A stretch of 64,000 bases of DNA, from NCBI GenBank assembly GCA_031367285.1, contig JANLPN010000392.1, positions 197-64,196 of the forward strand, read 5' to 3'. Position numbers and translations under genes: made by a program. The DNA is from Betaproteobacteria bacterium. GTDB lineage: Bacteria > Pseudomonadota > Gammaproteobacteria > Burkholderiales > Burkholderiaceae_C. Below are positions 1 to 64,000 of the stretch, piece after piece. The notes beneath the pieces were generated by a model. That model had not been told where the DNA came from and did no database searches. It worked only from the letters and a program-made list of their open reading frames with translations. Numbering within the stretch: position 1 is the stretch's first letter; every line of letters begins with the position of its first letter.

Positions 1-1394
1 TCCGGACGCAAGCGGAACTTCTGCGCATCGCGTTTGCTGTAACCGATTTTGTCCAGGATGTCGTTGGCCTGCTTGGGGTCGAACTGGGTGAACTGGCGCG
101 CCAGTTTTTCGTTGTACCAGGGGTGGCCGGGCCGAGGGCCGGTCTGGTAGGGCTCGGACTGCCCGAGGTACACCAGGTCGATGATCTCCTTGCGGTTCAT
201 GCCCAGCGAGAGCGCCTGGCGGAACTGCTTGTTGGCGAACATCTCGCGCATCTTCGGATCCTTGTGCGTCATGTTCAGGTAGATCTGCACCTGTTGCGCG
301 CCAGCGTTCACAAGCTCGATCAGGCGGTAACCGCCCTTTTGCATGTTCTGCGACAGCGTGGGTTTGTTCTGCAGCGAATCGATATGCCGTTCCTGGATGT
401 CAAGTTTGCCCGACAGGGCGTCCAGCATCAGCGATTCCACGTCCTGTGCAATGCTGAAGTTGAGGCGGTCGATATAGGGCAGCTGTTGCCCGCTCTGGTC
501 CACCTGCCAGAAGTACGCATTGCGTTCCATTACCACGCGCGTGACGCCGCCGGAATAGGCCTCGGTCACGACCCACGGGTCCAACGTCGGTTTTTCGACG
601 TTGCCCCAGCGCGCCGGGATCTCGATGTCGCCCATCTTGCCGCGGAAATACGCGGCCCAGTCGGTCATGTTTGCGGCCTTGGCCTGCGCCGCCACGTTCT
701 GGTTGTACTTGGGATGGAACTGGCTGCCGTAATGTTTGGGAAAAAGGGTCGGGTACTGGCCCAGTGGTGTCGCAAGCTGCTCCAGGAATAGCGCGTACGG
801 GCTGGCGAAGGTGAATTTGACGGTGGTGTCATTGACCTTGGTGACCACGGCGGGTTTGTTGGCGATCACCAGCGTGGACGGCACGGACTTGTACAACTCG
901 GCATTCTTGGCGCAGTCTTCGATCGAGAAAACAATATCGTCGGCTGTAAAAGGTTTGCCATCCGACCACTTCATGCCGGGGCGCAGCGTGAACGTGAACT
1001 CGGTCGAGTTGGCGTTCACCTCCCATTTGGAGGCCACACACGGCAGTACTTCGGTAAACGCCAGGTTCCAGCGCACCAGGCCCTGGTTACCCACCATACG
1101 CAGGATGCCGTTGTGGTCGGCGCTGCCGCGCAGGCCGCGGCGCAAGGCACCCCCGTAGGTGCCGACCTTTTCCGCCTGTATCACCAGCGGGACCGAAGGC
1201 AGGCGTTGCGCCAACGCCGGTAATTTGCCGTCGCTCACCATCTTGGCCAGAGCCGGGGCCTCTTTGGCTTGCTGTGCCAGGGCGTTGCCAGCCATGCCGG
1301 CCAGGGCAGCGGCGCCCGCAAAACCCTTGAGCACCGTGCGGCGCTTGGCGCTGGCCGGAGGCAGGAAGTTGGATGGTGGCTTAGATGTGGACAT
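1..1394 (-). CDS. ABC transporter substrate-binding protein, family 5 (peptide/nickel type), Tat signal; 3' end runs off window
   Basis: Own translation from ATG at 1394 (AGGAG upstream): MSTSKPPSNF...KRRTVLKG (twin-Arg)...GTYGG...TFTLRPGMKWSDGKPFTADD (family 5 motif). Absent from the ORF track because no stop lies in the window. Confidence 0.88.
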   Translation of the reverse strand, partial: MSTSKPPSNFLPPASAKRRTVLKGFAGAAALAGMAGNALAQQAKEAPALAKMVSDGKLPALAQRLPSVPLVIQAEKVGTYGGALRRGLRGSADHNGILRMVGNQGLVRWNLAFTEVLPCVASKWEVNANSTEFTFTLRPGMKWSDGKPFTADDIVFSIEDCAKNAELYKSVPSTLVIANKPAVVTKVNDTTVKFTFASPYALFLEQLATPLGQYPTLFPKHYGSQFHPKYNQNVAAQAKAANMTDWAAYFRGKMGDIEIPARWGNVEKPTLDPWVVTEAYSGGVTRVVMERNAYFWQVDQSGQQLPYIDRLNFSIAQDVESLMLDALSGKLDIQERHIDSLQNKPTLSQNMQKGGYRLIELVNAGAQQVQIYLNMTHKDPKMREMFANKQFRQALSLGMNRKEIIDLVYLGQSEPYQTGPRPGHPWYNEKLARQFTQFDPKQANDILDKIGYSKRDAQKFRLRP

Positions 1395-1428
1395 GAACGG
1401 ACTCCTGAGGGATATTCTTGGCACTACT

Positions 1429-1566
1429 TTGTCAGACAAATTTTGGGCTGTCAAGCAAGGTTAAACCCTGATAGGGTTGAATTCCGGCCGTTAGCCTAGG
1501 TAATTTCCCTCATATGGAGCGGTTCGTGCGGATTATTTGTCTTACATCCACTAATGTGTCATACAA
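1429..1566. promoter_or_regulatory. Three FadR/GntR-type operator-like sites in a divergent promoter region
   Basis: TTGTCAGACAA 1429-1439 (within perfect TTTGTC-A-GACAAA), TTGTCTTACAT 1537-1547 and GTGTCATACAA 1556-1566 fit the FadR-subfamily TKGT-N-ACMA style. A FadR gene lies at 2565. Confidence 0.6.
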
Positions 1567-1587
1567 TAATTTTGCCGTGGCCGCGCC

Positions 1588-2544
1588 ATGGCCATACCCT
1601 TCGAACCACCCGCCTGCCCCGCCATGAATACTTCCCCGCTGCAGCTTGAAGAGTTCTCGGCGTCGGTGCTGGCCGTGCCGCCCTTGGCGCGGCACCCCGA
1701 CCTGTCGCTGGACGTGGCGCAGAACCGCAAGTTGATCCGCCATATCGAGGCCGGTGGTCACCGGACCTTGCTCTACGGTGGCAATGCCAACCTGTACCAC
1801 TGCTCGGTGCAGGACTTTGCGCAGCTGCTCGACCTGCTGGCGGAGAACACAGCCCCCGCCACCCGGGTGATCCCGGCCATTGGCCCGGACTTCGGCAAGA
1901 TGATGGACCAGGCGCGCCTGTTGCGCGGAACCGGCTACCGTACCGCCATGGTGTTGCCCATGCTGGGTTTCACCACCCCCGAAGGCGTGGCTGACGGCAT
2001 ATCCCGGTTCGTGGATTTCGCCGGTATTCCGGTCACGCTGTATCTCAAGAACGAGCACAGCATCACCATCGAAGCTCTCGGGCGGCTGGTGGACGCTGGC
2101 CACATCGTCGCTGTCAAATACGCGGTGGTGCGCGACGACCCGGTCCAGGACCCCTACCTGAGCGCACTGGTGCAACGTATCGGTGCCGCGCGCATCGTGA
2201 GTGGCATGGGCGAGCGCCCGGCCGTGGTGCATCTGGCGCACTTCGGCCTGGCGTCTTTCACCACCGGCTCCGGGTGTATCGCACCCAGGGCGGCCATGCA
2301 GTTGTTGGGTGCGCTCAAGCGCCGCGACGTCGTGGCGGCAGAAACCATCCACGCCCGTTTCATGCCCATGGAAGACCTGCGCGAGGCGATCTCGCTGATC
2401 CGCGTACTGCACGATGCCGTCACCCTGTCGGGCATTGCCGACATGGGGCCGCATCTGCCCCTGCTCAGTGCCTCGCCGGCCGACCGGTTTGCCGAGATCA
2501 AGGCCCGGGCCGACGATTTGCTGTCCCTGGACCGGGACTTTTGA
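1588..2544 (+). CDS. Dihydrodipicolinate synthase (DapA)-family lyase/dehydratase, substrate unknown
   Basis: TIM-barrel pattern with LYGGNAN, Tyr in VTLYLK and Schiff-base Lys in VAVKYAV. Alternative start ATG 1624. Confidence 0.8.
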   Translation: MAIPFEPPACPAMNTSPLQLEEFSASVLAVPPLARHPDLSLDVAQNRKLIRHIEAGGHRTLLYGGNANLYHCSVQDFAQLLDLLAENTAPATRVIPAIGPDFGKMMDQARLLRGTGYRTAMVLPMLGFTTPEGVADGISRFVDFAGIPVTLYLKNEHSITIEALGRLVDAGHIVAVKYAVVRDDPVQDPYLSALVQRIGAARIVSGMGERPAVVHLAHFGLASFTTGSGCIAPRAAMQLLGALKRRDVVAAETIHARFMPMEDLREAISLIRVLHDAVTLSGIADMGPHLPLLSASPADRFAEIKARADDLLSLDRDF

Positions 2545-2564
2545 CACATGGTCCGGGTACCGCG

Positions 2565-3254
2565 ATGAACACCAGCCTGGGCACCGGTCTGGTGGATCGC
2601 GTCTATCGCGAAATCCTGGGCTCCATCATGGACGGGGAGTTCAACGAAGGCGACAAACTGCCGACCGAGCTCGCGCTCACCGAACGTTTCACCGCCTCGC
2701 GTCCGACCATACGCGAAGCCCTGTCGCGCCTGCGTGCCGACGGCATCACCAGCACGCGCCAGGGTTCGGGCACCTTCGTCAAGCGCCGGCCCGACCCCGA
2801 TCTGCCGCGCTTCACACCGCTGGAAACCATCTCCGACGTGCAGCGCTGTTTCGACTTTCGCATCGTGGTCGAATCGGGTGCCGCGGCTCTGGCCGCCAGC
2901 ATGGCCAGCGATGGCGACCTGCAGGAGATCGAGCAGCGCTTCTCCCAACTCGATACCGTCATCGCCGAGCAGGCCCTGGGGTCCACCGAAGACTTCGACT
3001 TTCACCTGGCGGTCGCGCGTGCCTCGCGCAACCAGTTTTTTGTATCGGCCATTGCGTCGATGCAGGAGCAGGTGCTGGTGAGCATGACACTCATGCGCAG
3101 CCTCTCCCTGCTCAAAAGCGTCGAGCGCCAGAAGCTGGTGCAGGCTGAACACGAGGTAATTCTGGCGGCCCTGAAAAGGCGCGATGCCGAAGCGGCCGGC
3201 CAGGCGATGCGCCTGCATCTGGAAAACGCCCGCAACCGGATGTTCGGCAAGTAA
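2565..3254 (+). CDS. GntR-family (FadR subfamily) transcriptional regulator
   Basis: wHTH GDKLPTELALTERFTASRPTIREAL...RQGSGTFV plus FCD domain (DFDFHLAVARASRN, EHEVILAALKRRD). ATG at 2565. Confidence 0.93.
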   Translation: MNTSLGTGLVDRVYREILGSIMDGEFNEGDKLPTELALTERFTASRPTIREALSRLRADGITSTRQGSGTFVKRRPDPDLPRFTPLETISDVQRCFDFRIVVESGAAALAASMASDGDLQEIEQRFSQLDTVIAEQALGSTEDFDFHLAVARASRNQFFVSAIASMQEQVLVSMTLMRSLSLLKSVERQKLVQAEHEVILAALKRRDAEAAGQAMRLHLENARNRMFGK

Positions 3255-3391
3255 ACACGATACAGCTTGGACGGCCGGCTCCCGACCGCCTTGTGCCGGC
3301 GAATACTTCGACCTGTGATCGCGTCCCTGGGTGCGGGATCATGCGCGTGAACCATGCCATTTGGAACCGAACACGTCGAAAGGACGAAATC

Positions 3392-3407
3392 TATACTGTA
3401 TAGTATA
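3392..3407. promoter_or_regulatory. Perfect TATACT-N4-AGTATA operator upstream of Bug gene
   Basis: TATACTGTATAGTATA, flanked by a wider GACGAAA...TTTCGTC inverted repeat, about 50 bp before ATG 3457. Confidence 0.7.
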
Positions 3408-3456
3408 TTTTTCGTCGATCCATCCGGGATACCCCGGGGACACTGAAAGCCTTGCC

Positions 3457-4431
3457 ATGCTGATTCGAAGCCTTTTATCGCTTGCTTTCCTGTTGACTGC
3501 CTGCGGCTTGTCCGGCGCACAGGAATTTCCCGGCAAGCCGATACACATCGTTATTCCCTACGCACCGGGAGGCGGCAGCGACATACTTGCGCGCCCGCTT
3601 GCACCGGATATGGCGGAGCGGCTCAAGCAATCGGTGGTGATCGACAACAAGGGGGGTGCCGCAGGCAATATAGGCACCCAGATGGTTGCGCACGCGGAGC
3701 CGGATGGATACACGCTGCTGATGGCCAACAACTCCCAGGCCATCAATCCGTTCATCTACAAAAACCCGGGCTATGACCTGGCAGCGGACTTCGTGCCTAT
3801 CTCGCTGGTGGGTACTTCGCCAGCCATCGTAGTGGTGCACAGGTCATTGCCGGTGACCAGTCTCAAGGAGTTCGTGGCGCTGGCCCAGAAGAGCCCCGGC
3901 AAACTCAACTTCGGCAGTCCCGGAGCCGGCACCCCGGGCCATCTGGCGTCCCTGTTGTTCAACAAACTGGCCGGCATCAATCTGGTCCATATCGCCTACA
4001 AGGGCTCGGGACCTACCACCATGGCATTGCTTCAAAAGGAAGTAGACGTGTTTTTTGGTACCCCCGCCGCCGTGGAGCCCTACATCAAATCAGGCGATTT
4101 CCGTGCGCTTGCTGTCACTTCCAGGGAACGGTTCGCCGCCTTTCCAACCGTGCCGACCGTGGCTGAGTCCGCCATTGCCGGTGTTCCCGCCGATTTCAAT
4201 ATCCAGATCTGGTGGGGCCTGCTTGCGCCGGCCCGAACCGATCCGCGCGTGCTGGACAAATTGCAGGCGGCAGTGGCGGCCGCGGTGCGGGACCCCAAGA
4301 TCAGCGAGCGTTGGCTGGCGCAAGGCATGGTGCCTACGAGCACTTCACGCGCGGAGTTCCAGGCGCTGATCAAGAGCGAGTTGCAGAAGTGGGAAAAAGT
4401 CGTGCGCGAAAACAACATCACGGCGGAGTAA
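3457..4431 (+). CDS. Bug/TctC-family tripartite tricarboxylate transporter substrate-binding protein
   Basis: Signal peptide; PYAPGGGSDILAR, IDNKGGAAGNIG, YKGSGP, W-x-GLLAPA motifs. Confidence 0.93.
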   Translation: MLIRSLLSLAFLLTACGLSGAQEFPGKPIHIVIPYAPGGGSDILARPLAPDMAERLKQSVVIDNKGGAAGNIGTQMVAHAEPDGYTLLMANNSQAINPFIYKNPGYDLAADFVPISLVGTSPAIVVVHRSLPVTSLKEFVALAQKSPGKLNFGSPGAGTPGHLASLLFNKLAGINLVHIAYKGSGPTTMALLQKEVDVFFGTPAAVEPYIKSGDFRALAVTSRERFAAFPTVPTVAESAIAGVPADFNIQIWWGLLAPARTDPRVLDKLQAAVAAAVRDPKISERWLAQGMVPTSTSRAEFQALIKSELQKWEKVVRENNITAE

Positions 4432-4453
4432 GTCACCCGCCTGGGCGCGCAAT

Positions 4454-5392
4454 ATGCCACTCGCTCCGGAGATCAGCAGCCTGCTGGTGGCGGTCAATGC
4501 CCAGCCGCCCATGCACCAGGTGCCCATCGCGCAATTGCGCAGGACGCGCGAGCGTATTGGAGCCACGGACTTCCAGCCGGTAGGCAAAGTCGTCGATCAG
4601 ACGATTGCGGGTCCTGCAGGGTCGATTCCGCTGCGCCTCTACGCGCCCGAGGGCGATTTGAGGGAACTTCCGCTCGTCATTTTTTTCCATGGCGGTGGCT
4701 TTGTTTTTGGCAGCGTGGACGGTTATTACGACCACGTCTGCCGGGTCTTCTGCGCGCAGGTGCGATGCCGCGTCATCTCGGTTGCCTACCGGCTCGCTCC
4801 GGACGACAAGTTTCCAGCCGCAACCGACGATTGTTATGCCGCGCTGCAATGGGCGGTTGCGCACGGGAATGACCTCGGCATTGACACGGGGAAGGTGTTC
4901 CTGGCCGGGGGCAGCGCCGGCGCCAATCTGGCGGCGGTGACCGCGCTGCGCGCACGCGACGCAGGCGGACCGGTTTTGCGTGGGCAGGTTCTGTTCTATC
5001 CGGTCGCCGATTACCATACGCCGCCAACCGCATCGTCGCTGGATTTCTCCGAGGGCTATTACCTGACGCGTGCCGACGTTGTATGGTTCTGGGAGCAGTA
5101 CTTGCGCGACGCGGCCGATGCGGACAACTCCTACGCCGTGCCCATGCGCGCTACAACGCTGGCCAAATTGCCACCCGCGCTGGTCATCACCGCTGAATAC
5201 GACCCATTGCGGGATGAGGGCGAACACTACGCCCGGCGTCTGGTCGAACACGGCGTCCAGGTAACGCTCACCCGCTACCCCGGCATGGTGCACGGCTTCC
5301 TGGCTTTTCCGACCGACCAGGCGTCCGCGGCCTTGCAGGAAGCCGTGGTGTGGATCAAGTCTTTGGCGGGAGCAGCGACTGCATCGAGCTAG
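4454..5392 (+). CDS. Alpha/beta hydrolase, HSL-family esterase
   Basis: HGGGF oxyanion motif, YRLAP, GGSAG nucleophile elbow, EYDPLRDEG, HGF. Confidence 0.92.
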   Translation: MPLAPEISSLLVAVNAQPPMHQVPIAQLRRTRERIGATDFQPVGKVVDQTIAGPAGSIPLRLYAPEGDLRELPLVIFFHGGGFVFGSVDGYYDHVCRVFCAQVRCRVISVAYRLAPDDKFPAATDDCYAALQWAVAHGNDLGIDTGKVFLAGGSAGANLAAVTALRARDAGGPVLRGQVLFYPVADYHTPPTASSLDFSEGYYLTRADVVWFWEQYLRDAADADNSYAVPMRATTLAKLPPALVITAEYDPLRDEGEHYARRLVEHGVQVTLTRYPGMVHGFLAFPTDQASAALQEAVVWIKSLAGAATASS

Positions 5393-5486
5393 GTTTCGGG
5401 CGCATCCCGTTGGTGCGGCGCCATTGCGTCCAGGCTGGCACAAACGCGCAGGTACTTGATGCCGGTGATAGTAGGCATGGAGTGTG

Positions 5487-5514
5487 AGGGTTAACCCTTA
5501 TTTACTGACCAGTA
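5487..5514. promoter_or_regulatory. AGGGTTAACCCT palindrome plus TACT-N4-AGTA operator core
   Basis: AGGGTTAACCCT 5487-5498 and TACTGACCAGTA 5503-5514 in an AT-rich intergenic region upstream of the 5.6-15.1 kb operon. Confidence 0.55.
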
Positions 5515-5604
5515 GTTAATAAATACCATACGGCATATCTGCAATCTTGTTAGTAAATTGTGGCATGTGCAAGCCGGAGTCTTCCCGGCCCCGGCCCCTG
5601 GCGA

Positions 5605-6085
5605 ATCGTCAACGAAGGGAAAACTTCCGTGGTCACCATTCCCAAATCTCCCTACACCCAACCCGAGATGTTCCAGGCGGACGTGATGGAGCTGGACAAC
5701 AAGTGGTACTCGCTTGGCAAGATGGGCATGGTGCGCCCGCTGACGTGGAACAGCGCCGTCATCTTGCCGGCGGCCGCGTGGGCTGGAACATCGTCTCTGG
5801 CTTCAGCCAGGCCGAGCAACTGGCCAGCGGCCTGGGCACCCAGACGCCCCATGAAGAGCGTTACGACCAGGCCGAGCGTCGCGGGCATGAAGAAAAGCAT
5901 GGACCAACTGCGCACCGCGGCCGACCTGCATGGCCACAAGGAAGAGCTCAAGGTGCTGTTGGGCCTGCAACCCATCATCCGTAGTACCGAGGCTGAGGCA
6001 CGCCAGCGCGCCGAAGAACTGGCGGAGCGGATTCCGTACCGCCTACGAAGGCGAGAGTTTCCGCGCCAACCTGATGGCCGGCTGA
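5605..6085 (+). pseudogene. Collapsed remnant of an NtaA/SnaA/DmoA-type LLM monooxygenase, preceded by an unidentified coding fragment
   Basis: Family fragments occur in three reading frames: HLAGGRVGWNIVSG...HEERYDQAE; KEELKVLLGLQPIIRSTEAEARQRAEEL; FRTAYEGESFRANLMAG* (TGA 6083-6085). About 330 bp remain of a gene normally about 1.3 kb. Confidence 0.75.
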
Positions 6086-6098
6086 AGGTCACGCCACC

Positions 6099-7190
6099 AT
6101 GAATACCGCTTTGGCCGAACCGGAACCAACCACCATCGACCCGATGGAGCTGCGCCGCTGCCTGGGCTCCTTCGTCACCGGCGTCACCGTCATCACCGCG
6201 CTGTCCGAGGACGGTACGCCGATAGGCATGACGGCCAACTCGTTCAACTCGGTGTCGCTCGACCCGCCGCTGATCGTCTGGAGCCTGCGCATGAATGCGC
6301 GCGCCTTTGCGGTCTACAGCCAGGCCAAGCGGTTTGTCGTCAACATCCTGTCCGAGGAGCAGGTCGATGTCTCGAACCGTTTCGCCAAGTCGGGGCCAAA
6401 CCGTTTCGATGGTGTTGCCGTCACGGCCGGTATCGAAGGCGTGCCGCTGATCGACGGATGTTCGGCGCACCTGGAGTGCCGCACCGAGACGGTCTATCCG
6501 GGTGGCGACCACCTGCTGTTCCTGGGCCGCGTCGAGCGCATCGTGGGCAGCGCGCGCAAGCCATTGGCCTTTGGCGCCGGCAAGTACATGGTGGTGCACC
6601 CTTACGACAATTCGGCCAACGCGGATTTCGGCTCGGGCAATGTGGCAAGCCTGAACGCGGTACACCTGGCCCGTCCGGTGCTGGAAGAGCTGAACCGCGA
6701 GACCGACAAGACGGTTGGACTGGGCGTCTGGGGCAACCTCGGGCCTACGCTGATCTGGTGGATAGAGGCGCGCAAACCGCTTGAAAACCGCCTGCGTTGC
6801 GGCATGGTCATCCCGCTGCTGGGTTCCTCCACTGGCAAGGTGTTCGCCGCCTTTTCATCGCCCCAGTTGACCGAGCGTTACTTGCAGGCCGAAATCGCCG
6901 CCATGCGGCACCTCAAGGACGCGCCGTTCACCACCCGTGAAGCGGTGGAAGAACATCTGGTGCAGGTACGCGAAGAGCGCCTGGCGTCGATCCACAACGC
7001 CATCTTGGCCGACGTCAATGAACGCGGTGTGAGCGCCGTCAGCGCGCCGGTGTTTGACGCGGGCGGCGCCATCGTGCTGGCGCTCACCATGATGGGCAAC
7101 GCCGACGAGTTCGACGAACACAACCCGGCCGTCGAGCACCTGCGTGAAGCCGCGAGAAAGTTGTCCGCGCGCCTGGGGTACAAGTCATGA
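6099..7190 (+). CDS. Flavin reductase domain fused to an IclR-type effector-binding domain (no HTH)
   Basis: N-half LRRCLGSFVTGVTVIT, TANSFNSVSLDPPL, GGDHLLFLGRV. C-half ETDKTVGLGVW, PLLGSSTGKVFAAF, VSAVSAPVFDAGG. Confidence 0.85.
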   Translation: MNTALAEPEPTTIDPMELRRCLGSFVTGVTVITALSEDGTPIGMTANSFNSVSLDPPLIVWSLRMNARAFAVYSQAKRFVVNILSEEQVDVSNRFAKSGPNRFDGVAVTAGIEGVPLIDGCSAHLECRTETVYPGGDHLLFLGRVERIVGSARKPLAFGAGKYMVVHPYDNSANADFGSGNVASLNAVHLARPVLEELNRETDKTVGLGVWGNLGPTLIWWIEARKPLENRLRCGMVIPLLGSSTGKVFAAFSSPQLTERYLQAEIAAMRHLKDAPFTTREAVEEHLVQVREERLASIHNAILADVNERGVSAVSAPVFDAGGAIVLALTMMGNADEFDEHNPAVEHLREAARKLSARLGYKS

Positions 7191-8077
7191 GCGGGATGGC
7201 CACCCACAACGCTTGGGGCCGCTGGGGCGCCGAGGACGAGCGCGGCGCGGTCAACACCATCGGCCCCGACCAGGTGCGCCGGGCCACGGCCCTGGTACGC
7301 ACCGGCGAGGTGCTGCGGCTGGCGCAACTGTTGTCCGACAAGACGCCGGTGCCGGCGCACCGTTGCGGTCTGCAACATTTCATGGGCCGGGACGGCGGCG
7401 ACTACGCCATCGCCGGCAGCAAACGCCCAGGTGGTTTCCAGTTTGCCGAAGACTCGGTGGTGATGCCGCTGCACATTGGCACCCATGTGGACGCCTTGTG
7501 CCACGCCTGGTACGACGACAAACTCTACAACGGCTACCTGGGCGACACGATACGCAGCACTACCGGCGCGGGGCGGCTCGGGGTCGAGAAAATGCCGCCG
7601 GTCGTGACGCGCGGCGTCTTGCTGGATTTTGTGCGGCTCAAGGGGCGTGTGCTGGCCGACGGTGAATCCATTGGTGTGGCCGACCTGGAAGCCGCGGCGG
7701 CGGCGGCCGGTGTACAGATTGAGAAGGGCGACGCGGTGTTGCTGCGTACCGGCTGGCTGGAAGCGCAAAAGGGTGTGAAACACCCGTCCTTCAACGAGGA
7801 ACCCGGCATCGACGTGGACGCGGCCCTGTGGCTGGCCGAGCGCTCGGTAGCCATGGTGGGCGCCGACAACTTTGCCATCGAGGTCCTGCCGTTTGCCCCG
7901 GGCAAGGTGTTTCCGGTGCACCAGTTGCTGATCCGCGACTACGGTGTGCCGCTGCTCGAAGGGCTGATGCTCGACCCCCTGGTGGCCAGCGGCCGCCATG
8001 AGTTCCTGTTTGTGGCCAGCCCCTTGCCCATTGTCGGCGCCACCGGCAGCCCGCTGGCGCCGGTAGCCGTACTTTGA
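7187..8077 (+). CDS. Cyclase-family (KynB/isatin hydrolase-like) metal-dependent amidohydrolase
   Basis: HxGTHxD metal motif (HIGTHVD), GDAVLLRTGW, GADN, LLEGL. ATGA-coupled to the upstream gene. Confidence 0.88.
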   Translation: MSGMATHNAWGRWGAEDERGAVNTIGPDQVRRATALVRTGEVLRLAQLLSDKTPVPAHRCGLQHFMGRDGGDYAIAGSKRPGGFQFAEDSVVMPLHIGTHVDALCHAWYDDKLYNGYLGDTIRSTTGAGRLGVEKMPPVVTRGVLLDFVRLKGRVLADGESIGVADLEAAAAAAGVQIEKGDAVLLRTGWLEAQKGVKHPSFNEEPGIDVDAALWLAERSVAMVGADNFAIEVLPFAPGKVFPVHQLLIRDYGVPLLEGLMLDPLVASGRHEFLFVASPLPIVGATGSPLAPVAVL

Positions 8078-8082
8078 AAACC

Positions 8083-9288
8083 ATGAAAAAACAAAGGCCG
8101 CTTGAGGGCATTCGTATCCTGGAGATCGCCTCGATGATTTTCGGCCCGGTGGCTGGGCAGTACCTGGGCGACATGGGCGCCGACGTGATCAAGCTTGAGC
8201 CGCCCGAAGGCGATTTGACGCGTTCGATAGGCCCGCGCCGGTCGCCGCGCATGGGCGCGTTTTTCCTGACCAGCAACCGCAGCAAACGCAGCATCGTGGT
8301 GGACCTGAAACGCCCCGAGGGTCGCGAAATACTGCAGCGCCTGGTCGCCAGGACCGACGTATTGCTGCATTCCATGCGCACGCCCGCCGCCAACCGGCTC
8401 GGGCTGGGGTATGAAACGCTGGTCAAGAGCAATCCGGCCCTGGTCTACTGCCATGTGACCGGTTATGGCGACGAGGGTCCCTACGGCGGCCGGCCCGCCT
8501 ACGACGACATCATCCAGGCCGCTTCGGGCCTGGCCATGATGCAGAAGGTGGTGGGCGGCGAGCCGCGTTTCGTGCCTACCATCATCGCCGACAAGATCAG
8601 CGGTGTACACGCGGCCTACGCCATCGTGCTGGCATTGATGCACCGCATGCGTACCGGAGAGGGGCAGCAGGTCGATGTGGCCATGTTCGAAACCATGGCG
8701 GCGTTCAATATGATGGAACACCAGTGGGGCCACGCTTTTGAGCCGCCGCTGGGCCCCATGGGTTATGCGCCGGTGATCTCGGCGGCCCGGCGACCCTACC
8801 GTACACAAGACGGGTACCTGGCGCTGCTGCCGTATTCGGATACGCACTGGCGGCGCTTTTTCGAGCTGGCCGGTGAGCCGCAAATCATGCAGGACGAGCG
8901 CTTCGCGACCTTTGCCGCGCGCCAGAAACATTTTCGCGCGGTGTGGGACGAGATCGAGCGCCAGGTCGCGCGCAAGACCAATGCCGAATGGTTGCGCCTG
9001 CTGACACCCGAGGACATTCCGTTCTCCCCGGTCAACGACATGCAAGACCTGCCCAACGACCCGCACCTCAAGGCGGTGAACTTCTGGAGTGTTGCCGAAC
9101 ACCCCACCGAAGGCAAGCTGCTGATCCCGGCCAACCCGCTGCGCATGAGCGCGTCGCCGCCCGAGGTAACCCGCTTGCCGCCCACACTGGGCCAGCACAG
9201 CGCCGAGATTCTGCGCGAATACGACTATGACGAGACCGACGTGGCACGGATGACCGCTGCGGGCGGAACCTGCGCTGCCGACATTTGA
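8083..9288 (+). CDS. Class III CoA-transferase (CaiB/BaiF family)
   Basis: PLEGIRILE, LGDMGADVIKLEPPEGD, NRSKRS, IADKISG (catalytic Asp), PPTLGQHS. Alternative TTG start 8074. Confidence 0.93.
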   Translation: MKKQRPLEGIRILEIASMIFGPVAGQYLGDMGADVIKLEPPEGDLTRSIGPRRSPRMGAFFLTSNRSKRSIVVDLKRPEGREILQRLVARTDVLLHSMRTPAANRLGLGYETLVKSNPALVYCHVTGYGDEGPYGGRPAYDDIIQAASGLAMMQKVVGGEPRFVPTIIADKISGVHAAYAIVLALMHRMRTGEGQQVDVAMFETMAAFNMMEHQWGHAFEPPLGPMGYAPVISAARRPYRTQDGYLALLPYSDTHWRRFFELAGEPQIMQDERFATFAARQKHFRAVWDEIERQVARKTNAEWLRLLTPEDIPFSPVNDMQDLPNDPHLKAVNFWSVAEHPTEGKLLIPANPLRMSASPPEVTRLPPTLGQHSAEILREYDYDETDVARMTAAGGTCAADI

Positions 9289-9301
9289 CCTGGCCCGTAC
9301 C

Positions 9302-10462
9302 ATGATTCCACGCACTATCTTCAGCTCTGACCACGATGCGTTTCGCGACAGCGTACGCCGCTTCATCACCGAGCATGTGACGCCCCACCACGCCGACTGG
9401 GAGAAGGCCGGCCAGGTGCCGCGCGAGCTCTGGACCAAGGCCGGTGAACTGGGCCTGCTGTGCTGCAACGTGCCCGAGCAATACGGCGGCATGGGCGGCG
9501 ACTTCCTGTACAGCACCCTGCTGATCGAGGAGATGGCGCGTGCGGGGGCCACCGGGCCGACCTTCTACCTGCATTCGGACATCTGCGCGCCCTACCTGGT
9601 GGACTTTGGCACCGAGGAGCAAAAACAGAAGTGGCTGCCCAAAATGGCCACCGGCGAAGTGGTGGCGGCGCTTGGCATGAGCGAGCCGTCGGGTGGCAGC
9701 GACGTGCAGGCCATGCGCACGCAGGCCATCCGCGACGGCGACGAATACGTCATTGACGGCCAGAAAGTGTTCATCACCAATGGCCACAGCGCCGACCTGC
9801 TCATACTGGCCTGCAAGACCGACCCCAAGGCGCGCGGCAAGGGCGTGAGCCTGATCCTGGTCGAGACCAACCGGCCCGGCTTCACACGTGGCCGCAAGCT
9901 GGAGAAGCTGGGTTGCAAGGCGCAGGACACGTCCGAGCTTTTCTTTGCCGACCTGCGGGTTCCGGTGGGCAACCTGCTAGGCCATGAAGGCGGCGGCTTC
10001 GCCATGCTGATGACGCAGCTGTCGCAGGAACGCCTGGTGCAGGCGATTCGTGGGGTGGCCAGCTCCGAAGCGGCGCTGCAGTGGACGATTGCCTATGTGA
10101 GCGAACGCAAGATGTTCGGCCAGACACTGGGCGACTTCCAGAACACGCGCTTCAAGCTGGCCGAGCTGCACGCCGAAGTGCTGGCCCAACGCGTGTTCGT
10201 GGACCGCTGCATCGAGCTGCACCTGGCGGGCAAGTTCGATGCCACCGACGCCGCAGCGGCCAAACTTGTCACCACCGAGCTGCAGGGCCGCGTGATGGAC
10301 CAGTGCCTGCAGTTCTTCGGCGGCTGGGGTTATATGTGGGAATACCCGATTGCCCGCGCCTTTGCCGATGCGCGCATGTGCCGCCTGGGCGGCGGCACGG
10401 CCGAGGTGATGCGGCAAATCATCGGCAACTCGTTATTGCCCAAGGTGCGCAAGGCGGCATGA
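9302..10462 (+). CDS. Acyl-CoA dehydrogenase (LCAD/IVD-type catalytic Glu position)
   Basis: MSEPSGGSD, GQKVFITNG, KLGCKAQDT, SQERL, FGGWGYMWEYPIAR, GGGTAEVM. Confidence 0.95.
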   Translation: MIPRTIFSSDHDAFRDSVRRFITEHVTPHHADWEKAGQVPRELWTKAGELGLLCCNVPEQYGGMGGDFLYSTLLIEEMARAGATGPTFYLHSDICAPYLVDFGTEEQKQKWLPKMATGEVVAALGMSEPSGGSDVQAMRTQAIRDGDEYVIDGQKVFITNGHSADLLILACKTDPKARGKGVSLILVETNRPGFTRGRKLEKLGCKAQDTSELFFADLRVPVGNLLGHEGGGFAMLMTQLSQERLVQAIRGVASSEAALQWTIAYVSERKMFGQTLGDFQNTRFKLAELHAEVLAQRVFVDRCIELHLAGKFDATDAAAAKLVTTELQGRVMDQCLQFFGGWGYMWEYPIARAFADARMCRLGGGTAEVMRQIIGNSLLPKVRKAA

Positions 10463-10474
10463 ACATGTCCGCCA

Positions 10475-11161
10475 TTGGCCACGGGATTCAAGGGAACAAG
10501 CGCCGTGCATGACGATATGCGCCTGGCAGTGCAAAGCTTGAAGCGCGAGCGTATCGTGGCGGTGGCGGTGGACCTGTTTTACCTGCAGGGTTTTGGCCAG
10601 ACCACTCTGGACCAGGTGGCCGAGCAGATGGGCATGACCAAGCCCTTTATCTACGTTCATTTCCACTCCAAGGGCGAGTTGCTGGCAGCCATCTGCGCCC
10701 AGGGCATCCGGGTCTCGCTGGGTGCGATCGACCGTGCGTTGGCATCGGGCGGATCGGCGCGCCAGCGGCTCACCGCATTTGCGCACGGCTTCACGCTGGC
10801 GGTGCTGGAGAGCCAGAAACATGTGGCGATCTATACCCGCGAAGAAAAAAACCTGGCGCCGGCCGACTGCGATGCGATCCAGCGCATGCGGCGTGAATTC
10901 GACCGCAAGCTGACCGGCCTGCTGGACCAGGGCGTTGCCAGCGGGGAGTTCCAGATCAGCGAGCCGCCGCTGGCGGCGCTGGCCATCGGTGGTATCGCGA
11001 GCTGGGCCTGCGTCTGGTTCAGACCCGGCGGTCGCCTGGCCGCCAGCGAAATTGCACAACACATGGCGGCCTTGATGCTGGCCATGGTCAAGGCCGACAG
11101 AAGCGGCCAACCGGCCGGCATGGCCGATCAAGTTTTACGACCCGAGGAGACAACTTCATGA
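10475..11161 (+). CDS. TetR-family regulator with KstR2/PaaR-like C-terminal domain; start uncertain
   Basis: HTH GFGQTTLDQVAEQMGMTKPFIYVHFHSK; C-term GVASGEF...AIGGIASW..VWFRPGGRL. Alternative start ATG 10517. Confidence 0.88.
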   Translation: MATGFKGTSAVHDDMRLAVQSLKRERIVAVAVDLFYLQGFGQTTLDQVAEQMGMTKPFIYVHFHSKGELLAAICAQGIRVSLGAIDRALASGGSARQRLTAFAHGFTLAVLESQKHVAIYTREEKNLAPADCDAIQRMRREFDRKLTGLLDQGVASGEFQISEPPLAALAIGGIASWACVWFRPGGRLAASEIAQHMAALMLAMVKADRSGQPAGMADQVLRPEETTS

Positions 11162-12141
11162 TTACCCGCCGCAAAATAGTTCAGGCCGCAGTGGCAACCA
11201 GCGTCGCGCATTGGCTGACGCCGACACACGCACAGACCACCAATTGGCCCGAACAAGCGGTCAAGATAGTGGTGCCGTTCACGGCCGGGGGCGCCTCCGA
11301 CGTGTTGACGCGTATGCTGGCCGAAAAGCTGCAGGGCCGGCTGGGCCAGAACTTCGTGGTGGACAACCGCACCGGTGCGGGCGGCAATATCGGCATGGAG
11401 GCGGTCAAGAACGCACCGGCCGACGGCTACACGATTTCCTCCTCGACCATCGGCACCTTGTCGATCAACCAGTTCCTGTTCGCCAAGCTCGGCTACGACC
11501 CGGTGGCCGACTTCGCCTACGTGTCGATGATCTGGGAAAACTGCAATGTGTTCGTGGTTGCGTCCCAGCATCCCGCCAAGACGGTGCAGGAGTTCCTGGT
11601 CTGGGCGCGCAAGCAGCCCAAGGGCGTGACCTTCGGTTCCGCCGGCGTGGGAACCACGCCGCACCTGGCGGGCGAGCTGTTTCGTGCCCGCACCGGCATC
11701 ACGGCACTGCACATACCGTACCGCGGTGCCGCGCAGTCGATGCCTGCCCTGATGGCCGGCGACACCGATTTCGCGATTGATAACATCGCAAGCTACCTGC
11801 CCCTGATCAAGAGCGGCAAGGTGCGTGCGCTGGCGGTTACGGCGGGGGCACGCTGGCCCACGCTGATGGAGGTGCCAACCATGGCGGAGGCGGGCGTGCG
11901 CGACTTCATCATCACGTCCTGGGGCGCTTTTGTGGTACCCAAGGGCACCCCGGTCGCGATCATCAACAAATTGTCGGGCGCGGTGCAGGCCATTGCCGCC
12001 GAACCGGCCATGCAGCAGCGTTTTCTGGAGAGCGGCGCACGGGCGGTCGCGTCCACGCCGGCCGAGACGGCGGCGTTTGCCGAACGCGAACGGGTGAAGT
12101 GGAAAGAAGTGGTGCAGATCTCCGGCGCCAAGATGGACTAA
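11158..12141 (+). CDS. Bug/TctC-family substrate-binding protein, Tat-like signal
   Basis: TRRKIV twin-Arg; PFTAGGASD, DNRTGAGGNIG, PYRG motifs. Confidence 0.93.
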   Translation: MITRRKIVQAAVATSVAHWLTPTHAQTTNWPEQAVKIVVPFTAGGASDVLTRMLAEKLQGRLGQNFVVDNRTGAGGNIGMEAVKNAPADGYTISSSTIGTLSINQFLFAKLGYDPVADFAYVSMIWENCNVFVVASQHPAKTVQEFLVWARKQPKGVTFGSAGVGTTPHLAGELFRARTGITALHIPYRGAAQSMPALMAGDTDFAIDNIASYLPLIKSGKVRALAVTAGARWPTLMEVPTMAEAGVRDFIITSWGAFVVPKGTPVAIINKLSGAVQAIAAEPAMQQRFLESGARAVASTPAETAAFAERERVKWKEVVQISGAKMD

Positions 12142-13451
12142 TGCAAAGCTCAAAACCAACGCCACGCCGCGTGGCCGTCATCGGTGCCGGTGCCGGCGGC
12201 CTGTGCGCCGCCAAATACCTGCTGGCACGCGGGGTCGAAGTGGTGGTGTACGAGCTGGGCTCCCACGTCGGCGGCTTGTGGGTTTACCAGAACGACAGCG
12301 GCCTCGGGCCCGCCTACCAGTCGCTGCACCTCAACTCGGAGGCGCGCGTCACGGCCTACAAGGACTTCCCGTTTCCCGAAGGCGGCCCGCTGTATCCGGA
12401 CCACGTCCAGGTGCATGCTTACCTGAAAGCGTATGCCGAACGCTTCGACCTGCTGCGCCACATCCGCTTTCGCGCGCGGGTGGTCAACCTGGTCCCGCAG
12501 GGCGGCAAGTGGCAAGTCCAGTTGGGTGACGGTAGCAGCGCGGACTTCGACGCCGTGGTGGTGGCCAGCGGGCACCAGGGCGTGCCAACCCATCCGGAAT
12601 GGAAGGACCAGTTCACGGGTGAATACCTGCATTCGCACAGCTACCGGGTGCCGGAGCCGTTTCGCGGCAAACGGGTGCTGGTGGTGGGCATGGGCAACAG
12701 CGCGGTGGACATTGCCTCCGACATCTGCGTCGTGGCCCAATCCACCACCATCGTGGCGCGTTCACCGGTGCTGGTGATGCCGCGTATGTTGTTCGGCGTG
12801 CCGACCTCGCGGGTACTGGGCAAGCTGGAAAAAAGCTGGATGCCGTGGCCGGTGCGGCGCACCGTCCGCGAGATCCTGACGTCCATCGTGCATGGCCGCA
12901 TGGAGCAATGGGGCTTTACCACGCCCAAGAGCCGCACCCACCCGACCAGCCATCCGAACCTGATGTCGCACTTTGTCTGGGACCGTATCAAGGCCAAACC
13001 GGCCATCACGTCGGTCCAGGGCAACCAGGTGCAGTTCGTGGACGGCAGCCAGGGCAGCTACGACGTGGTGATTGCCGGCACCGGGTATGCCGTGGACCTG
13101 CCGTTTCTGGCGCCTGAGCTGCGCCCGCTGGACGGGCACCGGATCGAGCTGTTCCTGAGGGTGGTGCATCCGCGCCAGAGAGGCCTGTATTTCACCGGCA
13201 TGTTCAATGTGGCCGGCGGCGGCAACATCCGCATGATGGACGACCAGGCCGAATGGATCAGCGAGCTGGTGTGTGGCGACAAGGCCTTGCCCGATGAGGC
13301 GCGGATGCGCCGCGTGATGGAGGAGGAGCAGGCCTTCCTGCGCAACCACTACCCCGGCAGCGCACGGTATGCACTGGAGCTCGACCCCACGTTCTACCGC
13401 CGGCAGCTGGCGCGCGAGCGCCGGCGTGGCGCTGTCGGGCAGCCGGCCTGA
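12141..13451 (+). CDS. Flavin-containing monooxygenase (FMO, class B)
   Basis: GAGAGG, GGLW, FMO fingerprint FTGEYLHSHSY, second Rossmann GMGNSA. TAATG overlap with upstream stop. Confidence 0.9.
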   Translation: MQSSKPTPRRVAVIGAGAGGLCAAKYLLARGVEVVVYELGSHVGGLWVYQNDSGLGPAYQSLHLNSEARVTAYKDFPFPEGGPLYPDHVQVHAYLKAYAERFDLLRHIRFRARVVNLVPQGGKWQVQLGDGSSADFDAVVVASGHQGVPTHPEWKDQFTGEYLHSHSYRVPEPFRGKRVLVVGMGNSAVDIASDICVVAQSTTIVARSPVLVMPRMLFGVPTSRVLGKLEKSWMPWPVRRTVREILTSIVHGRMEQWGFTTPKSRTHPTSHPNLMSHFVWDRIKAKPAITSVQGNQVQFVDGSQGSYDVVIAGTGYAVDLPFLAPELRPLDGHRIELFLRVVHPRQRGLYFTGMFNVAGGGNIRMMDDQAEWISELVCGDKALPDEARMRRVMEEEQAFLRNHYPGSARYALELDPTFYRRQLARERRRGAVGQPA

Positions 13452-13526
13452 AACAGGCGTAACCCGAGGAGACAACATGGACATCGAGCCCCTTACCCAA
13501 GTTATCCAGGTCACCCAGGAGGCCCC

Positions 13527-14681
13527 ATGACACTGCGTGACAAAGCCTGTATGACAGGCATAGGCGAAACCGCGTACGTGCGCGGCTCGACCAGGACCGC
13601 GTTCGAACTGCAGATCGAGTCATCGCTGAAGGCGATAAACGACGCCGGGCTGACACCGAAGGACATTGACGGCATCATCCCGATCGGCATCGTGAGCGGC
13701 ACCGCCGACGACTTTATCGACAACTTCGGCCTGCCCGACCTGCGCTTTTCGGCCGTGGTGCCGCATGGCGGCGCAAGCCCGGCGATGGCGCTGCAATGCG
13801 CCGCCGCGGCGGTGGCATCGGGCGCCTGCAACCATGTGCTGATCACCTTCGGGCGCAACGTGAGCGCGGCGTCCAACAAGGCCGGCGCGCGTATCCACGG
13901 CATGCCGCAGTTCCACTACGTGACCGAGTTCGAACACCCCATGGGCGCCAGTGCACCTGCGCAGCTGTACGCACCGATGGCACGCCGCCACATGGAGCTG
14001 TATGGCACCACGGTGGAGCAGTTTGGCGAAGTGGCCGTGGCCTGCCGCCAGCACGCCTTGCTAAACGGCAACGCCATCATGAAGAAGCCCATCACGCTGG
14101 CGGATCACCGCAATTCGCGCATGATCGCCGACCCGTTCCGCCTGCTCGACTGCAGCCTGGAGAGCGACGGCGGCGCGGCGGTCATCGTGAGTTCCGCCGA
14201 GCGGGCCGCCGACCTGCGGCACCGGCGGGTCTATATCTCGGGGGTTGCCGAAGGCCACCCCGACCAGCCGGGCGCCATCACCCAGCGCCCTGACATGACC
14301 AGCCTGGGGATAGCCAAGGCGGCGCCGCGCGCCTTCCGGATGGCCGGTGTGACACACGCCGACATCGATGTGGCCGAGATCTACGACTGCTTCACCTACG
14401 CGGTGATCCGCCAGCTTGAAGACATGGGTTTCTGCGCCAAGGGCGAAGGCGGGCCGTTTGTGCAGGGTGGGCGCCTGCGGCTGGGCGGCGCGCTGCCGAC
14501 CAACACCCACGGCGGCCTGTTGTCGCAGGCCCATGTGTGGGGCTTGAACCATATCGTTGAACTGGTAAGGCAGCTGCGCGGCGACGCGGGAGCGGCCCAG
14601 GTGGCGAATGCCGAAATCGGTCTGGTCACCGGTTATGGCGACCTGGGCGACGGTGCCCTGGCCATCATGCGAAGGGGGTAA
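13527..14681 (+). CDS. SCP2/Ltp2-like thiolase-fold protein lacking the canonical nucleophilic Cys
   Basis: DPFRLLDCSLESDGGAAVIV, EIYDCFT, NTHGGLLSQAH. The Cys position reads HGGASP. Confidence 0.85.
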   Translation: MTLRDKACMTGIGETAYVRGSTRTAFELQIESSLKAINDAGLTPKDIDGIIPIGIVSGTADDFIDNFGLPDLRFSAVVPHGGASPAMALQCAAAAVASGACNHVLITFGRNVSAASNKAGARIHGMPQFHYVTEFEHPMGASAPAQLYAPMARRHMELYGTTVEQFGEVAVACRQHALLNGNAIMKKPITLADHRNSRMIADPFRLLDCSLESDGGAAVIVSSAERAADLRHRRVYISGVAEGHPDQPGAITQRPDMTSLGIAKAAPRAFRMAGVTHADIDVAEIYDCFTYAVIRQLEDMGFCAKGEGGPFVQGGRLRLGGALPTNTHGGLLSQAHVWGLNHIVELVRQLRGDAGAAQVANAEIGLVTGYGDLGDGALAIMRRG

Positions 14682-14686
14682 CAGCC

Positions 14687-15124
14687 ATGACCACCACACA
14701 TACAGCCACCACCCCCGCCGCCGCATCCACGAGCAAGCCGCCGCAGACACCGAGCGCCTTGTCGGGGCCCTATTGGGCGGCTGCCGCCGAAGGCCGGCTG
14801 GTGATACAATGCTGCACCGCCTGCGGCAAGCTGCGCCACTATCCGCGACTGATATGCGACACCTGTTACTCCGATGCCGTGCACTGGGTGCCCGCCACCG
14901 GGCGCGGCACCCTCCATAGCTGGACCGTGTCGCACCATGCGTTTCACCCATCCTTCGCGGCTGAGCTACCGTATGCGCTGGTCACGGTCGATCTTGAAGA
15001 AGGCGTGCGCGCGCTGGGGCGCTGGCGTGGGGACGTGCCGCTCTCGATCGGGTTGCCGGTACAGGGGAACTTTGAGGCGCGTGCGGGTGGGGTGGACCTG
15101 GTGTTTGTGCCGCGTTCGGATTGA
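14687..15124 (+). CDS. DUF35 Zn-ribbon/OB-fold acyl-CoA-binding partner protein
   Basis: CTAC...YPR..CDTC zinc ribbon, GTLHSWT, PYALVTVDLEEG. Directly follows the thiolase-like gene. Confidence 0.9.
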   Translation: MTTTHTATTPAAASTSKPPQTPSALSGPYWAAAAEGRLVIQCCTACGKLRHYPRLICDTCYSDAVHWVPATGRGTLHSWTVSHHAFHPSFAAELPYALVTVDLEEGVRALGRWRGDVPLSIGLPVQGNFEARAGGVDLVFVPRSD

Positions 15125-15290
15125 CGGTGCCGGTTTTCAGTTTCGTTGGTCCGAAAAGTTTTTCGCCCCGTGTTGCGCATCTTGCGCGGACAGACACCTT
15201 CCAGAGCTGTCGAACCGGGTTCCGGACCGGGCCGCTGCTGATTGCGCTCCCACGTTGCCCGGACCGCGGCGCGCTCGGGGAGTCCGTCGC

Positions 15291-15306
15291 TATACTGGCA
15301 AGTATG
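15291..15306. promoter_or_regulatory. TATACT-N4-AGTAT(G) operator overlapping a probable -10 box and the TetR start codon
   Basis: TATACTGGCAAGTATG. The ATG at 15304 lies in the right half-site, 7 nt after TATACT. Confidence 0.7.
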
Positions 15307-16023
15307 AAAAAAGCCCCTGCTCGCAAGCTCCAAGAACCCGTCAAGGCAAAGTCCTCCAGGAGGACTTTGGCCAGCGCAAACCAGATAGAAGACATCCGTG
15401 ACGCCGTTTCCCGGCTGAAGCGCGAGCGCATTATCTCCACGGCGGTCGATCTGTTTTACAGCCAGGGCTTTGGCAACACCACGCTCGAAGCGGTGGCCGA
15501 GAAGATGAACGTGACCAAGCCTTTTATCTATTCCCACTTCAGTTCCAAGAACGATCTGCTGGCCGCCATATGTTCCCACGGCATCGGGGCTTCGCTCGAC
15601 GTGTTGAACCGCGTTGTTGCGTCCAGCGGCTCACCCACTGAAAAGATGCAGGTGCTGGCGCGCGACTTCATGCTGGCGGTGATCGAGAACCAGGGACACA
15701 TCGCGATCTATACGCGCGAGCAGAAACATTTGTCGAAGGAAAACAGCGACGCCATCGACAACATGCGGCGCGAGTTTGATCGCAAATTCTGCGCTCTGCT
15801 CGGTGAAGGCGTGGCGGCGGGCGAGTTCATGGTGGACGACGTGCAGATGGCGTCACTGGCCATCGGCGGCATCGTGAGCTGGTCCTATGTGTGGTACCGC
15901 CCGAACGGCCGCCTGTCCGCGCCTGACACCGCGGAGCGCATCTCCGATCTGGTGCTGGCGATGATCCAGGTCAAGCCGGCGCGCCGCAAACGCGCGCGCA
16001 CGGTGGCCAACCAAGCGGCCTAG
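15304..16023 (+). CDS. TetR-family regulator (KstR2/PaaR-like), paralog of 10475 gene
   Basis: LKRERIISTAVDLFYSQGFGNTTLEAVAEKMNVTKPFIYSHF shares the TKPFIY helix with the first TetR. Confidence 0.92.
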   Translation: MKKAPARKLQEPVKAKSSRRTLASANQIEDIRDAVSRLKRERIISTAVDLFYSQGFGNTTLEAVAEKMNVTKPFIYSHFSSKNDLLAAICSHGIGASLDVLNRVVASSGSPTEKMQVLARDFMLAVIENQGHIAIYTREQKHLSKENSDAIDNMRREFDRKFCALLGEGVAAGEFMVDDVQMASLAIGGIVSWSYVWYRPNGRLSAPDTAERISDLVLAMIQVKPARRKRARTVANQAA

Positions 16024-16053
16024 GGCCGCAGCCGGGGCCGCGGCGCCGGTGTG

Positions 16054-17163
16054 TCAGGGTGCGGTTGGCAGCCCACCCAGCACTTCAGCGGTGTGTTGCC
16101 CAAGGGCCGGGGCCTGGCAGGTAATGGTGCCGCCTTGCCCGTTCAGCAACAGCGGCTGGCGCAAAAATGTCTGGCGGCCGTTGTTGCCGTCCATGCCGAC
16201 CGTCATGTTGCGCGCACGCATCTGCGGGTCGTCCAGCACCTCGTGCAGGCGCCGCACCGGACCAAAGGCGATGCCTTCGGATTCCAGCCGCTGGTACAAG
16301 GCCTCATAGGGCCAGCGCGTTATGGCAGACCGCAGATGGGGTTCGATCTCCTTCGCGCGGTCGCTGCGTTCCTGTTCGCGCAGCGCCGCATACTGTTCCA
16401 GCGACAGCAGGCGGCACAAGGCGGCCCACATGTGGTCCTCACCCGCGATGCTGAGCGTGATCTGCCGGCCGTCGGCGGTGGCAAACAGGCCGTAACCGGG
16501 GTCCAGCGGCGGCAGGGTGCGTGTCGGCAGGCCGTTGATCGGCGGCACCAGGAAAGGTGTCATCCAGCTGACCAGCGAATCGAGCATGGAGACGTCAATG
16601 GCGGCGCCCTGGCCGGAACGCGAACGGGCGAACAGCGCCGTGACCACCCCCAGAGCCGCGAACATGGCCGACGAGATATCGGCCAGCGGCAATACGGGCA
16701 AGGACAGCCCGGCTTCCTGCCCCAGAGGTACGTCAATCATGCCGGCGGCCGCCTGGATGCTCAGGTCGTGGCCGGCCAGGCCGGTCTGCGGCCCGTTCTG
16801 CCCGAATGACGAAATGGACACGAACACCAGTGACGGCTTGCGCGCCAGCAGCACCTCGGAGCTGATTTGCAGGCGCGCCATGACGCCGGGGCGATAACCC
16901 TCCAGCACCACGTCCGCGCTGTCCACCAGGCGCAGGAACTGCTCCCGGTCCGCCGCGGCCTTGAGGTCCAGCACGACCGAACGCTTGTTGCGGTTGAAGG
17001 ATGCAAACAGCCCCGGAAAACGGCGTGACGGGTCGCCGCTGCCGGGCCTCTCGACCAGGATCACGTCCGCGCCCAGGTCGGCCAGCAGCATCGTGGCGTA
17101 GGGTCCGGGATATTGCTCTGCCAGGCTCAGGACCCGAACACCGGTCAGGGGGAGAGTTACCAC
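16054..17163 (-). CDS. Class III CoA-transferase (CaiB/BaiF family)
   Basis: PLTGVRVL, LGADVILVE, NRNKRS, GHDL, PLADISS, APALGQHT. GAGG RBS before GTG. Confidence 0.93.
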   Translation of the reverse strand: MVTLPLTGVRVLSLAEQYPGPYATMLLADLGADVILVERPGSGDPSRRFPGLFASFNRNKRSVVLDLKAAADREQFLRLVDSADVVLEGYRPGVMARLQISSEVLLARKPSLVFVSISSFGQNGPQTGLAGHDLSIQAAAGMIDVPLGQEAGLSLPVLPLADISSAMFAALGVVTALFARSRSGQGAAIDVSMLDSLVSWMTPFLVPPINGLPTRTLPPLDPGYGLFATADGRQITLSIAGEDHMWAALCRLLSLEQYAALREQERSDRAKEIEPHLRSAITRWPYEALYQRLESEGIAFGPVRRLHEVLDDPQMRARNMTVGMDGNNGRQTFLRQPLLLNGQGGTITCQAPALGQHTAEVLGGLPTAP

Positions 17164-17193
17164 GCGAGGCCTCCTCGTTTATTGGGATTATTT

Positions 17194-17209
17194 TATACTC
17201 ACCAGTATA
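17194..17209. promoter_or_regulatory. Perfect TATACT-N4-AGTATA operator
   Basis: TATACTCACCAGTATA, 31 bp upstream of the minus-strand CoA-transferase start. Confidence 0.72.
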
Positions 17210-17445
17210 TCATCGTTACTGGCAAATATATTGTGCACCGATATTGGCGCTTTGGTCGGCAGCGCGATCTTCGCGCCGCGCCACCCTGAACGCACCTCGC
17301 TCAAGGAATCGCCGCATGCGGTGACGCACGGTGCCTTGGGCGAGCCTCGACCCGCAGATCGAAGGCGGAACTGGTAAGCCCGCGCGTGCAGACCGTATCG
17401 CCAATTCCAGTGAAGCAACTCCCGTCAGGCAAGGATTTGCTCTTC

Positions 17446-18666
17446 TCACTCGTTCAATGCGGCGCAAAACCGCGGTTCGGCCAGTGCCGATATCAGCCTG
17501 CGCCGCTCGGCGAGTGTTGTCGCTCGGATATCGGCCACGCCGTACTCCGTGACAACGACGTCGACGTCACTTTGCGCCGATGTCACGTAGGCGCCGGCGA
17601 TGCGCGCCACCACACGGCTTTTCGATGCCGCACCGACGGTGGTGGCCGGCAGGGCAACAATTGCGAGCCCCCCCGGAGAGCGGCGTGCCGCGCGGAAGTA
17701 GTCGGATTGCCCGCCGACCGCACCGACATAACGTGTGCCGACAAACTCCGCGTTCACCTGTCCGAACAGGTCCACCTCGATCGCGGAATTGATCGCCATG
17801 AAAGGCGCACCAGCCACCTGACCGCCCGGCGCGACCAGTTGCGCCGGCACTGCGAAGCCGAGCACGCCGTCCGCGCCGGCGAAATCGTAAAGGCCGCGGG
17901 TGCCGACCGCGAGCGACGCCATACACGCCTCGCGATCGGTGGTGTTGATTGCGCCGCTGGCCACCAGTTCAGGCAACCAGTCGCCCACCATGCCGGATCG
18001 AACCCTGAGTCCGCGATGCTGGGACAGCGCGCGCGCGACCGCCGCCGCCATGCTGCCGATGCCCAACTGGATGATCGCGCCGTCGGGCACCAGTCGCGCG
18101 ACGTTGCGGCCGATGATCAGCTGCCGCGCGTCCGGTGCTTCGTTCAGGACTTCGGGCAGCGGCAGGTCGCTCTCGCGCGCGACGACCACGCGACTGCAAT
18201 GCAAGCGGCAGACCGAGCGGGTTCGCGGCACATTCGGGTTGATTTCGACCAGCACGACGCGCGCGGCCTGCGCGGCGCTCCACACATAGTCAACCGCGCA
18301 ACCGAGGCTGTGGTAACCCTCTTTGTCAGCCGGCGAAACCTGCAGCAGCACGACATCGGCCTTGAGCACGCCGGACTCGAAGTACGACGTCAGTTGCGAC
18401 AACTGCGCTGGAATCACGCGCGCCGCGCCGCGCCCAACGACGTGACGGATCGACCCCATGCCACAGTAGGTCGTCACGCGCAGCGCCGGGTCGATAGCAG
18501 CGCCCCAGGCCGGGTTGAGCGAATAGCCGCAGAACACGTTCAGTTGCCCAAGCCCGGCCGCGAGCCCGAACAATTCATCCACCAGCCCTGGCGGCTCGCC
18601 GGTCGTCTGGCCTACGACCACGCGATCGCCGCTGCGCAGATAGTGGGCCAAGACGGAGCGGTCCAT
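17446..18666 (-). CDS. Acetyl-CoA hydrolase/transferase family (4-hydroxybutyrate CoA-transferase-like)
   Basis: IQLGIG, INSAIEVDLFGQVNAE, GGQSDY, VVTEYGVA. The expected catalytic HSEM reads RSGM. Confidence 0.87.
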   Translation of the reverse strand: MDRSVLAHYLRSGDRVVVGQTTGEPPGLVDELFGLAAGLGQLNVFCGYSLNPAWGAAIDPALRVTTYCGMGSIRHVVGRGAARVIPAQLSQLTSYFESGVLKADVVLLQVSPADKEGYHSLGCAVDYVWSAAQAARVVLVEINPNVPRTRSVCRLHCSRVVVARESDLPLPEVLNEAPDARQLIIGRNVARLVPDGAIIQLGIGSMAAAVARALSQHRGLRVRSGMVGDWLPELVASGAINTTDREACMASLAVGTRGLYDFAGADGVLGFAVPAQLVAPGGQVAGAPFMAINSAIEVDLFGQVNAEFVGTRYVGAVGGQSDYFRAARRSPGGLAIVALPATTVGAASKSRVVARIAGAYVTSAQSDVDVVVTEYGVADIRATTLAERRRLISALAEPRFCAALNE

Positions 18667-18702
18667 GCGCGCGCTTCAATCCTTACGCGGCTTGCACGGA
18701 TG

Positions 18703-19833
18703 TCAGGCCGTCTTGGCCGATCCGGCTTCAAGCCAAGCCGGCGGGCGACCGGCGATGGTCAGCGTCATGCTGCCAGTCCCGGTGCTGGCGGCTCCATCGA
18801 AATCGGCCTTAATTCCGACCGGCTGGATGCGGTGCCAATGCTCCTTTTCGGACCCGTCGGGATAGACCACCTTCGACGGGTGCGAGAGGTCATAAACGTC
18901 GGACTCAAGGTGATTCTGGGCACGGAAGGCGCCCAGCCCGCGGCCGTCCTCGTATCCGCCGCTGTAGCCCAGGCCCTGCATCGCGATTGCCGCGCCCAGC
19001 GCGGTGAGGTCCATCACCAGGAGCTTGCCGTCGCTGAAGGTCGCGCGCACCTGGGCCGTCCGAAACCGGCGCGTACCCGGATGCAGGTCAGCCGCAAGCT
19101 CGATCTTCTGCACGACGTGAACAGCCTCGGTGGCGCGCTCGGTCACCACGCCGGTCGTATACGGTTCATCGTCGCCGCGCCGCTCGAAAAGCAGGTGTCC
19201 GCTCATCGAGTCGGTGGAGAAGAACAGGAAGGACATCACATGCCCCTTCTGCGCGAGCGTGACTTTCGGTCCGGTGACCGGCTCGGGCACGCCCATGCCG
19301 CGGCGCACGCCCCAGGAGTGATCGCGGCAGGACCACCAGTCAGCTATATCGATGCGCTGTCCGCCCGCCTCCATCCAGCCGCTGGCCAGTCCGATCTGGT
19401 CGAAGCGGCGGTAGTCCTGCACGGTGCGCCCATGCAGCCGCTCGTAATGCGGATGCTCTTCGTGCGCGGGCTCGACGCAGCGCCATTTGATAGCCCCTGA
19501 AATCCCGTGCGCACCCGGTGCGATAGCGATCTCAAACTCCTCCAGCGGCTTCACGGGCGTGATGCGCATCGGACCGCATTCGGTCTCCGCATTGCGGTCG
19601 AGCGCGCGCGACACCCGGAGGTTGTACTGCTTGCCGCCCACGGTCATTACCGCACCGCCATCGAGTACGTTCATGTTGCGATAGGCGCCCATGGTGATCT
19701 GGATCGCCACCCGGCCGTCCCGCGAATAGATGGCGAACCAGTAGCGATCGAAGAACCGCGGATCGCTGGTCCAGACGTGGTCGAAGGTAGTCGGCAGCTG
19801 GTGCCAGAGGGTGTCGTCGAGCTTGGTCAGCAT
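18703..19833 (-). CDS. Uncharacterised protein, probable CrtC/AttH/tocopherol-cyclase-like beta-barrel
   Basis: 376 aa, aromatic-rich (FFDRYWFAIY, RDHSWGVR). TGATG-coupled to the upstream gene. Fold call is inference. Confidence 0.6.
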   Translation of the reverse strand: MLTKLDDTLWHQLPTTFDHVWTSDPRFFDRYWFAIYSRDGRVAIQITMGAYRNMNVLDGGAVMTVGGKQYNLRVSRALDRNAETECGPMRITPVKPLEEFEIAIAPGAHGISGAIKWRCVEPAHEEHPHYERLHGRTVQDYRRFDQIGLASGWMEAGGQRIDIADWWSCRDHSWGVRRGMGVPEPVTGPKVTLAQKGHVMSFLFFSTDSMSGHLLFERRGDDEPYTTGVVTERATEAVHVVQKIELAADLHPGTRRFRTAQVRATFSDGKLLVMDLTALGAAIAMQGLGYSGGYEDGRGLGAFRAQNHLESDVYDLSHPSKVVYPDGSEKEHWHRIQPVGIKADFDGAASTGTGSMTLTIAGRPPAWLEAGSAKTA

Positions 19834-20288
19834 CAGGGGGCCTTCGCGGGTGTGGCAGCAGTGGAGACGTAGCGCATCGGCGCACGCGCGGCGCGCGCGC
19901 TCATGTGCGCAAGCGCCGCATCGCGCATTGCGGGGGTGAGACGGGTGCCGCTCAGCACCTGCGAAAGAAGGTCGCGCAGTTCGCAATTGCGTTGCTCGAG
20001 CGCCGTCATTTCGGTGGCGTCGGGTTCGGGCCGTGCCAGGGCCAGCGCGATGGAAGCGGCCAGCTCCGGTGCGACGACAGCCCGCAGCTGCCCAAGCAGC
20101 TTGGCCGTCGCCCGATTGTCGCCATAGAGGAATCCAGGAACCGCCGGCAGCGCGCCGGTCAACATGCGCAGGTTGGCGATCAGGCCTTCGAGCATGGTGC
20201 GCGCGTACGGATCGGCGACGCAGGGGGAGACGACCTTTTCGAGAATCCGGCAGGTCCCGAGCAATTGCTCTTCGACGGTAGGCCTCAT
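19833..20288 (-). CDS. Small helical hypothetical protein, LvaB/DUF6285-like
   Basis: GGAGG RBS then MRPTVEEQLLGTCRILEKVVSPCV...LIANLRML, which resembles the recalled RPTxxELL...LxxxVxP...AN pattern. Lies after an APH kinase. Confidence 0.55.
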   Translation of the reverse strand: MRPTVEEQLLGTCRILEKVVSPCVADPYARTMLEGLIANLRMLTGALPAVPGFLYGDNRATAKLLGQLRAVVAPELAASIALALARPEPDATEMTALEQRNCELRDLLSQVLSGTRLTPAMRDAALAHMSARAARAPMRYVSTAATPAKAP

Positions 20289-20412
20289 TCGGTAACCTCC
20301 GCTCCGCGAGCCGCGGAATTCGCCCTTGGGAGCGGCCCGGCGGTGCTCACTGGAGTACCTTCGCACTGCGTGCTGCGGTGCGAGCTTGCTTGGGAACGGT
20401 CCGGCGCGGCGC

Positions 20413-21483
20413 TCATGACGTGTGCTCCATCAGCTGAAACATCGGACGGTATAGCCAGGTAGGCGTCTGGAACACGCGGTCGTAGCGGCCGGCGACGAAC
20501 TCGCTCACGGCAGTCAACTGGATGACGGCCAACTTCCAGCAGGAAAAGACGTTCCACCATCGCAGCGCCGTTTCATCGACTCGGCGCCCGGTGAGCGCAC
20601 GGTAAGCGGCGACGATCTGCTCACGCTCCCAGACGCCGGCAATCTGGTGCTCGCGCTTGCGCACCGGGTTGGTCACCCAGCCAAGATCCTCGAGCGGGTC
20701 GCCCAGGTGCGCGGTTTCCCAGTCGAGCTTCGCGCTGATTCGGTCACCCTCGATTAGCGCGTTGCCTGGCTTGAAGTCGCCATGCACGAGAACGATCGCT
20801 TCGGCCTCCGGTGCGCCCTGGCGCATCCAGGCGAGCACGTAGTCGAGTTCGGGATGGGGCTCGAGCCGCACCCGGCGGTACTCTGCCTCCCAATGCGCGA
20901 GTTCCACCAGCGAAGGCTTCCCGGTCGGCGTCTCAAGTACCTCGCTTAAGGCCAGGGCACGCCAGTCGACCGCGTGAATGCGCGCCATGAGGTCGATGAA
21001 TGCACGCGCCAGGTTCAGGCGCGCTTCGAGCGGGCGATCTCCGTTGAGCACCATGTAGTCGCAGGTCCCGAACATGCGATCCATGACCAGCGACGGTGCG
21101 CCAAGCCACTGGCCGTCGTGGTCCAGCCAGTGTGCCTTGGGCGCCGGCACGGATGCCCCTTCCAGGGCCCTGAGCAACGCGAACTCGCGCCTGCGGTCGG
21201 TGGAAAGCAGCGTCCCGGCGGCATCGCGCATGAGCATCAGGCGGTGCGACTGCGCGCCGGTCGCGTCGACCCAGGTCGCATCGAGCGACCAGTTCTCACG
21301 CGACAATCCCCCCGCGGCACGCTCCACACCGACGAAACCGAAATCGTGTGCCGTGGGAATTGCATCGATGATCAGTGCTTTCAGGCCGGCGACGACTCGC
21401 TCGGCCGGGGTCGCCGCGCCGCCGCCATGCGCATCGGCCTGATTGGTGGCCGGCGCATCTGATGTCTTCAGGTCGTTGTCCAT
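20413..21483 (-). CDS. APH-family phosphotransferase, LvaA/ACAD10-11 kinase-like
   Basis: GGLSRENW, REFALLRAL..VPAP, Brenner motif LVHGDFKPGN, LDWETAHLGDPLEDLGW. Confidence 0.88.
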   Translation of the reverse strand: MDNDLKTSDAPATNQADAHGGGAATPAERVVAGLKALIIDAIPTAHDFGFVGVERAAGGLSRENWSLDATWVDATGAQSHRLMLMRDAAGTLLSTDRRREFALLRALEGASVPAPKAHWLDHDGQWLGAPSLVMDRMFGTCDYMVLNGDRPLEARLNLARAFIDLMARIHAVDWRALALSEVLETPTGKPSLVELAHWEAEYRRVRLEPHPELDYVLAWMRQGAPEAEAIVLVHGDFKPGNALIEGDRISAKLDWETAHLGDPLEDLGWVTNPVRKREHQIAGVWEREQIVAAYRALTGRRVDETALRWWNVFSCWKLAVIQLTAVSEFVAGRYDRVFQTPTWLYRPMFQLMEHTS

Positions 21484-21485
21484 CG

Positions 21486-21584
21486 CTAGTTCGCCTTGCG
21501 CACTTTTGGCAACAGCGCGTTGCCGATGATCTGCTTCATCACCTCGGCGGGGTGGGCCTGCATCAGGCGTATGGTTTCATACAT
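21486..21584 (-). pseudogene. 32-aa chimeric remnant ending in an acyl-CoA dehydrogenase C-terminus
   Basis: MYETIRLMQAHP-AEVMKQIIGNALLPKVRKAN* versus intact ACAD end AEVMRQIIGNSLLPKVRKAA*. Confidence 0.8.
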
Positions 21585-21735
21585 GTCGGTTTTGTCCCGG
21601 ATTCTATGGTGAAAATGCCCCAAAACGCACCCGCGCGGCGGCTGCGCAAGCAAGCTCAAGCAGCCTGGCCTCGGAACTCAGCACGCCGGCGCCGGCGCAC
21701 CTAGTATCTCGAAAGTTCTGTTTGGGATTGTTTTT

Positions 21736-21770
21736 TACGCATTAGTAGTTCATAATTACTGCTAAGTATA
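21736..21770. promoter_or_regulatory. Two tandem TACN-N4-AGTA operator sites in a divergent promoter
   Basis: TACGCATTAGTA 21736-21747 and TACTGCTAAGTA(TA) 21757-21770, with a 21-bp period. Confidence 0.62.
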
Positions 21771-22015
21771 GGCGCGCTACGGATGCCTTGGCAAGATCGG
21801 AAAAAAGTTGGCGATCGCGGATTTTTTAGTACCATTTTTTAAAAACGCGGAGACATGTCGAGAGTTCGAAACCGCTTCAAACGCCTGGCCGTGTTCGTGC
21901 TGGCCACGCTGCTGGTTCGAGCTGGTCGCCCAACACCGCTGCCGGTGCACCGCACCGGCAAGCTGCGGCGGCAGTACCGGAGCCATCGCGCTCCATCCAA
22001 AGAAGGAGACACCTG

Positions 22016-23017
22016 GTGCTACACCATTTCTATGCGCCGCCACTGGGGCGGCGCCAGATACTCCGGGCGGCGGCGGCGGCGGTCGCCGGCAGCGCGCTGG
22101 GCATGGAGCCCGTGGCCGCGCAATCCTCCGACAGCCCGCTCAGGATCGCGGTCGGTTTTCCGCCGGGCGGCTCGGGCGATCTGTTCGCGCGCATTCTCGC
22201 CGACGGCCTGCGTGATGAGCTGTCGCGCCCGGTACTGATCGAGAACAAACCCGGCGCCGGCGGCCTCACCGTGGCGGTCGGTTTCCTGCGTGCGCCCAAG
22301 GACGGCAGCCAGCTGATGCTGGCCACCGGCTCCACGGCGATATCGGCACCCATCTCGCGCGCCAAGCCACCGTACAACGCGGTGGACGACTTCCAGTGGA
22401 TCGCACTGCTGTCCAACGCGCCTTTTGTCATTGCGGTGAATCCGGCCTTGCCCATCACCGACCTGAAAAGCCTGGTTGCGTATGCCAAGGCGCGTCCGCA
22501 CCAGATGTCCTATGGCCACGCGGGGCTGGGAACCACGGTGCACTTGGCGGCCGAGCTGCTCAAGGACCGTGCCGGCATCGACGTGGTGGACATTGCTTAT
22601 GCCGGCAGCGCCGGAGCCATCACCGACACGATTGGCGGCACCGTGCAGTTTGTGGTGGAGACCTCCGGGACCCTGCTTCAGTTCCACAAGGCCGGCAAGC
22701 TGCGCATCATCTGCACCATGGCCGAGGCACGCGAAAAGGTCACACCTGAGATCCCGACGGCGCGCGAGGCGGGTTATGACGTGTTGGCAGGCACCTGCAA
22801 TCTGCTGGCCGCGCCACTCGGCACACCGCGCGAGGTGGTCGAGCCGATAGCCCGAGCCGTGGCGCGCGTGATGGACAAGCCGGCGATCCAGGAGCGCCTG
22901 CTGCAGCTGGGCATCCAGCCCATCACGCACTCCAGTCCGGCACTGGCGCGGGATTTTGTGGCGGGCGAAGTTGCGCGCTGGAGCGTGGTGGTGAAAAAAC
23001 TCGGGATTGCGCTTTGA
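22016..23017 (+). CDS. Bug/TctC-family substrate-binding protein, Tat-like signal
   Basis: AAGGAGA RBS plus GTG; GRRQIL; GFPPGGSGD, ENKPGAGG. Confidence 0.92.
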   Translation: MLHHFYAPPLGRRQILRAAAAAVAGSALGMEPVAAQSSDSPLRIAVGFPPGGSGDLFARILADGLRDELSRPVLIENKPGAGGLTVAVGFLRAPKDGSQLMLATGSTAISAPISRAKPPYNAVDDFQWIALLSNAPFVIAVNPALPITDLKSLVAYAKARPHQMSYGHAGLGTTVHLAAELLKDRAGIDVVDIAYAGSAGAITDTIGGTVQFVVETSGTLLQFHKAGKLRIICTMAEAREKVTPEIPTAREAGYDVLAGTCNLLAAPLGTPREVVEPIARAVARVMDKPAIQERLLQLGIQPITHSSPALARDFVAGEVARWSVVVKKLGIAL

Positions 23018-25245
23018 TACCTGCCGCCGTCGCGCCGAAACCCGGCGACACCGAAGGCGACAGCACCCGCCTGGCGGCGGTTGGAGACATGCTCAACCCG
23101 TCCTCGATTGCCATCGTCGGCGCGTCGGACAAGTCGCGCTGGTCGACCACCACCTTCGAGAACCTGACGCGGGGCGGGTTTGCCGGGCAGGTGCATCTGG
23201 TCAATCCGCGCGGCGCGATGGCGCATGGCCGCCAGGTTGCAAAGTCCTGCGTCGAGATCGGCGCCAAAGTCGATATCGGCCTGGTCATGGCGCCACCGGC
23301 CGCGGTGGCCGATGCCGTGGCCGACCTGGGCGCGGCCGGTGCGCGCTCGGCGGTGATTCTCACCGCCGGCTTCGCCGAGACCGGGCCTGCGGGCCAGCAA
23401 TTGCAGGAGCGTGTACGCAGTGTTGCCGCCCGCAGCGGCGTACGCCTGCTCGGCCCCAACTGCCTGGGCTTCATCAACTTCGTGAACCGGGCCTATGTCT
23501 GGACCACGCCGGTGGTTGCGCCATCGAGCAATCGCGGCGTGGCCATTGTTTCGCAAAGCGGGGCTACCGCCTATTTCCTGTCCACCCTGGCCAGCCAGCA
23601 GGATGTGGGCTTGAGCCATGTGATTTCGACCGGCAACGAGGCCGACCTCGACGGCGCCAGCTTCATCGACTATCTGGTCACCGACCCGCATACGCGCTCG
23701 ATCGCGGTATTCGCGGAAACCTTTCGCAACCCGGCGCGTTTCCTGGCCGCTGCACGGCGCGCGCTGGTCGCCGGTAAACCGCTGGTCGTACTGAAGGTGG
23801 GCGCCAGCGAAGTGACCGCCAGGTCGGCACTGGCGCATACCGGCGCGCTGGTCGGCGACAACCGGGTCTTCGACGGCATTTGCCAGCAATTGGGCATCAT
23901 CCGCGTGGTTTCGATGGAGGAACTGCTGGCCACCGCCGATATCGTGGGACGCACCGGTGTTTTGCGCTCCGGCGGCCTGTGTGTGGTGACCAACTCCGGC
24001 GGCGTGGGCGAGATCGCCGCCGATACCGCCGAACTGCGCGGCATCCAGCTGCCCGAACTCTCAGCGGCCACCGCGGCGGCCGTACGCGCCACGATTCCGG
24101 AATCGGCCACCGCGCATAACCCGCTGGACCTGACAGGCTCGATTACCCCGGTGCAGTGCGAAGGCGCTGTGCGCGCCCTGGCGACGCAGGACGACTATGC
24201 GGCGATCCTGTGTCCGTTTTACGAATTCCCCACCACGCCGGAACAGGTCAGCGAGCGCCTCACGCAATTGCACCAGCACCTTGCACGCGGCCTGGCGGCA
24301 GCCTCGGTGCCGGGTTTCCTGGTGAGTTATACCCATACCGGCGTCAACGCCATGGCGCGCAAGACCATTGCCGAGACCGGTGCCAACTACCTGGCTTGCG
24401 GGCTGGACCGCGCGCTAGCCGGCCTGGCAGGTGCGTTCTGGTGGTCGCAGCGCCACCGCGAGTTCACGGCCGCGCGGGACATCGGGCCGCTCGCGCCAGC
24501 GACGGATCCGGCCTTTACCGGCGAGCGCCCGGGCTCCGAACGCGAAGCGCTGGACTTTCTGTCGCGCCAGGGTGTCCCGGTAGTCCCGGCCTTGCTGGCG
24601 GCCGATGCAGAGCAGGCGGTTGCGGCCGCGCGTACGCTGGGTGGGCCGGTGGTGGTCAAGGTCGCTTCGCCCGACATTGCCCATAAAAGCGATATCGGTG
24701 GCGTGGTGCTCAATGTGCTGGGCGACGCCGCCGTGCGCGGCGCCTTTCTGCGTGTCATGGCCGCGGCACACTCCCACAACCCGCAGGCACGCATGGAAGG
24801 CGCCATCGTGGCGCCCATGCGCGAGCGCGGCATCGAGTTGTTTGTCGGTTATTCGCGCGATCCCCAATGGGGCCCGATCCTGGCCGTGGGCCTGGGCGGC
24901 GTGTGGGTCGAGATACTGCAGGACGTGGCCCTGCGACCCTTGCCGGTGGATGTGCCCGAAGTCAAACGCATGCTGGCCGGATTGCGCGGCAGCAAATTGC
25001 TGGCCGGGCAACGTGGCATACCGGCGGCGGACCTGGACGCCGTGGCGCAGGCAATCACAGGTATAGCCGAGGCGATCTTGCGCCTGGGCCCGGACCTCGA
25101 AGCGCTGGACGTCAATCCGCTATGGGTAAAGGGTGACCAGGTCGAGGCCCTGGATGCCTTGTTTGTGTGGCGGGCACCTGAAGCGCAGGCGCGCGTTGCG
25201 GGATCCGATCCGGTGCTGTCCGTCGCGCAGCCAGCCAATGTCTGA
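23014..25245 (+). CDS. NDP-forming acyl-CoA ligase (fused CoA-binding, ligase and ATP-grasp domains)
   Basis: SIAIVGAS, LLGPNCLG, SQSGA, STGNEAD, phospho-His AHTGAL, NPLDLTG, HKSDIGGV, LDVNP. Confidence 0.92.
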   Translation: MIPAAVAPKPGDTEGDSTRLAAVGDMLNPSSIAIVGASDKSRWSTTTFENLTRGGFAGQVHLVNPRGAMAHGRQVAKSCVEIGAKVDIGLVMAPPAAVADAVADLGAAGARSAVILTAGFAETGPAGQQLQERVRSVAARSGVRLLGPNCLGFINFVNRAYVWTTPVVAPSSNRGVAIVSQSGATAYFLSTLASQQDVGLSHVISTGNEADLDGASFIDYLVTDPHTRSIAVFAETFRNPARFLAAARRALVAGKPLVVLKVGASEVTARSALAHTGALVGDNRVFDGICQQLGIIRVVSMEELLATADIVGRTGVLRSGGLCVVTNSGGVGEIAADTAELRGIQLPELSAATAAAVRATIPESATAHNPLDLTGSITPVQCEGAVRALATQDDYAAILCPFYEFPTTPEQVSERLTQLHQHLARGLAAASVPGFLVSYTHTGVNAMARKTIAETGANYLACGLDRALAGLAGAFWWSQRHREFTAARDIGPLAPATDPAFTGERPGSEREALDFLSRQGVPVVPALLAADAEQAVAAARTLGGPVVVKVASPDIAHKSDIGGVVLNVLGDAAVRGAFLRVMAAAHSHNPQARMEGAIVAPMRERGIELFVGYSRDPQWGPILAVGLGGVWVEILQDVALRPLPVDVPEVKRMLAGLRGSKLLAGQRGIPAADLDAVAQAITGIAEAILRLGPDLEALDVNPLWVKGDQVEALDALFVWRAPEAQARVAGSDPVLSVAQPANV

Positions 25246-25268
25246 GAGCGCAGCTTCAAGGAAAAATC

Positions 25269-26399
25269 ATGCGAACCTCCCTGTGTGAAAAACTCGGCTG
25301 CGAATTGCCCATCTTCGCGTTCTCGCATTGCCGCGACGTGGTGGTCGAAGTCACCAAGGCCGGCGGTTTCGGCGTGTTGGGTGCGTCCACCTTCTCACCC
25401 GAGCAATTGGAGGCCGAGCTGCACTGGATCGACCAGCATGTGGACGGCAGGCCGTATGGCGTGGACGTCATTATTCCGACGGCGTACGACAAGCAGGCCG
25501 AGACCACCACCGAAGACCTTGAGCGTCTGATTCCGGACGAGCACCGCGCCTTCATGAACAAGATCCTCGACGAGGCCGGCGTGCCGCAATTGCCACCCGA
25601 CGAACGAGAGCGTGTATTGCGCGAGATCGTCAATGGCCGCGGCAACATGACGCCCGACGGCGCCCGGCGCCTGCTGCGGGTGGCGCTGGCGCACCCCCAG
25701 GTCAAGCTGGTGGTGAGCGCGCTGGGGTCGCCACCGCCCGACGTGGTGGCCGAACTGCGCGAACGCAAGGTGATGATAGGCGCCATGTGTGGCAAGGGCC
25801 AGCATGCGGCGCGCCACAAGGCCGCCGGGGTGCAGGTAATCGTTGCGCAGGGCACCGAAGCCGGCGGGCACACCGGCGACATCGCAACCATGGTGCTGGT
25901 ACCCCAGGTGGTGGAGGCCTGTGGCGACGAGGTCGCGGTACTCGCCGCCGGAGGTATCGCCCGTGGCAGCCAGATTGCCGCTGCGCTGGCGCTGGGTGCA
26001 CAAGGCGTGTGGTGCGGTACCGTGTGGCTGGGCACGCGCGAGAGCGAGCTCGATCCCTTCGAGAAGGAAGTGCTGTTCGAGACACGCGCCGAAGACGCGG
26101 TGCGGCGCAAGGCCCGGACCGGCAAGACGGTGCGCATGATCAAGAGCAAACTGTCCGAAGCCTGGGAGCAGCCGGGGGCGCCCAAGTACCTGCCCACGCC
26201 GCTGCAGGGCATTCTGTACAACGAGGCCCACGCGCGTGTAGTGCGCGCCAAACGCAAGGACCTGTATTCCTTCCCGGCCGGCCAGGTGGTGGGCATGATC
26301 AATGAGGAGACCAGCGTGCGCGACGTCATGTACCGCATGCAGCTGGAATATCTGGAAGCGATGGAGCGGCTGAACAAGCTCAGCCCGGCGCAGACCTGA
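25269..26399 (+). CDS. Nitronate monooxygenase/FabK-like FMN oxidoreductase
   Basis: AGGFGVLG, AQGTEAGGHTG, AAGGIARG, GVWCGT, PAGQVVGMI. Confidence 0.88.
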   Translation: MRTSLCEKLGCELPIFAFSHCRDVVVEVTKAGGFGVLGASTFSPEQLEAELHWIDQHVDGRPYGVDVIIPTAYDKQAETTTEDLERLIPDEHRAFMNKILDEAGVPQLPPDERERVLREIVNGRGNMTPDGARRLLRVALAHPQVKLVVSALGSPPPDVVAELRERKVMIGAMCGKGQHAARHKAAGVQVIVAQGTEAGGHTGDIATMVLVPQVVEACGDEVAVLAAGGIARGSQIAAALALGAQGVWCGTVWLGTRESELDPFEKEVLFETRAEDAVRRKARTGKTVRMIKSKLSEAWEQPGAPKYLPTPLQGILYNEAHARVVRAKRKDLYSFPAGQVVGMINEETSVRDVMYRMQLEYLEAMERLNKLSPAQT

Positions 26400-26470
26400 G
26401 CGTGAGAGGCAATCCAATGCATCCGCGCCGGATAGCCGCACAATAGAAACCCTGTCGAAAAGAGTCGTCC

Positions 26471-27430
26471 ATGCCAAGCCACTTCAAATTTCTTGCCGGT
26501 TTCTTGCTGGCTGCGCTGCTGGCTGCCGGGGCCCACGCGTTTCCGGACCGGCCGGTACGCCTGGTGGTCGGTTTTGCGCCGGGTGGCTCCGACATATCGG
26601 CGCGCCTGGTCGGGCAGAAGCTGTCGGAGTTGTGGGGCCAGCCGGTGGTTGTGGACAACCGGCCTGGCGCGGCGGGTAACATCGGCGCCGACATCGTGGC
26701 CAAGGCGGCGCCCGACGGCTACACGATTTTGCTGCTGGTGAACTCGTACACCATCAACACCACGGTCTACCGCAACCTGCCCTGGGATCTGCTGCGTGAC
26801 TTTGCGCCGATCGGCCGCTACGCCACCTCGCCCATGGTGGTGGTGGTCAACGACAAGATGCCGGTCAAGAATTTTGCCGAATTCGTGGCCTATGCCAAAG
26901 CCAATCGCGGCAAGATCAACTACGGCTCGGCGGGAACCGGCACCGCACCGCATCTGGCAGGTGAATTGTTTGCGTTGCGCTCCGGCATAGAGATGACCCA
27001 CGTGCCCTACAAGGGATCGGGGCCGTCGGTCACGGCGCTGGTCGCGGACGAAGTGCAGCTCTCGTTCGGCGCCATGTCGGCCTTTGATGGCCTGGTGCAG
27101 CAAGGCCGCCTGAAACCGCTGGCAGTCACCACCGCAGCGCGGTTTCCGCGGCTCCCGGAGGTACCCACGGTGGCGGAAAGCGGCATCCCCGGTTTCGACG
27201 TCGATATCTGGTATGGCCTGCTTGCACCGGCCAAAACCCCGCCGGCCATCGTGAAAAAACTCAGCGACGACCTGGCGCGCGTGATGGCTGACCCCGACCT
27301 GTTGTCCAAACTCAAGGAGCGCGGCATGGAGCCCGCTTACCTGGACAGCGCGAAGACCGGCGATCTGATAAAGCAGGACGTGTCGCGCTGGCGCGAAATC
27401 ATCAACAAACTGAAGCTGTCGCTCGAATGA
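26471..27430 (+). CDS. Bug/TctC-family substrate-binding protein
   Basis: Signal peptide; GFAPGGSD, DNRPGAAGNIG, VPYKGSGP, WYGLLAPAKTP. Confidence 0.93.
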   Translation: MPSHFKFLAGFLLAALLAAGAHAFPDRPVRLVVGFAPGGSDISARLVGQKLSELWGQPVVVDNRPGAAGNIGADIVAKAAPDGYTILLLVNSYTINTTVYRNLPWDLLRDFAPIGRYATSPMVVVVNDKMPVKNFAEFVAYAKANRGKINYGSAGTGTAPHLAGELFALRSGIEMTHVPYKGSGPSVTALVADEVQLSFGAMSAFDGLVQQGRLKPLAVTTAARFPRLPEVPTVAESGIPGFDVDIWYGLLAPAKTPPAIVKKLSDDLARVMADPDLLSKLKERGMEPAYLDSAKTGDLIKQDVSRWREIINKLKLSLE

Positions 27431-28434
27431 ATACGCCGCGAACAAGTTCGCGCGGGGTGTGGCAGGAACTCGCCGGCAGGTTGGCCGCCGGGGCGCCGGC
27501 CGGCCCCGGCCAGGGACTGCAAACCGTGTCCGCGGGTCTGCAGCGCCCCGAATGCGTGCTTACGCATTCTTCAGGTAATCTGTTTGTGTCGGACCGGCGC
27601 GGCGGTGTGCTGAAAATCCGACCGGACGGCAGCCAGCAACTGAGCGGTACCTCGGCCCTGTTGCCCAACGGGATCGCCATGCAGCGCGACGGCGGTTTCC
27701 TGGTCGCCAATCTGGGCGAGGGCGGCGGCGTGTGGCGCATTGCGCCGGATGGTGCCGCGTCGCCCTGGATGAGCGAAGTTGAGGGACGCGGCATGGCGCG
27801 TGTGAACTTTGTGGCCAATGACGCCGCTGGCCGCGTGTGGGCCTGTATCAGCGCCACCGATGGCAGCGACAAATACCCGCTGCGCAGCGCAAGCGGCAGC
27901 ATTGTGTTGCGCGACGCGGCGGGCACCCGGGTGGTTGCCGACGGCTTGCACTACACCAATGAATGCCGTGTCAGCGCCGACGGCGGGTTCATGTACGTGA
28001 ACGAAACCTTCGGTCGCCGGTTGTCGCGCTTTCGCATCGCTGAAAACGGTGCACTGAAAGACCGGGAAACGGTGGCCAGCTTTGGCGCCGGCGACTTCCC
28101 CGACGGTTTGACGCTGGACGCCGAAGGCGGTGCCTGGGTGGTGTGTGTCGGCAGCAACCGCGTCTACCGGATCGCGCCCGACGGCGAGAAGCAGACCATC
28201 ATCGACGATGCCGTGGCCGCCACCGCAGCGGAGCTGGAGTCGGCCTTCGAGGCCGGCACGCTCGACCGGCCGCAACTGTCGGCCGCGCGCGGACACCGCC
28301 TGTCCAACGTGACCTCGCTGGCGTTCGGCGGGCCGGACCTGCGCACCGCGTACATGGGCTGCCTGGCCGGCGACTCGCTGGCGAGTTTTCGCTCGCCGGT
28401 GGCGGGTCTGGCGCCCGCGCACTGGAACTGGTAA
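27427..28434 (+). CDS. SMP-30/gluconolactonase/LRE-family beta-propeller (probable lactonase)
   Basis: RPECV, PNGIA, YTNECRVS, PDGLTLDAEGGAWV, TSLAFGGPDLRTAY. Confidence 0.87.
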   Translation: MNTPRTSSRGVWQELAGRLAAGAPAGPGQGLQTVSAGLQRPECVLTHSSGNLFVSDRRGGVLKIRPDGSQQLSGTSALLPNGIAMQRDGGFLVANLGEGGGVWRIAPDGAASPWMSEVEGRGMARVNFVANDAAGRVWACISATDGSDKYPLRSASGSIVLRDAAGTRVVADGLHYTNECRVSADGGFMYVNETFGRRLSRFRIAENGALKDRETVASFGAGDFPDGLTLDAEGGAWVVCVGSNRVYRIAPDGEKQTIIDDAVAATAAELESAFEAGTLDRPQLSAARGHRLSNVTSLAFGGPDLRTAYMGCLAGDSLASFRSPVAGLAPAHWNW

Positions 28435-28454
28435 CGGGCCAACAAGGAGACTGC

Positions 28455-29219
28455 ATGTCCAACGAAGTCCTGGTGGAACACATCGACGGCATGGTGATCG
28501 TCACGATCAACCGGCCCGAGCAGAAAAACGCGGTCAACCGCGCCGTCTCGTATGGCGTGTGCGAGGCTCTTGACGAGATGGACCACCGCAATGACCTGCG
28601 CATCGGCATCCTGACCGGTGCCGGAGGCACCTTCTGCGCCGGCATGGACCTCAAGGCCTTTTTGCGCGGCGAGGTGACACGGGTCAAGGGTAGGGGCATT
28701 CTGGGCATAGCACTGACACCGCCGCGCAAACCGCTGATTGCCGCCGTGGAAGGTTACGCGCTGGCCGGGGGGTTTGAATCGGTACTCGCCTGCGACCTGG
28801 TGGTGGCGGCGCGGGATGCAAAGTTCGGGCTGCCCGAGGTGAAGCGCGGACTCGCCGCCGCCGCCGGCGGGCTGATGCGGCTGCCGCGGCTGATACCGCA
28901 GCGTATCGCCATGGAGGCGGCGCTCACTGGCGACATGATGGGGGCCGAGCGGCTGTACCAGTACGGCCTGATCAATGCCCTGGTGGAGCCGGGTCAGGCG
29001 CTGGAAGAAGCCAAGAAGCTGGCCCGGCGCATCCTGGCCAATGCTCCGCTGGCGGTGGCCGCGAGCAAGCAAGTGATCATCGAACAGCGCGACTGGCCCA
29101 TCGCCGATATGTTCGCGCGCCAGGAGTCTATTACCGGCCATCTGTTGAAAAGCGCCGATGCACGCGAGGGCGCCAGCGCTTTCGCGGAGCGTCGTGCGCC
29201 GGTATGGAAAGGCGAGTGA
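28455..29219 (+). CDS. Enoyl-CoA hydratase/isomerase (crotonase)
   Basis: AAGGAGA RBS; TINRPEQKNA, FCAGMDLK, AVEGYALAGGFE, FGLPEVKRGL. Confidence 0.94.
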   Translation: MSNEVLVEHIDGMVIVTINRPEQKNAVNRAVSYGVCEALDEMDHRNDLRIGILTGAGGTFCAGMDLKAFLRGEVTRVKGRGILGIALTPPRKPLIAAVEGYALAGGFESVLACDLVVAARDAKFGLPEVKRGLAAAAGGLMRLPRLIPQRIAMEAALTGDMMGAERLYQYGLINALVEPGQALEEAKKLARRILANAPLAVAASKQVIIEQRDWPIADMFARQESITGHLLKSADAREGASAFAERRAPVWKGE

Positions 29220-29451
29220 GGCGCCTCCCCACGGGATCGGCGTGCCGGGCAAGCACTCCACCAAAGGTGCATTGAAGCAAGGATCATTCCAGCCCTGAAG
29301 AAACACGGCGAAAAAATGTAGTTGGCTACCGCTAAAACCAAAGTTATACTCGCAAGAATTTACAAGTACTTGCACGAACTTCGTGCATTGGTTCAGTTGG
29401 GGGCCGCAAGGCTGCAAACTTTTACGCGTTTGGCAAACAGGAGACACCACG

Positions 29452-29916
29452 ATGAGCGTCAGATTCCAGATCAATGGCAAGTCAGTGAAAGCCGATGCGG
29501 CGCCGGATACCCCGTTGTTGTGGGTGATTCGGGATGAACTGGGCCTGACCGGCACCAAATTTGGCTGTGGCGCTGCGTTATGCGGTGCCTGTACCGTGCA
29601 TCTGGATGGCAAGCCGGTGCGCTCCTGCCAGACGCCGCTGGCAAGTGTCGCCGGCAAGAAGGTCGCCACCGTGGAGAGCCTGTCCAGGAACAACACACAC
29701 CCGCTGCAGGTCGCCTGGATAAAACACGACGTGCCCCAGTGCGGGTATTGCCAGTCGGGTCAACTCATGAGCGCGGCCGCGTTGCTGACGACAAACCGCA
29801 ACCCCAGCGATGCGGATATCGACGCCGCGATGGGTGGAAACATTTGTCGCTGCGGAACCTACCCGCGTATCAAGGCCGCCATCAAGGATGCGGCCTCCAC
29901 CATGCGCAACGCTTGA
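29452..29916 (+). CDS. 2x[2Fe-2S] small subunit of an isoquinoline/aldehyde oxidoreductase (IorA-like)
   Basis: GTKFGCG...[20 protein letters not shown]. Confidence 0.93.
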
Positions 29917-29927
29917 GGAGCACGAAC

Positions 29928-32051
29928 ATGACAAGCTCACGCCGCGACTTTTTGAAGAGCACCACGATCGCCGGGGGCGGTTTGCTGATAGGGTTTGCGC
30001 TGCCTGGGTCGCCCTTGCACGCCGCAGGCACGGTGTACACCCCGAATGCGTGGGTGCACATCGCGGACGACAACACCATCACGCTGATTTCCGCGCGCTC
30101 GGAGATGGGGCAAGGGGTGTACACGTCGATGCCGATGCTGATAGCCGAAGAACTCAACGTCGAGATCAGCCAGATCAAGGTGGACATTGCGCCGCCGGGC
30201 AAGGCCTACGTCAACGCCCTGATTGGAGCCCAGATCACGGGTGGCTCGACCTCGGTGCGCGAAGGCTGGGAAAGGCTGCGGCTCGGCGGAGCACAGGTGC
30301 GCGAGATGTTGATCAGCGCGGCTGCCGACAAATGGGGAGTTGACCGTGCGGGCCTGCGGGCTGAAAAAGGCATGGTGCTGGGCCCCAACGGTCGCACGGC
30401 CACTTACGGACAGTTGGCGGAAGCAGCGGCCAAACTGCCGGTGCCTGAAAAAGTCGCGTTGAAAAATCCGGCGGACTTCAAGATAGTGGGCAAACGCACG
30501 CGGCGGCTGGATACACCGGCCAAGGTCAACGGCACGGCCGAGTTCGGTATTGACGTGCGGCTTCCAGGTATGGCATATGCCAGCATCGAGCAGTGCCCGG
30601 TGATCGGCGGCAAGGTCAAGAGCTACGACGCGTCTGCCGCCAAAGGCATGCCCGGTGTGATTGACGTGGTGCAGATCGGTGACGGCGTGGCGGTAGTCGC
30701 CAGCAGTTACTGGCAGGCCCAGAAAGCCCGTAAGGCAGTAACCGTGCAATGGGACGAAGGCGCCGGTGCGGCGCTGGACCACGCCAAGGCGCTGGCCACG
30801 ACACGGGCGGCGGCCGAGAATGACACGCCGTTGGTGGTCGGAAAACCGCAGGGCGATGTCACGCAAGCCCTGGGCGGCGCGGCAAAAACCATAGAGGCTG
30901 AATACATTACGCACATGGTGGCGCATGCCCCCATGGAGCCGATGAATTTCACCGCCAGCTTCAAGGACGGCAAATGCCTGCTGGTCGGTCCAACGCAATT
31001 CCAGCAGGGCGCCCAAGGGGCAGTCTCGGCCGCACTGGGTATCAAGCCGGAAGATATCACGCTTAGAACGACCTTCCTCGGTGGTGGGTTCGGCCGGCGG
31101 CTGGAACTCGACTTTATCGTGCAGGCAGCCCAGATATCCAAGGCCGTGGGGCGGCCCGTCAAGCTGGTGTGGTCGCGCGAAGACGACATGACCCACGACT
31201 TCTACCGGCCTATGGGCGTGCACAAGATGAAAGCCGGGGTGGATGCACAAGGGAACCCGGTTGCATTGCATTTCAAGGTCGCCTCCCAGTCCGTTACACA
31301 GCGCCTGTTTGGCACACCCAAAAACGTGGTGGATGGTGCCATGGTCGAAGCAGCGGTGGCGGCTTATGAAATCCCCAACACGCGGCACGAACTGGTGATC
31401 CATGATTCCGGTATGCGGGTTGGTTACTGGCGTGCCGTGAGTCACAACATGAACACTTTCGCCAACGAAAGCTTCATCGACGAACTTGCGCTCGCGGCCG
31501 GCAAAGACCCGTACCAGTACCGCATGGCGCTGCTGAAAAACCACCCGCGTCAACTCAACGTGCTAAAACTGGCCGCCGAGGCCTCTGGGTGGGGCCAGCC
31601 TCTGCCAGCCGGGCGTGGGCGCGGCATCGCGGTGGTCGAGGCCTATGGAACATTCATGGCGCAGGTGGCCGAAGTCACCGTGACCAAGGGCGAACTGACG
31701 GTGCAGCGGGTAACGGTCGTGGCCGATCTGGGACACATGGTCAACCCGGATACGGTCGAAGCGCAAATCCAGTCCAGCATCGTGTTCGGAATGTCCGCGG
31801 GCTTGATGCAAGAGATCACGTTGAAGGATGGGCGCGTACAGCAGACCAATTTCCACGACCACCCGGTGCTGCGCATGCACGAGGTACCCAAGATCGACAT
31901 CGTGCTGGTCAAGAGCACGGAAAACCCCGGTGGTATCGGCGAGCCGGCCACCGCGCTGGTTGTCCCGGCAATTGCCAATGCCGTGGCGGCCGCCACCGGT
32001 AAGCGGGTGCGCAAACTTCCGATTACCGCGCAGGCTATTGCGCTGGCCTGA
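29928..32051 (+). CDS. Molybdopterin-binding large subunit (IorB-like), Tat signal
   Basis: SRRDFLK; EMGQGVYT, TGGSTS, LGGGFGRR, WRAV...FANESFIDELA, GGIGEP. Confidence 0.93.
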   Translation: MTSSRRDFLKSTTIAGGGLLIGFALPGSPLHAAGTVYTPNAWVHIADDNTITLISARSEMGQGVYTSMPMLIAEELNVEISQIKVDIAPPGKAYVNALIGAQITGGSTSVREGWERLRLGGAQVREMLISAAADKWGVDRAGLRAEKGMVLGPNGRTATYGQLAEAAAKLPVPEKVALKNPADFKIVGKRTRRLDTPAKVNGTAEFGIDVRLPGMAYASIEQCPVIGGKVKSYDASAAKGMPGVIDVVQIGDGVAVVASSYWQAQKARKAVTVQWDEGAGAALDHAKALATTRAAAENDTPLVVGKPQGDVTQALGGAAKTIEAEYITHMVAHAPMEPMNFTASFKDGKCLLVGPTQFQQGAQGAVSAALGIKPEDITLRTTFLGGGFGRRLELDFIVQAAQISKAVGRPVKLVWSREDDMTHDFYRPMGVHKMKAGVDAQGNPVALHFKVASQSVTQRLFGTPKNVVDGAMVEAAVAAYEIPNTRHELVIHDSGMRVGYWRAVSHNMNTFANESFIDELALAAGKDPYQYRMALLKNHPRQLNVLKLAAEASGWGQPLPAGRGRGIAVVEAYGTFMAQVAEVTVTKGELTVQRVTVVADLGHMVNPDTVEAQIQSSIVFGMSAGLMQEITLKDGRVQQTNFHDHPVLRMHEVPKIDIVLVKSTENPGGIGEPATALVVPAIANAVAAATGKRVRKLPITAQAIALA

Positions 32052-32174
32052 ATCAGGGCCGCGCCCCTCAAGGTTCTGCCGTCAGAGATCGCCTGACGTG
32101 TCGACAACTCAGGGATGAAGCATGGGCACGCTTTGCCGACTCCGCTGCCGTTTAGGCAACAAGCCCTTCGCTCT

Positions 32175-32277
32175 GGCTGTACCAGCGGGGCCTGATCCAT
32201 ACCCTGGTGGAGCCGGGGCAGGCGCTCGAAGAAGCCAACAAGCTGGCCCGGCGCATCTAGGCAACGCCCCGCTGGCG
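32175..32277 (+). pseudogene. About 100-bp degenerate copy of an internal enoyl-CoA hydratase segment
   Basis: Closely matches 28951-29054. Reads LYQRGLIHTLVEPGQALEEANKLARRI* versus LYQYGLINALVEPGQALEEAKKLARRIL. Confidence 0.82.
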
Positions 32278-32309
32278 CAAAGCGCGAACCAACACGAACG
32301 AGGCACGAC

Positions 32310-34040
32310 ATGAAACGACTTCTTCCAATTGCAAGCGCGGTTGCCGCCGGTCTGCTGGTGGCCTGTGCAAACCCTGACCCACCACGTCTGATGGCAGAAG
32401 CAAAGAGCTGCGCGGCGGCCGCGGCCGCGGTTGCAGCCGACAACCCGGTGCGCGGTACGACCTTGCGTATCACCAAGTCGGAAGAACAGGCCGCGACGTC
32501 CGAGGTCAAGGCGCACTGCCTGGTCGAAGGCGCCATGAACGAACGCATCAGCGCGGTCGATGGGCGGCCCTACGCGATGAAGTTCCGCATGCGCATGCCG
32601 CAACCGCAGGACTGGAACGGCAAGTACTTCATGCAAAGTGTTGGTGGTTTCGTGGGCATCGTCGACACCGGGTTTGGCTGGTACTACGGAATGATCGACA
32701 ACGCGTTCTCGCGTGGCTACGCCGTGATCGTTCAGGACGCCGGGCACGACAACGCAGTCAACTCCGATCCCAACGCCGGCGGCCCGTCGGCCTTTGCGCG
32801 CGACCCGCAGGCGCGCATCGACTTCGGGCACAACTCGTACGACGTGGTTGCGCGCGCCGGCAAGGCGATCGTGAGCACGTATTACGCGAAAGCGCCGGCG
32901 CATTCCTATTTCCTGTCTTGCTCCGACGGCGGCCGCCAGGCGGTGGGCATAGCGCAGCGGTATCCCACGGTCTTCGATGGAATCGTTGCGGGGGCTCCAG
33001 CCATGAGCATCCCGTACATGAGCGCCTACGTGCCGCTTATCGTACAGACGCTTGCGCCTCTGGCGGAACGCGCCGGACACAGGGATGCCAACGGCAGGCC
33101 GTTATTCAACCGGATCTACACCGACGCCGATTTCCAGCTGGTGTCGAATGCCGTGCTCGAGGCTTGCGACGGCCTGGACGGCCTGAAAGACGGCATCGCC
33201 AACAATATCGCCGCCTGCACGGATGCCGTGGTGGTGCCCAAGCTCACCGCGTTGACTTGCCAGGGCGCCAAAACTTCAAGCTGCCTGGCGGCTGATCAGA
33301 TCAGCGCCTTGCGTACCCTGATGGCTGGTCCCAAGACGTCTACCGGCGCGCAGCTTTATCCGGGCCAGGCCTGGGACCCGGGAATTGGCGGGATGAACGC
33401 CGGTGCGTTCAACCAGGAGTTCCGCAGGCAATGGTTTGGTACCTATGACTCACCGACCAACAACTCGACCAAGATGACGATCAGCGCGCCTCAGGCCATG
33501 ATGGTCTGGAAGACGCCGCCGACCCCGATGACGATTCCGCAGGCGATCGACTTCTTCATGAAGTACAACCTCGACGACACCGAAGCCAGCATCACGCGCA
33601 CCAACGACGTCTACAAGCAGTCGGTGGTCGAATGGGGCCTCATGAACTCGCCCGATCTGTCCGGCTTCAAACGACGCGGGGGAAAGATGATTGCCTGGAT
33701 CGGCAACGCCGACGCCGCGGTCAGCGCCAAGGAAACCATCGGCTGGTACAACCAGGTCAATGATCGCGAAGGCGGCAAGGCGTCCGACTTTCTAAAACTC
33801 TTCGTGGTTCCCGGAATGGCCCACTGCACGGGGGGCATGGCAACCGACCGTTTCGACATGCTCACCGCGCTGGAGGCCTGGGTCGAACGTGGCAACCTGG
33901 ACAGCGTTCCGGCAGAGGCCTCCAAGCCCGGGTTTTTCGGGGTAGCAAGCCGCACCCGCCCGTTGTGCCCTTACCCCAAGTACGCGCACTACAACGGCTC
34001 GGGCGACATCAATGTGGCGGCCAGCTTTACATGCAAGTAG
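32310..34040 (+). CDS. Tannase/feruloyl esterase-family lipoprotein, MHETase-like
   Basis: Lipobox LVAC (Cys19); CS-D-HC catalytic set Cys204-Ser205, Asp468, His505-Cys506; GHDNAVN, DPQAR, DGIVAGAP, TDRFDMLT, RTRPLCPYP. Confidence 0.92.
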   Translation: MKRLLPIASAVAAGLLVACANPDPPRLMAEAKSCAAAAAAVAADNPVRGTTLRITKSEEQAATSEVKAHCLVEGAMNERISAVDGRPYAMKFRMRMPQPQDWNGKYFMQSVGGFVGIVDTGFGWYYGMIDNAFSRGYAVIVQDAGHDNAVNSDPNAGGPSAFARDPQARIDFGHNSYDVVARAGKAIVSTYYAKAPAHSYFLSCSDGGRQAVGIAQRYPTVFDGIVAGAPAMSIPYMSAYVPLIVQTLAPLAERAGHRDANGRPLFNRIYTDADFQLVSNAVLEACDGLDGLKDGIANNIAACTDAVVVPKLTALTCQGAKTSSCLAADQISALRTLMAGPKTSTGAQLYPGQAWDPGIGGMNAGAFNQEFRRQWFGTYDSPTNNSTKMTISAPQAMMVWKTPPTPMTIPQAIDFFMKYNLDDTEASITRTNDVYKQSVVEWGLMNSPDLSGFKRRGGKMIAWIGNADAAVSAKETIGWYNQVNDREGGKASDFLKLFVVPGMAHCTGGMATDRFDMLTALEAWVERGNLDSVPAEASKPGFFGVASRTRPLCPYPKYAHYNGSGDINVAASFTCK

Positions 34041-34063
34041 CGGCTTGCCGGGTTTCGCAATGG

Positions 34064-36148
34064 ATGGCGGCGCAGCTGCCAACCGCGGTGGCGCTGGCCA
34101 TTGGTTCACTCTGCGCCAGCTGCGTGAACGCCCAGGCGCTGGAGCCCGTAGTGGTGTCCGCCTCTCGCGCGCAGCAGCGCAGCTTCGATGCGCCGGCCGC
34201 CATTCAATTGGTTGATCGCGCAGCGATAGAGAACGCCGGGCCACAGGTCAACCTGTCGGAGTCGCTGAATCGGGTGCCCGGCCTGACGATACTCAACCGG
34301 CAAAACTACGCGCAGGATCTGCAGGTTTCCATCCGTGGTTTTGGCGCCCGGTCAGCGTTTGGCATCCGGGGCATCCGCATACTGGTGGATGGCATTCCCG
34401 CCACAACACCGGACGGCCAGGGGCAGGGTTCGTCGATCAGTTTGACGTCAACGGATCGCATCGAAGTCTTGCGGGGTCCGCTGGCGCAGTTGTATGGCAA
34501 TTCGGCCGGTGGCGTGATCCAGGCATTTACCCGCAGCGCCCCTGAACAGCCGGAATTCGGCGCGCAGGCTTACGTTGGCTCCTACGGCATGCGCCGCGGC
34601 GACTTGCAGTATGCCGGACGTATCGGTGCCTATGGCGTGGTGGCCGACTACAGCACGTTTGACACCAACGGGTACCGGGACAACAGCAACACCGAGCGCC
34701 GACAGTTCAACGGCAAGCTGAACTTCAATGCAGGCGAAAGCACCAGCGTCAACCTGGTCTACAACCGCTTCGACATGCCAATGGCACAGGATCCGCTTGG
34801 GCTCACTGCCGCCCAGATGGCCGCCAATCCGTCGCAGGCAGGCAACAATGCCACCAGTCGAAGGACGCGCAAAGCGGTACTACAGGATCAGCTTGGCGGC
34901 TCGCTGGTCCACACCATCGATGCGGAGCGCTCGCTCACCGCCCGCCTTTATTACGGAACCCGCGATAACCTGCAATACCAGACCGGCCTCGCGGCATCCA
35001 CCGGGGCATGGGTCGGGCTGGATCGAAGCTATTACGGTACCGGCCTCCAATACAACCAGCAAGGGCAAATTGGCGGTCGGCGCGTGACTTGGGCGGCAGG
35101 TTACGAGTTTGACCGATCCCGGGAAACGCGCCAGGGCGGCGTTGCGGCATTGGGCGAGAAAAAGTCCACCACCCGCAACGAAGATAACCAGGCCGAAAAC
35201 AGCGATCTTTTTATCCAGGCAACGGCCCTGGTATCGGACCAGCTGTCGATGGTGGCCGGCCTGCGCTACAGCACGGTCCGCTTCGCCAGCCATGACCACT
35301 ACCTGAGCGATGGAGACGGCTCGGGTTCGACCAGCTTCCGGGCCACCAGTCCGGTGCTGGGGCTGACCTACCATGCCAGCGACGATCTCAATCTGTATGC
35401 CAATTACGGCAAGGGGTTCGAGAGCCCCACGCTGGCCGAGGTGGCCTACCGTGGCGCGGGCACACCGGCATTCAACACCACCCTGAATGCGTCCAGCAGC
35501 CAGCACTATGAATTGGGTGCGAAGTGGCTGCCCGATCCGCAATCCCGGCTGGACTTCACCTTGTTCCGGATCGCGTCACGCGATGAACTGGTGGTGGCCA
35601 GCAGCAGCGGCGGGAATTCCACCTTCAAAAACGCGCCGGGGACAACAAGAACCGGATCGGAGCTTTCCGGCAATACCTTGTTGACGCCGCACTTGCGTGC
35701 CACGGTGGCAGCGTCCCGGATCAGCGCGACGTTCTCGCGTGCTTTCACCAGTGGCGCGAACAGCGTAGCGTCAGGCAACAAAATCCCGGGCATTCCGCAA
35801 AGCTTTGTGTTTGCGGAGGTCCTGTGGAGCGGACCGAAGATGGACGGCGGCGGCATAAAAGATGCCGGCCTTGGGAGCCAGGCCGGCATCGAATTCACCC
35901 GCGCCGGAAGACTGTATGCCAACGACACCAATACGGCCTCTGCCGATGGCTACAGCAGCGTGAATGCCAAACTCAGCCATGGCTGGAAGCTGGGCTCCGG
36001 CAGTCTGACGGCCTATACGCGCGTCGACAACCTGGCCAACAAACGTTACGCGGGCTCGGTGATTGTCAACCAGGCGGCGGCGCAGTACTACGAGCCGGCG
36101 TCCGGAAGAAACTGGACGCTTGGGCTTCGAATGGTGTTGCCACTGTGA
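34064..36148 (+). CDS. yncD: TonB-dependent receptor, YncD/PqqU family (candidate PQQ importer)
   Basis: Plug NLSESL..VPGL...NRQNYAQDLQVSIRGFG.RS.FGIRGIR..VDGIPAT.PDGQGQ matches the recalled YncD/PqqU sequence. Start approximate. Confidence 0.8.
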   Translation: MAAQLPTAVALAIGSLCASCVNAQALEPVVVSASRAQQRSFDAPAAIQLVDRAAIENAGPQVNLSESLNRVPGLTILNRQNYAQDLQVSIRGFGARSAFGIRGIRILVDGIPATTPDGQGQGSSISLTSTDRIEVLRGPLAQLYGNSAGGVIQAFTRSAPEQPEFGAQAYVGSYGMRRGDLQYAGRIGAYGVVADYSTFDTNGYRDNSNTERRQFNGKLNFNAGESTSVNLVYNRFDMPMAQDPLGLTAAQMAANPSQAGNNATSRRTRKAVLQDQLGGSLVHTIDAERSLTARLYYGTRDNLQYQTGLAASTGAWVGLDRSYYGTGLQYNQQGQIGGRRVTWAAGYEFDRSRETRQGGVAALGEKKSTTRNEDNQAENSDLFIQATALVSDQLSMVAGLRYSTVRFASHDHYLSDGDGSGSTSFRATSPVLGLTYHASDDLNLYANYGKGFESPTLAEVAYRGAGTPAFNTTLNASSSQHYELGAKWLPDPQSRLDFTLFRIASRDELVVASSSGGNSTFKNAPGTTRTGSELSGNTLLTPHLRATVAASRISATFSRAFTSGANSVASGNKIPGIPQSFVFAEVLWSGPKMDGGGIKDAGLGSQAGIEFTRAGRLYANDTNTASADGYSSVNAKLSHGWKLGSGSLTAYTRVDNLANKRYAGSVIVNQAAAQYYEPASGRNWTLGLRMVLPL

Positions 36149-36269
36149 CGTCGTGTCCAGCATCCAATGGCCGGAAAGCTGGGAGATGCCAAGGGTTTAC
36201 CCTAGTAGATTATTCTTGGACGCATGATGCAATACTCACGCGTAAGTTTTTAACCCGAAAGGAAGACAA

Positions 36270-37547
36270 ATGATCTTTAAAGAATACCGGCTGCTTGGCC
36301 GTGTGCTAGGCCGTGCCGCACTCGCGGGCGCCTGCGCGCTGTCGTTCGCTTCCGCGGCGGTGCACGCGCAGCCGGTTAAAAAGTACGACTCGGCGAACAA
36401 GGCGTTCTGGGACAAGCCGCCCGCGGATTGGTACCTTGGTGACGAAAACGAAGCCCAGAAAGGCCAGACGCCCCCTGCGGGTCCGGCCCTGCCGACGTCG
36501 ATGGCGGACCTGGAAGCCAACCTGAAGGCGATCAAGCTGCCCAAGGGCTTCACGATCAGTGTTTTTGCCAGCGGCGTCGCCAGTGCGCGGCAGATGGCCT
36601 GGGGCGACAAAGGCACTTTGTTCGTTGGTTCGTTCGGCGTCGGAAGTGTCTATGCCATCACTGACAACGGCGGCAAGAAGGAAGTCAAGACCATCCTGAC
36701 CGGGCTGACCTTGCCCACCGGCATCGCGTTCCGGGATGGCGCGCTGTATGTCGCGGCGGTAAGCAAGATCCTTAAATACGAAAACGCCGAAGCCAATCTC
36801 GACAAGATGCCTGATGCCAAGGTGGTTTACGACGACATGCCGGCCTATACCGCGCATGGCTGGAAGTACCTTGTTTTCGACAAAAATGGCTGGCTCTACG
36901 TGCCGTTTGGCCCGCCGTGCAACGAGTGCCTGCCGCCGACCAGCCTGTCGCAGATACGCCGCGTCAACCCCGACGGCAGCGGCCAGGCTGAGCTGGTTGC
37001 GATGGGCGTGCGCAACAGCGTCGGAGGCGACATCGACCCGCGCAGCGGTGAATACTGGTTTACCGAGAACGCGCGCGACTGGCTGACGAACGACCTGCCG
37101 AGCGACAAGCTGAACCGCATCGCCAGGATCGGAGCGCATTACGGTTACCCGTATTGCCACCAGGGCAACTTGCCGGACCCGAAGTTTGCGATGGGCCACA
37201 AGTGCTCGGAGTTCACGCCACCGGTCGTTAATCTGGGTGCGCATGTGGCGCCCTTGGGGATGAAGTTCTACACCGGCAACCAGTTTCCGGCGGAGTACCG
37301 CAACAACATACTTATCGCCGAGCATGGCTCATGGAATCGCCACAAGTACACCGGCGGGCGCATTTCCCGCGTGGTGACCGATGCCCAGGGCAAAAACCCG
37401 AAACACTCGGTCTTCGCCACCGGGTGGATCAACGGCGACAAGAGTTATTCCGGCCGGCCGGCGGACATCCTGGTCGCCGCCGACGGCTCGATTCTGATCG
37501 CCGACGACTGGGCCGGTGCCATCTACCGCATCAGCTACGCGAAATAG
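36270..37547 (+). CDS. PQQ-dependent sugar/sorbosone dehydrogenase-family beta-propeller, Sec signal
   Basis: GVRNSVG, YGYPYCH, AHVAPLGMKFY, EHGSWNR, GRPADI...DGSILIADD. Confidence 0.87.
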   Translation: MIFKEYRLLGRVLGRAALAGACALSFASAAVHAQPVKKYDSANKAFWDKPPADWYLGDENEAQKGQTPPAGPALPTSMADLEANLKAIKLPKGFTISVFASGVASARQMAWGDKGTLFVGSFGVGSVYAITDNGGKKEVKTILTGLTLPTGIAFRDGALYVAAVSKILKYENAEANLDKMPDAKVVYDDMPAYTAHGWKYLVFDKNGWLYVPFGPPCNECLPPTSLSQIRRVNPDGSGQAELVAMGVRNSVGGDIDPRSGEYWFTENARDWLTNDLPSDKLNRIARIGAHYGYPYCHQGNLPDPKFAMGHKCSEFTPPVVNLGAHVAPLGMKFYTGNQFPAEYRNNILIAEHGSWNRHKYTGGRISRVVTDAQGKNPKHSVFATGWINGDKSYSGRPADILVAADGSILIADDWAGAIYRISYAK

Positions 37548-37625
37548 CCCGCGGTCCATTCCTATTGCCCGCCAGTTGTCCTGGTGGGCAAGTTTTTTTT
37601 GCCGACCCGAAATTATGAAAACGCC

Positions 37626-38207
37626 ATGAAATATGCGGTGGCCTGTGCGGCACTTTCCCTGCTGATCTCGACGGCCCACGGCGCCGACCTTGCGGCCGGG
37701 GCAGCCAAGGCCGAAACCTGCATGGCCTGTCACGGCCAGCGCGGCATTTCGCAGATGCCCGATACCCCGTCTCTTGCCGGCCAGCCGGACGGATTCCTGC
37801 AGTGGCAACTGGTCTACTTTCGCAGCGGCACCCGCAAGAGCCCGCTCATGCAGCCGATGGCTACCAGCCTGAGCGACGACGATATCCGCAATCTCTCGGC
37901 CTACTTCGCCGCGCAGAAGCCGCCGCCGCCGGGCGTGAATGGAGCCGCCGAGCCGGTGATGTTCGCTGCCGGCCAGCAACTGGCGCAGCAAAACCGCTGC
38001 GCCTCCTGCCACAAAGACGACTATTCCGGCACACAGGCCACGCCCCGCACCGCCGCGCAGCGGGAAGACTACCTGGTAAAGGCTTTGCGCGAATTCAAAG
38101 CCGGCGCCCGCACTGGCGGTGGCGTTGCCGCCATGGCAGACGTGGTCTACCCGCTTGCCGACGACCAGTTGCGCGCACTGGCGCATTTCATGGCCCACCT
38201 GCCTTGA
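37626..38207 (+). CDS. Di-heme cytochrome c4-like protein
   Basis: Signal peptide; two CxxCH motifs (CMACH, CASCH); PSLAGQ, axial Met in MQPMA. Confidence 0.9.
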   Translation: MKYAVACAALSLLISTAHGADLAAGAAKAETCMACHGQRGISQMPDTPSLAGQPDGFLQWQLVYFRSGTRKSPLMQPMATSLSDDDIRNLSAYFAAQKPPPPGVNGAAEPVMFAAGQQLAQQNRCASCHKDDYSGTQATPRTAAQREDYLVKALREFKAGARTGGGVAAMADVVYPLADDQLRALAHFMAHLP

Positions 38208-38272
38208 TCTGACCGAGGGAGCGGCGCAAACTGTATTGCGATCTGTTTCCCGACCTTTATGGAGCCAGCGAA

Positions 38273-39283
38273 ATGCCCGCATTGGACCCCGACGTTGAAG
38301 CCCTGCTGGAACTCGGCCGCAAAGCCGGCGCCCGCCCGTTCGAGCAGTTGACGCCCGACCAGGCACGCGCCGCCTATGCCGCCAGCTGGGACCTGCTGCA
38401 ACCCAAGGCGCAAGACGTCGGGTCGGTGCACGACCACACAATTGCAGGCCAAGGCGGCCCACTGCGCCTGCGCGTCTACCGCGCTATCGGAACAGTGGCC
38501 GGCGAGCTGCTTCCCTGCATGGTTTTCCTGCACGGCGGCGGCTGGGTCATCGGCAACCTGGAGAGCCACGACAGGTTTTGCCGCCGCCTCGCCAACCAGG
38601 CCCGAATCTGCGTCGTGGCGGTGGACTACCGGCTTGCGCCCGAGCACCGCTTCCCGGCCGCTCTGGACGACTCGGCCAGCGCCCTGCAGTGGGTCAGCGA
38701 CAACCTGCAGGCGCTCGCCATCGCGCCCGGCCGTCTGGCCATTGGCGGCGACAGCGCGGGCGGCAATCTCGCCGCGGTATTGGCCTTGATGGGGCGCGAC
38801 GGCACGGCGCCGCGCACCATGTTCCAGCTGCTGATTTACCCGGTGGTGGACCTCACGGCGGGCAGCGATTCCTACCGCGGGGTGACGTCCGGTTTTCCGT
38901 TGACGGCGGCCACCATGCATTACTTCATAACCCACTACACACCACAGGCAGGCGACCGGCTCGACTGGCGCGCGTCGCCGCTCAAGGCGGCCAGCCTGGC
39001 CGGCACACCGCCGGCCATGGTCGTGACCGTGGCCAACGACCCGCTGTGCGACGAAGGGCGTGCCTACGCGCGGCGGCTGGAAGACGAGGGGGTACGCGTG
39101 ACGGCGCTGCACCTCAGCGACCACCAGCACGGCATGCTGATGCACGGCAAGCTGGTACGGATGAGCAACGTCATCAATGATTTTGTCGCCGCCGCCGTGG
39201 GTGACGCGCTACACCGTGGCAGAGCGACCCACGACACGGCCGATGGAGTGGCCGGCCCCTCACCGACCGCGTACGCGCCTTAA
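38273..39283 (+). CDS. Alpha/beta hydrolase, HSL-family esterase/lactonase
   Basis: HGGGW, DYRLAPEHRFPAA, GDSAG, DPLCDEG, HG. Confidence 0.93.
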   Translation: MPALDPDVEALLELGRKAGARPFEQLTPDQARAAYAASWDLLQPKAQDVGSVHDHTIAGQGGPLRLRVYRAIGTVAGELLPCMVFLHGGGWVIGNLESHDRFCRRLANQARICVVAVDYRLAPEHRFPAALDDSASALQWVSDNLQALAIAPGRLAIGGDSAGGNLAAVLALMGRDGTAPRTMFQLLIYPVVDLTAGSDSYRGVTSGFPLTAATMHYFITHYTPQAGDRLDWRASPLKAASLAGTPPAMVVTVANDPLCDEGRAYARRLEDEGVRVTALHLSDHQHGMLMHGKLVRMSNVINDFVAAAVGDALHRGRATHDTADGVAGPSPTAYAP

Positions 39284-39318
39284 CCCAAGCGACCCAAGCG
39301 ACCCAAGCGACCCAAGCG
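39283..39318 (+). repeat. Intergenic tandem repeat (ACCCAAGCG)x4
   Basis: Four exact 9-mers starting at the esterase stop codon. Confidence 0.95.
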
Positions 39319-39371
39319 CCATCCGGCCACAGTCCATCCTTGGCGATGGGCCGCCCACCCTGGAGACACCC

Positions 39372-41021
39372 ATGACCCGCACCGAACCCGAAAATTCACG
39401 CCGTGTTGACGCCGTTGTTGTTGGCGCCGGTTTTGCCGGACTTTATATGCTGGTCCGCCTGCGCGAGCTGGGCCTGAAAACACAGGTCTTCGAAGCCGGG
39501 GACGGTGTGGGTGGTACCTGGTACTGGAACCGCTATCCGGGCGCGCGCTGCGACGTGGAGAGCATGCAGTACTCGTATTCGTTCTCGGAAGCGCTGCAGC
39601 AGGAATGGCAATGGACCGAGCGTTATCCCCGGCAGGAAGAAATCCTGCGCTACATCAACCATGTGGCCGATCGCTTCGAACTGCGCCCAGACATCCGGTT
39701 CGAAACCCGCGTCACGGCCGCGGCCTACGACGCGGCCGGCCAGCAGTGGACAGTGCGTACCGATAAAGGCGATACGGTGGTGGCGCGTTTCCTGATTTCC
39801 GCCGGGGGCTGCCTGTCGGCCGGCAGGGTGCCGGACATACCCGGTCTGGACAGCTTCAAGGGCAAGTGGTACCACACCGGCAACTGGCCGCACCACACCG
39901 TGGATTTCAGCGGCCAGCGGGTTGGCGTGATCGGCACCGGGTCATCCGGCATCCAGGCGATTCCTGCCATCGCGCGCCAGGCCAGCCAGGTGGTGGTATT
40001 CCAGCGCACGCCCAATTTCAGCATTCCGGCCTGGAACCGGCCGTTGCCGCGGGACGAGCAACAGGCCTGGAAAGCGAACTATGCCGAACACCGTGAAAAA
40101 GCGCTCGCTACCCGTTCCGGGATCCTGTACGAATACAGCCAGCGGGCGACTTCCGAGGCCACGCCGCAAGAGCGGCAACAGGAGTACGAGCGGCGCTGGC
40201 AACGTGGTGGCGCCAACTTCACCCACGCCTTCAACGATATCTTTGTCAACAAGCAATCCAACGACAGCGCGGCCGAGTTCGTGCGCGACAAGATCCGCGG
40301 CATCGTCAAAGACCCCGAGGTCGCCGCGTTGCTTGCGCCGACCGACCATGCCATCGGTACCAAACGCATCTGCGTCGACACCGACTACTACCAGACCTTC
40401 AACGAAGCGCACGTGCGTCTGGTCGATCTGCGCGCCACGCCCATTACGGACATTGTCGCGGCCGGCATCCGCACGCCTGCCACCACCTACGAACTCGACA
40501 GCATCGTGTTCGCCACCGGCTACGACGCCGTGACGGGGGCACTGGACCGCATCGATATCCGGGGTCCGGGCGGCCGGGCCCTGAAAGAGAAATGGAGTGA
40601 AGGTCCGCGCACCTACCTGGGCATCATGACCGCCGGCTTTCCCAACCTGTTCTTCATCACCGGGCCCGGAAGCCCTTCCGTGCTGACCAACGTGGTGGTG
40701 GCCATCGAGCAGCACGTGGACTGGATCGCGCGTTGCCTGCAACACATGCAAACCCGGCAGCTGGGTGTGGCCGAACCTACGGCGAGCGCCGAAGACGCAT
40801 GGGTGGAGCGTGTCAACCAGGTCGCGGCCGGCACCCTGTTCCCCAGCACCAAGTCCTGGTACATGGGTGCCAACATTCCCGGCAAACCGGCGGTGTTCCT
40901 GCCCTTCGTGGGAGGTTTCGGCAACTACCGGGCCATCTGCGAAGAAGTGGTCATGCAAGCCTATCGGGGATTCCAGTTCACGGACCGCGCACCGCTGGTA
41001 CCGGCCGTTCAACCCCATTGA
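39372..41021 (+). CDS. Type I Baeyer-Villiger monooxygenase
   Basis: GAGFAG, GGTWYWNRYPGARCD, fingerprint FKGKWYHTGNW, GTGSSG, catalytic Arg in TKRIC. GGAGA RBS. Confidence 0.95.
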   Translation: MTRTEPENSRRVDAVVVGAGFAGLYMLVRLRELGLKTQVFEAGDGVGGTWYWNRYPGARCDVESMQYSYSFSEALQQEWQWTERYPRQEEILRYINHVADRFELRPDIRFETRVTAAAYDAAGQQWTVRTDKGDTVVARFLISAGGCLSAGRVPDIPGLDSFKGKWYHTGNWPHHTVDFSGQRVGVIGTGSSGIQAIPAIARQASQVVVFQRTPNFSIPAWNRPLPRDEQQAWKANYAEHREKALATRSGILYEYSQRATSEATPQERQQEYERRWQRGGANFTHAFNDIFVNKQSNDSAAEFVRDKIRGIVKDPEVAALLAPTDHAIGTKRICVDTDYYQTFNEAHVRLVDLRATPITDIVAAGIRTPATTYELDSIVFATGYDAVTGALDRIDIRGPGGRALKEKWSEGPRTYLGIMTAGFPNLFFITGPGSPSVLTNVVVAIEQHVDWIARCLQHMQTRQLGVAEPTASAEDAWVERVNQVAAGTLFPSTKSWYMGANIPGKPAVFLPFVGGFGNYRAICEEVVMQAYRGFQFTDRAPLVPAVQPH

Positions 41022-41031
41022 GGAAATTTTC

Positions 41032-41763
41032 ATGACCCGATTTATCGACCGGGTGTTCCTGATTTCAGGCGGCGCGCGTGGCCTTGGGGAAGCGCAGGCG
41101 CGTGGCCTGGTGGCCGAAGGCGCCAAAGTGGTTATTGCGGATGTGCTGGTGGAGCAGGGCCGGCAATTGGCGGCCGATCTGGGTGGCGCCTGCACCTTCC
41201 AGGAACTGGACGTGACCAGTGAGGCGCAGTGGCGCGAGGCCGTGGCGCTGGCGCGGCGCATCGGCAAGCTGCATGGCCTGGTCAACAACGCCGGCATCTT
41301 CCATCCGGCCTCGATTGCCGATACCAGCACGGAATCATTCGAGCGCCATATGCGCGTCAACCAGCTCGGCACCTTCCTGGGCATGCAGGCGGTGGTCCCG
41401 GCCTTCGAGGACACCGGCAACGGAGCCATCGTCAATATCTCTTCCGCGGCGGGCCTGCGCGGTGCGCCCAACACAATTGCCTACACGGCGACCAAGTGGG
41501 CCGTGCGCGGCATGACCAAGGCCGCGGCTCTGGAGCTTGCGGGCAGGAACATCCGCGTGAACTCGGTCCATCCCGGGCCGATAGACACGGACATGTTGAG
41601 GGTTCGCGGTGCGCAGGAAAACAAGCTGCGCGCCGAACGCGTCCCGATGAAGCGTTATGGAACCAGGGAGGAGATCGCGGGCCTGGTGCTGTTTCTGCTG
41701 TCCGATGCAAGCCGCTACATGACCGGGGCCGAGGTCGCGATGGACGGCGGAATAACGCTGTAG
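41032..41763 (+). CDS. SDR-family alcohol dehydrogenase (3-alpha,20-beta-HSD/CpnA-like), copy 1
   Basis: SGGARGLG, NNAG, YTATK, NSVHPG, DGG. Confidence 0.93.
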   Translation: MTRFIDRVFLISGGARGLGEAQARGLVAEGAKVVIADVLVEQGRQLAADLGGACTFQELDVTSEAQWREAVALARRIGKLHGLVNNAGIFHPASIADTSTESFERHMRVNQLGTFLGMQAVVPAFEDTGNGAIVNISSAAGLRGAPNTIAYTATKWAVRGMTKAAALELAGRNIRVNSVHPGPIDTDMLRVRGAQENKLRAERVPMKRYGTREEIAGLVLFLLSDASRYMTGAEVAMDGGITL

Positions 41764-41824
41764 CAAGAAACGGGCGCGCACGGCGCGCGACGCTACCGGC
41801 CCAACTTTTCTGGAGACAAAACAC

Positions 41825-42556
41825 ATGGCACGATTCACTGACCGGGTTTTCCTGATTTCCGGCGGGGCACGGGGACTCGGTGAAGCACAGGCGCGCTCCC
41901 TGGTCGCCGAGGGCGCGAAGGTCGTCATTGGCGACGTGCTGGCCGACGACGGCCAACGGCTCGCGGCTGCGCTCGGGCCGGCGTGCAGGTTCGAGCGGCT
42001 GGACGTCACCAGCGAAGTGTCCTGGCGCAACGCGGTTGCAGTGGCCGAGTCCCTGGGCCGGCTGCACGGCCTGGTCAACAACGCAGGCGTCTACAAACCC
42101 GTGCCTTTGCTGGAAACCGACACGGCCGAGTTCGAGCGCCACACACGGGTCAACCAGCTGGGCACTTTTCTGGGCATGCAGGCGGCGGTTCCGGCGCTCG
42201 AGCGCACCGGCGGCGGCGCCATCGTGAACATGTCGTCCACCGTGGCGCTGCGCAGCGCACCCAACTCCATCGCCTACACCGCCACCAAGTGGGCCGTTCG
42301 TGGCATGACCAAGGCCGCCGCGCTGGAACTGGTGGATAAAAACATCCGAGTCAACTCGGTGCACCCGGGGCCGATAGACACCGACATGCTGAACGTGCGC
42401 ACACGCGAAGAGAACCTGCGCCGGGCGCAGCAGGTGCCGATGAAACGCCTCGGTACCAAAGAGGAGATCGCGGGTCTGGTGTTGTTCCTGCTGTCGGACG
42501 AAAGCCGCTTCATGACCGGCTCGGAGGTGGCGATGGACGGCGGCGCGGCACTTTGA
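41825..42556 (+). CDS. SDR-family alcohol dehydrogenase, tandem paralog copy 2
   Basis: Same 243-aa length and motifs, with long identical blocks shared with copy 1. Confidence 0.93.
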   Translation: MARFTDRVFLISGGARGLGEAQARSLVAEGAKVVIGDVLADDGQRLAAALGPACRFERLDVTSEVSWRNAVAVAESLGRLHGLVNNAGVYKPVPLLETDTAEFERHTRVNQLGTFLGMQAAVPALERTGGGAIVNMSSTVALRSAPNSIAYTATKWAVRGMTKAAALELVDKNIRVNSVHPGPIDTDMLNVRTREENLRRAQQVPMKRLGTKEEIAGLVLFLLSDESRFMTGSEVAMDGGAAL

Positions 42557-42623
42557 ACGGCTTCCGATAGTCGCGACTCAGGGAAAACCCCTAGGCGGAA
42601 AATCTACTCACGCATGCAGAAAA

Positions 42624-42639
42624 GCTACTGAGTGGTATA
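42624..42639. promoter_or_regulatory. Near-consensus TACT-N4-(G)GTATA operator upstream of ABC binding protein
   Basis: GCTACTGAGTGGTATA inside an AAAAG...CTTTT inverted frame. AGGGAAAACCCC lies at 42580-42591. Confidence 0.5.
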
Positions 42640-42751
42640 CTTTTCGAAAATAGAGAGTGTGTTTCGGGTTTTCGAAAACATGCTGATTCAGGGTCCGGGA
42701 TATTTTCGTAAACGCCGCACACCACCACCGGTGCGCAAACAAGGAGACAGC

Positions 42752-44020
42752 ATGAAAGTTCAACAAGCAGCAAACACTCCCGCCGCGCAACGGCAAGCCT
42801 TTGGGGCCAAAGGCGGCCTGCTGGCCGCCAACCTCGCGCTCGGTATGTTGGCAGGTTCGCTGGCGCTGGCCGCCGGCGCTCAGGAAGTGCCGGCGGACGG
42901 CGTCTACAAGGACCGCGTTGACTGGGGCGTGCTGATGGACATGAGCGGCCCGACCTCCGCTTCGCAGGGCATCTGGGTCAATGGTTTCCAGGACTACATG
43001 CGCAAGGTCAACGAGGCCGGCGGCATCAACGGGCGCAAGATCAATGTGCTGGCCGAAGACAACCGCTACAACGCGGCGACCGACAAGATCGCCTTCGAGA
43101 AGCTGTCCGGCCAGACACCGGTGATCGCCATCTCGGGCATGGGTACTTCGGCCTCCCAGGTCGGCCTGGCCTCGATCATCAAGGGCGGAAAGATTCCCAT
43201 CGTCGGCACCTATACCCCCACCAAGACCTTGTCGGAGCCCGTCACGCCCATGGTTTACAACGGCTTTTGCGGCTACAAGGAAATGGCGCAGACCGGCATT
43301 GGCTACTACGTCGACCAGCTCAAGCTCAAGAACCCCAAGATCATGACGGTGGCGATAGAGAGCACCGGTGGCAAGGAATACCACGAATACGTCTCCGAAG
43401 TGGCGGCCAAACATGGCGGCACCGCGACCTCGGTCACGACGAAGGTGACCGCCGTCGACGTTACGCCGCAGGTGCTGGAAATCATCGCCGCCAAACCCGA
43501 TCTGGTGACGATCTATGGCGTGGCCAATACCGCCATCCTCACGATGAAGGCGATGCAGCAGTACGGCCTGAAGATCCCCACCTTCGGCATCTCCTACCTT
43601 GGCTCACCGCAGGTGTTCGCGGCCATGGGCCCCCAGGCAGGCGCGAACTACAGCTTCGTGAGCTGCTTCACGCCCGGCGGTTCGGACCAGACCCCTGGCA
43701 ACAAGGACCTTTCGGCATTCGCGGACAAGGTTGGCCACGGCGCCATGAAGGAAGACATCAACTACGTCGCCGGATGGGTGGTGGCGCAGATGGGTGCCGA
43801 GGCGCTTGCCAAGGCCGGGCCCGCGCCGACGCGCGCCAAGCTGGTCGAAGTCATGAACGCGGGTTTTGTGGTTGACAGCAAGGGCCTCGCGGCACCCATC
43901 AACTACACCAAGGACAACCACACTGGACCGGTGGTACTTAAGATGTTCGGTTACGACTACGCGACCAGCAAGTTCAAGCATTACGGTGAATACAACGACT
44001 ACACCAAGTACACCAGGTAA
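42752..44020 (+). CDS. Branched-chain-amino-acid-type (LivK-like) ABC substrate-binding protein
   Basis: AAGGAGA RBS; DMSGPTS...NEAGGINGRKI..LAEDNRY; signal-like N-terminus. Confidence 0.88.
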   Translation: MKVQQAANTPAAQRQAFGAKGGLLAANLALGMLAGSLALAAGAQEVPADGVYKDRVDWGVLMDMSGPTSASQGIWVNGFQDYMRKVNEAGGINGRKINVLAEDNRYNAATDKIAFEKLSGQTPVIAISGMGTSASQVGLASIIKGGKIPIVGTYTPTKTLSEPVTPMVYNGFCGYKEMAQTGIGYYVDQLKLKNPKIMTVAIESTGGKEYHEYVSEVAAKHGGTATSVTTKVTAVDVTPQVLEIIAAKPDLVTIYGVANTAILTMKAMQQYGLKIPTFGISYLGSPQVFAAMGPQAGANYSFVSCFTPGGSDQTPGNKDLSAFADKVGHGAMKEDINYVAGWVVAQMGAEALAKAGPAPTRAKLVEVMNAGFVVDSKGLAAPINYTKDNHTGPVVLKMFGYDYATSKFKHYGEYNDYTKYTR

Positions 44021-44047
44021 GTCCGCGCATTCCGCACCCGCCCGATC

Positions 44048-44302
44048 ATGCTGGCACAAGTTTTCTTCAGCGGCCTGGCCCTGGGCAGCATCTATCGCCT
44101 GGTGGCCCTGGGTTTTGCCAGTTTCCTGATCGTCGAGCACGATATTCCGGTCATCATGGACATTTCCGACAAGATTGTCGTACTGGACTTTGGCCGCAAG
44201 ATCGCCGAGGGCACGCCGCACGAAGTGCAGGCCAACGAAGCGGTGATCGCCGCCTGCCTCGGTACCGAACACGGCGCCGCCGCGGATGCCGTCGATGCCT
44301 GA
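44048..44302 (+). pseudogene. In-frame fusion of LivH-type permease N-terminus and LivG-type ATPase C-terminus
   Basis: MLAQVFFSGLALGSIYRLVALGF joined to IVEHDIPVIMDISDKIVVLDFGRKIAEGTPHEV...ACLG. No Walker motifs or LivM remain. Confidence 0.88.
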
Positions 44303-45989
44303 GACACTGGCCGCGTCGCGCGGCATTCCGGCCTATGAGGCGCTGGCGTACGACATCAAGAGCCGTGGGCACGCTGTTGTATTCGGGCTGATGAGCGACG
44401 ACACGGCGCTGTTCGTCACCACGCTGGACGCCATCGGGGTGCGTTTTTATGGCGCTCGCCACGAGAACACCGCCGTTGCCATGGCCGAGGGTTATGCGGC
44501 TGCCACCGGTGAACTGGGTATCGCCATCATCGGCCGCGGTCCGGCAACCGCAAACGCGCTGCACGGCGCCATGTACGCGCACCGCACCGGCTCCCGGGTG
44601 TTGCTGATCTTCGGCGCCTCTTCGCTGGTGCAAAGTGGTCCGGACGCCAAGGAATTCAATGCCACCGGTGTGTTGCAGGCGGCCGGCATCAAGACCTTTG
44701 TGGCCGCCAATCCGGAGGGAGCGCGGCGCACGCTGGAAAACGCGCTCGACGCCACCCGGCAAGGCGGCTGTGCCACCTTGTTATTGCCCGTGAACGTGCA
44801 ACTCGGGCTGGTCGAGTACCCGGGCCCGATGGGTATACCGCAGCCCGCGGCGGCAGTGCCGGCAGCCCGCACGCCGGCGCGCCGCGCGGCCATGGACGCC
44901 GCGGCCCGCCTGCTCGACCTCAGCCGCAAACCGCTGTTTGTCGTCGGTCTGGGCGCGCACCGCTCGGGCGCCCGCGCAGCCATAGAACGGCTGGCGGACA
45001 AGGTCGGTGCGGTGCTCGCAACCACGCTCAAGGGCAAGGACATGTTTCATGGCCACCCCTATGACCTGGGGGTGCTTGGTTCGTTCTCGCACGCGGCGGG
45101 GCGTCGCCTGATTGACCAGGCCGACTGTATCGTCGCATTCGGCGCCGGCCTGAACCAGCGCACCACCAGTTACGGAACCTCGTTGCCGCTGGATGTGCCC
45201 TTGATCCACGTGGACATCACGCGTGCCAATATCGGGCGCCTGTTCCATGCGGATATCGAGCTGGTGGCCGATGCACGGACGGCGGCGGAGCAACTGGCGC
45301 TTGCGGTTGCCGAACGCGCCGCGGCGGACAAGCTTTTCTACACGGCCGAGAACCGCCAGCTGCTTGCCGGGCACGACCTGGCCGGCGAATTCCAGAGCGC
45401 GGACACACCGCGCACCATGGACCCGCGCACCTGTGCCATGGAACTCGACCGCCTGTTGCCGCCCGATCGCAATGCGGTCTATGACGCTGGCAACTTCCTG
45501 CAGGTCATTCCTTATGTTTCCGGCATCGGCCCGGACCATATCAAGAACACGGTGGATTTCGCATCCATAGGCATGGGCTTTGGAGCCGCGCTCGGTTTCG
45601 CGTGCGGCGCACCGGACCGGACCACCGTGCTGTTTGTCGGTGACGGGGGCTTCCTGATGACCCTGGGTGAGCTGGAGACGGCGGTGCGCGAGGACATACC
45701 GCTCGTGATTGTTGTGATGAATGACTGCGCCTACGGAGCCGAACTGCACTTTCTCCAGATGCGCGACATGCCGGTAGCCAAGGCGGTTTTTGTCGATATC
45801 GACTTTGCGCCGGTCGCCGAAGCCTTTGGTTTTGAGGCCTATACGGTGCGCACCCTGGACGAGCTGCGCAAACTGGCGCCGGTGTTGAAGAACCCGCAAG
45901 GCCCGATCCTGCTGGATTGCAAGATCAACGCCTCGGTGGCCGCCGGCTACCACACCGAAACACTCGAACACGAGCGGCGCAAGGCTTGA
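44286..45989 (+). CDS. Thiamine-diphosphate-dependent enzyme (acetolactate synthase-like superfamily)
   Basis: ARHENTAVAMAEGY (catalytic Glu), ThDP motif GDGG...MND. Alternative start 44295. Confidence 0.9.
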   Translation: MPSMPETLAASRGIPAYEALAYDIKSRGHAVVFGLMSDDTALFVTTLDAIGVRFYGARHENTAVAMAEGYAAATGELGIAIIGRGPATANALHGAMYAHRTGSRVLLIFGASSLVQSGPDAKEFNATGVLQAAGIKTFVAANPEGARRTLENALDATRQGGCATLLLPVNVQLGLVEYPGPMGIPQPAAAVPAARTPARRAAMDAAARLLDLSRKPLFVVGLGAHRSGARAAIERLADKVGAVLATTLKGKDMFHGHPYDLGVLGSFSHAAGRRLIDQADCIVAFGAGLNQRTTSYGTSLPLDVPLIHVDITRANIGRLFHADIELVADARTAAEQLALAVAERAAADKLFYTAENRQLLAGHDLAGEFQSADTPRTMDPRTCAMELDRLLPPDRNAVYDAGNFLQVIPYVSGIGPDHIKNTVDFASIGMGFGAALGFACGAPDRTTVLFVGDGGFLMTLGELETAVREDIPLVIVVMNDCAYGAELHFLQMRDMPVAKAVFVDIDFAPVAEAFGFEAYTVRTLDELRKLAPVLKNPQGPILLDCKINASVAAGYHTETLEHERRKA

Positions 45990-45998
45990 ACTGAAACC

Positions 45999-47657
45999 AT
46001 GCCAACACCACCAAGCTTCGACGTGATCGTGATCGGAGCGGGTTTTGCCGGATTACACATGTTGCATCGGCTGCGCGGCATGGGGTATGCAGCCCGCGTC
46101 TACGAAGCGGGCGCCGACGTGGGCGGGGTCTGGTACTGGAACCGGTATCCGGGTGCCCGCTGCGACGTGGAAAGCCTGCAGTATTCGTATTCGTTTTCAC
46201 CCGAGCTGGAGCAGGAATGGGCGTGGAGCGAGAAATACTCCGCGCAGCCCGAAATCCTGCGCTACATCCAGCATGTGGCCGACCGCTTCGATCTGCGCCG
46301 CGATATCCAGTTCAATACCCGCGTGCGCTCGGCCAGGTTCGACGAAGCAGCCGGGCGCTGGTTGCTCCAGACTGAAACCGGCGCGCCGGTGTCCTGCCGG
46401 TTCGTTGTCATGGCCACCGGCGCGCTGTCGATCCCGCGTCTGCCGGACGTGCCCGGGATCGCGGATTTCGCGGGCAAGGTCTACCACACTGGCGCCTGGC
46501 CGCACGAGGGGGTGGACTTCAGCGGGCTGCGGGTCGGTGTTATCGGCACCGGGTCTTCGGGCATCCAGGCCATACCGGCGATTGCCAAACAGGCACGGCA
46601 GCTGGTGGTGTTCCAGCGTACCGCGAATTTCTCCATCCCGGCCTGGAACGGGCCGCTGCAGGCCGACGCGCAGCAGGCCTGGAAGGCGGCCTACCGCGAA
46701 CACCGCCAGCGGGCGCGCGAGCTCGGTACGCTGTACGAGTTCAGCGACCAGGCCGCCTCGCAGGTTGACGAGCCCACGCGCACACGCGAGTACGAGCGGC
46801 GCTGGAACAAGGGCGGCGTCAATTTCGTGCATGCGTTCAACGACCTGATGCTGGACAAACGCTCCAACGACACCATTGCCGACTTTGTGCGGGCGCGGAT
46901 TCGGGACATCGTGAAAGACCCGGAGGTGGCGGCGTCGCTGTGCCCCATGGACCATCCCCTGGGCAGCAAACGCATCTGCGTGGATACCGGTTATTACGAG
47001 ACCTACAACCGCGCCAACGTCACCCTGGTCGATCTGAAAAAGACCCCGATCCGGAAGGTCACGGCCACCGGCATAGGGACCGGCGCAAGTAATGGCGAGG
47101 GTGACGGCGCGAGTAACGGCGAGACGGTTCACGAACTCGACGCCCTGGTTTGCGCCACCGGCTACGACGCCTTGACCGGCGCCGTGCTCAACATCGACGT
47201 GCGCGGGCGCAACGGAGTGGCACTGACGGACAACTGGGCGGCCGGGCCACGCACCCTGCTGGGTCTGATGACCAGCGGTTTCCCGAACCTGTTCATCATC
47301 ACGGGCGCGGGCAGCCCGTCGGTGCTGGTCAATATGGTGGTCGGCATCGAACACCATGTCGAATGGATCTGCGATTGCCTGGCCTACCTGCGCAGCCACG
47401 GCCTGGCCACCATCGAGGCCACGCGGGCGGCCGAAGACCGCTGGGTCGAACACGTCAATGCCGCCGCCAACCGGACACTGTTCCCGCTGGCGAATTCCTG
47501 GTTCCTGGGCGCCAATATTCCGGGCAAGCCGAGGGTCTTCATGCCTTATGTGGCCCGCATCGGCGTTTACCGCAAGGAGTGCCAGGAGATTGCCGACAGC
47601 GGGTACGCCGGCTTCGTGCTGGCGCCCGCCAGCGCTGTGTCGAAGGGTGCCCCATGA
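45999..47657 (+). CDS. Type I Baeyer-Villiger monooxygenase, second paralog
   Basis: GAGFAG, WYWNRYPGARCD, FAGKVYHTGAW, GTGSSG, SKRIC. Confidence 0.95.
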   Translation: MPTPPSFDVIVIGAGFAGLHMLHRLRGMGYAARVYEAGADVGGVWYWNRYPGARCDVESLQYSYSFSPELEQEWAWSEKYSAQPEILRYIQHVADRFDLRRDIQFNTRVRSARFDEAAGRWLLQTETGAPVSCRFVVMATGALSIPRLPDVPGIADFAGKVYHTGAWPHEGVDFSGLRVGVIGTGSSGIQAIPAIAKQARQLVVFQRTANFSIPAWNGPLQADAQQAWKAAYREHRQRARELGTLYEFSDQAASQVDEPTRTREYERRWNKGGVNFVHAFNDLMLDKRSNDTIADFVRARIRDIVKDPEVAASLCPMDHPLGSKRICVDTGYYETYNRANVTLVDLKKTPIRKVTATGIGTGASNGEGDGASNGETVHELDALVCATGYDALTGAVLNIDVRGRNGVALTDNWAAGPRTLLGLMTSGFPNLFIITGAGSPSVLVNMVVGIEHHVEWICDCLAYLRSHGLATIEATRAAEDRWVEHVNAAANRTLFPLANSWFLGANIPGKPRVFMPYVARIGVYRKECQEIADSGYAGFVLAPASAVSKGAP

Positions 47658-48493
47658 CCGCGGCGCCAGGAGATTCCACGACCCAGGGCGGCCAGCGCTT
47701 CACGGGGCGGATTGCCGTCATAACCGGGGGTGCCAGCGGCATCGGCAAGTCGTGTGCGGAGGTCCTTGCGGCGCAGGGTGCCCTGGTGGTTATCGCCGAC
47801 CTGGACCTCGTGGGAGCGACCCGCGTGGCCGATGGGCTTGCCGGCCGTGCGTACGCCATCGACCTGGGCCATGCACCGGATATCGACGTATTCGCCCGGC
47901 GCGTGGAACGCGAGGTCGGTCCGGTGGACATGCTGGTCAACGCGGCCGGCATCATCCAGGGCGCGGCATTGCCTCCGCAGGAGCTGGCGCTCGAAACCTA
48001 TGACCGCGTGTTCGCCGTCAACCTGCGCGGCACCTATGCCGCTTGCGCCGCCTTCGGCCGGCATATGGCCGCGCGCCATCGTGGCGCCATCCTCAATATT
48101 GCATCCATCGCCGGCATGCGCTCGACACCCCTGCATGCCTACGGCCCCATGAAAGCAGCGGTGATCCAGCTGACGGAAAACCTGGCCACCGAATGGGGGC
48201 GCAGCGGCGTGCGCGTGAACTGCCTGTCACCGGGCCCGGTGCTCACCCCCGCGCTGCAGGACGCCATAAGCAAAGGCCAGCGCGACCGAGAGCGCATGGA
48301 AAACAGCATGGCCAGCGGTCAGCTCGTGATGCCGCGGGAAGTGGCCATGGCCGCTGCGTTTTTGTTATCGGACGAAGCGTCCGCCATCACCGGCGTCAAC
48401 CTTCCGGTGGACCACGGCTGGCTGGTCGCCAGCCCCTGGGCTTCATTCGGCGGCGTGCGGCCGCGTTTACCAACCAGCAAGGAACTTTCATGA
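47654..48493 (+). CDS. SDR-family oxidoreductase
   Basis: TGGASGIG, NAAG, YGPMK, NCLSPG, VDHG. Confidence 0.9.
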   Translation: MTAAPGDSTTQGGQRFTGRIAVITGGASGIGKSCAEVLAAQGALVVIADLDLVGATRVADGLAGRAYAIDLGHAPDIDVFARRVEREVGPVDMLVNAAGIIQGAALPPQELALETYDRVFAVNLRGTYAACAAFGRHMAARHRGAILNIASIAGMRSTPLHAYGPMKAAVIQLTENLATEWGRSGVRVNCLSPGPVLTPALQDAISKGQRDRERMENSMASGQLVMPREVAMAAAFLLSDEASAITGVNLPVDHGWLVASPWASFGGVRPRLPTSKELS

Positions 48494-49566
48494 AACTCGG
48501 TTTTTTCACCATGCCCATGCACCCCATCGGCAAGGACTGGCAGACCTCGCTGCGCGAGGACCGTGCCGCGTTTGTGTTGGCCGACCAGCTTGGTTTTGTC
48601 GAGGGGTATGTGGGGGAACACGGCACCGACCCGGAGGAGAACATCACTTCGTCGGCGATGTTCCTGGCCACGCTGGTAGACGCCACCAAGACCATGAAGC
48701 TGGGCACCGGCACCCTCAACATGCCCAACCACCACCCGGCCGCGGTGGCCGCCAACATCGCCATGCTCGACCACCTGCTGGGCGGGCGCTTCATCCTGGG
48801 CATCAGCCCCGGCGCCCTGCCGTCGGACGCCGAGATCTACGGCAACTTCGACCTGCAGCGGCCGGCGATGTTCCTGGAGGCCATCAACCAGCTGTTGCAG
48901 ATCTGGACCACGGCGCCGCCCTACAACCTGAAAGGCCAGTTCTGGAATATTTCCACGCAGCGCACCTACATCCCGGAAACCGGCATGGGCACGGTGCCCT
49001 TGCCGCTGCAGCGCCCGCACCCGCCCATCGTGGTGACGGCCGTGGCGCCGTTTTCCCAGGGCATCACCGAAGCGGCGGTACGCGGCTGGGAGCCGATCTC
49101 GGCCAACTTCCTGCTGCCGCAGTGGGTCAAGAGCCATTGGGGCAAATACGTGGAAGGCTGCGTACGCGCCGGCCGGCCCGCCGACACCGCCAACTGGCGC
49201 GTTGCGAAAACCGTGTTTGTGGCCAAAGATGATGCCACGGCGGCCGCCTACGCATTGGGCACCGACGGCCCGTATTACTACTATTACCGTTCGTTGTTCA
49301 ACAAGCTAAAACGGCGCGACGCGCTGGGGGTGTTCAAGACCGACCCCAAGATGCCGGACGACCAGGTGACGCTGGAGCAGGTGGTGGAAAAACTGGTGAT
49401 CCACGGTTCACCGGAGCGCGTGGCTGACAAGCTGCACGCGCTGAAGGAAGAAACCGGTGAGTTCGGCACCTTGCTGTATGCGGGCGTGGACTGGAAAGAC
49501 CCGAAGCTGGCGCGCGACTCCATGGTGCTGATGGCGGAGAAGGTGTTGCCGCGCATGCATGCCTGA
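48490..49566 (+). CDS. LLM-class flavin-dependent monooxygenase (diketocamphane monooxygenase-like branch)
   Basis: MKLGFF...GEH...ENI...HHPAAVA..IAMLDHL.GRFILGISPG...SD; HGSPE. Resembles recalled 2,5-DKCMO pattern. Confidence 0.85.
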   Translation: MKLGFFTMPMHPIGKDWQTSLREDRAAFVLADQLGFVEGYVGEHGTDPEENITSSAMFLATLVDATKTMKLGTGTLNMPNHHPAAVAANIAMLDHLLGGRFILGISPGALPSDAEIYGNFDLQRPAMFLEAINQLLQIWTTAPPYNLKGQFWNISTQRTYIPETGMGTVPLPLQRPHPPIVVTAVAPFSQGITEAAVRGWEPISANFLLPQWVKSHWGKYVEGCVRAGRPADTANWRVAKTVFVAKDDATAAAYALGTDGPYYYYYRSLFNKLKRRDALGVFKTDPKMPDDQVTLEQVVEKLVIHGSPERVADKLHALKEETGEFGTLLYAGVDWKDPKLARDSMVLMAEKVLPRMHA

Positions 49567-49613
49567 CCATCTGACCATCTGGCCGACCCCGGCCGACCCC
49601 GGCCGAACCGGGG
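49563..49613. repeat. Short tandem repeats and GC hairpin after the LLM gene
   Basis: (CTGACCAT)x2, (GGCCGACCCC)x2, and CCCCGG-N5-CCGGGG hairpin 49597-49613. Confidence 0.7.
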
Positions 49614-49647
49614 TGTGCGCCGGCCACGGTATTGAAAGAAACGAGCC

Positions 49648-51240
49648 ATGACACCCAAGCCAACCAGCACTACCATACCGGCCCTGCTCGACGAGCAGGC
49701 GAAAAAATTCGGCGGGCGCGAGGCCGTTGTCGGGGGCGGCGAGCGCCTGACCTACAGCGCGCTGCGGCTGGCCGTGCGGCGTGCCGCCAAAGGGCTGATG
49801 GCCCTGGGTGTTGCGCCGGGCGACCATGTGGCCATACTGATGGGCAACCGGCCCGAGTGGATCGTTAGCTTCCTGGCCTTGCAGCAGCTGGGTGCAACGG
49901 CGGTGGGCCTGAATACCTGGGCCACACCGCGTGAAATGGAGTTTTCGCTGGCGCATGCGGAGATCAAGTTCATGGTTGCCGTGGACCGCTTCCGCAAGAA
50001 CGACTACCGCGCCATGCTGGAGGGCATGCAGCCGCATGCCGCTACGTTCCCGCAATTGCGTCGCGTGGTATGGCTCGACGCCGATGCCCAGGCACCTTCG
50101 GTCGGCCCGGACCGGTTGTCCTGGGAAAAACTGCTTGCGATGGGTGAGGGCATCAGCGAAGAACGCATCGACGCCGCGGGCCTGGCGTCCACGGGCGACA
50201 GCGTCGCGATGCTGCTCTACACCTCCGGCTCGACGGCGGCCCCCAAGGGCATCTTGCTGCAGCACCGCAGCTGGATAGAAAACAGCTGGAACATCGGCGA
50301 GCGCCAGAAGGTGACCGAACACGACCGGTTATGGCTGGCGGTATCGCTGTTCTGGAGTTTCGGCAGTGTCAACGCCATGCCCAATATGCTGGGCCACGGC
50401 GCGTGCGTCGTGTTGCAGGAACATTTTGACGCCGGCGAGGCGCTCGCCCTGATCGAACAGGAGCGCTGCTCGATCATGTACGGCACGCCCAATATGGTGC
50501 AGGCCTTGCTGGAGCACCCGGACCGGGCGCGCCGCGATCTTTCGTCACTGCGCAGTGGCGCCATGATTGGCACGCCCGAACAGCTGATGGGCGCCGTGCA
50601 CCTTGGCGCGCGCGAAATCTGCAATGTCTATGGCTTGAGCGAAACCTACGGCAATTGCGCGGTCATCGACGCCCACGAGCCGCTGGAGGTGCGGCTGCAG
50701 TCGGTCGGCGAGCCGCTGCCGGGGGTGACGGTGCAAATTCGCCACATCGAGAGCGGCGCGCTGCTGGACGCCGACCAGGTCGGCGAGATCCGGGTGCAGG
50801 GCCCGCTGTTCGCCGCCTACTACAAGGACCAGGCCAAGACCCGTGAGGCGTTCGACGAACATGGCTTTTTCCATACCGGCGACCTGGGCATGCTTGACGC
50901 CGCCGGCCGGCTCTACTACCGGGGCCGCCTCAAGGAGATGGTCAAGAGCGGCGGAATCAATATCGCGCCGATCGAGGTGGAGGAAACCCTGATGCGGCAC
51001 CCGGCGGTGCGCACCGCCTACGTGATCGGTGTGCCCGATCCGGTGCTGGACGAGGCGCTGGTGGCCATCATCATCCCGAACGAGGGCGCGCACCCCGACC
51101 TGGAAGAACTGAAGCAGTTCTGCAAACGCGAATTGGCGGCCTACAAGGTGCCTACGCGCTTTCGCCTGGCCACCGACGACGAATTGCCGCTCACGACCAC
51201 CGGCAAGGTGCAGAAGATGAAGCTGCATACCCTGCTGTGA
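49648..51240 (+). CDS. AMP-forming acyl-CoA synthetase
   Basis: YTSGSTAAPKG, YGLSET, FHTGDLG, GRLKEMVKSGG, TGKVQK. Confidence 0.94.
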   Translation: MTPKPTSTTIPALLDEQAKKFGGREAVVGGGERLTYSALRLAVRRAAKGLMALGVAPGDHVAILMGNRPEWIVSFLALQQLGATAVGLNTWATPREMEFSLAHAEIKFMVAVDRFRKNDYRAMLEGMQPHAATFPQLRRVVWLDADAQAPSVGPDRLSWEKLLAMGEGISEERIDAAGLASTGDSVAMLLYTSGSTAAPKGILLQHRSWIENSWNIGERQKVTEHDRLWLAVSLFWSFGSVNAMPNMLGHGACVVLQEHFDAGEALALIEQERCSIMYGTPNMVQALLEHPDRARRDLSSLRSGAMIGTPEQLMGAVHLGAREICNVYGLSETYGNCAVIDAHEPLEVRLQSVGEPLPGVTVQIRHIESGALLDADQVGEIRVQGPLFAAYYKDQAKTREAFDEHGFFHTGDLGMLDAAGRLYYRGRLKEMVKSGGINIAPIEVEETLMRHPAVRTAYVIGVPDPVLDEALVAIIIPNEGAHPDLEELKQFCKRELAAYKVPTRFRLATDDELPLTTTGKVQKMKLHTLL

Positions 51241-51294
51241 GGACGCGGAGCATATCAAGCGACTCGGCGCGGCGGCGCCAATTACAATTTTTGC

Positions 51295-52068
51295 ATGCGT
51301 CCTGACCGTTACCTGCGCACCTTCGATGTCCTCAACCTTCTGGTACAGCATAAGGACGGGCTGCGGCTGACGGAAATCAAGGAAGCGCTGGACCTGCCCG
51401 TGAGCAGCGTGCACAACATGCTGCAGACCATGGTGAGCGCCGAGGTGGCCACGGTGAGCGAAGACCTGCGTTATTCGGTCGGGCCGCGCGCCGTGGCCCT
51501 GGCATTGCGCACCCTGCAGTCGCTTGACATCCGCACCATTGCGCGGCGTTATCTGCAGGAACTGGTCAAGGAAATCGGCGACGATGTCTACCTGGCCATG
51601 CTGGTGGGTAAACGCGTGATGTATGCGGACCGCAGCCTCGGGACCCAGCGCATCTCGCTCGACATCCGGCTGGGGGAGTCGTTGTTCCTGCACAGCACGG
51701 CCACCGGCAAGTTGTTTGCGGCCTACAACACCAAGCTCGGGGCACAGGCGCTGGCAGGCCGCCTGCCCAAAGTCACGCCAACCACCATCACCGACCCGCA
51801 GGAACTGGAGCGCGAGTTCAAGCGTATCCGCTCGCTCGGTTATGCCAAGAGTTCGGAGGAGTCGGTCGAAGGCATCGTGGGTTACGCGGTTCCTATCCAG
51901 GACGCCTCCGGTGGCATCGCCGCGGCGATCCACGCCTCGGTGCTGAGCAAACGGGCGACCCGGTTGCATGAGCGCAAACTGCTCGGCGCGATGCGCGAAT
52001 GTGCGCTGCAGGTGGAGCGGCAACTGGGCAACTTTGACGCGGCCAATGCCGCGCGCGCCGACAGGTAG
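51295..52068 (+). CDS. IclR-family transcriptional regulator
   Basis: HTH GLRLTEIKEALDLPVSSVHNMLQTM; LHSTATGK; ESVEGIVGYAVPI. Confidence 0.92.
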   Translation: MRPDRYLRTFDVLNLLVQHKDGLRLTEIKEALDLPVSSVHNMLQTMVSAEVATVSEDLRYSVGPRAVALALRTLQSLDIRTIARRYLQELVKEIGDDVYLAMLVGKRVMYADRSLGTQRISLDIRLGESLFLHSTATGKLFAAYNTKLGAQALAGRLPKVTPTTITDPQELEREFKRIRSLGYAKSSEESVEGIVGYAVPIQDASGGIAAAIHASVLSKRATRLHERKLLGAMRECALQVERQLGNFDAANAARADR

Positions 52069-52090
52069 AAAAACCGGCGAGGCCCGCCTT

Positions 52091-52504
52091 CTACCTCAGC
52101 AGAACGTTGGTACCGGGCTGGATGTCCGCCTCGTTGATATAGCCTATCGCACCGGGTGTGGCGTTCACGAAGTTGATCACGTCGCTGCTCCTGGAAAGTT
52201 CGCGCGGCGACGCGCCTTTGCCGATGTAGCGGCGCACCGTCCAGTACGCCGTGTATTTGTCTTCGTCCTGGTTCAGATAGACCTGAAGGAAGCGGTTGCG
52301 AACCGTGCTGCCGCTATTGGCGTTGACCGCGGTGACCGAAACGCCGTTGATTTCGATTACCTTGCCGGTATAGATTTTCGCGATGGTCTGGGCATCCAGC
52401 TGGTGCAGACCTGGGTGGCCGATCACCACCACGCCGTCCGCGGCGCGCGCAGCCCCAGCCGCCGATGCCAGCGCCAGGAACAGTGTGCGGATAACGGCCT
52501 TCAT
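52091..52504 (-). CDS. Small exported single-lobe periplasmic-binding-protein-like (PstS-like half) protein
   Basis: Signal peptide to ARA; VNATPGAIGYI motif; 137 aa. Alternative start 52522. Confidence 0.72.
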   Translation of the reverse strand: MKAVIRTLFLALASAAGAARAADGVVVIGHPGLHQLDAQTIAKIYTGKVIEINGVSVTAVNANSGSTVRNRFLQVYLNQDEDKYTAYWTVRRYIGKGASPRELSRSSDVINFVNATPGAIGYINEADIQPGTNVLLR

Positions 52505-52518
52505 GATGGATCGGCTGG

Positions 52519-53850
52519 TCAAAACACGAAGTTATAAGACAGCGACAACACGTTGATGTGCTGGTTGCGGATATTGCTTCCAGGCGCCGCGTCGACCAGG
52601 CTCGAAACCTGGCCGATACGCGTGCGCATCCATTCGCCCTTGAGCTTGCTGCTAGCCGAAAACGAGTACGAGGTTCCTAGGGCCCAGGAACTCTGGTCAT
52701 ACGTGAGCATGCCATCCGCGCCGACACGTTGTGACGCGTTGATCAACGCGGCTCCCGGGATGAAACCGGGCACTGTGTTGTTGTTGACGCTGTTGTACAG
52801 ATTGATTTGCGCGGACTCCGAGCGCAGGAATGCGTAAGACACGTAGGGCGTCCATTTGCCGACATTTTTCAGCAGCGACACGTAGCCGCGGCTGGAGGCA
52901 TTTGCAAAGTCTACATTCGACTGGTTCAGGTAGGTACGGGCAAACTCGCCAATTACACGAAACCCCGAATCGAGACTCACATCCGCACCCAAGGTGATGA
53001 TGGTGTTGTGAAAGGCGGAGGTCGTGCCGACTCCAGGGCCGGGCAGGGAGGGGTCAACCTGGTAGTAACCAATACCTGGTAACAGCGAAACGAAGGGATA
53101 ACTGCTGGGAATCGGCGCGCCGTCCTGCACTCGCCCAACCCCGCGAACGACGGCCATGCGGTAGGTATCCTCGCTTCGTTTGTACGACAGGGCAACAATT
53201 CCACCTTTGAATTCGAAGGCTCTAAACGCCGCTCCGGGTCCTTGACCGCCGGGAATGCCGTCGCGCAGCCAGAAGCGCCCATCGAACTTCGATTTGCCCA
53301 GGTAGCCGTCCAGGCTAAGGTCGCCGCTGGCCAGGCTCCAATTCTTGCTTGCCAATATTCCATTGAAATTGTTACTGGGCGAGATCGAGTACATCTCGGT
53401 TGGCAAGCGGGCAAAATCGTAGGTGACCCCGACGTCGTAACTCTGCGAATAGAGGTAGAACGGAGTGCGTTGCTTGCCGACGCGAAAGAACCAGTCGTCG
53501 CTGGGGCGGTAAGACAAAAAAGCCCAGGAAACAACGCCCCTGTAGTGGCTGTCATTGTCCGAAGCGGGGGCTTCGGTGACCTGGACCGTGGCCCCGAACT
53601 TGTCCGCGAACCTGGCATCCACCTGCAGGCCGGCGACCGAATCACGCCGGAATGTGCCGCCGTTGTTGATAAAGCGCTGGTAGTTGAATGCCTGGTCGGA
53701 ACGCGCGTAGCCCAGTGTGCCAAACCCTGAAACCGAAAGATCGAGCGCCGCCGCGGGAAGCGTCGCCAGGACCAACGCGCCCGCCAGGCACGGTCCTGCC
53801 CAATGGCGCGCAAGGCCTGTCCCCGATCCATTGGTTATCCCATTTTGCAT
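52519..53850 (-). CDS. Outer-membrane beta-barrel/porin-like protein
   Basis: Signal peptide, SGFGTLG start, alternating amphipathic strands, C-terminal LSYNFVF. Confidence 0.8.
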   Translation of the reverse strand: MQNGITNGSGTGLARHWAGPCLAGALVLATLPAAALDLSVSGFGTLGYARSDQAFNYQRFINNGGTFRRDSVAGLQVDARFADKFGATVQVTEAPASDNDSHYRGVVSWAFLSYRPSDDWFFRVGKQRTPFYLYSQSYDVGVTYDFARLPTEMYSISPSNNFNGILASKNWSLASGDLSLDGYLGKSKFDGRFWLRDGIPGGQGPGAAFRAFEFKGGIVALSYKRSEDTYRMAVVRGVGRVQDGAPIPSSYPFVSLLPGIGYYQVDPSLPGPGVGTTSAFHNTIITLGADVSLDSGFRVIGEFARTYLNQSNVDFANASSRGYVSLLKNVGKWTPYVSYAFLRSESAQINLYNSVNNNTVPGFIPGAALINASQRVGADGMLTYDQSSWALGTSYSFSASSKLKGEWMRTRIGQVSSLVDAAPGSNIRNQHINVLSLSYNFVF

Positions 53851-53989
53851 TGGTCGTTATCCGGATAACACAGGCCTGAAACTGCAATGGCAGCAGACTT
53901 GCCGGCACCCCATCATAGTAGGGCAGCAAGCCTGTTTGGCATGCATCGCGCGTCCACATCCACAAGTGTTGGCGCCGCCCAACGGATTG

Positions 53990-56900
53990 TCATGCGCGGT
54001 CCGGACCGTGCGGATTTTCCGGCAGCAGGCGCAGTGCGGCGTCAAATTCGTAGTTGGCGAGTGCCTTCGCAACACGCTGTGCCACGTGAAACGGCAGTTG
54101 CGCGTCAATCTCGGCTTGCCTGGATTTCCATAACTCCCTGGCGTCGTTGTCCCCTTGTTGCAGCAGCTCGCGCAGCTGGGGAAGCCAGTCGGAAAACCCG
54201 GCCGTTGTTGTGTCTTTACCCGGCGGCACGGTATCCCCTGCCCAGGCGGCGTCCGCAGGCGATCTGGCCGTATCGTCGCTACCGAAGTGTGAGCGCAGGG
54301 CGACGCTCAGGGCCAGGACGGCGGTTGCCGCATGGCCGAGTTTGCGGCGCGCCATGTCTATGTCCTTTTGTTGCAGGGCTTGTTCCAGTTCGGCGGCCAG
54401 CGGGTGGACCTGGTCGGCGCCCAGGGTCGCGCACAGGCCTCTCAAGGTGTGGGCCTGCCGGGCCGCATCGTTCCAGTTTTCCGCCGCCAGCAAGGCCTCC
54501 ATAGTCGCTGCAAAATCGCTGTAGTCGAGTGCAAACCGTTGCAGCAACTGCAGATAGAGCGCGGCTTTGCCGTTTGCGTGGCGCAGCCCGGCACGCACAT
54601 TCAAACCAGGGACTTCCGGCAGTGCCAGTCCCTCGCCGCTGTCCGGCGCGCCGGCTGCCGATGCCGTGGTGGGGCCGGGGCGAGCGTCCGCTCCGGCGAC
54701 TTTGAACCCGGCCAGCATGGCATACAGCAGCTCCGGGTCAATCGGCTTGCTGACATGGCCGTTCATGCCCAGCACCAGGCAACGCTGGCGTTCTTCCGCC
54801 ATGGCGTGGGCAGTCATGGCGAAGATGGGCAGTTGCACGTAACGCGCGTCAAGGCGCAACAGGCGCGTCGCTTCGTAGCCGTCCATCACCGGCATTTGCA
54901 GGTCCATCAGCACCACGGCGTAATGGGCCGGCGGGTGGGCGTGGATCAGATCAATCCCCTGCTGCCCGTTGTTGGCCACGTCCACGTGTACACCCCGGCT
55001 CTCCATGAGTTCTACGGCGAGCTGCTGGTTGATCGGGTTGTCTTCGACCAGCAACACCCGCAAACCGCCGAGATCACCGTCCATGCGCTCAGGCGGTGCG
55101 GACAGGGAATCTGCGATTTCATTGCCAGCCAGCGCCTTGACCAGCGCGCGCAGCGATTCCGGCAACACAGGTTTGGGCAGGAAATGCCGCGCTCCCAGTG
55201 TGTTGGCCGTGGCGTGCACGATCTCCGAGTCATATGCGGAGACGATGACCGGTAGGGGAGCCCCGATTCCCGTACGCTCCTGCAGCGCCTTCAACAGACC
55301 CGCTCCGTCAACACGCGGCATCACCCAATCAATCAGCAACAGGTCATAAGGCCGGCCGTCCTCCCGCGCACGGTCCACCATCACCAGGGCCGTATCACCG
55401 TCATCGGCCGAATCGACCCCGCCCGAGGGTGCGGTGCCAACACCCAAGGCACCCAGCAAATCGGCCAGCGCCAGGCGCGCATCCGGCTGGTCGTCCACGA
55501 CCAATACCCGCATGTTGTCCGCGCGCGGTAGCGGGGCCGAGGGTGGCGCGGGGGGCTGCGTCAAGGAAAAGCGGGCCGTGAAAATGAAACTGGAGCCGGC
55601 TGCCGGTACGCTCTCGACCCAGATCCGGCCGCCCATCAGTTCGACGATCCTCTTCGAAATTGCGAGGCCCAGACCGGTTCCGCCATAACGGCGCGTGGTG
55701 GAACCGTCAGCCTGGGTAAATTCCTGAAACAGCCGCCCAATCTGCTCCTGCGTCATGCCAATGCCGGTGTCGCGCACGGTAAAACGCAGCGTCAAGGCGT
55801 CGGCACGGCTCTCCTCGACGGCTACCAAAAGCTTGACATATCCGTGGTGCGTGAACTTCACGGCGTTGGACAGCAGGTTGGTGATGACCTGACCCAGGCG
55901 CAGCGCGTCTCCCATCAGGGCGCCGCTTTCTCCGAGCAGGCGCGACTCGGTCACGTCGAACAGCAGCTCGATGTCTTTCTCGTGGGCACGCTGGCGCAAC
56001 AGGGAGAGCGAATGACCCGCCACATCCTCGATCCGGAAACGGCCTTCCTCAAGATCGAGCTTGCCCGCCTCCACCTTGGAAAAATCAAGGATGTCGTTGA
56101 TGATGCCCAGCAGCGACTTGGCCGCTTCGTGGATCTTGTTGACGTAGTCGTGCTGGCGGGTATTGAGGTCGGTCTTCAAGGCCAGATAGGCCATGCCGAG
56201 AATGGCGTTCATCGGCGTGCGGATTTCATGGCTCATGTTGGCCAGGAACATCGACTTGGCGTGGGTTGCGTCCACGGCCTGTTTGCGGGCGATCTCCAGC
56301 TCTTTCTGCACCTCGAGACGGCGTCCAATGTCATCTTCTATCGCCTGTGCCATCGAGTCCACCGTACGGCCCAGCGCCGTCAATTCGTCGAACCCCCGCA
56401 GCTCCCCAGTGCGTGTTGCGTAGTCGCCGGCTGCCAGGCGATCCGCCCCCTTGCCCAGGCGGTGCACAGGCACCAGAACCCGCTGCCGGATGACACGCAG
56501 GGCAAGCACGGCCATCACAATGGTGGCCCCCATGCTCACCAGAGACAGCAAAATCCAGCGCTCCAGGGCATGACCCGCGGCCGCCACTTCGGCACTGGTG
56601 CGGCGGTCGGTCATGGCCACCAGGCCCGACACGGCCGTGGACAGGTCGGCCTTGAGGGTGTTGTAGGCTTCGCTGTAGACCAGCATGCTGGCAAAATCCA
56701 GCCGCGCCGGGCCGTCCGACACGAACTGCTCGGTCTCCGGGTTGTACAGCCCCTGGGTTGCCGCGAAGGCTTTCTGCTCGATTTGGTTCATTGCCGCGGT
56801 GGCGTCCAGAACACGTTTTAGCGCCAGCAGCTCCGGGTCGCTGAAGCCCTGCGATTTCATCAAGTCGGCAACCGAGCGCTTGACCCCATCCTTGGGGATG

Positions 56901-57235
56901 CCGTGTTTGATACGCCCGGCAATCACGTCGTCCCAATAGGACTTGGGATTGAAGTTGGCCGGGGCCGGTTTTTCACCCTGCCGTACGCTCAGAATGTCGT
57001 AGTAGTACAGCAGGTAACGGGATTCACCGGTGGCCGTGAAGGCCCGCACCAAGCGCGCCAGTTGTTCGGTTTCCTGGTGCAGTTCGTTGGCAAGCTCGAG
57101 GGCTCTCTGGCGGTGGTTCTGGGCCGCCACTACCGCATCGTAAGAGCGCGTGATCAGCACCAGGAACATGGCATTCGCGCCCAGCGCGAAAAGTACCAGT
57201 GCGAAAAACCAGGACGATACCTTGCGCAGCCGCAT
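53990..57235 (-). CDS. Hybrid sensor histidine kinase (TM-sensor-TM-HAMP-HisKA-HATPase-REC-REC-HPt)
   Basis: [33 protein letters not shown]; REC Asp in IDWVMP and MDLQMP; HPt AHTLRG. ATG at 57235. Confidence 0.94.
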
Positions 57236-57246
57236 GATCTGAATCG

Positions 57247-58419
57247 TCAGGCCGGGATGGCTGCCGTGCCTGGCGCGTCGAGATAACCGACTACCGCGTA
57301 GGTCGTTGTAGGGCGCCGGAACCCTTTTAGCTCGAGGTCTCCGATCAGCTTGGTGCTTGCGAATTCGGCCACACTGGTCTGTACCCGCTGCGAAATCAGG
57401 ATCTGCCCGCCGGCCGCCTCGCCGCACAGCCGCGCGGCCAGGTTGGTGACGGTTCCGATGGCACCGTAATCGCGGCGCCCTTCAAAGCCTATGGCGCCTA
57501 TGGTCGCGTAACCCTGCGCTATGCCGATGCCCATCGAAAGCGCATAACCGCGTTGGTGCCACCCTCGCTCCATGCTTGAAAAACGTTCCTGCATGACGAT
57601 GGCCATACGCACCGCCTTGCCCGCCGGGTCGCTTATCTGCAGCGGGTCATTGAAGAAAATCATGATGCCGTCACCGGCAAAGCGCTCCAGCGTACCGCCG
57701 TGCTCCATGACCAGACGGCCCATGGCTTCATGGTATTCGCCGATAACACCCATCACGTCCTCCGGGTCCGATGCCTCGTTAAACGCGGTAAAGCCGCGCA
57801 GGTCGAGAAACACGGCGGCGATTTCCCGGCGGTGGCTTTTCAGCGGGTCTTCGGCCGAACCCGATAACAGCAGGTCCACCACCGAGGGGGAAAAAAAGCG
57901 CTTCAGGCGCCCCAGCCGTTCGACCTGGCCGACACCGTCTGCCACGCGCTGTTCCAGGGTCCGGTTGAGCTCGGAGAGCTCGGACGCCTGCGCCTCCAGC
58001 TGGTCGACCATGCGTTGCAAAACACGCGCCTGTTCGGCCACCGCGAGGTGCGTCTTGATACGCGCCTTGACGATAGGCGGGCTGATGGGCTTGGTGACGT
58101 AGTCCACGCCACCCAGTTCCAGACCACGGGTTTCATCGTCCACCTCACTCATGGCCGTCACGAACACGACCGGGATGGCGCGCGTGGCCGGATTGGCCTT
58201 GAGCCGCTGGCACACCTCGTACCCGTTCAGGCCGGGCATCATGATGTCAAGCAGGATCAGGTCGGGCGGTGTTCCGGAAAACGCCAGTTCCAGTGCCTTT
58301 TCGCCACTGATGGCGACCTTGGTACGGTAGTCGGTTCTGAGAATTTCAACCAGCAGGTCCAGATTGGCGGGCGTATCGTCGACGATCAGAACGCTTTGCT
58401 TGTCGGGTAAGGTAGGCAC
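57247..58419 (-). CDS. Response regulator with class III nucleotide cyclase output domain
   Basis: REC (IVDD, LLDIMMP, KP), coiled linker, FLDLRGFT, RFAGDG, NLAARL. GTG start after AAGGGA; track start 58479 also possible. Confidence 0.92.
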   Translation of the reverse strand: MPTLPDKQSVLIVDDTPANLDLLVEILRTDYRTKVAISGEKALELAFSGTPPDLILLDIMMPGLNGYEVCQRLKANPATRAIPVVFVTAMSEVDDETRGLELGGVDYVTKPISPPIVKARIKTHLAVAEQARVLQRMVDQLEAQASELSELNRTLEQRVADGVGQVERLGRLKRFFSPSVVDLLLSGSAEDPLKSHRREIAAVFLDLRGFTAFNEASDPEDVMGVIGEYHEAMGRLVMEHGGTLERFAGDGIMIFFNDPLQISDPAGKAVRMAIVMQERFSSMERGWHQRGYALSMGIGIAQGYATIGAIGFEGRRDYGAIGTVTNLAARLCGEAAGGQILISQRVQTSVAEFASTKLIGDLELKGFRRPTTTYAVVGYLDAPGTAAIPA

Positions 58420-58520
58420 GGGATTCCCTTTAGCCACGATGCTTATGGCCTGTGAATTATGGAGTCTGCGCCCGTCCATGCCGTTGCGGGCACGGCGAAC
58501 GCTTTGCCCAGGCTACCGGG

Positions 58521-60644
58521 TCAAACAGGGAACTGCCGCACTTCGCTGGTCGGGTCGTCGTGCCGGTGGCGGCCGGCGCTACCGGTTGCTAGCGGGACGG
58601 ATGCCCCGGCACGCGCAAACAGCGGCAAGGTATACAGCGGCGCTGCCACGGTGTGTGTCTGGCCGGCTTCGAAGCGTTCGCCGGTATGGAAGTCAAACCA
58701 GGCGCCGGGTCCCAGGGGCAGGTAGACGGTGCGTGACGTGGCGCCGGCAAACACCACCGGCGCCACCAGCAGGGCGGCGCCCAGCATGAAGTCGTCGCCG
58801 TCCGCAAAACACAGGGGGTCGTCCGGGAAGTCGTAAAACGTGGGCCGGATGATGGGCTGGTGTTGCGCATGCGCGCGCTCGAACAACGACCACAGGTAGG
58901 GCATCAGCGTGTAACGCAGCCGGATCGCCGTGGCTACGTCAGCGGTTACCGTCGGGTGCAGCCAGGGCACGTTGTTGGTTCCGTCGGCTTTCCAGGAGTT
59001 CATCACCATGCGCGGGTTCAGGCAACAGGCCTGCACCCAGCGCAGGAACAGCTCCGGGTCGGGCGAGGGGCCGGCGAAACCGCCCACGTCGTGGCCCACG
59101 TTGAACATGCCGGACAGCGACATCTGCAGGCCGGTGCGGATGTTCCAGCGCAGGGTGTCCCAGCTGGTGGTGTTGTCGCCGGTCCAGGTCTGGGCGTAGC
59201 GTTGCAGGCCCGGCGGGCCGCCGCGCGTGACGCTGAACACCTCCTGGTCCGGCTTGTGTGCGGCCTGCGCCTCGAAACTTGCACGCGTCATCAGCAGGGC
59301 ATGCAGCGGACGCGCGCGGTGCATGGGCAAGGCCTCGCCAAAGCCGTGGCAACTGGCGCCATCGTCCATGACGGCGTATTCGTTGTTGTCGTTCCAGCCG
59401 GCGTTTATGCCGTAGTCCAGCACCTGCTCGCGCAGGCCCTTCTGCCACCAGGCCACGGCGGCGGGGTGGGTGAAGTCCAGGTGCGAGCCTACGCCGTCCC
59501 AGAACTGTTCGACCACCGGCTGGCCGCTGGTGGCGTCATGCACGAAGCCGCCTTGTGCCAGCACGTCGGGGTAGGCCGGGTGGTCGTCCAGCAGGCAGGG
59601 CTTGATATTGGCCACCAGCTGCATGCCGGCGGCCTGGAAGCGGGCATTAAGCGCCTTGGGGTCCGGGAACTTGCTGTTGTTCCAGGTAAACACATAACGC
59701 CGTTTGCCGCGCGATGAATAACCCGAGCCATAGTGGAACGAGGAACACGGGATGCCTTCGGATTCGATGCGGGTAATAAAGGCATCGAGCTGCGCTTGGG
59801 CGTCCGGCGCATCCGCCAGGCCCATGGCCGTCTGGGCAAAACCGAGTGTCCAGCGCGGTGGCAGGTGGGTGCCACCGATCAGGCGCGTGAACTGCGCAAT
59901 CACCTCGCCCGGCGTGGCGCCTGCCATCAGGTAGTAGTCCAGGTCGCCGTCGTCGATCTCGACGTAGCGGAACAACTCGTGGTAGTTGTCGTGTTCACAA
60001 CCCAGGTCGAAGGTACACGCCGAAAGCGTGTCGTAGTAGATGCCGTACCACTGGCCGGCGGCGGCGCGCGTAAGCACAAAAGGCCAGTGTTTGTAAAGCG
60101 GGTCGCCGCGCTGGGGGTCGTAGCCCAGCGAGTCCAGCGCCAAGGTGCGCAGGCGCCGGCCGTGCAGGTCGAGCGGGCCGGTCTTGTCGCCCAGGCCGTA
60201 ATAACGCTCCGCGCGATTGCGTTGCAGGTAATGCCGCACGGCACCGGTACGCGGACTCGCGAAATAGGCCGAAGTCGCGCGGTCGCTTGCCAGCGGGCGG
60301 CCCTGCCCGTCATGCCACGCCAGTGTCAACGGGTCCTTGCGCACCGTAAGCGACAGACTGTCGGTGCACAGACACACTTGCCCGTCGCGCTCGGTGAGCT
60401 GCGCGCTGGGGCGGCTGAAGCCGCTGGTGTCTTCGCGCCTTCTGCCGGACCAGGCTACGTCCTGGCCCGGCTGGGGGGCGATGGCCCAGGTGCGCGGTTC
60501 GCGAAAACCGTTGGCCGGTTTGTAGCGCACGCGAAACAGGCTGCTCTCCAGCACCTGAATATTGAAGCTGGCGCCACCGTCCAGCGACAGATCCACGCCG
60601 TGTTCGTGGGTGAGTGCGATGCGTACCGGCCCGAGGGTCTTCAT
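58521..60644 (-). CDS. Glycoside hydrolase family 31
   Basis: YYGLGDKTG, WNDNNE nucleophile motif, WTGDN acid/base, GHDVGGF, LRYTLMPYL. Confidence 0.92.
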   Translation of the reverse strand: MKTLGPVRIALTHEHGVDLSLDGGASFNIQVLESSLFRVRYKPANGFREPRTWAIAPQPGQDVAWSGRRREDTSGFSRPSAQLTERDGQVCLCTDSLSLTVRKDPLTLAWHDGQGRPLASDRATSAYFASPRTGAVRHYLQRNRAERYYGLGDKTGPLDLHGRRLRTLALDSLGYDPQRGDPLYKHWPFVLTRAAAGQWYGIYYDTLSACTFDLGCEHDNYHELFRYVEIDDGDLDYYLMAGATPGEVIAQFTRLIGGTHLPPRWTLGFAQTAMGLADAPDAQAQLDAFITRIESEGIPCSSFHYGSGYSSRGKRRYVFTWNNSKFPDPKALNARFQAAGMQLVANIKPCLLDDHPAYPDVLAQGGFVHDATSGQPVVEQFWDGVGSHLDFTHPAAVAWWQKGLREQVLDYGINAGWNDNNEYAVMDDGASCHGFGEALPMHRARPLHALLMTRASFEAQAAHKPDQEVFSVTRGGPPGLQRYAQTWTGDNTTSWDTLRWNIRTGLQMSLSGMFNVGHDVGGFAGPSPDPELFLRWVQACCLNPRMVMNSWKADGTNNVPWLHPTVTADVATAIRLRYTLMPYLWSLFERAHAQHQPIIRPTFYDFPDDPLCFADGDDFMLGAALLVAPVVFAGATSRTVYLPLGPGAWFDFHTGERFEAGQTHTVAAPLYTLPLFARAGASVPLATGSAGRHRHDDPTSEVRQFPV

Positions 60645-60648
60645 CGGC

Positions 60649-61671
60649 CTACAGCCTGCGGCCGTCTTTGTCAAAGCAGTGCAGATGTTCACGCGGCAAG
60701 GCCAGGCGCACCGTGTCGCCACCCGTGATGGTGGTCTGCCCGCCGCAGACCATCTCGAACGGCGTGTCGCCACCCACGCTGCCGTGCAGCAGGCTGGTGG
60801 AGCCGAGCTGCTCGACCGAAGCGACCTGCATCGCAATCGGGCCGTCGATGGCGCCGAACACCGCGTGTTCGGGCCGCAGGCCTATCGTATGCGTGCCCTG
60901 CGGCAGCAGCACCGCGCCTTGTTGCGGCGGCAACAGGGCGATGGGCAGGAAGTTCATGCGCGGGCTGCCGATGAACCCGGCCACAAAGGTATTTACGGGG
61001 CGGTTGTACAGCTCCAGCGGCGCACCGACCTGCTCTATCCGCCCGCCGCGCAGCACCACGATTTTGTCGGCCATGGTCATGGCTTCGACCTGGTCGTGCG
61101 TGACGTAGACCATGGTCGCTTGGAGCCGTGCGTGCAGCTCGCGGATTTCGGCGCGCATCGACACACGCAACTCGGCATCCAGGTTGGACAGGGGTTCGTC
61201 GAACAGGAACAGCTTGGGTTCGCGCACAATGGCCCGGCCGATCGCCACGCGCTGGCGCTGGCCGCCCGAGAGCTGGGTCGGCTTGCGCTGCAACAGCTCA
61301 CCCAGGCGCAGCAGCGTGGCCGCGGCGCCGACCTTGGCTTCGATCTGGGCCTTGGGCATCCCGAGGTTCTCCAGACCGAACGCCATGTTGTCGTACACAC
61401 TCATGTGCGGGTACAGGGCATACGACTGGAACACCATGGCGCAGCCGCGGTGGGCGGCCGACACGGTGTTGACGTTCTGGCCGTCGATAAGAATGTCGCC
61501 GCTGCTCGGCGCTTCGAGCCCCGCGATCACGCGCAGCAGCGTTGACTTGCCACAACCCGAAGGCCCGACAAACACCACGAACTCGCCGTCCGTGACCGAC
61601 AGGTCGATGCCATGCAAGATGGTGGTGCGATCGAAAGTCTTGACGACCTTGGATAGTTCAAGAGTGGCCAC
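60649..61671 (-). CDS. Sugar ABC transporter ATP-binding protein (MalK/UgpC type)
   Basis: GPSGCGKST, LSGGQRQRVAIGRA, DEPLSNLDA, YVTHDQVEA. Confidence 0.96.
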   Translation of the reverse strand: MATLELSKVVKTFDRTTILHGIDLSVTDGEFVVFVGPSGCGKSTLLRVIAGLEAPSSGDILIDGQNVNTVSAAHRGCAMVFQSYALYPHMSVYDNMAFGLENLGMPKAQIEAKVGAAATLLRLGELLQRKPTQLSGGQRQRVAIGRAIVREPKLFLFDEPLSNLDAELRVSMRAEIRELHARLQATMVYVTHDQVEAMTMADKIVVLRGGRIEQVGAPLELYNRPVNTFVAGFIGSPRMNFLPIALLPPQQGAVLLPQGTHTIGLRPEHAVFGAIDGPIAMQVASVEQLGSTSLLHGSVGGDTPFEMVCGGQTTITGGDTVRLALPREHLHCFDKDGRRL

Positions 61672-61680
61672 GCGTGTCCT

Positions 61681-62730
61681 TCATTTGACGCCGGCACTGG
61701 CAATGCCGGTGGTGATGTATTTCTGCAGGAACGCAAACACCAGTGTGATCGGAATCAGCGTGATGACGGTCATGGCCAGCAGGTAGTGCCACTGCGTATT
61801 TAGCTCACCCTGGAACGAGTTGAGCGCCAGTTGCAGGGTAAAAAATTCGGACTTGGACAACACGATCAAGGGCAGCAGAAAATCGTTCCAGCGCCACATG
61901 ACCGAAAAGATGGCCAGCACGGCCAGGGCCGGAGCCGCCAGCGGCAGGATGATCTTCCAGTAGATACGCCACTCGCTGGCATGGTCCATACGCGCGGCCT
62001 CCAGCAATTCGTCGGGAATGGTGAGCATGTACTGGCGCAGCAGGAACACGCCCGTCGGTGTGGCAATGGCCGGCAGGATCACGCCCCACAGGCTGTTGAG
62101 CAGGCCCACGCTGTTGATGACCAGGAACACCGGCACCAGGATGATGGTGGGCGGAATCATGAGCGTGGCGATGATCAGCAGGAACACGGCCTTCTGGCCG
62201 CGGAACTGGTACTTGGACAAGGCAAACGCGGCCATTGAATTTATCAGCAGCGTGAGCAGGGTGGCCACCACGGTGATGAATACGCTGTTCCACAAATATT
62301 TGCCAAAGCTGAACTTGCCGAACAGATCGGTGTAGTTGCCGGGGGCGAACTTGAGCTCGTTGATGGGTTTGCGGTCGTTGATGTTGACGCGTATTTCGGT
62401 CGAGGGGTTGGCCGGGTCCACCATGGTGGCCATGATGCCGATGCGCCGCACCTGCGCCATCTCGCGCGTATTGCCCTGCCCGTCTTTGGTGCTGAACAGC
62501 GGCAATGGCTTCTCGTGGCCGGCGACCAGCACCGACTTCTGGCTGTAGGGCAGGAACGAGGGCGGGAACTGGCTGATGGCGCTTTCGGTCTTGAGCGAAG
62601 ACATTACCAGCCACAGGATGGGCGCAAACATCGTAAACAGGCCCACACACAGGTAAACGTAGCTGAGCCAGTCGGTCCAGTCGAGCCGGTTGTGGCCCCG
62701 TGTCCGGGTAAGGAAGGTAGCCGCCGACAT
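61681..62730 (-). CDS. Carbohydrate ABC transporter permease with large periplasmic insert
   Basis: EAA loop ELLEAARMDHAS, WRWNDF; about 70-aa soluble insert after TM1. Confidence 0.93.
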   Translation of the reverse strand: MSAATFLTRTRGHNRLDWTDWLSYVYLCVGLFTMFAPILWLVMSSLKTESAISQFPPSFLPYSQKSVLVAGHEKPLPLFSTKDGQGNTREMAQVRRIGIMATMVDPANPSTEIRVNINDRKPINELKFAPGNYTDLFGKFSFGKYLWNSVFITVVATLLTLLINSMAAFALSKYQFRGQKAVFLLIIATLMIPPTIILVPVFLVINSVGLLNSLWGVILPAIATPTGVFLLRQYMLTIPDELLEAARMDHASEWRIYWKIILPLAAPALAVLAIFSVMWRWNDFLLPLIVLSKSEFFTLQLALNSFQGELNTQWHYLLAMTVITLIPITLVFAFLQKYITTGIASAGVK

Positions 62731-62734
62731 TGCC

Positions 62735-63715
62735 TTACCTCGCCTTCTTGCCCGCATCGCTGGCGCGTGTGAGCTTGAGTTGTGCGAACGTGAGCAGCAT
62801 CAGGCCCAGCGCCAGCACCAGAGACGCCGCCGCCGCCAGGCCATACAGATGGATCTGCTCCGCAAAACCGGTCTGGTAGATGAACTGCACGATGAACGTG
62901 GTGGCCGAGCCGGGGCCGCCACCGGTCAGCACAAATACTTCGTCAAAGATCTGCACGGCGCGGATCATGGCCAGCACCAGCACCACGATCAGGTTGGGCA
63001 TCAGCAAGGGCAGCGTGATGCGGCGCAGCGTGCGCCACGGCGAGGCAGCGTCCATCTCGGCGGCCTCGTACATGTCTTTGGGTATGGCCTGCAGGCCGGC
63101 CAGCAGGATCAAGGTGTAGAAACCCATGTGGGCCCAGATCGATACGAAGATAGTCCAGAAAAAAGCCCAGCTGGCGTTGGTGAGCCAGTCCACCGGTGCG
63201 GCGCCGGCCGCCACCAGTCCGGCGTTGAAAACCCCCTGGCTTTGCAACAGCCATTTCCAGATCAGCGCCACCACCACCGGCGACAGCAGCACGGGATAGA
63301 AGAACACACCGCGCCAGAAGCCGCGCCCGATGATCTTGCGGTTCAACACCAGCGCGGTCAGCAGCGACAGCAGCACCATCAGCACCACCTGGATCAGGCT
63401 GAACTTGACGGTATTCAAAATGGCGCGCCAGAACACGTCCTTGCGGCAGGTCTGGATGTCGAAATAGTCGCGGCATTCGAGCAGGATGCCGAAGTTCTCG
63501 CCGCCCGTAAACGGCCGCTTCAAGGGCAACAACTCCACGCCGCCGGTGGTGGCGTAGACCAGGTTGATCAGGATGGGCAAAAAAGTGAACAGCCCGAACA
63601 CCAGCAGGTTCGGGCCGACAAACATCCAGCCGATACGGGACAGGCCGAGCCGGCGTTGACCGGCCCGGAACAGCGGCTCAAACAGGTTGAAGAAAAGGCC
63701 GGGCAGGCGCGACAC
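62735..63715 (-). CDS. Carbohydrate ABC transporter permease
   Basis: LAGLQAIPKDMYEAAEMD, LTGGGPG. Confidence 0.94.
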   Translation of the reverse strand: MSRLPGLFFNLFEPLFRAGQRRLGLSRIGWMFVGPNLLVFGLFTFLPILINLVYATTGGVELLPLKRPFTGGENFGILLECRDYFDIQTCRKDVFWRAILNTVKFSLIQVVLMVLLSLLTALVLNRKIIGRGFWRGVFFYPVLLSPVVVALIWKWLLQSQGVFNAGLVAAGAAPVDWLTNASWAFFWTIFVSIWAHMGFYTLILLAGLQAIPKDMYEAAEMDAASPWRTLRRITLPLLMPNLIVVLVLAMIRAVQIFDEVFVLTGGGPGSATTFIVQFIYQTGFAEQIHLYGLAAAASLVLALGLMLLTFAQLKLTRASDAGKKAR

Positions 63716-63731
63716 GGCTGCTCCGGCTGGC

Positions 63732-64000
63732 TTACTTCTGCGCCTGCTTGACCGCGTCGGCCATGTCGGCCGCGATCTTGGTCATGGCCTCATCGGTGCT
63801 CATCTCGCCCACGATGGCCTGCGTGACGCGCGTGACCGTGGGAGCCATCATGGCGCGGTTGAACTTGTAGCCCTGGAACTGGTAGGCCACGGGCGCAAGG
63901 CTGGCAACACCGCCGCTGAACACTCCCAGTGCCGCGCGGGCTGCCGGCGTGGCGGTCGGGTAGGGCACGCCCTTTTTGGCCAGACCGGCATGGGCCGGAA
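63732..64000 (-). CDS. Sugar ABC substrate-binding protein, C-terminal part (5' end outside window)
   Basis: Open frame to the window edge: PAHAGLAKKGVPY...GEMSTDEAMTKIAADMADAVKQAQK*, directly upstream of the permeases. Confidence 0.85.
   Translation of the reverse strand, partial: PAHAGLAKKGVPYPTATPAARAALGVFSGGVASLAPVAYQFQGYKFNRAMMAPTVTRVTQAIVGEMSTDEAMTKIAADMADAVKQAQK

Follow-up and report, generated by a model that had tools for sequence, protein, structure and literature searches.

A predicted exported esterase of the tannase/MHETase family from a freshwater Comamonadaceae lineage, with an altered substrate pocket

The window analysed here, a stretch of DNA of 64 kb, carries a gene for a predicted exported serine esterase of the tannase/feruloyl-esterase/MHETase family, and both the family match and the predicted export signal support this assignment, made in the original prediction. 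The esterase belongs to a subfamily of the freshwater Comamonadaceae/Burkholderiales that is uncharacterised so far, hereafter the Ser-Asp clade; it is an ordinary member of its family and not a new kind of system. The preferred reading, to which we give a probability of about 0.55, is that the product, Sec-exported and probably lipid-anchored, would act in the periplasm as an esterase on carboxylate-bearing and probably non-planar esters rather than as a dedicated MHETase. A carboxylated aromatic or alicyclic ester, as initially proposed, is a plausible substrate, the substrate being inferred solely from residue identities in the alignment and from the gene neighbourhood. The gene and its signals are as follows.

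32310..34040, + strand: CDS of the tannase/FAE/MHETase-family esterase, 576 aa (ATG start; stop TAG at 34038-34040)
32300..32303, + strand: GAGG, Shine-Dalgarno-like, with the ATG 6 nt downstream (sequence read)
32310..32366, + strand: putative signal peptide with lipobox L16-V17-A18-C19 at nt 32355-32366 (sequence read; comparison within the Ser-Asp clade)

The open reading frame is exactly the one first delineated, and a scan for promoter and terminator consensus sequences around the gene gave nothing exceeding the shuffled expectation. The N-terminus, MKRLLPIASAVAAGLLVA followed by C19, comprises a K/R-containing n-region and then a hydrophobic core upstream of the lipobox LVAC, which fits the pattern [LVI][ASTVI][GAS]C and is present, as claimed, at the predicted lipoprotein N-terminus; Cys19 would become the lipidated N-terminus, with Ala at +2. 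A lipobox is found in about 23 of 31 Ser-Asp clade members and a type I signal peptide in the remainder, and MHETase also has a lipobox signal peptide. Since five disulfides are predicted, and a lipobox or signal peptide occurs throughout the clade, export of the esterase to an oxidising compartment is probable.

Family membership was evident from a full-length match to the Pfam family Tannase (PF07519, the ESTHER Tannase family; E-value 8e-105; a score of 351.9 bits where 29.8 is the curated cut-off; all 490 profile positions, 1-490, covered), while the NCBIfam scan of the esterase matched no curated model and gave no equivalog name. The MHETase chains were matched by phmmer over esterase residues 60-575 with E-values of 1e-139 to 1e-141, and by BLASTP with 46% identity over 517 aa (445 bits), compared with E-values of 1e-32 to 1e-9 for the fungal FAE and tannase structures, in agreement with the earlier view of a MHETase-family rather than a generic tannase match. 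MHETase is the top PDB match partly because it is the sole bacterial family member among the matching solved structures. The conserved blocks cited originally (GHDNAVN, DPQARIDFGHNSYD, GAKTSSCL, RGGKMI, DAAVSA, TDRFDMLT, FGVASRTRPLCPYP and GSGDIN) all occur in the translation and align to MHETase, and ten Cys residues of the esterase align with those of the five MHETase disulfides (C51/92, 224/529, 303/320, 340/348, 577/599). A structure prediction from a 13-sequence alignment was dropped, its pLDDT being only 70. The AlphaFold model from a 121-sequence alignment (pLDDT 94.7, pTM 0.92), a check suggested at the outset, superposes on MHETase in Foldseek with TM 0.88-0.92 and rmsd 2.2-2.8 A over about 560 columns, and on the fungal FAE and tannase with TM 0.60-0.78; in the comparison of the model with MHETase, the esterase is predicted to have an alpha/beta-hydrolase core with a large inserted lid domain. 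The features of the catalytic centre, all located by alignment, are listed below.

32634..32651, + strand: oxyanion loop Q109-S-V-G112-G113-F114 (MHETase E-G-G-S131-G132-T133)
32919..32927, + strand: nucleophile elbow C204-S205-D206 (MHETase C224-S225-E226), the hallmark of the Ser-Asp clade
33711..33722, + strand: catalytic D468 and pocket residues A470 and V471 (MHETase D492, A494, F495)
33822..33827, + strand: catalytic H505 and C506, the disulfide partner of C204

The catalytic set of the original prediction, C204/S205/D468/H505/C506, aligns with C224/S225/D492/H528/C529 of MHETase as a CS-D-HC motif, and the elbow SCSDG and the oxyanion loop QSVGGF were reproduced in the MAFFT alignment of 221 family members. 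Cys204, D468 and H505 are invariant in the 121-sequence alignment and Ser205 is conserved in at least 90% of the sequences. By homology, the C-S-D-G-G elbow presents Ser205 as the nucleophile, which His505 and Asp468 would activate, with the Cys204-Cys506 disulfide linking the nucleophile to the base and the backbone NH groups of Gly113 and Asp206 providing the oxyanion hole. The Ser-Asp clade has 24 clade-specific positions, many of which adjoin catalytic residues, including V111, Q210, W463 and N466 (MHETase G130, E230, Y487, M490). Within a larger 143-member clade described below, V111 stands in place of a Gly kept in 111 of the 111 other members, the residues whose places D206 and Q210 take are likewise invariant, or nearly so, among these 111, and Asp at MHETase position 226 is limited to the Ser-Asp clade. 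The clade-specific positions are not significantly enriched among the 16 published pocket positions (2/24, p = 0.15). The Ser131 and Glu226 pair of MHETase is represented by G112 and D206 in the window esterase. In MHETase, S131G, E226T and F495I each substantially reduce MHET hydrolysis, S131G raising the Km about eightfold; Gly131 is also found in the active Comamonas and Hydrogenophaga enzymes (PMC7568301).

The lid domain, which would form the substrate pocket, contributes the following features.

33003..33644, + strand: lid domain, residues ~232-445 (MHETase 252-469; alignment and model, lid limits from PMC7568301)
33168..33197, + strand: Ca2+-site residues D287, D290, L292, D294 and I296 (conserved in the alignment)
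33471..33509, + strand: lid helix K388-MTISAPQAMMV-W400, with putative carboxylate-binding K388/S392/Q395 and the pocket-end W400 (alignment)

The lid holds I234, M237, S238, Q374, K388, I391, S392, Q395 and W400, and is probably stabilised by Ca. The counterparts of its Ca-site residues are D304, D307, L309, D311 and I313, which we take to form the Ca site of MHETase, and the disulfide cysteines C286/C303 lie nearby in the esterase. A bound Ca ion is mentioned for MHETase (PMC7568301). The MAFFT alignment of 221 family members upheld every pocket correspondence named earlier (R411 to K388, W397 to Q374, F415 to I391, S419 to Q395, F424 to W400 and F495 to V471) and added L254 to I234, A257 to M237, G258 to S238 and S416 to S392. 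R411 of MHETase, held by S416, S419 and G258, binds the substrate carboxylate, while F415, L254, W397 and F495 clamp the phenyl ring; turnover of MHET is almost lost in the R411A/Q mutants and is lower with F495A (PMC6461665). The anchor positions Arg411/Ser416/Ser419/Gly258 correspond to K388/S392/Q395/S238, by which a positive charge and one Ser appear to be kept, and the clamp positions are occupied by I391, I234, Q374 and V471. D206, I234, M237, K388, S392, W400 and V471 form an invariant signature of the Ser-Asp clade, and Lys at MHETase position 411 is widespread across the family alignment. The remodelling of the pocket, central to the original prediction, thus stands in part: K388/S392/Q395/W400 is the state of the marine MHETase-like enzyme Mle046 and carries no novelty, whereas D206, Q374, V471, F114, I234 and M237, along with the catalytic-centre changes V111, Q210, W463 and N466, are on residue identities the distinctive changes of the window esterase.

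The description of the protein as closely resembling MHETase is overstated, since the identity is 46%, at least 85 database clusters outscore MHETase as matches to the window esterase and the two fall in separate clades. MHETase itself has more than 120 relatives at 558-1360 bits as against about 470 bits for the window esterase. Knott et al. 2020 found most of 6,671 family sequences to be <53% identical, and assigned MHETase to a set of FAE-annotated proteins from proteobacteria (PMC7568301). In a bootstrapped neighbour-joining tree of sequences sampled as the best matches of two queries, the window esterase lies inside the 32-member "Ser-Asp elbow" clade (bootstrap 100) and the 19-member Arg411 MHETase clade (bootstrap 100) lies on another branch, the two joining only at the 143-member node. 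Mle046 and the window esterase share one branch, a 77-member clade, with the nodes linking them supported by just 56-91%. The confirmed MHETases sensu stricto (Ideonella, Comamonas thiooxydans, Hydrogenophaga) are 73-81% identical to IsMHETase; the window esterase, with 46% identity and a position outside the Arg411 clade, falls outside that group (EC 3.1.1.102). The expectation of clustering with MHETase was therefore borne out only at the broader level, the protein grouping with MHETase-like proteobacterial enzymes and not with fungal tannases. Among the sampled sequences, the Ser-Asp clade occurs only in MAGs of uncultured Rhodoferax, Rubrivivax and other Comamonadaceae, and the metagenomes behind the window sequence are from freshwater sediment.

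The genes surrounding the esterase were compared with those of other clade members.

28455..29219, + strand: enoyl-CoA hydratase gene, whose counterpart in the orthologous loci L003/L012 immediately precedes the esterase
29452..32051, + strand: IorA/IorB-type 2Fe-2S and molybdopterin hydroxylase genes, inserted between hydratase and esterase relative to L003/L012
34031..36148, + strand: TonB-dependent receptor gene, starting at ATG 34031 (10-nt overlap with the esterase stop) or ATG 34064 (23 nt after it)
36270..38207, + strand: genes for a PQQ-type (GSDH-like) dehydrogenase and a cytochrome c, which belong, like the TonB receptor gene, to one window-specific insertion
38273-39283, + strand: Abhydrolase_3 esterase gene, a conserved neighbour in L003/L012
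39177-41021 (ORF), + strand: type I Baeyer-Villiger monooxygenase (BVMO) gene, a conserved neighbour in L003/L012

The orthologous loci have the order ECH - esterase - Abhydrolase_3 - BVMO - SDR. BVMO/FMO genes were found within 10 kb in 6 of 13 Ser-Asp clade loci, in three independent arrangements, against 0 of 55 loci of other family members (Fisher p 1.6e-5; 0.002 with repeated arrangements collapsed). TctC genes were found in 7/13 clade loci and 13/55 control loci, which is weak evidence given the great number of TctC genes in Comamonadaceae. Among more distant members of the clade (61-68% identity), the neighbours are a bicupin and an Amidohydro_2 gene (L014/L021) or only TctC (L005/L007), contexts that could point to phenolic-acid esters. 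BVMOs are cytoplasmic flavoproteins, and an Abhydrolase_3-type esterase next to a BVMO is the usual BVMO-esterase pairing; the one beside the BVMO here is the more obvious partner for BVMO products. The esterase and the TonB receptor are probably co-transcribed since their genes overlap or nearly abut. This adjacency is restricted to the window sequence, present as two metagenome contigs (L001/L002) with an identical esterase and the same gene order, and was given little weight as a functional clue, being absent from all 13 other Ser-Asp clade loci. IorB of the window has a Tat-like N-terminus. No tph, Rieske dioxygenase or pca genes were found within the 64-kb window, which thus shows no genomic link to terephthalate catabolism. 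The AMP-ligase protein (49648-51237) gave no match in a contig-index look-up and its region was annotated by Pfam.

In the preferred reading, the far end of the pocket, which Trp400 closes off, would bind a negative group of the acyl part through Lys388, with Ser392 and Gln395 keeping this lysine in place, by analogy with the Lys/Ser/Gln/Trp set, the presumed carboxylate anchor in Mle046, and with Arg411/Ser416/Ser419, which serve likewise in MHETase. In mid-pocket, Gln374, Val471, Ile391, Ile234 and Met237 would take the places of Trp397, Phe495, Phe415, Leu254 and Ala257. Because the aromatic clamp is lost, a flat para-substituted benzene ring is probably not the preferred acyl group, and an aliphatic, alicyclic or otherwise shaped carboxy-ester may be favoured. 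The gene lies in a catabolic island, extending from about 1 to 52 kb of the window, in which Baeyer-Villiger monooxygenases, further esterases, CoA-dependent enzymes and TctC carboxylate receptors are numerous. The esterase would probably act on an exogenous ester in the periplasm, and the resulting acid and alcohol could then be taken up and fed into the island pathway. The link between the esterase and this pathway is indirect because the BVMOs and CoA enzymes are cytoplasmic and the esterase is exported. A stronger proposal, tentative and rather unlikely, is that the Ser-Asp clade would constitute a new specificity class of periplasmic hydrolases for monoesters of non-aromatic (aliphatic/alicyclic) dicarboxylic acids or for similar carboxy-esters, with the anchor kept, the clamp replaced by an aliphatic/polar wall and, in the subclade of the window esterase, an aromatic residue shifted from position 397 in the lid to the oxyanion loop as F114. 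Searches of the literature brought up nothing relevant that links characterised bacterial tannase-family enzymes to Baeyer-Villiger clusters or dicarboxylate monoesters.

A feruloyl/hydroxycinnamoyl esterase or tannase-like depsidase that frees phenolic acids from plant or lichen esters is suggested by the family name and the 'feruloyl esterase' source annotations, by the grouping of MHETase with FAE-annotated proteobacterial proteins (PMC7568301) and by a habitat of sediment rich in plant detritus. In L014/L021, paralogous members of the clade lie downstream of the bicupin and Amidohydro_2 gene, all in the same orientation. The bicupin and Amidohydro_2 families include ring-cleavage dioxygenases and hydroxybenzoate decarboxylases. 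This alternative is nevertheless unlikely: the name is an annotation for which the literature searches found no assay on this branch, MHETase and its BHET-active variants are inactive on coumarate and caffeate methyl esters, chlorogenate and p-hydroxybenzoate methyl ester (PMC6461665), Lys388, conserved and cationic at the end of the pocket, favours a substrate that has an anionic group, the clamp residues are swapped for aliphatic or polar ones, and the orthologous context is alicyclic/aliphatic in style (BVMO, thiolase/ChsH2-like, CoA transferases).

Hydrolysis of an ester or lactone produced by the Baeyer-Villiger monooxygenases nearby, a pathway intermediate and not an imported substrate, would also accord with the clade-specific association, significant and seen in three different arrangements, with genes for BVMO/FMO and luciferase-like monooxygenases. 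This is rather improbable, as export is indicated by the five disulfides and by the lipobox or signal peptide that every clade member has, while BVMOs are cytoplasmic, and a cytoplasmic-type Abhydrolase_3 esterase directly adjoins the BVMO in the window and in L003/L012.

A genuine terephthalate-monoester hydrolase of the MHETase/Mle046 type, with MHET, mono-hydroxybutyl terephthalate or a similar para-carboxy-aromatic ester as physiological substrate, is very improbable even though each of the two branches of the 143-member clade includes a confirmed MHET hydrolase (MHETase in one case, and Mle046 on the branch of the window esterase), Mle046 at 46.9% identity (PMC8351946) is no closer to MHETase than is the window esterase at 46%, and both share K/S/Q/W at 411/416/419/424, for W397, F495 and E226, kept in both confirmed enzymes, are Q374, V471 and D206 here, F495A, F495I and E226T lower MHETase activity (PMC6461665, PMC7568301), G112 equals the S131G change with its roughly eightfold higher Km (PMC7568301), no terephthalate dioxygenase or tph genes lie within the 64 kb while hosts of confirmed homologues carry TPA catabolic genes (PMC7568301) and plasmid pDY25-B a TPD cluster, and the Ser-Asp clade, from freshwater sediment metagenomes in the case of the window, is tied to BVMO clusters and not to tph. 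Measurable promiscuous turnover of MHET by the window esterase is, by analogy, quite possible, though less likely than not.

MHETase-like enzymes are wanted as partners for PET and PBAT hydrolases, and to our knowledge very few natural ones have been characterised, namely IsMHETase, two close homologues and Mle046. The K/S/Q/W set, the presumed carboxylate anchor of the Mle046 type, is widespread along one entire branch of the family, and in the well-defined Ser-Asp clade the ring-binding wall and the surroundings of the catalytic serine have changed together. The activity of clade members would indicate how far terephthalate-ester activity reaches and what the natural substrates of the common bacterial 'tannase/feruloyl esterase' genes are. 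If the clade were indeed a new specificity class, its members could be natural starting points for enzymes that hydrolyse intermediates of aliphatic or mixed polyesters, and the role of the abundant 'feruloyl esterase' homologues of freshwater Comamonadaceae would be revealed.

Among known systems, the esterase shares with Ideonella sakaiensis MHETase (EC 3.1.1.102; PDB 6QGA, 6QZ1-4, 6JTT/U, 8EKG) the PF07519 family, the two-domain fold (TM 0.88-0.92), the Ser-His-Asp triad with the adjacent Cys-Cys disulfide, the five disulfides, the Ca-site residues, the lipobox and, by alignment, a cationic residue plus Ser at the far end of the pocket (R411/S416, here K388/S392). It differs in its 46% identity and separate, well-supported clade, in R411->K, S419->Q and F424->W, in the lost aromatic clamp (W397->Q, F495->V, F415->I, L254->I), in E226->D, S131->G and T133->F, in the clade-specific G130->V, E230->Q, Y487->W and M490->N, and in the lack of tph genes close by. 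Mle046, a hydrolase of MHET and mono-hydroxybutyl terephthalate (PMC8351946), is nearer, with 49% identity to the window esterase, exceeding the 46.9% between Mle046 and MHETase (PMC8351946), a place on the same 77-member branch and the same K, S, Q and W at 411/416/419/424 and Gly at 131. However, Mle046 keeps W397, F495 and E226, where the window esterase has Q374, V471 and D206, and has L415, F254 and S257 in place of I391, I234 and M237; it has a Sec signal peptide (PMC7666164), with no lipobox found near its N-terminus, unlike the lipobox-bearing window esterase. Its gene is carried, together with a TRAP transporter, by a Tn7-like transposon on a plasmid that bears tph genes as well, and its homolog WP_097374464.1 is on plasmid pDY25-B, which also carries the TPD cluster. 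The fungal enzymes (Aspergillus oryzae FaeB 3WMT, Fusarium oxysporum FaeC 6FAT, Aspergillus niger tannase 7K4O) have the same Pfam family, the CS-D-HC motif and the alpha/beta-hydrolase core with a lid in common with the window esterase. They are secreted glycoproteins with neutral hydroxycinnamate or gallate esters as substrates, and differ from it in identity (17-22%), in structure (TM 0.60-0.78, rmsd 5-8 A) and in their lid and pocket.

The esterase reading frame and its lipoprotein signal were found on translation as the original prediction had described them, the gene having a GAGG motif 6 nt 5' of its ATG and the product an N-terminus of MKRLLPIASAVAAGLLVA-C19, a classical lipobox.

32310..34040, + strand: esterase coding sequence, ATG start, 576 codons, TAG stop

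The entire Pfam profile PF07519 (Tannase/feruloyl-esterase) matched residues 70-576 (351.9 bits, E 8e-105), while an NCBIfam scan of the protein matched no models. In a search of all PDB chain sequences, the six top-ranking matches were all constructs of Ideonella sakaiensis MHETase (E 1e-139 to 1e-141, ~470 bits, residues 60-575), with fungal FaeB, FaeC and tannase ranking below them (E 1e-32 to 4e-9). Identity by BLASTP was 46% over 517 residues, the subject being the MHETase cluster representative, which is 99% identical to MHETase. The MHETase sequence was rebuilt from the printed alignment, which gave a 517-aa fragment; the full-length MHETase sequence contains this fragment exactly, with Ser225 within GCSEGG, and this match makes native MHETase numbering usable.

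Residue correspondences, MHETase to window protein, from a MAFFT alignment of 221 family members
C224/S225/D492/H528/C529 to C204/S205/D468/H505/C506: catalytic and disulfide set
R411 to K388
W397 to Q374
F415 to I391
S419 to Q395
F424 to W400
F495 to V471
E226 to D206
S131-G132-T133 to G112-G113-F114

The same alignment showed the ten disulfide cysteines of MHETase to be kept, and D287, D290, L292, D294 and I296 to be conserved relative to their MHETase counterparts, which make up the Ca site. As all the proposed correspondences were recovered along with the cysteines and the Ca-site residues, the first observation is confirmed.

A structural prediction with AlphaFold was mediocre with an input of 13 sequences (pLDDT 70) and reached pLDDT 94.7 and pTM 0.92 with a 121-sequence alignment. 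Foldseek comparison of the model with the PDB placed MHETase at all of ranks 1-20 (TM 0.87-0.92, rmsd 2.2-3.4 A, 43-44% identity), followed by fungal FaeB/FaeC (TM 0.64-0.78) and Aspergillus niger tannase (TM 0.60). MHETase is the top solved match partly because it is the only bacterial family member among these PDB matches.

The search from the window protein returned a dense run of unnamed metagenomic proteins descending from 84% to ~50% identity. The search from MHETase first recovered the MHETase clade (68-99% identity, a Comamonas thiooxydans enzyme named MHETase among its members) and then over 100 clusters with 48-60% identity (558-770 bits); the window protein was absent among the 120 matches listed for this query. 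The same picture is given by the identity distribution of 6,671 family sequences, the majority of which are <53% identical to MHETase; just two proteins stand out, from C. thiooxydans (81%) and Hydrogenophaga (73%), both demonstrated to hydrolyse MHET (Knott et al. 2020, PMC7568301). In a distance-based neighbour-joining tree (541 columns, 100 bootstraps) sampling the best matches to the two queries, the window protein falls in a clade of 32 representatives (bootstrap 100), hereafter the Ser-Asp clade, inside clades of 37 (100) and 63 (98). MHETase falls in a clade of 12 (96-99) inside the 19-member Arg411 clade (100), itself within one of 66 members (63-68), and the first node shared by the two lineages is a proteobacterial one of 143 members (97-100). 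Of the close resemblance to MHETase claimed earlier, family membership stands (PF07519; E 1e-141 to 1e-139) and closeness does not, since at least 85 clusters outscore MHETase (~470 bits) against the window protein; placement within the MHETase clade likewise fails, the protein lying outside the Arg411 clade. It is a genuine MHETase-family esterase, but neither closely nor specially related to MHETase and not part of its clade; it adds an uncharacterised protein to a known family, within a coherent subfamily.

All 32 members of the Ser-Asp clade carry the elbow C-S-D-G-G together with I234, M237, K388, S392, W400 and V471. A signature scan (conservation of at least 90% within the clade, and sharing by no more than 10% of the 111 remaining sequences in the 143-member clade) identified 24 clade-specific positions, which are not significantly enriched in the published pocket list (p = 0.15); several adjoin the catalytic machinery.

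Examples of clade-specific positions
V111: Gly in 111/111 other members
D206: Glu in 111/111 other members
Q210: Glu in 109/111 other members
V212-G213-I214: directly after the elbow
W463, N466: before the catalytic Asp

Co-variation is observed within the clade: the six-member subclade of the window protein has Phe at MHETase position 133 (F114, 32649-32651) and Gln/Thr at 397 (Q374, 33429-33431), and the remaining members have Ser/Thr and Phe/Tyr, respectively, suggesting that an aromatic side chain may have shifted from the lid to the oxyanion loop. Within the species-representative genomes, every protein sharing 60% or more of its sequence with the window protein came from an uncultured MAG, the labels being Rhodoferax, Rubrivivax, Comamonadaceae, Betaproteobacteria or Burkholderiales; the gene itself occurs in freshwater-sediment and sediment metagenomes. 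Multiple esterase copies per MAG are frequent, several MAGs having 2-3 family copies. A Rubrivivax sp. MAG locus (L016, 2341-9000) carries three paralogues in a row within 7 kb (one +, two -; 68%, 55% and 58% identical to the window protein), with an MFS-like ORF and the gene for a periplasmic binding protein close by.

The first ~52 kb of the window (1-52100) is one large catabolic island. It includes three FMO/BVMO (Baeyer-Villiger monooxygenase) genes and three alpha/beta esterases; two Abhydrolase_3 esterases lie there besides the window esterase.

4454-5392: Abhydrolase_3 esterase
12099-13451: FMO/BVMO
38273-39283: Abhydrolase_3 esterase
39177-41021: FMO/BVMO
45999-47657: FMO/BVMO
48043-49566: luciferase-like monooxygenase (LLM)

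The island also encodes five TctC (Bug) receptors, CoA transferases and ligases, acyl-CoA dehydrogenase, thiolase and ChsH2-like OB-fold proteins, enoyl-CoA hydratase (ECH), an SMP-30 lactonase, SDRs, a TPP enzyme, ABC transport components and TetR, GntR and IclR regulators, a make-up which suggests the breakdown of cyclic ketones, terpenoids or steroid-like compounds. The genes past the island (52519-64000) are unrelated to it and include sugar-type ABC transporter genes; ORFs 52519-53850 (-) and 62690-63751 (+) had no Pfam matches.

53990-57427, - strand: hybrid histidine kinase, 1145 aa
57247-58479, - strand: response regulator fused to an adenylate/guanylate cyclase domain
58521-60836, - strand: GH31 glycosidase

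Upstream of the window esterase gene lie IorA/IorB-type molybdenum hydroxylase genes, and downstream a TonB-dependent receptor gene (10-nt overlap or 23-nt gap) followed by PQQ-type dehydrogenase and cytochrome c genes. At the loci of the 80%-identical orthologue P0004 (L003/L004, L012), the order is TctC - NMO - ECH - esterase - Abhydrolase_3 - BVMO - SDR - ABC transporter - TPP enzyme, with thiolase/ChsH2-like, TetR and CoA-transferase genes upstream. As this order lacks both blocks, they are insertions specific to the window lineage.

29452-32051: IorAB block, inserted relative to L003/L012 on one side of the esterase gene
34031-38207: TonB receptor/PQQ dehydrogenase/cytochrome c block, inserted on the other side

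Both encode extracytoplasmic products only and fit a periplasmic processing module, though not a conserved one; TonB receptors occur at 0/13 clade loci. BVMO/FMO genes lie in the flanks at 6 of 13 clade loci and at none of the 55 control loci, which carry other members of the family (Fisher p 1.6e-5; 0.002 with repeated arrangements collapsed). Three arrangements are involved: ECH-EST-Abh3-BVMO (EST, the family esterase); BVMO divergent from EST (L010); and BVMO-LLM ... bicupin-Amidohydro_2-EST (L014/L021, with L030 placed by its BVMO-LLM pair). TctC genes occur at 7/13 clade loci versus 13/55 control loci. At L014 (3328-7598) and L021 (7637-11302), bicupin, Amidohydro_2 and clade esterase genes follow in the same orientation, the monooxygenase pair lying divergently upstream; these paralogues may belong to a phenolic-acid ester pathway.

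The best explanation, taken whole, is an exported esterase feeding the island (probability roughly 0.55). Homology shows an exported enzyme with a Ser205/His505/Asp468 triad and its Cys204-Cys506 bridge, an oxyanion loop and a Ca-stabilised lid. K388, S392 and Q395 would bind a distal anionic group, and the acyl moiety would probably be other than a planar para-substituted benzene. An imported ester is the likely substrate, to be hydrolysed in the periplasm, and its products may reach the BVMO/CoA-dependent island via TctC or ABC uptake systems. The weak points of this periplasmic mechanism are that the island pathway enzymes are cytoplasmic and that the Abhydrolase_3 esterase is the natural partner of the BVMO.

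The marine enzyme Mle046 is a confirmed hydrolase of MHET and mono-hydroxybutyl terephthalate (PMC8351946), and plasmid pDY25-B carries an identical gene (PMC7666164). There (L090, NZ_CP021406.1, 3990-17536), the homologue has Tn7-like transposition genes on either side, one copy of the set (Mu-transposase C-terminal domain, TniB, TniQ) at each, and the same unit includes a TRAP transporter (DctPQM) and a GntR regulator; this layout agrees with the composite transposon of PMC7666164. In the tree, Mle046 groups with the window protein's lineage, in a 77-member clade (bootstrap 56; inner nodes 64-91) and paired with the family protein P0073 (100). It is nearer to the window protein (49% identity) than to MHETase (45%; 46.9% in PMC8351946), and its activity at that distance from MHETase means that percent identity alone cannot exclude MHET activity. 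Its residues in MHETase numbering are G131, S133, E226, F254, S257, W397, K411, L415, S416, Q419, W424 and F495.

In MHETase, F415, L254 and W397 surround the ring, F495 contacts it, and the carboxylate is bound by R411, which S416, S419 and G258 keep in place; R411A/Q leaves almost no MHET turnover, and turnover is reduced in F495A and affinity in W397A (Palm et al. 2019, PMC6461665). S131G, E226T and F495I substantially cut activity (Knott et al., PMC7568301). It is reasonable to infer from the aligned residues that the window protein keeps the anionic anchor and not the flat aromatic binding wall. Some measurable MHET turnover is possible but rather unlikely; that terephthalate esters are the natural substrate is highly improbable, and no Rieske dioxygenase, tph or pca genes were found in the 64-kb window. 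The pocket does differ from that of MHETase, as proposed, but its Lys/Ser/Gln/Trp set does not amount to remodelling, being that of Mle046, a working terephthalate-monoester hydrolase. Relative to MHETase and Mle046 alike, the window protein has E226 replaced by Asp, W397 by Gln and F495 by Val, with further changes at 133, 254 and 257. As read from sequence, the subfamily has catalytic surroundings and a ring-binding wall unlike those of both known MHET hydrolases, and a predicted carboxylate end like that of Mle046.

Follow-up and report, generated by a model that had tools for sequence, protein, structure and literature searches.

What does a compact set of six catabolic genes at positions 44286-52068 of the stretch of DNA analysed here (64,000 nucleotides, hereafter the window) degrade, and by which route? 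The initial annotation had read from this locus a ThDP enzyme, a type I Baeyer-Villiger monooxygenase (BVMO), a short-chain dehydrogenase (SDR), an LLM oxygenase, an acyl-CoA synthetase (ACS) and an IclR regulator, and had likened them to the camphor pathway. The ORF list and Pfam domains agreed with all six gene classes and placed the genes co-directionally on the plus strand, and the tight coupling described in the annotation could be read directly as two ATGA overlaps, one between BVMO2 and SDRc (47654-47657) and one between SDRc and LLM (48490-48493), with gaps of 9 bp (ThDP to BVMO2), 81 bp (LLM to ACS) and 54 bp (ACS to IclR) at the remaining junctions. A six-frame scan of the whole window for the P450 haem motif F..G.[RHK].C.G gave no match, as the annotation had also reported. 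None of the six proteins reached a curated NCBIfam equivalog cut-off.

Table 1. Features of the cluster and its surroundings in the window.
Feature	Position	Strand	Basis
Flavin reductase fused to IclR ligand-binding domain	6099-7190	+	Match to L012 reductase
Enoyl-CoA hydratase (ECH)	28143-29219	+	Pfam ECH_1
Segment of ~9 kb, insertion	29223-38282		blastn against relatives
Esterase or lactonase, hormone-sensitive-lipase (HSL) type	38273-39283	+	Pfam Abhydrolase_3, E 1.7e-69
BVMO1, type I BVMO	ORF 39177-41021	+	PAMO/STMO matches, fingerprint
SDRa, SDR (start approximate)	41050-41763	+	Pfam adh_short_C2
SDRb, tandem paralogue of SDRa	41825-42556	+	Pfam adh_short_C2
LIV-type periplasmic solute-binding protein	42632-44020	+	Pfam Peripla_BP_6, E 1.1e-47
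Chimeric remnant ORF, 84 codons	44048-44302	+	Match to permease start and ATPase end in L002-L010
ThDP enzyme	44286-45989	+	Pfam TPP_enzyme_N/M/C
BVMO2, type I BVMO, 552 aa	45999-47657	+	Pfam flavin monooxygenase, PAMO match, fingerprint
SDRc, accessory SDR	47654-48493	+	Pfam, synteny, ATGA overlaps
LLM, FMN-dependent oxygenase component	48490-49566	+	Pfam Bac_luciferase
ACS, AMP-forming	49648-51240	+	Pfam AMP-binding and AMP-binding_C
IclR-family regulator	51295-52068	+	Pfam HTH_IclR and IclR_C

Although the six genes stood, their extent had been drawn too narrowly, as the same strand carries, immediately upstream, the genes for the esterase, BVMO1, SDRa, SDRb and the LIV-type solute-binding protein, which are syntenic with them in relatives. 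The six genes are the distal half of a larger conserved, patchily distributed catabolic cluster. Synteny over the whole cluster was found in relatives L002-L010, L012 and L014, and at least 10 Rhodoferax/Burkholderiales MAGs show the ancestral order, namely ECH, esterase, BVMO1, SDR, SDR and LIV-type ABC importer, followed by ThDP, BVMO2, (SDR), LLM, ACS and IclR. Carriers were lake/freshwater and sediment Rhodoferax-type bacteria, and the cluster was rare, occurring in 3 of the 400 family genomes sampled. The esterase, syntenic in nine relatives, scored 332 bits against the NCBIfam LipP1 HSL model, below the cut-off of 350. The true start of BVMO1 is probably near 39390, because similarity begins only at residue ~70.

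The cluster has been disturbed in the window at two places. In L003, L004, L006, L007 and L010 the esterase is immediately preceded by a gene 85-93% identical to the ECH, which is therefore taken as the first gene of the neighbourhood in its ancestral form. In blastn comparisons, L003 596-1362 matched window 28455-29222 and L003 1431-2302 matched window 38283-39154; the alignments of L004 and L010 likewise stopped at 29222 and restarted at 38283. The ~9-kb segment separating ECH from the esterase, missing from these relatives, is thus an insertion in the window. Inside the segment, at 37565-37591, there is a strong hairpin resembling a terminator. Further downstream, the remnant ORF corresponded over residues 1-24 to the beginning of the first permease, and over residues 25-84 to the end of the last ATPase, of L002-L010 (83-96% identity), with BCA_ABC_TP_C its only Pfam domain. 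It was left behind by an in-frame deletion of ~3.3 kb in which two permease genes and the greater part of two ATPase genes were lost; L010 keeps the permease and ATPase genes intact. The LIV-type solute-binding protein, 60-72% identical to its counterparts in relatives, is now an orphan in the window. As the importer has been deleted and the insertion splits the cluster, the pathway of this uncharacterised system may be decaying in the source genome. Elsewhere, the window holds CoA-metabolism genes, and its island carries many other catabolic modules.

Conservation differed between the genes. LLM followed by ACS was the most conserved pair (window, Rhodoferax MAGs, L140 and G242), and ThDP-LLM pairing recurred in four independent arrangements, including L140, a minimal ABC-ThDP-LLM-ACS contig (ThDP 59% and LLM 79% identity) without BVMOs. 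G242 held an LLM-ACS-IclR trio by itself (69%, 40% and 78% identity, respectively). L003, L004 and L012 carry SDRc; in L006 and L007 a second IclR gene takes its place, and L009 and L010 lack it. The conserved core is predicted to be ThDP-LLM-ACS, with BVMO2 and SDRc as lineage-specific additions. The L140 and G242 arrangements and the variable SDRc, together with the insertion and deletion inside the cluster and the many other modules of the island, would also suit a reading in which there is no single pathway and a catabolic island prone to accretion has gathered two or three independent modules next to one another (esterase-BVMO1-SDRs; importer; ThDP-LLM-ACS-IclR). We consider this quite improbable, as the complete co-linear order was maintained at 68-83% protein identity with short intergenic gaps across at least 10 MAGs, and one regulator gene stands at the cluster end.

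The comparison with camphor degradation bears on the LLM in particular. Its nearest solved structure was 3,6-diketocamphane 1,6-monooxygenase (3,6-DKCMO; 4uwm, E 5.5e-28, residues 26-356 of 358), with the second-best far behind at 1e-10, and on a Rhodococcus opacus plasmid a gene that carries the annotation 'limonene 1,2-monooxygenase' was 31% identical. The match to 3,6-DKCMO is a distant one, of roughly 100 bits. We assign the LLM as the oxygenase component of a monooxygenase that has two components and depends on FMN, and that is probably a type II Baeyer-Villiger enzyme; because homologues (40-60% identity) also accompany aldehyde dehydrogenases and alcohol oxidases in unrelated settings, the Baeyer-Villiger part of this assignment depends on that distant relationship. 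Alpha/beta-hydrolases adjoin homologues on a Paracoccus plasmid and in a second G242 copy, and on the Paracoccus plasmid the LLM (47%) has as its partner another ThDP enzyme, which shares only 26% identity with that of the window. Flavin reductases lie within ~3 kb of plasmid LLM homologues (42-58% identity) in four records and ~7 kb away in a fifth (Ancylobacter). In L012 a flavin reductase gene directly follows an 85%-identical LLM orthologue; a GST gene comes next. The whole-genome best match to the L012 reductase (E 4.3e-40, 44% identity) was the fusion protein at 6099-7190, also 40% identical to the reductase adjoining a Marinovum LLM homologue, and we propose it as a candidate trans-acting flavin reductase for the LLM.

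If the route were camphor-like and its substrate a bicyclic monoterpenoid or a dioxygenated alicyclic compound, an SDR would yield a diketone, the DKCMO-like LLM would lactonise it, the acid formed on opening would be CoA-activated, BVMO2, like OTEMO, would take the CoA ester as its substrate, and a cyclic 1,2-diketone would be hydrolysed by the ThDP enzyme. The LLM's relatives favour such a route, as does the LLM-ACS pair, which matches the camphor order, where the CoA ligase comes after DKCMO; SDRa and SDRb both matched trans-4-hydroxycyclohexanecarboxylate dehydrogenase best in NCBIfam (237 bits against a cut-off of 400, and 238 bits, also below it), and in a freshwater/sediment host terpenoid-derived matter is plausible by ecological inference. 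However, LIV-type and TctC-type binding proteins suggest uptake of an acid, not of a neutral terpene, and the P450 motif scan gave no hydroxylase able to start on an unfunctionalised ring. The sub-cut-off SDR matches were the sole hint of the bicyclic or alicyclic substrate that the initial annotation had named; no test pointed to one.

The BVMOs departed from the camphor pattern. BVMO1 matched PAMO (1w4x, E 2.8e-199) and STMO (E 3e-190) far better than OTEMO (E 1.6e-140), and BVMO2 did the same (E 5.3e-191, 1e-188 and 2.7e-133, respectively), so that the OTEMO-like BVMO expected from camphor logic was not borne out. The two are 60% identical, BVMO2 having an extra 12-residue Gly/Ser/Asn-rich insertion, and both carry the FxGxxxHxxxWP fingerprint (FKGKWYHTGNWP at 39855 in BVMO1; FAGKVYHTGAWP at 46467 in BVMO2). 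By these matches, both are assigned to the PAMO/STMO-type NADPH/FAD enzymes. With PAMO the best solved relative of both, an aryl-alkyl ketone route (e.g. lignin-derived) comes into view, in which two stereocomplementary SDRs would oxidise a 1-arylalkanol, a PAMO-type BVMO would form an aryl or benzyl ester for the esterase to split, and the ThDP enzyme, working in the manner of benzoylformate decarboxylase or benzaldehyde lyase, would have an aryl 2-oxo acid or acyloin as its substrate. Linear-ketone routes such as the hap and mek clusters typically show the arrangement esterase-BVMO-SDR-SDR, and the GST gene of L012 would also fit, but STMO, a steroid enzyme, scored equally well, and neither a ring-cleavage dioxygenase nor an aromatic-ring hydroxylase was among the window ORFs scanned.

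The ThDP enzyme (motif GDG-X25-ND at 45639) bears on all of these routes. Its best PDB match was BbmA (8e-36), with ALS, PoxB, HACL and cyclohexane-1,2-dione hydrolase (CDH) all weaker. CDH was the weakest of the 60 matches listed (E 6e-21, partial) and no nearer than other ALS-like enzymes, which argues against a ring-cleaving 1,2-diketone hydrolase, one of the activities that the initial annotation had listed for the superfamily. No NCBIfam model reached its cut-off for this protein, 5-guanidino-2-oxopentanoate decarboxylase being among the equal-best sub-threshold matches. Homologues (51-60% identity) adjoin FMN_dh genes in Variovorax OK212, L070 and, as an own-genome paralogue, C313, and others in soil contigs adjoin RidA and an unrelated LLM; because relatives adjoin FMN-dependent 2-hydroxy-acid dehydrogenases or RidA, 2-oxo-acid decarboxylation is pointed to. 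The enzyme probably represents an uncharacterised ALS-like family of 2-oxo-acid decarboxylases or C-C lyases, and because the family was seen in at least five gene contexts, its reaction may differ between them. With contexts that point to 2-oxo acids, a distant CDH and BVMOs unlike OTEMO, the camphor-like route is rather improbable, its analogy surviving in the LLM and the LLM-ACS pair. The aryl-alkyl route is unlikely as well: FMN_dh beside ThDP mirrors mandelate dehydrogenase with benzoylformate decarboxylase, yet among the 60 best solved ThDP matches no benzoylformate decarboxylase entry occurred and benzaldehyde lyase stood only mid-list (E 1.7e-28 to 2.7e-28).

Other contexts of the ThDP family suggested alpha-oxidation by a 2-hydroxyacyl-CoA lyase-like enzyme. 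The ACS, whose best NCBIfam matches were fatty-acid CoA ligase and FadD3 families (all sub-cut-off), would activate a 2-methyl-branched acid, the LLM would hydroxylate C2, the ThDP enzyme would release formyl-CoA and a methyl ketone, and a PAMO/STMO-type BVMO and the esterase would dismantle the ketone. Such a route would use all conserved genes and explain methyl-ketone-type BVMOs; the family often occurs with CoA transferases, ACADs and SCPx-thiolase/DUF35, a 2OG oxygenase (hydroxylase) precedes homologues in soil contigs, and an actinobacterial 2-hydroxyisobutyryl-CoA lyase is a precedent (PMC7176365, PMC8760513). We nevertheless regard it as highly improbable, as HACL/OXC structures (3e-27) ranked below BbmA and ALS, and having FMN_dh and RidA as neighbours speaks for free 2-oxo acids. 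Moreover, the catalytic Gln conserved in HACL and ALS (Q113/Q128; PMC8760513) aligns with Glu123 in the window enzyme, at a position that varies across the family by context type.

We favour, at slightly better than even confidence, the degradation of one carboxylic acid with secondary-alcohol or keto groups by three oxygen-inserting enzymes, the ThDP enzyme and the CoA ligase; alicyclic, aryl-alkyl and branched acids are the candidates left by the evidence. The LIV-type ABC system, deleted in the source genome, would import the substrate, and the SDRs would turn ring or chain hydroxyls into ketones. The BVMOs and the FMNH2-dependent LLM would add oxygen beside carbonyls, and the resulting esters or lactones would be opened to hydroxy or keto acids by the HSL-type esterase or spontaneously. 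The ThDP enzyme could then take one carbon off a 2-oxo-acid intermediate or cleave an alpha-dicarbonyl or acyloin C-C bond. The ACS would make the CoA thioester of the resulting acid for beta-oxidation, which would fall to the enoyl-CoA hydratase together with the acyl-CoA dehydrogenases and thiolases filling the remainder of the window, and IclR would detect an intermediate.

Among known systems, the Pseudomonas putida CAM plasmid (2,5- and 3,6-diketocamphane monooxygenases, CamF, OTEMO) shares with the cluster a two-component LLM oxygenase, LLM then CoA ligase with a type I BVMO and dehydrogenases, and a flavin reductase encoded elsewhere. In contrast, the LLM is only distantly related to 3,6-DKCMO (101 bits, ~27-30% identity as judged by eye in the alignment), the window BVMOs group with PAMO and STMO, there is no P450, and the cluster has in addition a ThDP enzyme, an ABC importer and an esterase, with IclR as regulator. 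PAMO (Thermobifida fusca) and STMO (Rhodococcus rhodochrous), whose own physiological pathways are poorly defined, matched the window BVMOs over their full length (E-188 to E-199), but in the window two paralogues share a single cluster with an LLM and a ThDP enzyme. The ThDP homologues beside FMN-dependent 2-hydroxy-acid dehydrogenases at three loci follow the logic of MdlB/MdlC, the known mandelate dehydrogenase and benzoylformate decarboxylase pair, although the window cluster has no FMN_dh gene, and the guanidino-oxopentanoate match recalls AruI-type decarboxylases. Finally, esterase-BVMO1-SDR-SDR resembles the hap (4-hydroxyacetophenone) and mekAB (methyl ethyl ketone) cassettes, linear-ketone BVMO and esterase systems, in taking alcohol to ketone to ester to alcohol and acid; unlike those, the window cassette is joined to an importer and a ThDP-BVMO2-LLM-ACS module in one conserved array.

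The six genes running from the ThDP enzyme to the IclR regulator (44286-52068) were co-directional and, by ORF calls and Pfam, had the domain content claimed in the initial annotation. The tight coupling claimed for them was likewise seen in the sequence as two ATGA overlaps, and the gap between the ThDP enzyme and BVMO2 genes was 9 bp. The reported absence of a P450 held across the whole 64-kb window, where a six-frame motif scan returned two type I BVMO fingerprints, one ThDP motif and no match to the haem motif. None of the six proteins reached a curated NCBIfam cut-off. The acyl-CoA synthetase (ACS) displayed the ANL superfamily architecture of an AMP-binding domain and a C-terminal domain, below every equivalog cut-off, and the regulator had the N-terminal HTH and C-terminal effector domain of the IclR architecture. 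PDB searches with the solute-binding protein, SDRc and ACS gave nothing informative, and the ESM Atlas offered generic names only.

Genes of the cluster, with window positions and supporting domain evidence or remarks
Gene	Position	Strand	Evidence or remark
Enoyl-CoA hydratase	28143-29219		abuts esterase in relatives
HSL-type esterase	38273-39283	+	directly upstream part of cluster
BVMO1	in ORF 39177-41021	+	second BVMO, upstream part
Two tandem SDRs (SDRa, SDRb)	between BVMO1 and binding protein	+	upstream part
LIV-type solute-binding protein	42632-44020	+	upstream part
ALS-like ThDP enzyme	44286-45989	+	Pfam domains
Flavin monooxygenase (BVMO2)	45999-47657	+	Pfam domains
SDR (SDRc)	47654-48493	+	Pfam domains
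Luciferase-like monooxygenase (LLM)	48490-49566	+	PF00296, E 1.6e-38
AMP-forming acyl-CoA synthetase (ACS)	49648-51240	+	PF00501, E 5e-75; PF13193, E 3e-19
IclR regulator	51295-52068	+	PF09339 (HTH) and PF01614 (effector domain)

In relatives, the 5' part of the cluster read esterase, BVMO1, SDR, (SDR), binding protein, two permeases and two ATPases, and the 3' part read ThDP enzyme, BVMO2, (SDRc, a second IclR regulator or nothing), LLM, ACS and IclR. Because housekeeping genes lay 3' of IclR in these relatives, the cluster was taken to end there; in the window, the two minus-strand ORFs (143 and 443 aa) that follow IclR at 52091-53850 had no Pfam match at E 0.001. Among species-representative genomes, those with the ThDP enzyme at 68-83% identity were nearly all MAGs of lake Rhodoferax and Burkholderiales, and orthologues were present in 3 of 400 sampled family genomes, one of the three other genomes of the genus and none of 400 sampled class genomes. 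The cluster is rare, its carriers being a small number of Burkholderiales from freshwater and sediment. Near-identical DNA was recovered from freshwater-sediment metagenomes of two studies, and the sequencing runs listed as carrying it included no RNA run. Promoter-like sites were not enriched, and terminator-like sites were in slight excess (18, against a shuffle mean of 13.2, sd 3.8).

In its own genome the cluster seems partly eroded, with the importer deleted and an insertion splitting the array. All four importer genes (two permeases, two ATPases) were intact in at least nine relatives. The window held an 84-codon ORF at 44048-44302, a chimera to which the first permease gene contributes codons 1-24 and the last ATPase gene its final 60, which points to a clean in-frame deletion of ~3.3 kb that would have stripped the importer of its membrane and ATPase components. 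The solute-binding protein was left without transporter partners in the window. The junction near 44120 was bridged by no listed Logan contig, although four sediment metagenomes cover the region. The spacing between the enoyl-CoA hydratase and esterase genes was ~9 kb (29223-38282) as opposed to ~68 bp in three related loci (L003, L004 and L010), relative to which the segment appears to be a ~9-kb insertion. Within this segment, a strong terminator-like hairpin (11-bp stem and T-run, 37565-37591) preceded a di-haem cytochrome c gene with two CxxCH motifs (37584-38207).

Both flavin monooxygenases carried the fingerprint FxGxxxHxxxW[P/D] between two Rossmann motifs, reading FKGKWYHTGNWP at 39855 in BVMO1 and FAGKVYHTGAWP at 46467 in BVMO2; the Rossmann motifs GAGFAG and GTGSSG were seen in the pairwise alignment of the two proteins, which were 60% identical. 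Full-length matches over ~530 residues were obtained with PAMO (E 3e-199 for BVMO1, 5e-191 for BVMO2) and STMO (3e-190 and 1e-188), and cyclohexanone monooxygenases scored clearly lower for both. By the fingerprint and the full-length similarity to biochemically proven BVMOs, the two are predicted to be type I Baeyer-Villiger monooxygenases. Their placement, like that of the LLM, was made by ranked HMMER scores against PDB sequences in place of a formal phylogeny. OTEMO (3uov; E 1.6e-140 for BVMO1, 2.7e-133 for BVMO2) ranked below PAMO, STMO, TmCHMO and 6jdk, so the OTEMO-like BVMO expected from camphor logic was not borne out; both enzymes are best assigned to the PAMO/STMO clade and not to OTEMO orthologues. 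BVMO2 also contained a 12-residue Gly/Ser/Asn/Glu-rich insertion (GASNGEGDGASN-like) at residues ~363-374 (window 46999-47657) that was missing from BVMO1.

The ThDP enzyme had PYR, middle and PP domains (three Pfam), an invariant H59-E60 and GDGG...MND at 45639. With this canonical set of domains, Glu60 as the catalytic residue and the GDG-X(24-27)-N(N/D) motif, it belongs to the ThDP-dependent ALS-like (DC) superfamily. Against the PDB, it was approximately equidistant from BbmA, acetolactate synthases, PoxB, benzaldehyde lyase, HACL/OXC and glyoxylate carboligase, with HACL structures (3e-27) below BbmA and ALS. The initial annotation had pointed out that the superfamily includes ring-cleaving 1,2-diketone hydrolases; cyclohexane-1,2-dione hydrolase (CDH, 4d5g; E 6.2e-21, residues 198-528 only) was the weakest among the 60 matches listed, which speaks against a specific relationship to it. 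HACL and ALS share a conserved Gln at one active-site position (Q113 in RuHACL, Q128 in AcHACL), and the active site of OXC has Tyr-Glu (PMC8760513). In HMMER alignments, Glu123 of the ThDP enzyme, preceded by an invariant Lys122, aligned with the Gln of catabolic ALS, and position 123 read E, E, E, R, G and S across the family. Because the Gln position is Glu123 here and is variable across the family, there is no support for the enzyme as an ALS or HACL proper. Membership of the 2-hydroxyacyl-CoA lyases or oxalyl-CoA decarboxylases is likewise unsupported, as neither the active-site Gln nor Tyr-Glu was seen. An organosulfonate reading, pairing an Xsc-like ThDP enzyme with an SsuD-like LLM, was rejected, as Xsc models did not outscore ALS models and fell far short of their cut-off.

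The ThDP family was widespread, with more than 443 relatives in a metagenome scan, and its gene contexts varied. An FMN-dependent 2-hydroxy-acid dehydrogenase, a CoA transferase and TctC accompanied it in Variovorax OK212, at locus L070 and beside a paralogue on another contig (C313) of the window's genome. Metagenome contigs held the arrangements RidA-ThDP-LLM, with an LLM from another family, and 2OG-oxygenase-ThDP-PNPOx-PrpD, and further contexts included Amidohydro_2 or SCPx-thiolase/DUF35. Because the FMN-dependent dehydrogenase and RidA both deliver 2-oxo acids, these neighbors are the strongest argument at hand for a family that may decarboxylate 2-oxo acids. The C313 paralogue (C313:17996-19654; L063 9970-11754, minus) was ~52% identical to the window enzyme; it is oriented divergently to genes for SnoaL_4 and the FMN-dependent 2-hydroxy-acid dehydrogenase, and its neighbors include a split ACAD pair and SCPx-thiolase/DUF35. 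The family was also linked to a CoA-transferase/ACAD/SCPx-thiolase module on a metagenome contig (L104), which ran CoA-transferase (69%), ACAD (80%), TctC, FMO (76%), SCPx-thiolase (42%) and then a ThDP homologue (58%); the equivalent module in the window (8074-14681) ended with DUF35 and a TetR gene instead of the ThDP homologue.

The LLM consisted of a luciferase-like TIM-barrel domain, and its sole strong solved relative was 3,6-diketocamphane 1,6-monooxygenase (4uwm; E 5.5e-28, an end-to-end alignment over residues 26-356), followed by luciferase alpha at E 1e-10. Judged by these scores, the nearest characterised relative is DKCMO, in a distant relationship without support for orthology. 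Identity was 31% to a gene on a Rhodococcus opacus plasmid that carries the annotation limonene 1,2-monooxygenase. The LLM family was large and strongly conserved in Burkholderiales, where over 100 clusters reached at least 77% identity; Ramlibacter sp. 2FC and Piscinibacter sakaiensis have LLMs that are 84-85% identical. Of 301 genomes sampled from the order, 34 had homologues of 44-69% identity, a tally that includes one unpublished genome (G205) on which no individual claim depends. At a related locus (L012), a Flavin_Reduct gene overlapped the end of an 85%-identical LLM orthologue, and flavin reductases lay near LLM homologues on plasmids of five genera (Marinovum, Paracoccus, Agrobacterium, Phaeobacter and Ancylobacter). 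The LLM is thus predicted to be a two-component flavin enzyme with a separate reductase. The best match in its own genome to the L012 reductase (44%) was a flavin-reductase/IclR-sensor fusion at 6099-7190, which is likely the partner reductase and is put forward as a candidate. Alpha/beta-hydrolases adjoined LLM homologues and a CoA ligase was invariably adjacent, which would fit a putative ester- or lactone-forming oxygenase whose product is converted to an acid. Right behind the intact LLM stop codon, the 8-bp unit CTGACCAT was tandemly duplicated (49563-49578) and followed by a 10-bp GGCCGACCCC repeat; in each of the four sediment metagenome runs, the contigs had CTGACCAT in a single copy.

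The most original aspect of the cluster is the recurrent coupling of a ThDP enzyme with an LLM. A minimal arrangement on one contig (L140) placed ABC ATPases before ThDP (59%), LLM (79%) and ACS genes with no BVMO or SDR in between, another genome (G242) carried PrpD-IclR(78%)-TctC-ACS(40%)-LLM(69%), and on a Paracoccus plasmid a 47% LLM was paired with another type of ThDP enzyme, together with a flavin reductase, an SDR and hydrolases. From these arrangements, the conserved core is ThDP-LLM-ACS or LLM-ACS-IclR, to which BVMO2 and SDRc were added. Non-orthologous ThDP-LLM pairing was repeated in the window cluster, L140, soil contigs with RidA-ThDP-LLM and the Paracoccus plasmid, where the ThDP family differed. 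The operon on the last (L146; Paracoccus methylovorus plasmid p2, 219185-229446) ran from an alpha/beta-hydrolase, the LLM, an unrelated ALS-like ThDP enzyme and flavin reductase to an SDR, a racemase-family protein, an aldehyde dehydrogenase, a hydrolase, an amidohydrolase and an aldolase, and is an independent pairing. It is conceivable, if rather unlikely, that ThDP enzyme, LLM and CoA ligase form an undescribed modular carbon-trimming unit, in which a 2-oxo acid would be decarboxylated, the carbonyl oxygenated by the FMNH2-dependent LLM (by turning an aldehyde into an acid or by a Baeyer-Villiger reaction, in place of an aldehyde dehydrogenase) and the product trapped as a CoA ester. If so, the repeated pairing would mirror a general functional coupling.

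Alongside the observed gene content, synteny, family placements and reductase association, we infer a sequence of mechanistic steps. An acid with hydroxyl or keto groups would be imported, and the SDRs would oxidize hydroxyls to ketones; the best NCBIfam score of SDRa and SDRb, below cut-off, was to trans-4-hydroxycyclohexanecarboxylate dehydrogenase. BVMO1, BVMO2 and the LLM could then insert oxygen, the esterase could hydrolyze the esters or lactones, and the ThDP enzyme might shorten a 2-oxo-acid intermediate or cleave an alpha-dicarbonyl or acyloin. ACS would activate the product for beta-oxidation by enzymes of the surrounding island (CoA transferases, ACADs, thiolase/DUF35 and the enoyl-CoA hydratase). 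The scheme is compatible with alicyclic or terpenoid acids, with aryl-alkyl ketones and with branched acids alike; a bicyclic substrate, one of the two kinds proposed initially, was singled out by no evidence.

The cluster may signal that, within natural organic matter, one particular class of keto or hydroxy acid is being used. For PAMO/STMO-type enzymes, the natural roles of which are obscure, it supplies a physiological setting. It also opens a way into a ThDP family that is uncharacterised and counts hundreds of metagenomic members. Catabolism by Baeyer-Villiger chemistry is well known. Literature searches on the gene combination, BbmA, and Rhodoferax with Baeyer-Villiger found nothing relevant, and we know of no described pathway in which two PAMO/STMO-type BVMOs occur together with a DKCMO-like two-component LLM and an ALS-like ThDP enzyme. 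As a form of Baeyer-Villiger catabolism, the cluster is a variant that is as yet uncharacterised. The analogy to the camphor pathway drawn in the initial annotation survived in part: a DKCMO-related LLM is followed by a CoA ligase in both, whereas the ThDP enzyme did not fit and the type I BVMOs of the window fall with PAMO and STMO, OTEMO being the CoA-ester-specific BVMO of camphor degradation.

Follow-up and report, generated by a model that had tools for sequence, protein, structure and literature searches.

A porin, a single-lobe binding protein, a hybrid kinase and a receiver-cyclase as a candidate trans-envelope sensory cassette

Described systems closest to the locus

Several membrane-bound sensor kinases and chemoreceptors depend on a binding protein for signal recognition. 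Known examples are TorT-TorS, LuxP-LuxQ, HptA-HptS, XylFII-LytS, ChvE-VirA, CBP-ChiS, and PstS-CtpL (PMC8050422). In these systems, a protein with a binding-protein fold is the partner of a membrane sensor with a helical periplasmic domain, as is the case in the four-gene cassette described here. TorS, like the cassette kinase, is of the hybrid type and contains REC and HPt domains, and the PBP_like_2 fold of PstS in PstS-CtpL is also that of the small binding protein of the cassette (mini-PBP). However, the known partners are full two-lobe proteins with a cleft, whereas the mini-PBP consists of one lobe from which most of the PstS ligand residues are gone. The cassette also has a second-messenger enzyme as its output in place of a DNA-binding regulator. 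Furthermore, the cassette adds a dedicated porin gene, and the review of binding-protein-dependent sensors mentions no porin (PMC8050422).

Signaling across three layers of the envelope is seen in YfiB-YfiR-YfiN (TpbB; HmsCDE). This system combines an outer-membrane, a small periplasmic, and an inner-membrane protein with a nucleotide second messenger, as does the cassette. The components are different: YfiB is an OmpA-like lipoprotein, YfiR is a DUF4154 protein, and YfiN is itself the cyclase and acts without a phosphorelay, whereas the cassette has a porin, a binding-protein lobe, and a kinase. Pfam searches found no OmpA-like lipoprotein, DUF4154, or membrane GGDEF domain in the cassette. 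In RpfC-RpfG and other pairs of this kind, the kinase is likewise of the hybrid type with REC and HPt domains and signals to a receiver fused to a second-messenger enzyme, as is proposed for the cassette. The REC-HD-GYP architecture of RpfG recurs in 21 related loci. RpfC responds to a fatty-acid signal via a multi-pass membrane input and is not known to involve a porin or binding protein. Full-text searches of the literature found no description of a porin/mini-PBP/kinase/cyclase cassette.

The four genes and their products

The window, i.e., the whole stretch of 64,000 nucleotides that was analyzed, is from a Betaproteobacteria bacterium (contig JANLPN010000392.1). Open reading frames and domain searches identify four co-oriented genes on its minus strand, encoding a response regulator with a class III cyclase domain, a hybrid kinase, a porin, and the mini-PBP. 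An earlier reading made from the sequence alone had proposed this gene content and shared orientation, and all four genes lie where it had placed them. Its domain assignments are matched by Pfam for the regulator and the kinase, and its outer-membrane barrel is a porin according to AF2 and Foldseek. All features given below are on the minus strand.

The regulator gene (57247-58419) encodes 390 aa from a GTG at 58419 that is preceded by AAGGGA. After 11 nt, the kinase gene follows (53990-57235; 1081 aa), and its start is set at the ATG at 57235 because every homologue aligns from residue 65 of the longer ORF. A gap of 139 nt separates the kinase from the porin gene (52519-53850; 443 aa with a signal peptide), and 14 nt separate the porin from the secreted mini-PBP (52091-52504), which has 137 aa when its start is refined by homologues to the ATG at 52504. 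A terminator-like hairpin with a T-run, recognized by consensus match only, lies 3 nt past the mini-PBP stop (52076-52088). Upstream and co-oriented is a GH31 glycosidase gene (58521-60644; Pfam GH31 domains), which closes a sugar ABC operon whose ATPase and permeases are encoded further upstream. Membership of the glycosidase in the cassette was considered and rejected. Only the three close relatives L010, L018, and L027 have a GH31 gene immediately upstream of the cassette, L012 and L016 have a GH31 fragment approximately 3.5 kb upstream, and the adjacency is therefore treated as local synteny; the glycosidase is probably context outside the cassette. In a search for signs of co-transcription, no RNA run contained the cassette of the window, and two metatranscriptomes compared with the Nitrotoga locus L044 yielded short fragments and conserved-motif matches only.

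The response regulator consists of a REC domain (~58392-58057; Pfam Response_reg, E 1e-24) and a class III nucleotidyl cyclase domain (~57828-57292; Pfam Guanylate_cyc, E 4.7e-18). The best solved relatives of the latter are CyaB of Pseudomonas aeruginosa (3r5g, E 6e-32) and Cya2 of Synechocystis (2w01, E 2e-27). Both metal-binding Asp residues, the Asn, and the Arg typical of class III cyclases are kept in the alignment with 3r5g and 2w01 and in a table of 15 orthologues. The base-specifying pair is different: Lys/Thr in CyaB, Glu/Gly in Cya2, and Arg/Gly in the cassette, with His/Gly in many orthologues. This pair departs from the adenylate cyclase signature (Lys with Asp/Thr) at both positions. 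From the guanylate cyclase signature (Glu with Cys/Gly/Ser/Ala) it departs at the first residue, which is Arg or His, while Gly fits as in Cya2. Distant cyclases in L054 and L079 carry Glu at the first position. Since the pair is non-canonical, the nucleotide product is not assignable by signature. Unlike CyaB and Cya2, the cassette cyclase has a receiver domain as its input.

The kinase combines an H-box HisKA domain, HATPase_c, receivers, and HPt in one chain, as is characteristic of hybrid (unorthodox) histidine kinases. Pfam identifies HAMP (56333-56491; PF00672, E 6e-8), the HisKA and HATPase_c core (55571-56260; PF00512, PF02518), with the H-box SHEIRTP in the translation, two Response_reg domains (54713-55510; REC1 ~55510-55133 and REC2 55057-54713), and Hpt with the motif HTLRG (54335-54550; PF01627, E 6e-12). 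Both receivers show the acidic pair, the phospho-accepting Asp, and the Lys in the translation. A conserved C-terminal tail of approximately 60 aa (54017-54196; residues 1078-1137 of the longer ORF) matches no Pfam family and aligns even in orthologues that are devoid of REC2 and HPt. The kinase stays below the NCBIfam equivalog cut-offs for BarA (462 vs. 890 bits) and TorS (396 vs. 676 bits). Judged by its predicted domains and these scores, it belongs to the BarA/TorS architecture class and is an orthologue of neither. The orthologous kinases of Thiobacillus and Nitrotoga have neither REC2 nor HPt and retain the same receiver partner, so that the HPt step is not universal.

The periplasmic sensor domain of the kinase comprises approximately 190 aa between TM1 and TM2 (56570-57148). 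AF2 models it as an all-helical bundle with conserved loops (pLDDT 86), and its best Foldseek match is a weak one to a sensor-TM-HAMP fragment of NarQ (E 0.018, TM 0.32). The sensor had no Pfam match at E 0.1 and no match to PDB sequences outside TM2-HAMP, and a profile search against PDB gave nothing useful. Among 47 homologues, 41 columns are invariant. The motif TGExRYL may resemble CHASE3. Homologous sensor domains are also found in chemoreceptors (MCPs) without any mini-PBP (E 1e-39 to 1e-50), which share the core motifs ILxIRxGxxPxP, YWD, and MKxxGF. Two further invariant patches, RYLx[18 protein letters not shown] and FVSDGxPxLDFAS, are exclusive to sensors linked to a mini-PBP.

The porin is modeled by AF2 with a pLDDT of 90.7 and a pTM of 0.85, and 16 strands can be counted in our reading of the DSSP string of the model. 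Foldseek matches it to VhChiP, OmpM1, OprB, OmpF, and others (E 3e-12 to 1e-9, TM ~0.5). The barrel fold, an L3 loop, and the aromatic C-terminus (YNFVF) are those of 16-strand porins. It had no match in Pfam, although weak matches to OMP_b-brl, Porin_4, or Porin_O_P are seen in some homologues, and a profile search against PDB sequences gave nothing useful. The protein resembles the specific porins VhChiP (a chitoporin), OprB, and OprP/OprO in its fold, in the Phe signature at its C-terminus, and in having a long and conserved L3, whereas the identity to any solved porin is only ~10-13% and loop 7 holds two helices, which is atypical. The constriction loop L3 is highly conserved in the alignment and the model, suggesting a specific channel. 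R115-P116, a periplasmic turn in our reading of the model, is among the most conserved stretches of the protein. The porin PP_2662 of the ped cluster is found in another gene context without a mini-PBP (PMC12997753), and is set apart by description only.

The mini-PBP has no Pfam match. It aligns to the second lobe only of PstS-type proteins, covering positions 118-217 of the 295 in TIGR02136 and residues 87-174 of PDB 4ecf (E 6e-4), and the mature protein has approximately 116 aa. This coverage agrees with the single lobe that the sequence-only reading had described; the two hinged lobes of PstS and other type II binding proteins are not present. A single lobe would be unable to dock onto an ABC importer in the manner of a normal binding protein, and no inner-membrane transporter recurs beside the mini-PBP across 79 loci, unlike the gene context of PstS-type proteins. 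In an alignment of 16 homologues, 55 of 137 columns are invariant, and the conservation spans the whole surface. We take the phosphate ligands in lobe 2 of E. coli PstS to be Arg135, Ser139, Gly140, and Thr141. Arg135 is replaced by an invariant Ala62 and Thr141 by an invariant Val68; Ser139 is retained as Ser66, and the next position is variable. What remains is only the Ser with which the helix begins and an Arg one turn further on. These alignments are weak, yet those with 4ecf, 4q8r, and 4gd5 agree. Since most of the ligands are lost, the classical cleft site is absent, and phosphate sensing, which had been prompted by the PstS fold and the weak Porin_O_P matches, was rejected.

Half size is the rule in the mini-PBP family. 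It comprises 4026 clusters at 50% identity, nearly all of 130-150 aa, and approximately 18% of the sampled genomes of the order have a member. The family also includes tandem doubles and fusions to sensors. Other members include a BlaR1/M56 signal transducer whose extracytoplasmic part consists of two mini-PBP copies, and the distant protein P0173, in which a mini-PBP is naturally fused to a YfiR/HmsC-like DUF4154 domain. The tandem doubles lend indirect support to the idea that the mini-PBP may act as a pair.

Conservation of the partners and exchange of outputs

Dozens of genomes belonging to several orders show the arrangement; gene order varies among them and the partners are constant. The porin gene is directly upstream of the mini-PBP gene in 63 of 65 related loci, and the same sensor domain is encoded in 43 of 48 loci by automatic count, or in 44 when L024, where the sensor appears as split hits, is included. 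These loci belong to Burkholderiales, Gallionellaceae, Nitrotoga, Thiobacillus, Rhodocyclales, Methylococcales, and Geobacteraceae. Among 251 genomes of the order, close orthologues of the mini-PBP (E < 1e-25) and of the sensor (E < 1e-70) are found in an identical set of six genomes from five genera, including the source genome of the window. The arrangement is far above chance expectation. The sequence-only reading had named missing co-conservation among the results that would count against it, and this neighborhood survey finds the genes co-conserved.

The partners are not equally tied to each other. In L063 and L079, the mini-PBP gene adjoins a gene for a sensor-PP2C protein and a porin is absent; as these loci keep both genes adjacent without a porin, the core pair consists of the mini-PBP and the sensor. 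Mini-PBP distances correlate with sensor distances with a rho of 0.61 and with porin distances with a rho of 0.35. The porin is the least conserved partner. In L003 and L027 it has been swapped between lineages, with ~37% identity compared with 64-85% for the mini-PBP and the sensor, which argues against a tight fit between the porin and the mini-PBP. An apparent fusion of the two in G164 (open frames of 577-578 aa) was rejected as Rosetta-stone evidence; the porin and mini-PBP matches fall in different frames and therefore represent separate genes.

With the receivers that accompany orthologous kinases, whatever the output of those receivers, the cassette receiver shares 56-60% identity, as against 27-37% with unrelated receivers. 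The assignment of the REC-cyclase as the cognate regulator, already proposed by the sequence-only reading, is supported by this difference. The receiver is orthologous at all loci while the output domain is swapped. REC-HD-GYP is the output in 21 loci, REC-cyclase in 15, and REC-GGDEF in 12; in 4 loci, the sensor is instead part of a fusion with HAMP-PP2C, a phosphatase. The majority of the outputs are c-di-GMP enzymes. The statement of the same reading that porin and mini-PBP pairs adjoin various signaling outputs is supported by these loci.

A proposed mechanism and its alternatives

The explanation that we favor, at about even odds, is that the four genes constitute one envelope-spanning sensory cassette, in which input via the porin and the mini-PBP passes through a kinase relay to a cyclic nucleotide. 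The observed basis of the proposal is the genes, the folds, the co-conservation of the unit, the receiver orthology, and the intact catalytic residues. The porin and the mini-PBP would provide the input to the helical domain of the kinase in the periplasm. A small solute would enter through the porin and then be held by the mini-PBP, which would work as a pair of lobes or jointly with the sensor domain. The loaded mini-PBP would shift the state of the kinase dimer via TM2 and HAMP. Phosphate could then pass from the H-box His via the Asp of REC2 and the His of HPt to the Asp of the neighboring receiver, and receiver phosphorylation would allow the class III cyclase domains to pair and yield a cyclic nucleotide. 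We infer in this scheme all contacts among the porin, mini-PBP, and sensor, as well as the identity of the ligand and of the nucleotide product, the route of phosphotransfer, and the direction in which regulation acts.

A broader proposal is put forward more tentatively. The porin, the single-lobe PstS-fold protein, and the helical sensor may form a physically coupled and portable trans-envelope receptor of a kind not yet described, in which the half-sized binding protein is a homodimer or builds a composite site with the sensor, and which can be combined with any second-messenger output. For Comamonadaceae, this output would be a class III cyclase with an Arg/His-Gly pair, which may make a product other than cAMP.

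The mini-PBP could instead be a periplasmic adaptor on the periplasmic side of the porin or on the kinase sensor that reads the state of the porin or the outer membrane (occupancy, folding, or surface contact) and no free solute, comparable to YfiB-YfiR-YfiN or to RcsF with outer-membrane proteins. The large loss of the phosphate-type ligand site fits such partner switching, as do the conservation over the whole mini-PBP surface, the DUF4154 fusion in P0173, the strongly conserved R115-P116 turn of the porin, and the dominance of c-di-GMP enzymes among the outputs, as in YfiBNR. We consider it unlikely, however, as the porin has the conserved constriction loop typical of solute channels, is neither a lipoprotein nor a carrier of an OmpA-like domain, is the least conserved and at times an exchanged partner, and is missing beside the mini-PBP/sensor pair of L063 and L079.

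The occurrence of the sensor fold in chemoreceptors that operate without a mini-PBP, with the same core motifs, raises the possibility that the kinase binds its signal directly by its own helical domain. The porin and the mini-PBP would then be accessory operon-mates that handle the same compound, the porin as a channel and the mini-PBP as a plug, chaperone, or scavenger in the periplasm, and would pass no signal to the kinase. This is rather improbable in view of the perfect co-occurrence of close mini-PBP and sensor orthologues, their correlated distances, their adjacency in the two loci without a porin, and the invariant patches restricted to mini-PBP-linked sensors. The kinase-porin gap of 139 nt could even suggest that the porin and the mini-PBP merely adjoin an unrelated two-component pair, but such a chance neighborhood is refuted by the survey, in which the same partners recur in differing gene order in dozens of loci from several orders, and we give it hardly any weight.

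In the envelope-spanning cassette, one mini-PBP subfamily is strictly paired with one sensor subfamily, which offers a clean experimental handle, and cultured carriers are available in Derxia gummosa DSM 723, Duganella and Pseudoduganella strains, and Ideonella sp. A 288. If the proposal is true, the mini-PBP would be the first natural half-sized binding protein that serves as part of a sensor, which bears on the evolution of two-lobe binding proteins. Should the porin, mini-PBP, and sensor function together, gram-negative bacteria would have in them a new and widespread route by which a signal from outside reaches kinases and c-di-GMP or cyclic nucleotide enzymes.

The cassette and its conservation across genomes

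Four adjacent, co-oriented genes, as proposed in the sequence-only reading, were found at 52091-58419 on the minus strand by translation and Pfam search. Gene 1 starts at GTG 58419 behind an AAGGGA ribosome site and encodes a response regulator with a receiver (Response_reg, E 1e-24) and a class III cyclase domain (Guanylate_cyc, E 4.7e-18). The product of gene 2, a hybrid histidine kinase, combines HAMP, HisKA and HATPase_c with two receivers and HPt. Its start was placed at ATG 57235 because all relatives align from residue 65 of the long ORF. Pfam confirmed the domain content that had been assigned to both proteins. Gene 3 encodes a porin of 443 aa, and gene 4, whose start was set at ATG 52504 by homologues, encodes the mini-PBP of 137 aa; neither protein has a Pfam match. 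The intergenic gaps are, in order, 11, 139 and 14 nt. The final stop is followed, 3 nt on, by a GC-rich hairpin with a T-run and then by a convergent IclR gene. On the other side, 101 nt upstream and on the same strand, a GH31 glycosidase forms the final gene of a sugar-type ABC operon (58521-63715, minus strand) that also encodes two permeases and a MalK-like, TOBE-containing ATPase. It is possible that transcription reads through from this operon into the cassette. Among the surveyed loci, GH31 is directly upstream only in L010, L018 and L027, and a GH31 fragment is located about 3.5 kb upstream in L012 and L016.

A mini-PBP profile searched against one-genome-per-species contigs gave 303 relatives, and 79 loci were fetched. 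The porin is directly upstream of the mini-PBP on the same strand in 63 of the 65 loci that extend far enough upstream. A kinase or other protein with the sensor domain (at least 40% identity) is present in 43 of the 48 loci with enough flank; in L024, the domain appears as split hits. The loci come from Comamonadaceae, Oxalobacteraceae, Gallionellaceae, Nitrotoga, Thiobacillus, Rhodocyclales, Methylococcales and Geobacteraceae. A second sample, drawn independently, comprised 251 genomes from the window's order. Six of them (G000, G071, G130, G183, G198 and G225) carry close mini-PBP orthologues (E < 1e-25), and exactly the same six, with no others, carry close sensor orthologues (E < 1e-70). 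Without the window's own genome, these represent four genera and four families, and the two genes are 3-6 kb apart where contigs allow. The expected co-conservation thus held up in both samples, and the genomic evidence shows the genes as a unit.

Across 38 loci, the distances of the mini-PBP follow those of the sensor (Spearman 0.61; 0.55 with the porin contribution removed) more closely than those of the porin (0.35; 0.25 partial). In L063 and L079, the mini-PBP directly precedes a sensor-PP2C gene and no porin is present; the gene upstream there does not resemble a porin, nor does it have the porin's C-terminal signature. Mini-PBP and sensor therefore make up the core pair, with the porin as a third part that is usually there but can be replaced.

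Exchange of the output beside a conserved receiver

The REC-class III cyclase output is found in 15 loci, which are all closely related to the window. REC-HD-GYP takes its place in 21 loci and REC-GGDEF in 12, while in 4 loci the sensor domain is fused to HAMP and a SpoIIE/PP2C phosphatase. The receiver adjoining the kinase shares 56-60% identity with the window's receiver whatever its fused output, whereas unrelated receivers, including the kinase's own two, share 27-37%. This difference identifies the adjacent REC-cyclase as the cognate partner, in line with the earlier reading. The comparison shows one conserved input and predicted relay wired to different second-messenger enzymes. In the Duganella group, an additional REC-REC-kinase follows the mini-PBP.

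The Thiobacillus and Nitrotoga kinases stop after the first receiver and a conserved 60-aa tail, without REC2 or HPt; therefore, the HPt step is not universal in the family. The tail (54017-54196, minus strand, in the window) also ends the kinases of L033, L034, L036, L037 and L039. Its pattern, WLPxLxxLL...LW...LP...AL..F.FD.A..LLP, has no family match. Orthologues in which REC2 and HPt have been lost still carry the tail, which may serve in docking or regulation.

In the Thiobacillus and Nitrotoga cassettes, an AttH/CrtC-lipocalin gene (Pfam CrtC and Lipocalin_9) is inserted between REC-GGDEF and the porin (L033-L034, L036-L037, L039, L041, L044, L046-L047, L051-L052 and L058). A Gallionella locus carries such a gene just downstream of the cassette (L070:10900-12120). 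NMO-like, FadE-type and FadD-type genes precede the porin/mini-PBP pair in L067 and L070. These neighbours and the lipocalin possibly hint at a lipid or fatty-acid signal.

Two sensor copies occur in one locus at L042:1662-4647, with the same arrangement in L055. One copy is a sensor-HAMP-PP2C protein with a stand-alone receiver and a DUF6272 protein, which appears to resemble the SiaA/SiaB partner-switch of Pseudomonas aeruginosa. The other lies in a hybrid kinase accompanied by REC-HD-GYP, porin and mini-PBP. A DUF6272 gene adjoins sensor-PP2C in both loci and lies about 1.7 kb off on the opposite strand in L079; none was found near it in L063.

The window's cyclase domain (57247-57828, minus strand; orthologues in L003-L027) has CyaB (3r5g) and Cya2 (2w01) as its best solved relatives. 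The two metal-binding Asp residues are retained here and in 15 orthologues, as are the Asn and the Arg, and activity is probable. Arg and Gly occupy the base-specifying positions, with His as the first residue in 10 of the 15 orthologues. Adenylate cyclases instead have Lys with Thr or Asp, and Cya2 shares the Gly but has Glu in place of Arg. We know of no characterised cyclase with an Arg/His and Gly pair. The distant cassette cyclases of L054 and L079 have Glu at the first of these positions, as in guanylate cyclases.

Porin, mini-PBP and sensor domain

The mini-PBP has a signal peptide ending ARA/ADG. Its alignment to PstS-type proteins is confined to their second lobe (TIGR02136 positions 118-217 of 295; PDB 4ecf residues 87-174, E 6e-4), which bears out its proposed single-lobe nature. 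Phosphate-ligand positions of PstS are mostly altered, with moderate confidence given the weak alignments. On these, an invariant Ala takes the place of the ligand Arg and an invariant Val that of the SGT-triad Thr, and a helix-start Ser with Arg three residues on is retained, also in distant members. Conservation is very high (55 invariant columns among 16 sequences). Searching 1.84 billion representatives gave 4026 clusters at E 1e-3 and 556 at 1e-10. Because nearly all members are 130-150 aa long, half size is the norm in the family, not the result of truncation. A few secreted members are tandem doubles (P0175, P0190, P0198 and P0215), and both copies map to the same PBP_like_2 positions, about 86-191. 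They lend indirect support to a mini-PBP working as a pair. Natural fusions place the predicted fold inside signalling proteins: P0211 has two copies behind a BlaR1/M56 membrane transducer, and P0173 one copy before a YfiR/HmsC-like DUF4154 domain. Porin and mini-PBP are single copy in the window's genome. They are multiplied locally in L035 (three porin paralogues, two mini-PBPs), in L030 and L049 (two pairs each) and in L083 (G164:C1:781000-793000; two distant pairs in tandem).

The porin model (pLDDT 90.7, pTM 0.85) best matches solved porins, including VhChiP, OmpM1, OprB, OmpF and Omp32 (E 3e-12 to 1e-9, TM about 0.5, 10-13% identity). From its strand pattern, we read a 16-stranded barrel, a long L3 that includes short helices, and a loop 7 that is unusual in having two helices. 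Conservation across 53 homologues is highest in L3, L1 and the stretch R115-P116, which we place in a periplasmic turn. Weak matches to OMP_b-brl, Porin_4 or Porin_O_P are seen for some homologues. L003 and L027 have otherwise near-identical cassettes in which the porin (L003:6176-7396; L027:8760-9983) shares just some 37% identity with that of the window, against 64-85% for mini-PBP and sensor. Here the porin gene has been swapped between lineages, and the mini-PBP and kinase stayed.

The kinase sensor, about 190 aa between two membrane helices, matched no Pfam or PDB sequence. Its model (pLDDT 86) shows a bundle of helices with two conserved inserts that are not helical, and the NarQ sensor-TM-HAMP fragment, a weak match, is the nearest solved structure. 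About 20 of the 251 order genomes contain more distant relatives of the domain (E 1e-22 to 1e-50). The two inspected are chemoreceptors of 665-675 aa without an adjacent mini-PBP (L089:2696-4690 and L090:2964-4988, both minus strand). This helical ligand-binding family seems to be without a Pfam model. The core motifs ILxIRxGxxPxP, YWD and MKxxGF are common to chemoreceptor and mini-PBP-linked sensors. RYLx[18 protein letters not shown] and FVSDGxPxLDFAS are invariant in the mini-PBP-linked sensors but absent from the inspected chemoreceptors, and these patches are candidate docking sites.

Signal input and comparison with known systems

The best-supported reading is a binding-protein-assisted sensor, in which the dedicated porin and the half binding protein would serve as input parts and a cyclic nucleotide as output. 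The mini-PBP might instead move between porin and sensor and report the state of the outer membrane. Such a partner-switch is favoured by the lost PstS ligands, the natural fusion to a YfiR-type domain and the conserved periplasmic turn of the porin. The conserved constriction loop, the exchangeability of the porin and the porin-less mini-PBP/sensor pairs all favour binding-protein-assisted sensing, and we regard the switch as unlikely. Slightly less likely still is direct sensing by the kinase with porin and mini-PBP as mere accessories, to which the chemoreceptor relatives of the sensor point.

Among known systems, the cassette comes closest to the binding-protein-dependent sensor kinases and chemoreceptors covered by the review PMC8050422, which lists full-size binding proteins only and makes no mention of a porin. 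The closest three-layer analogue is YfiBNR, which has no family in common with the cassette. Full-text literature searches found no description of the cassette. We class it within binding-protein-dependent sensing, and there is a fair chance that it represents a distinct, undescribed receptor type.
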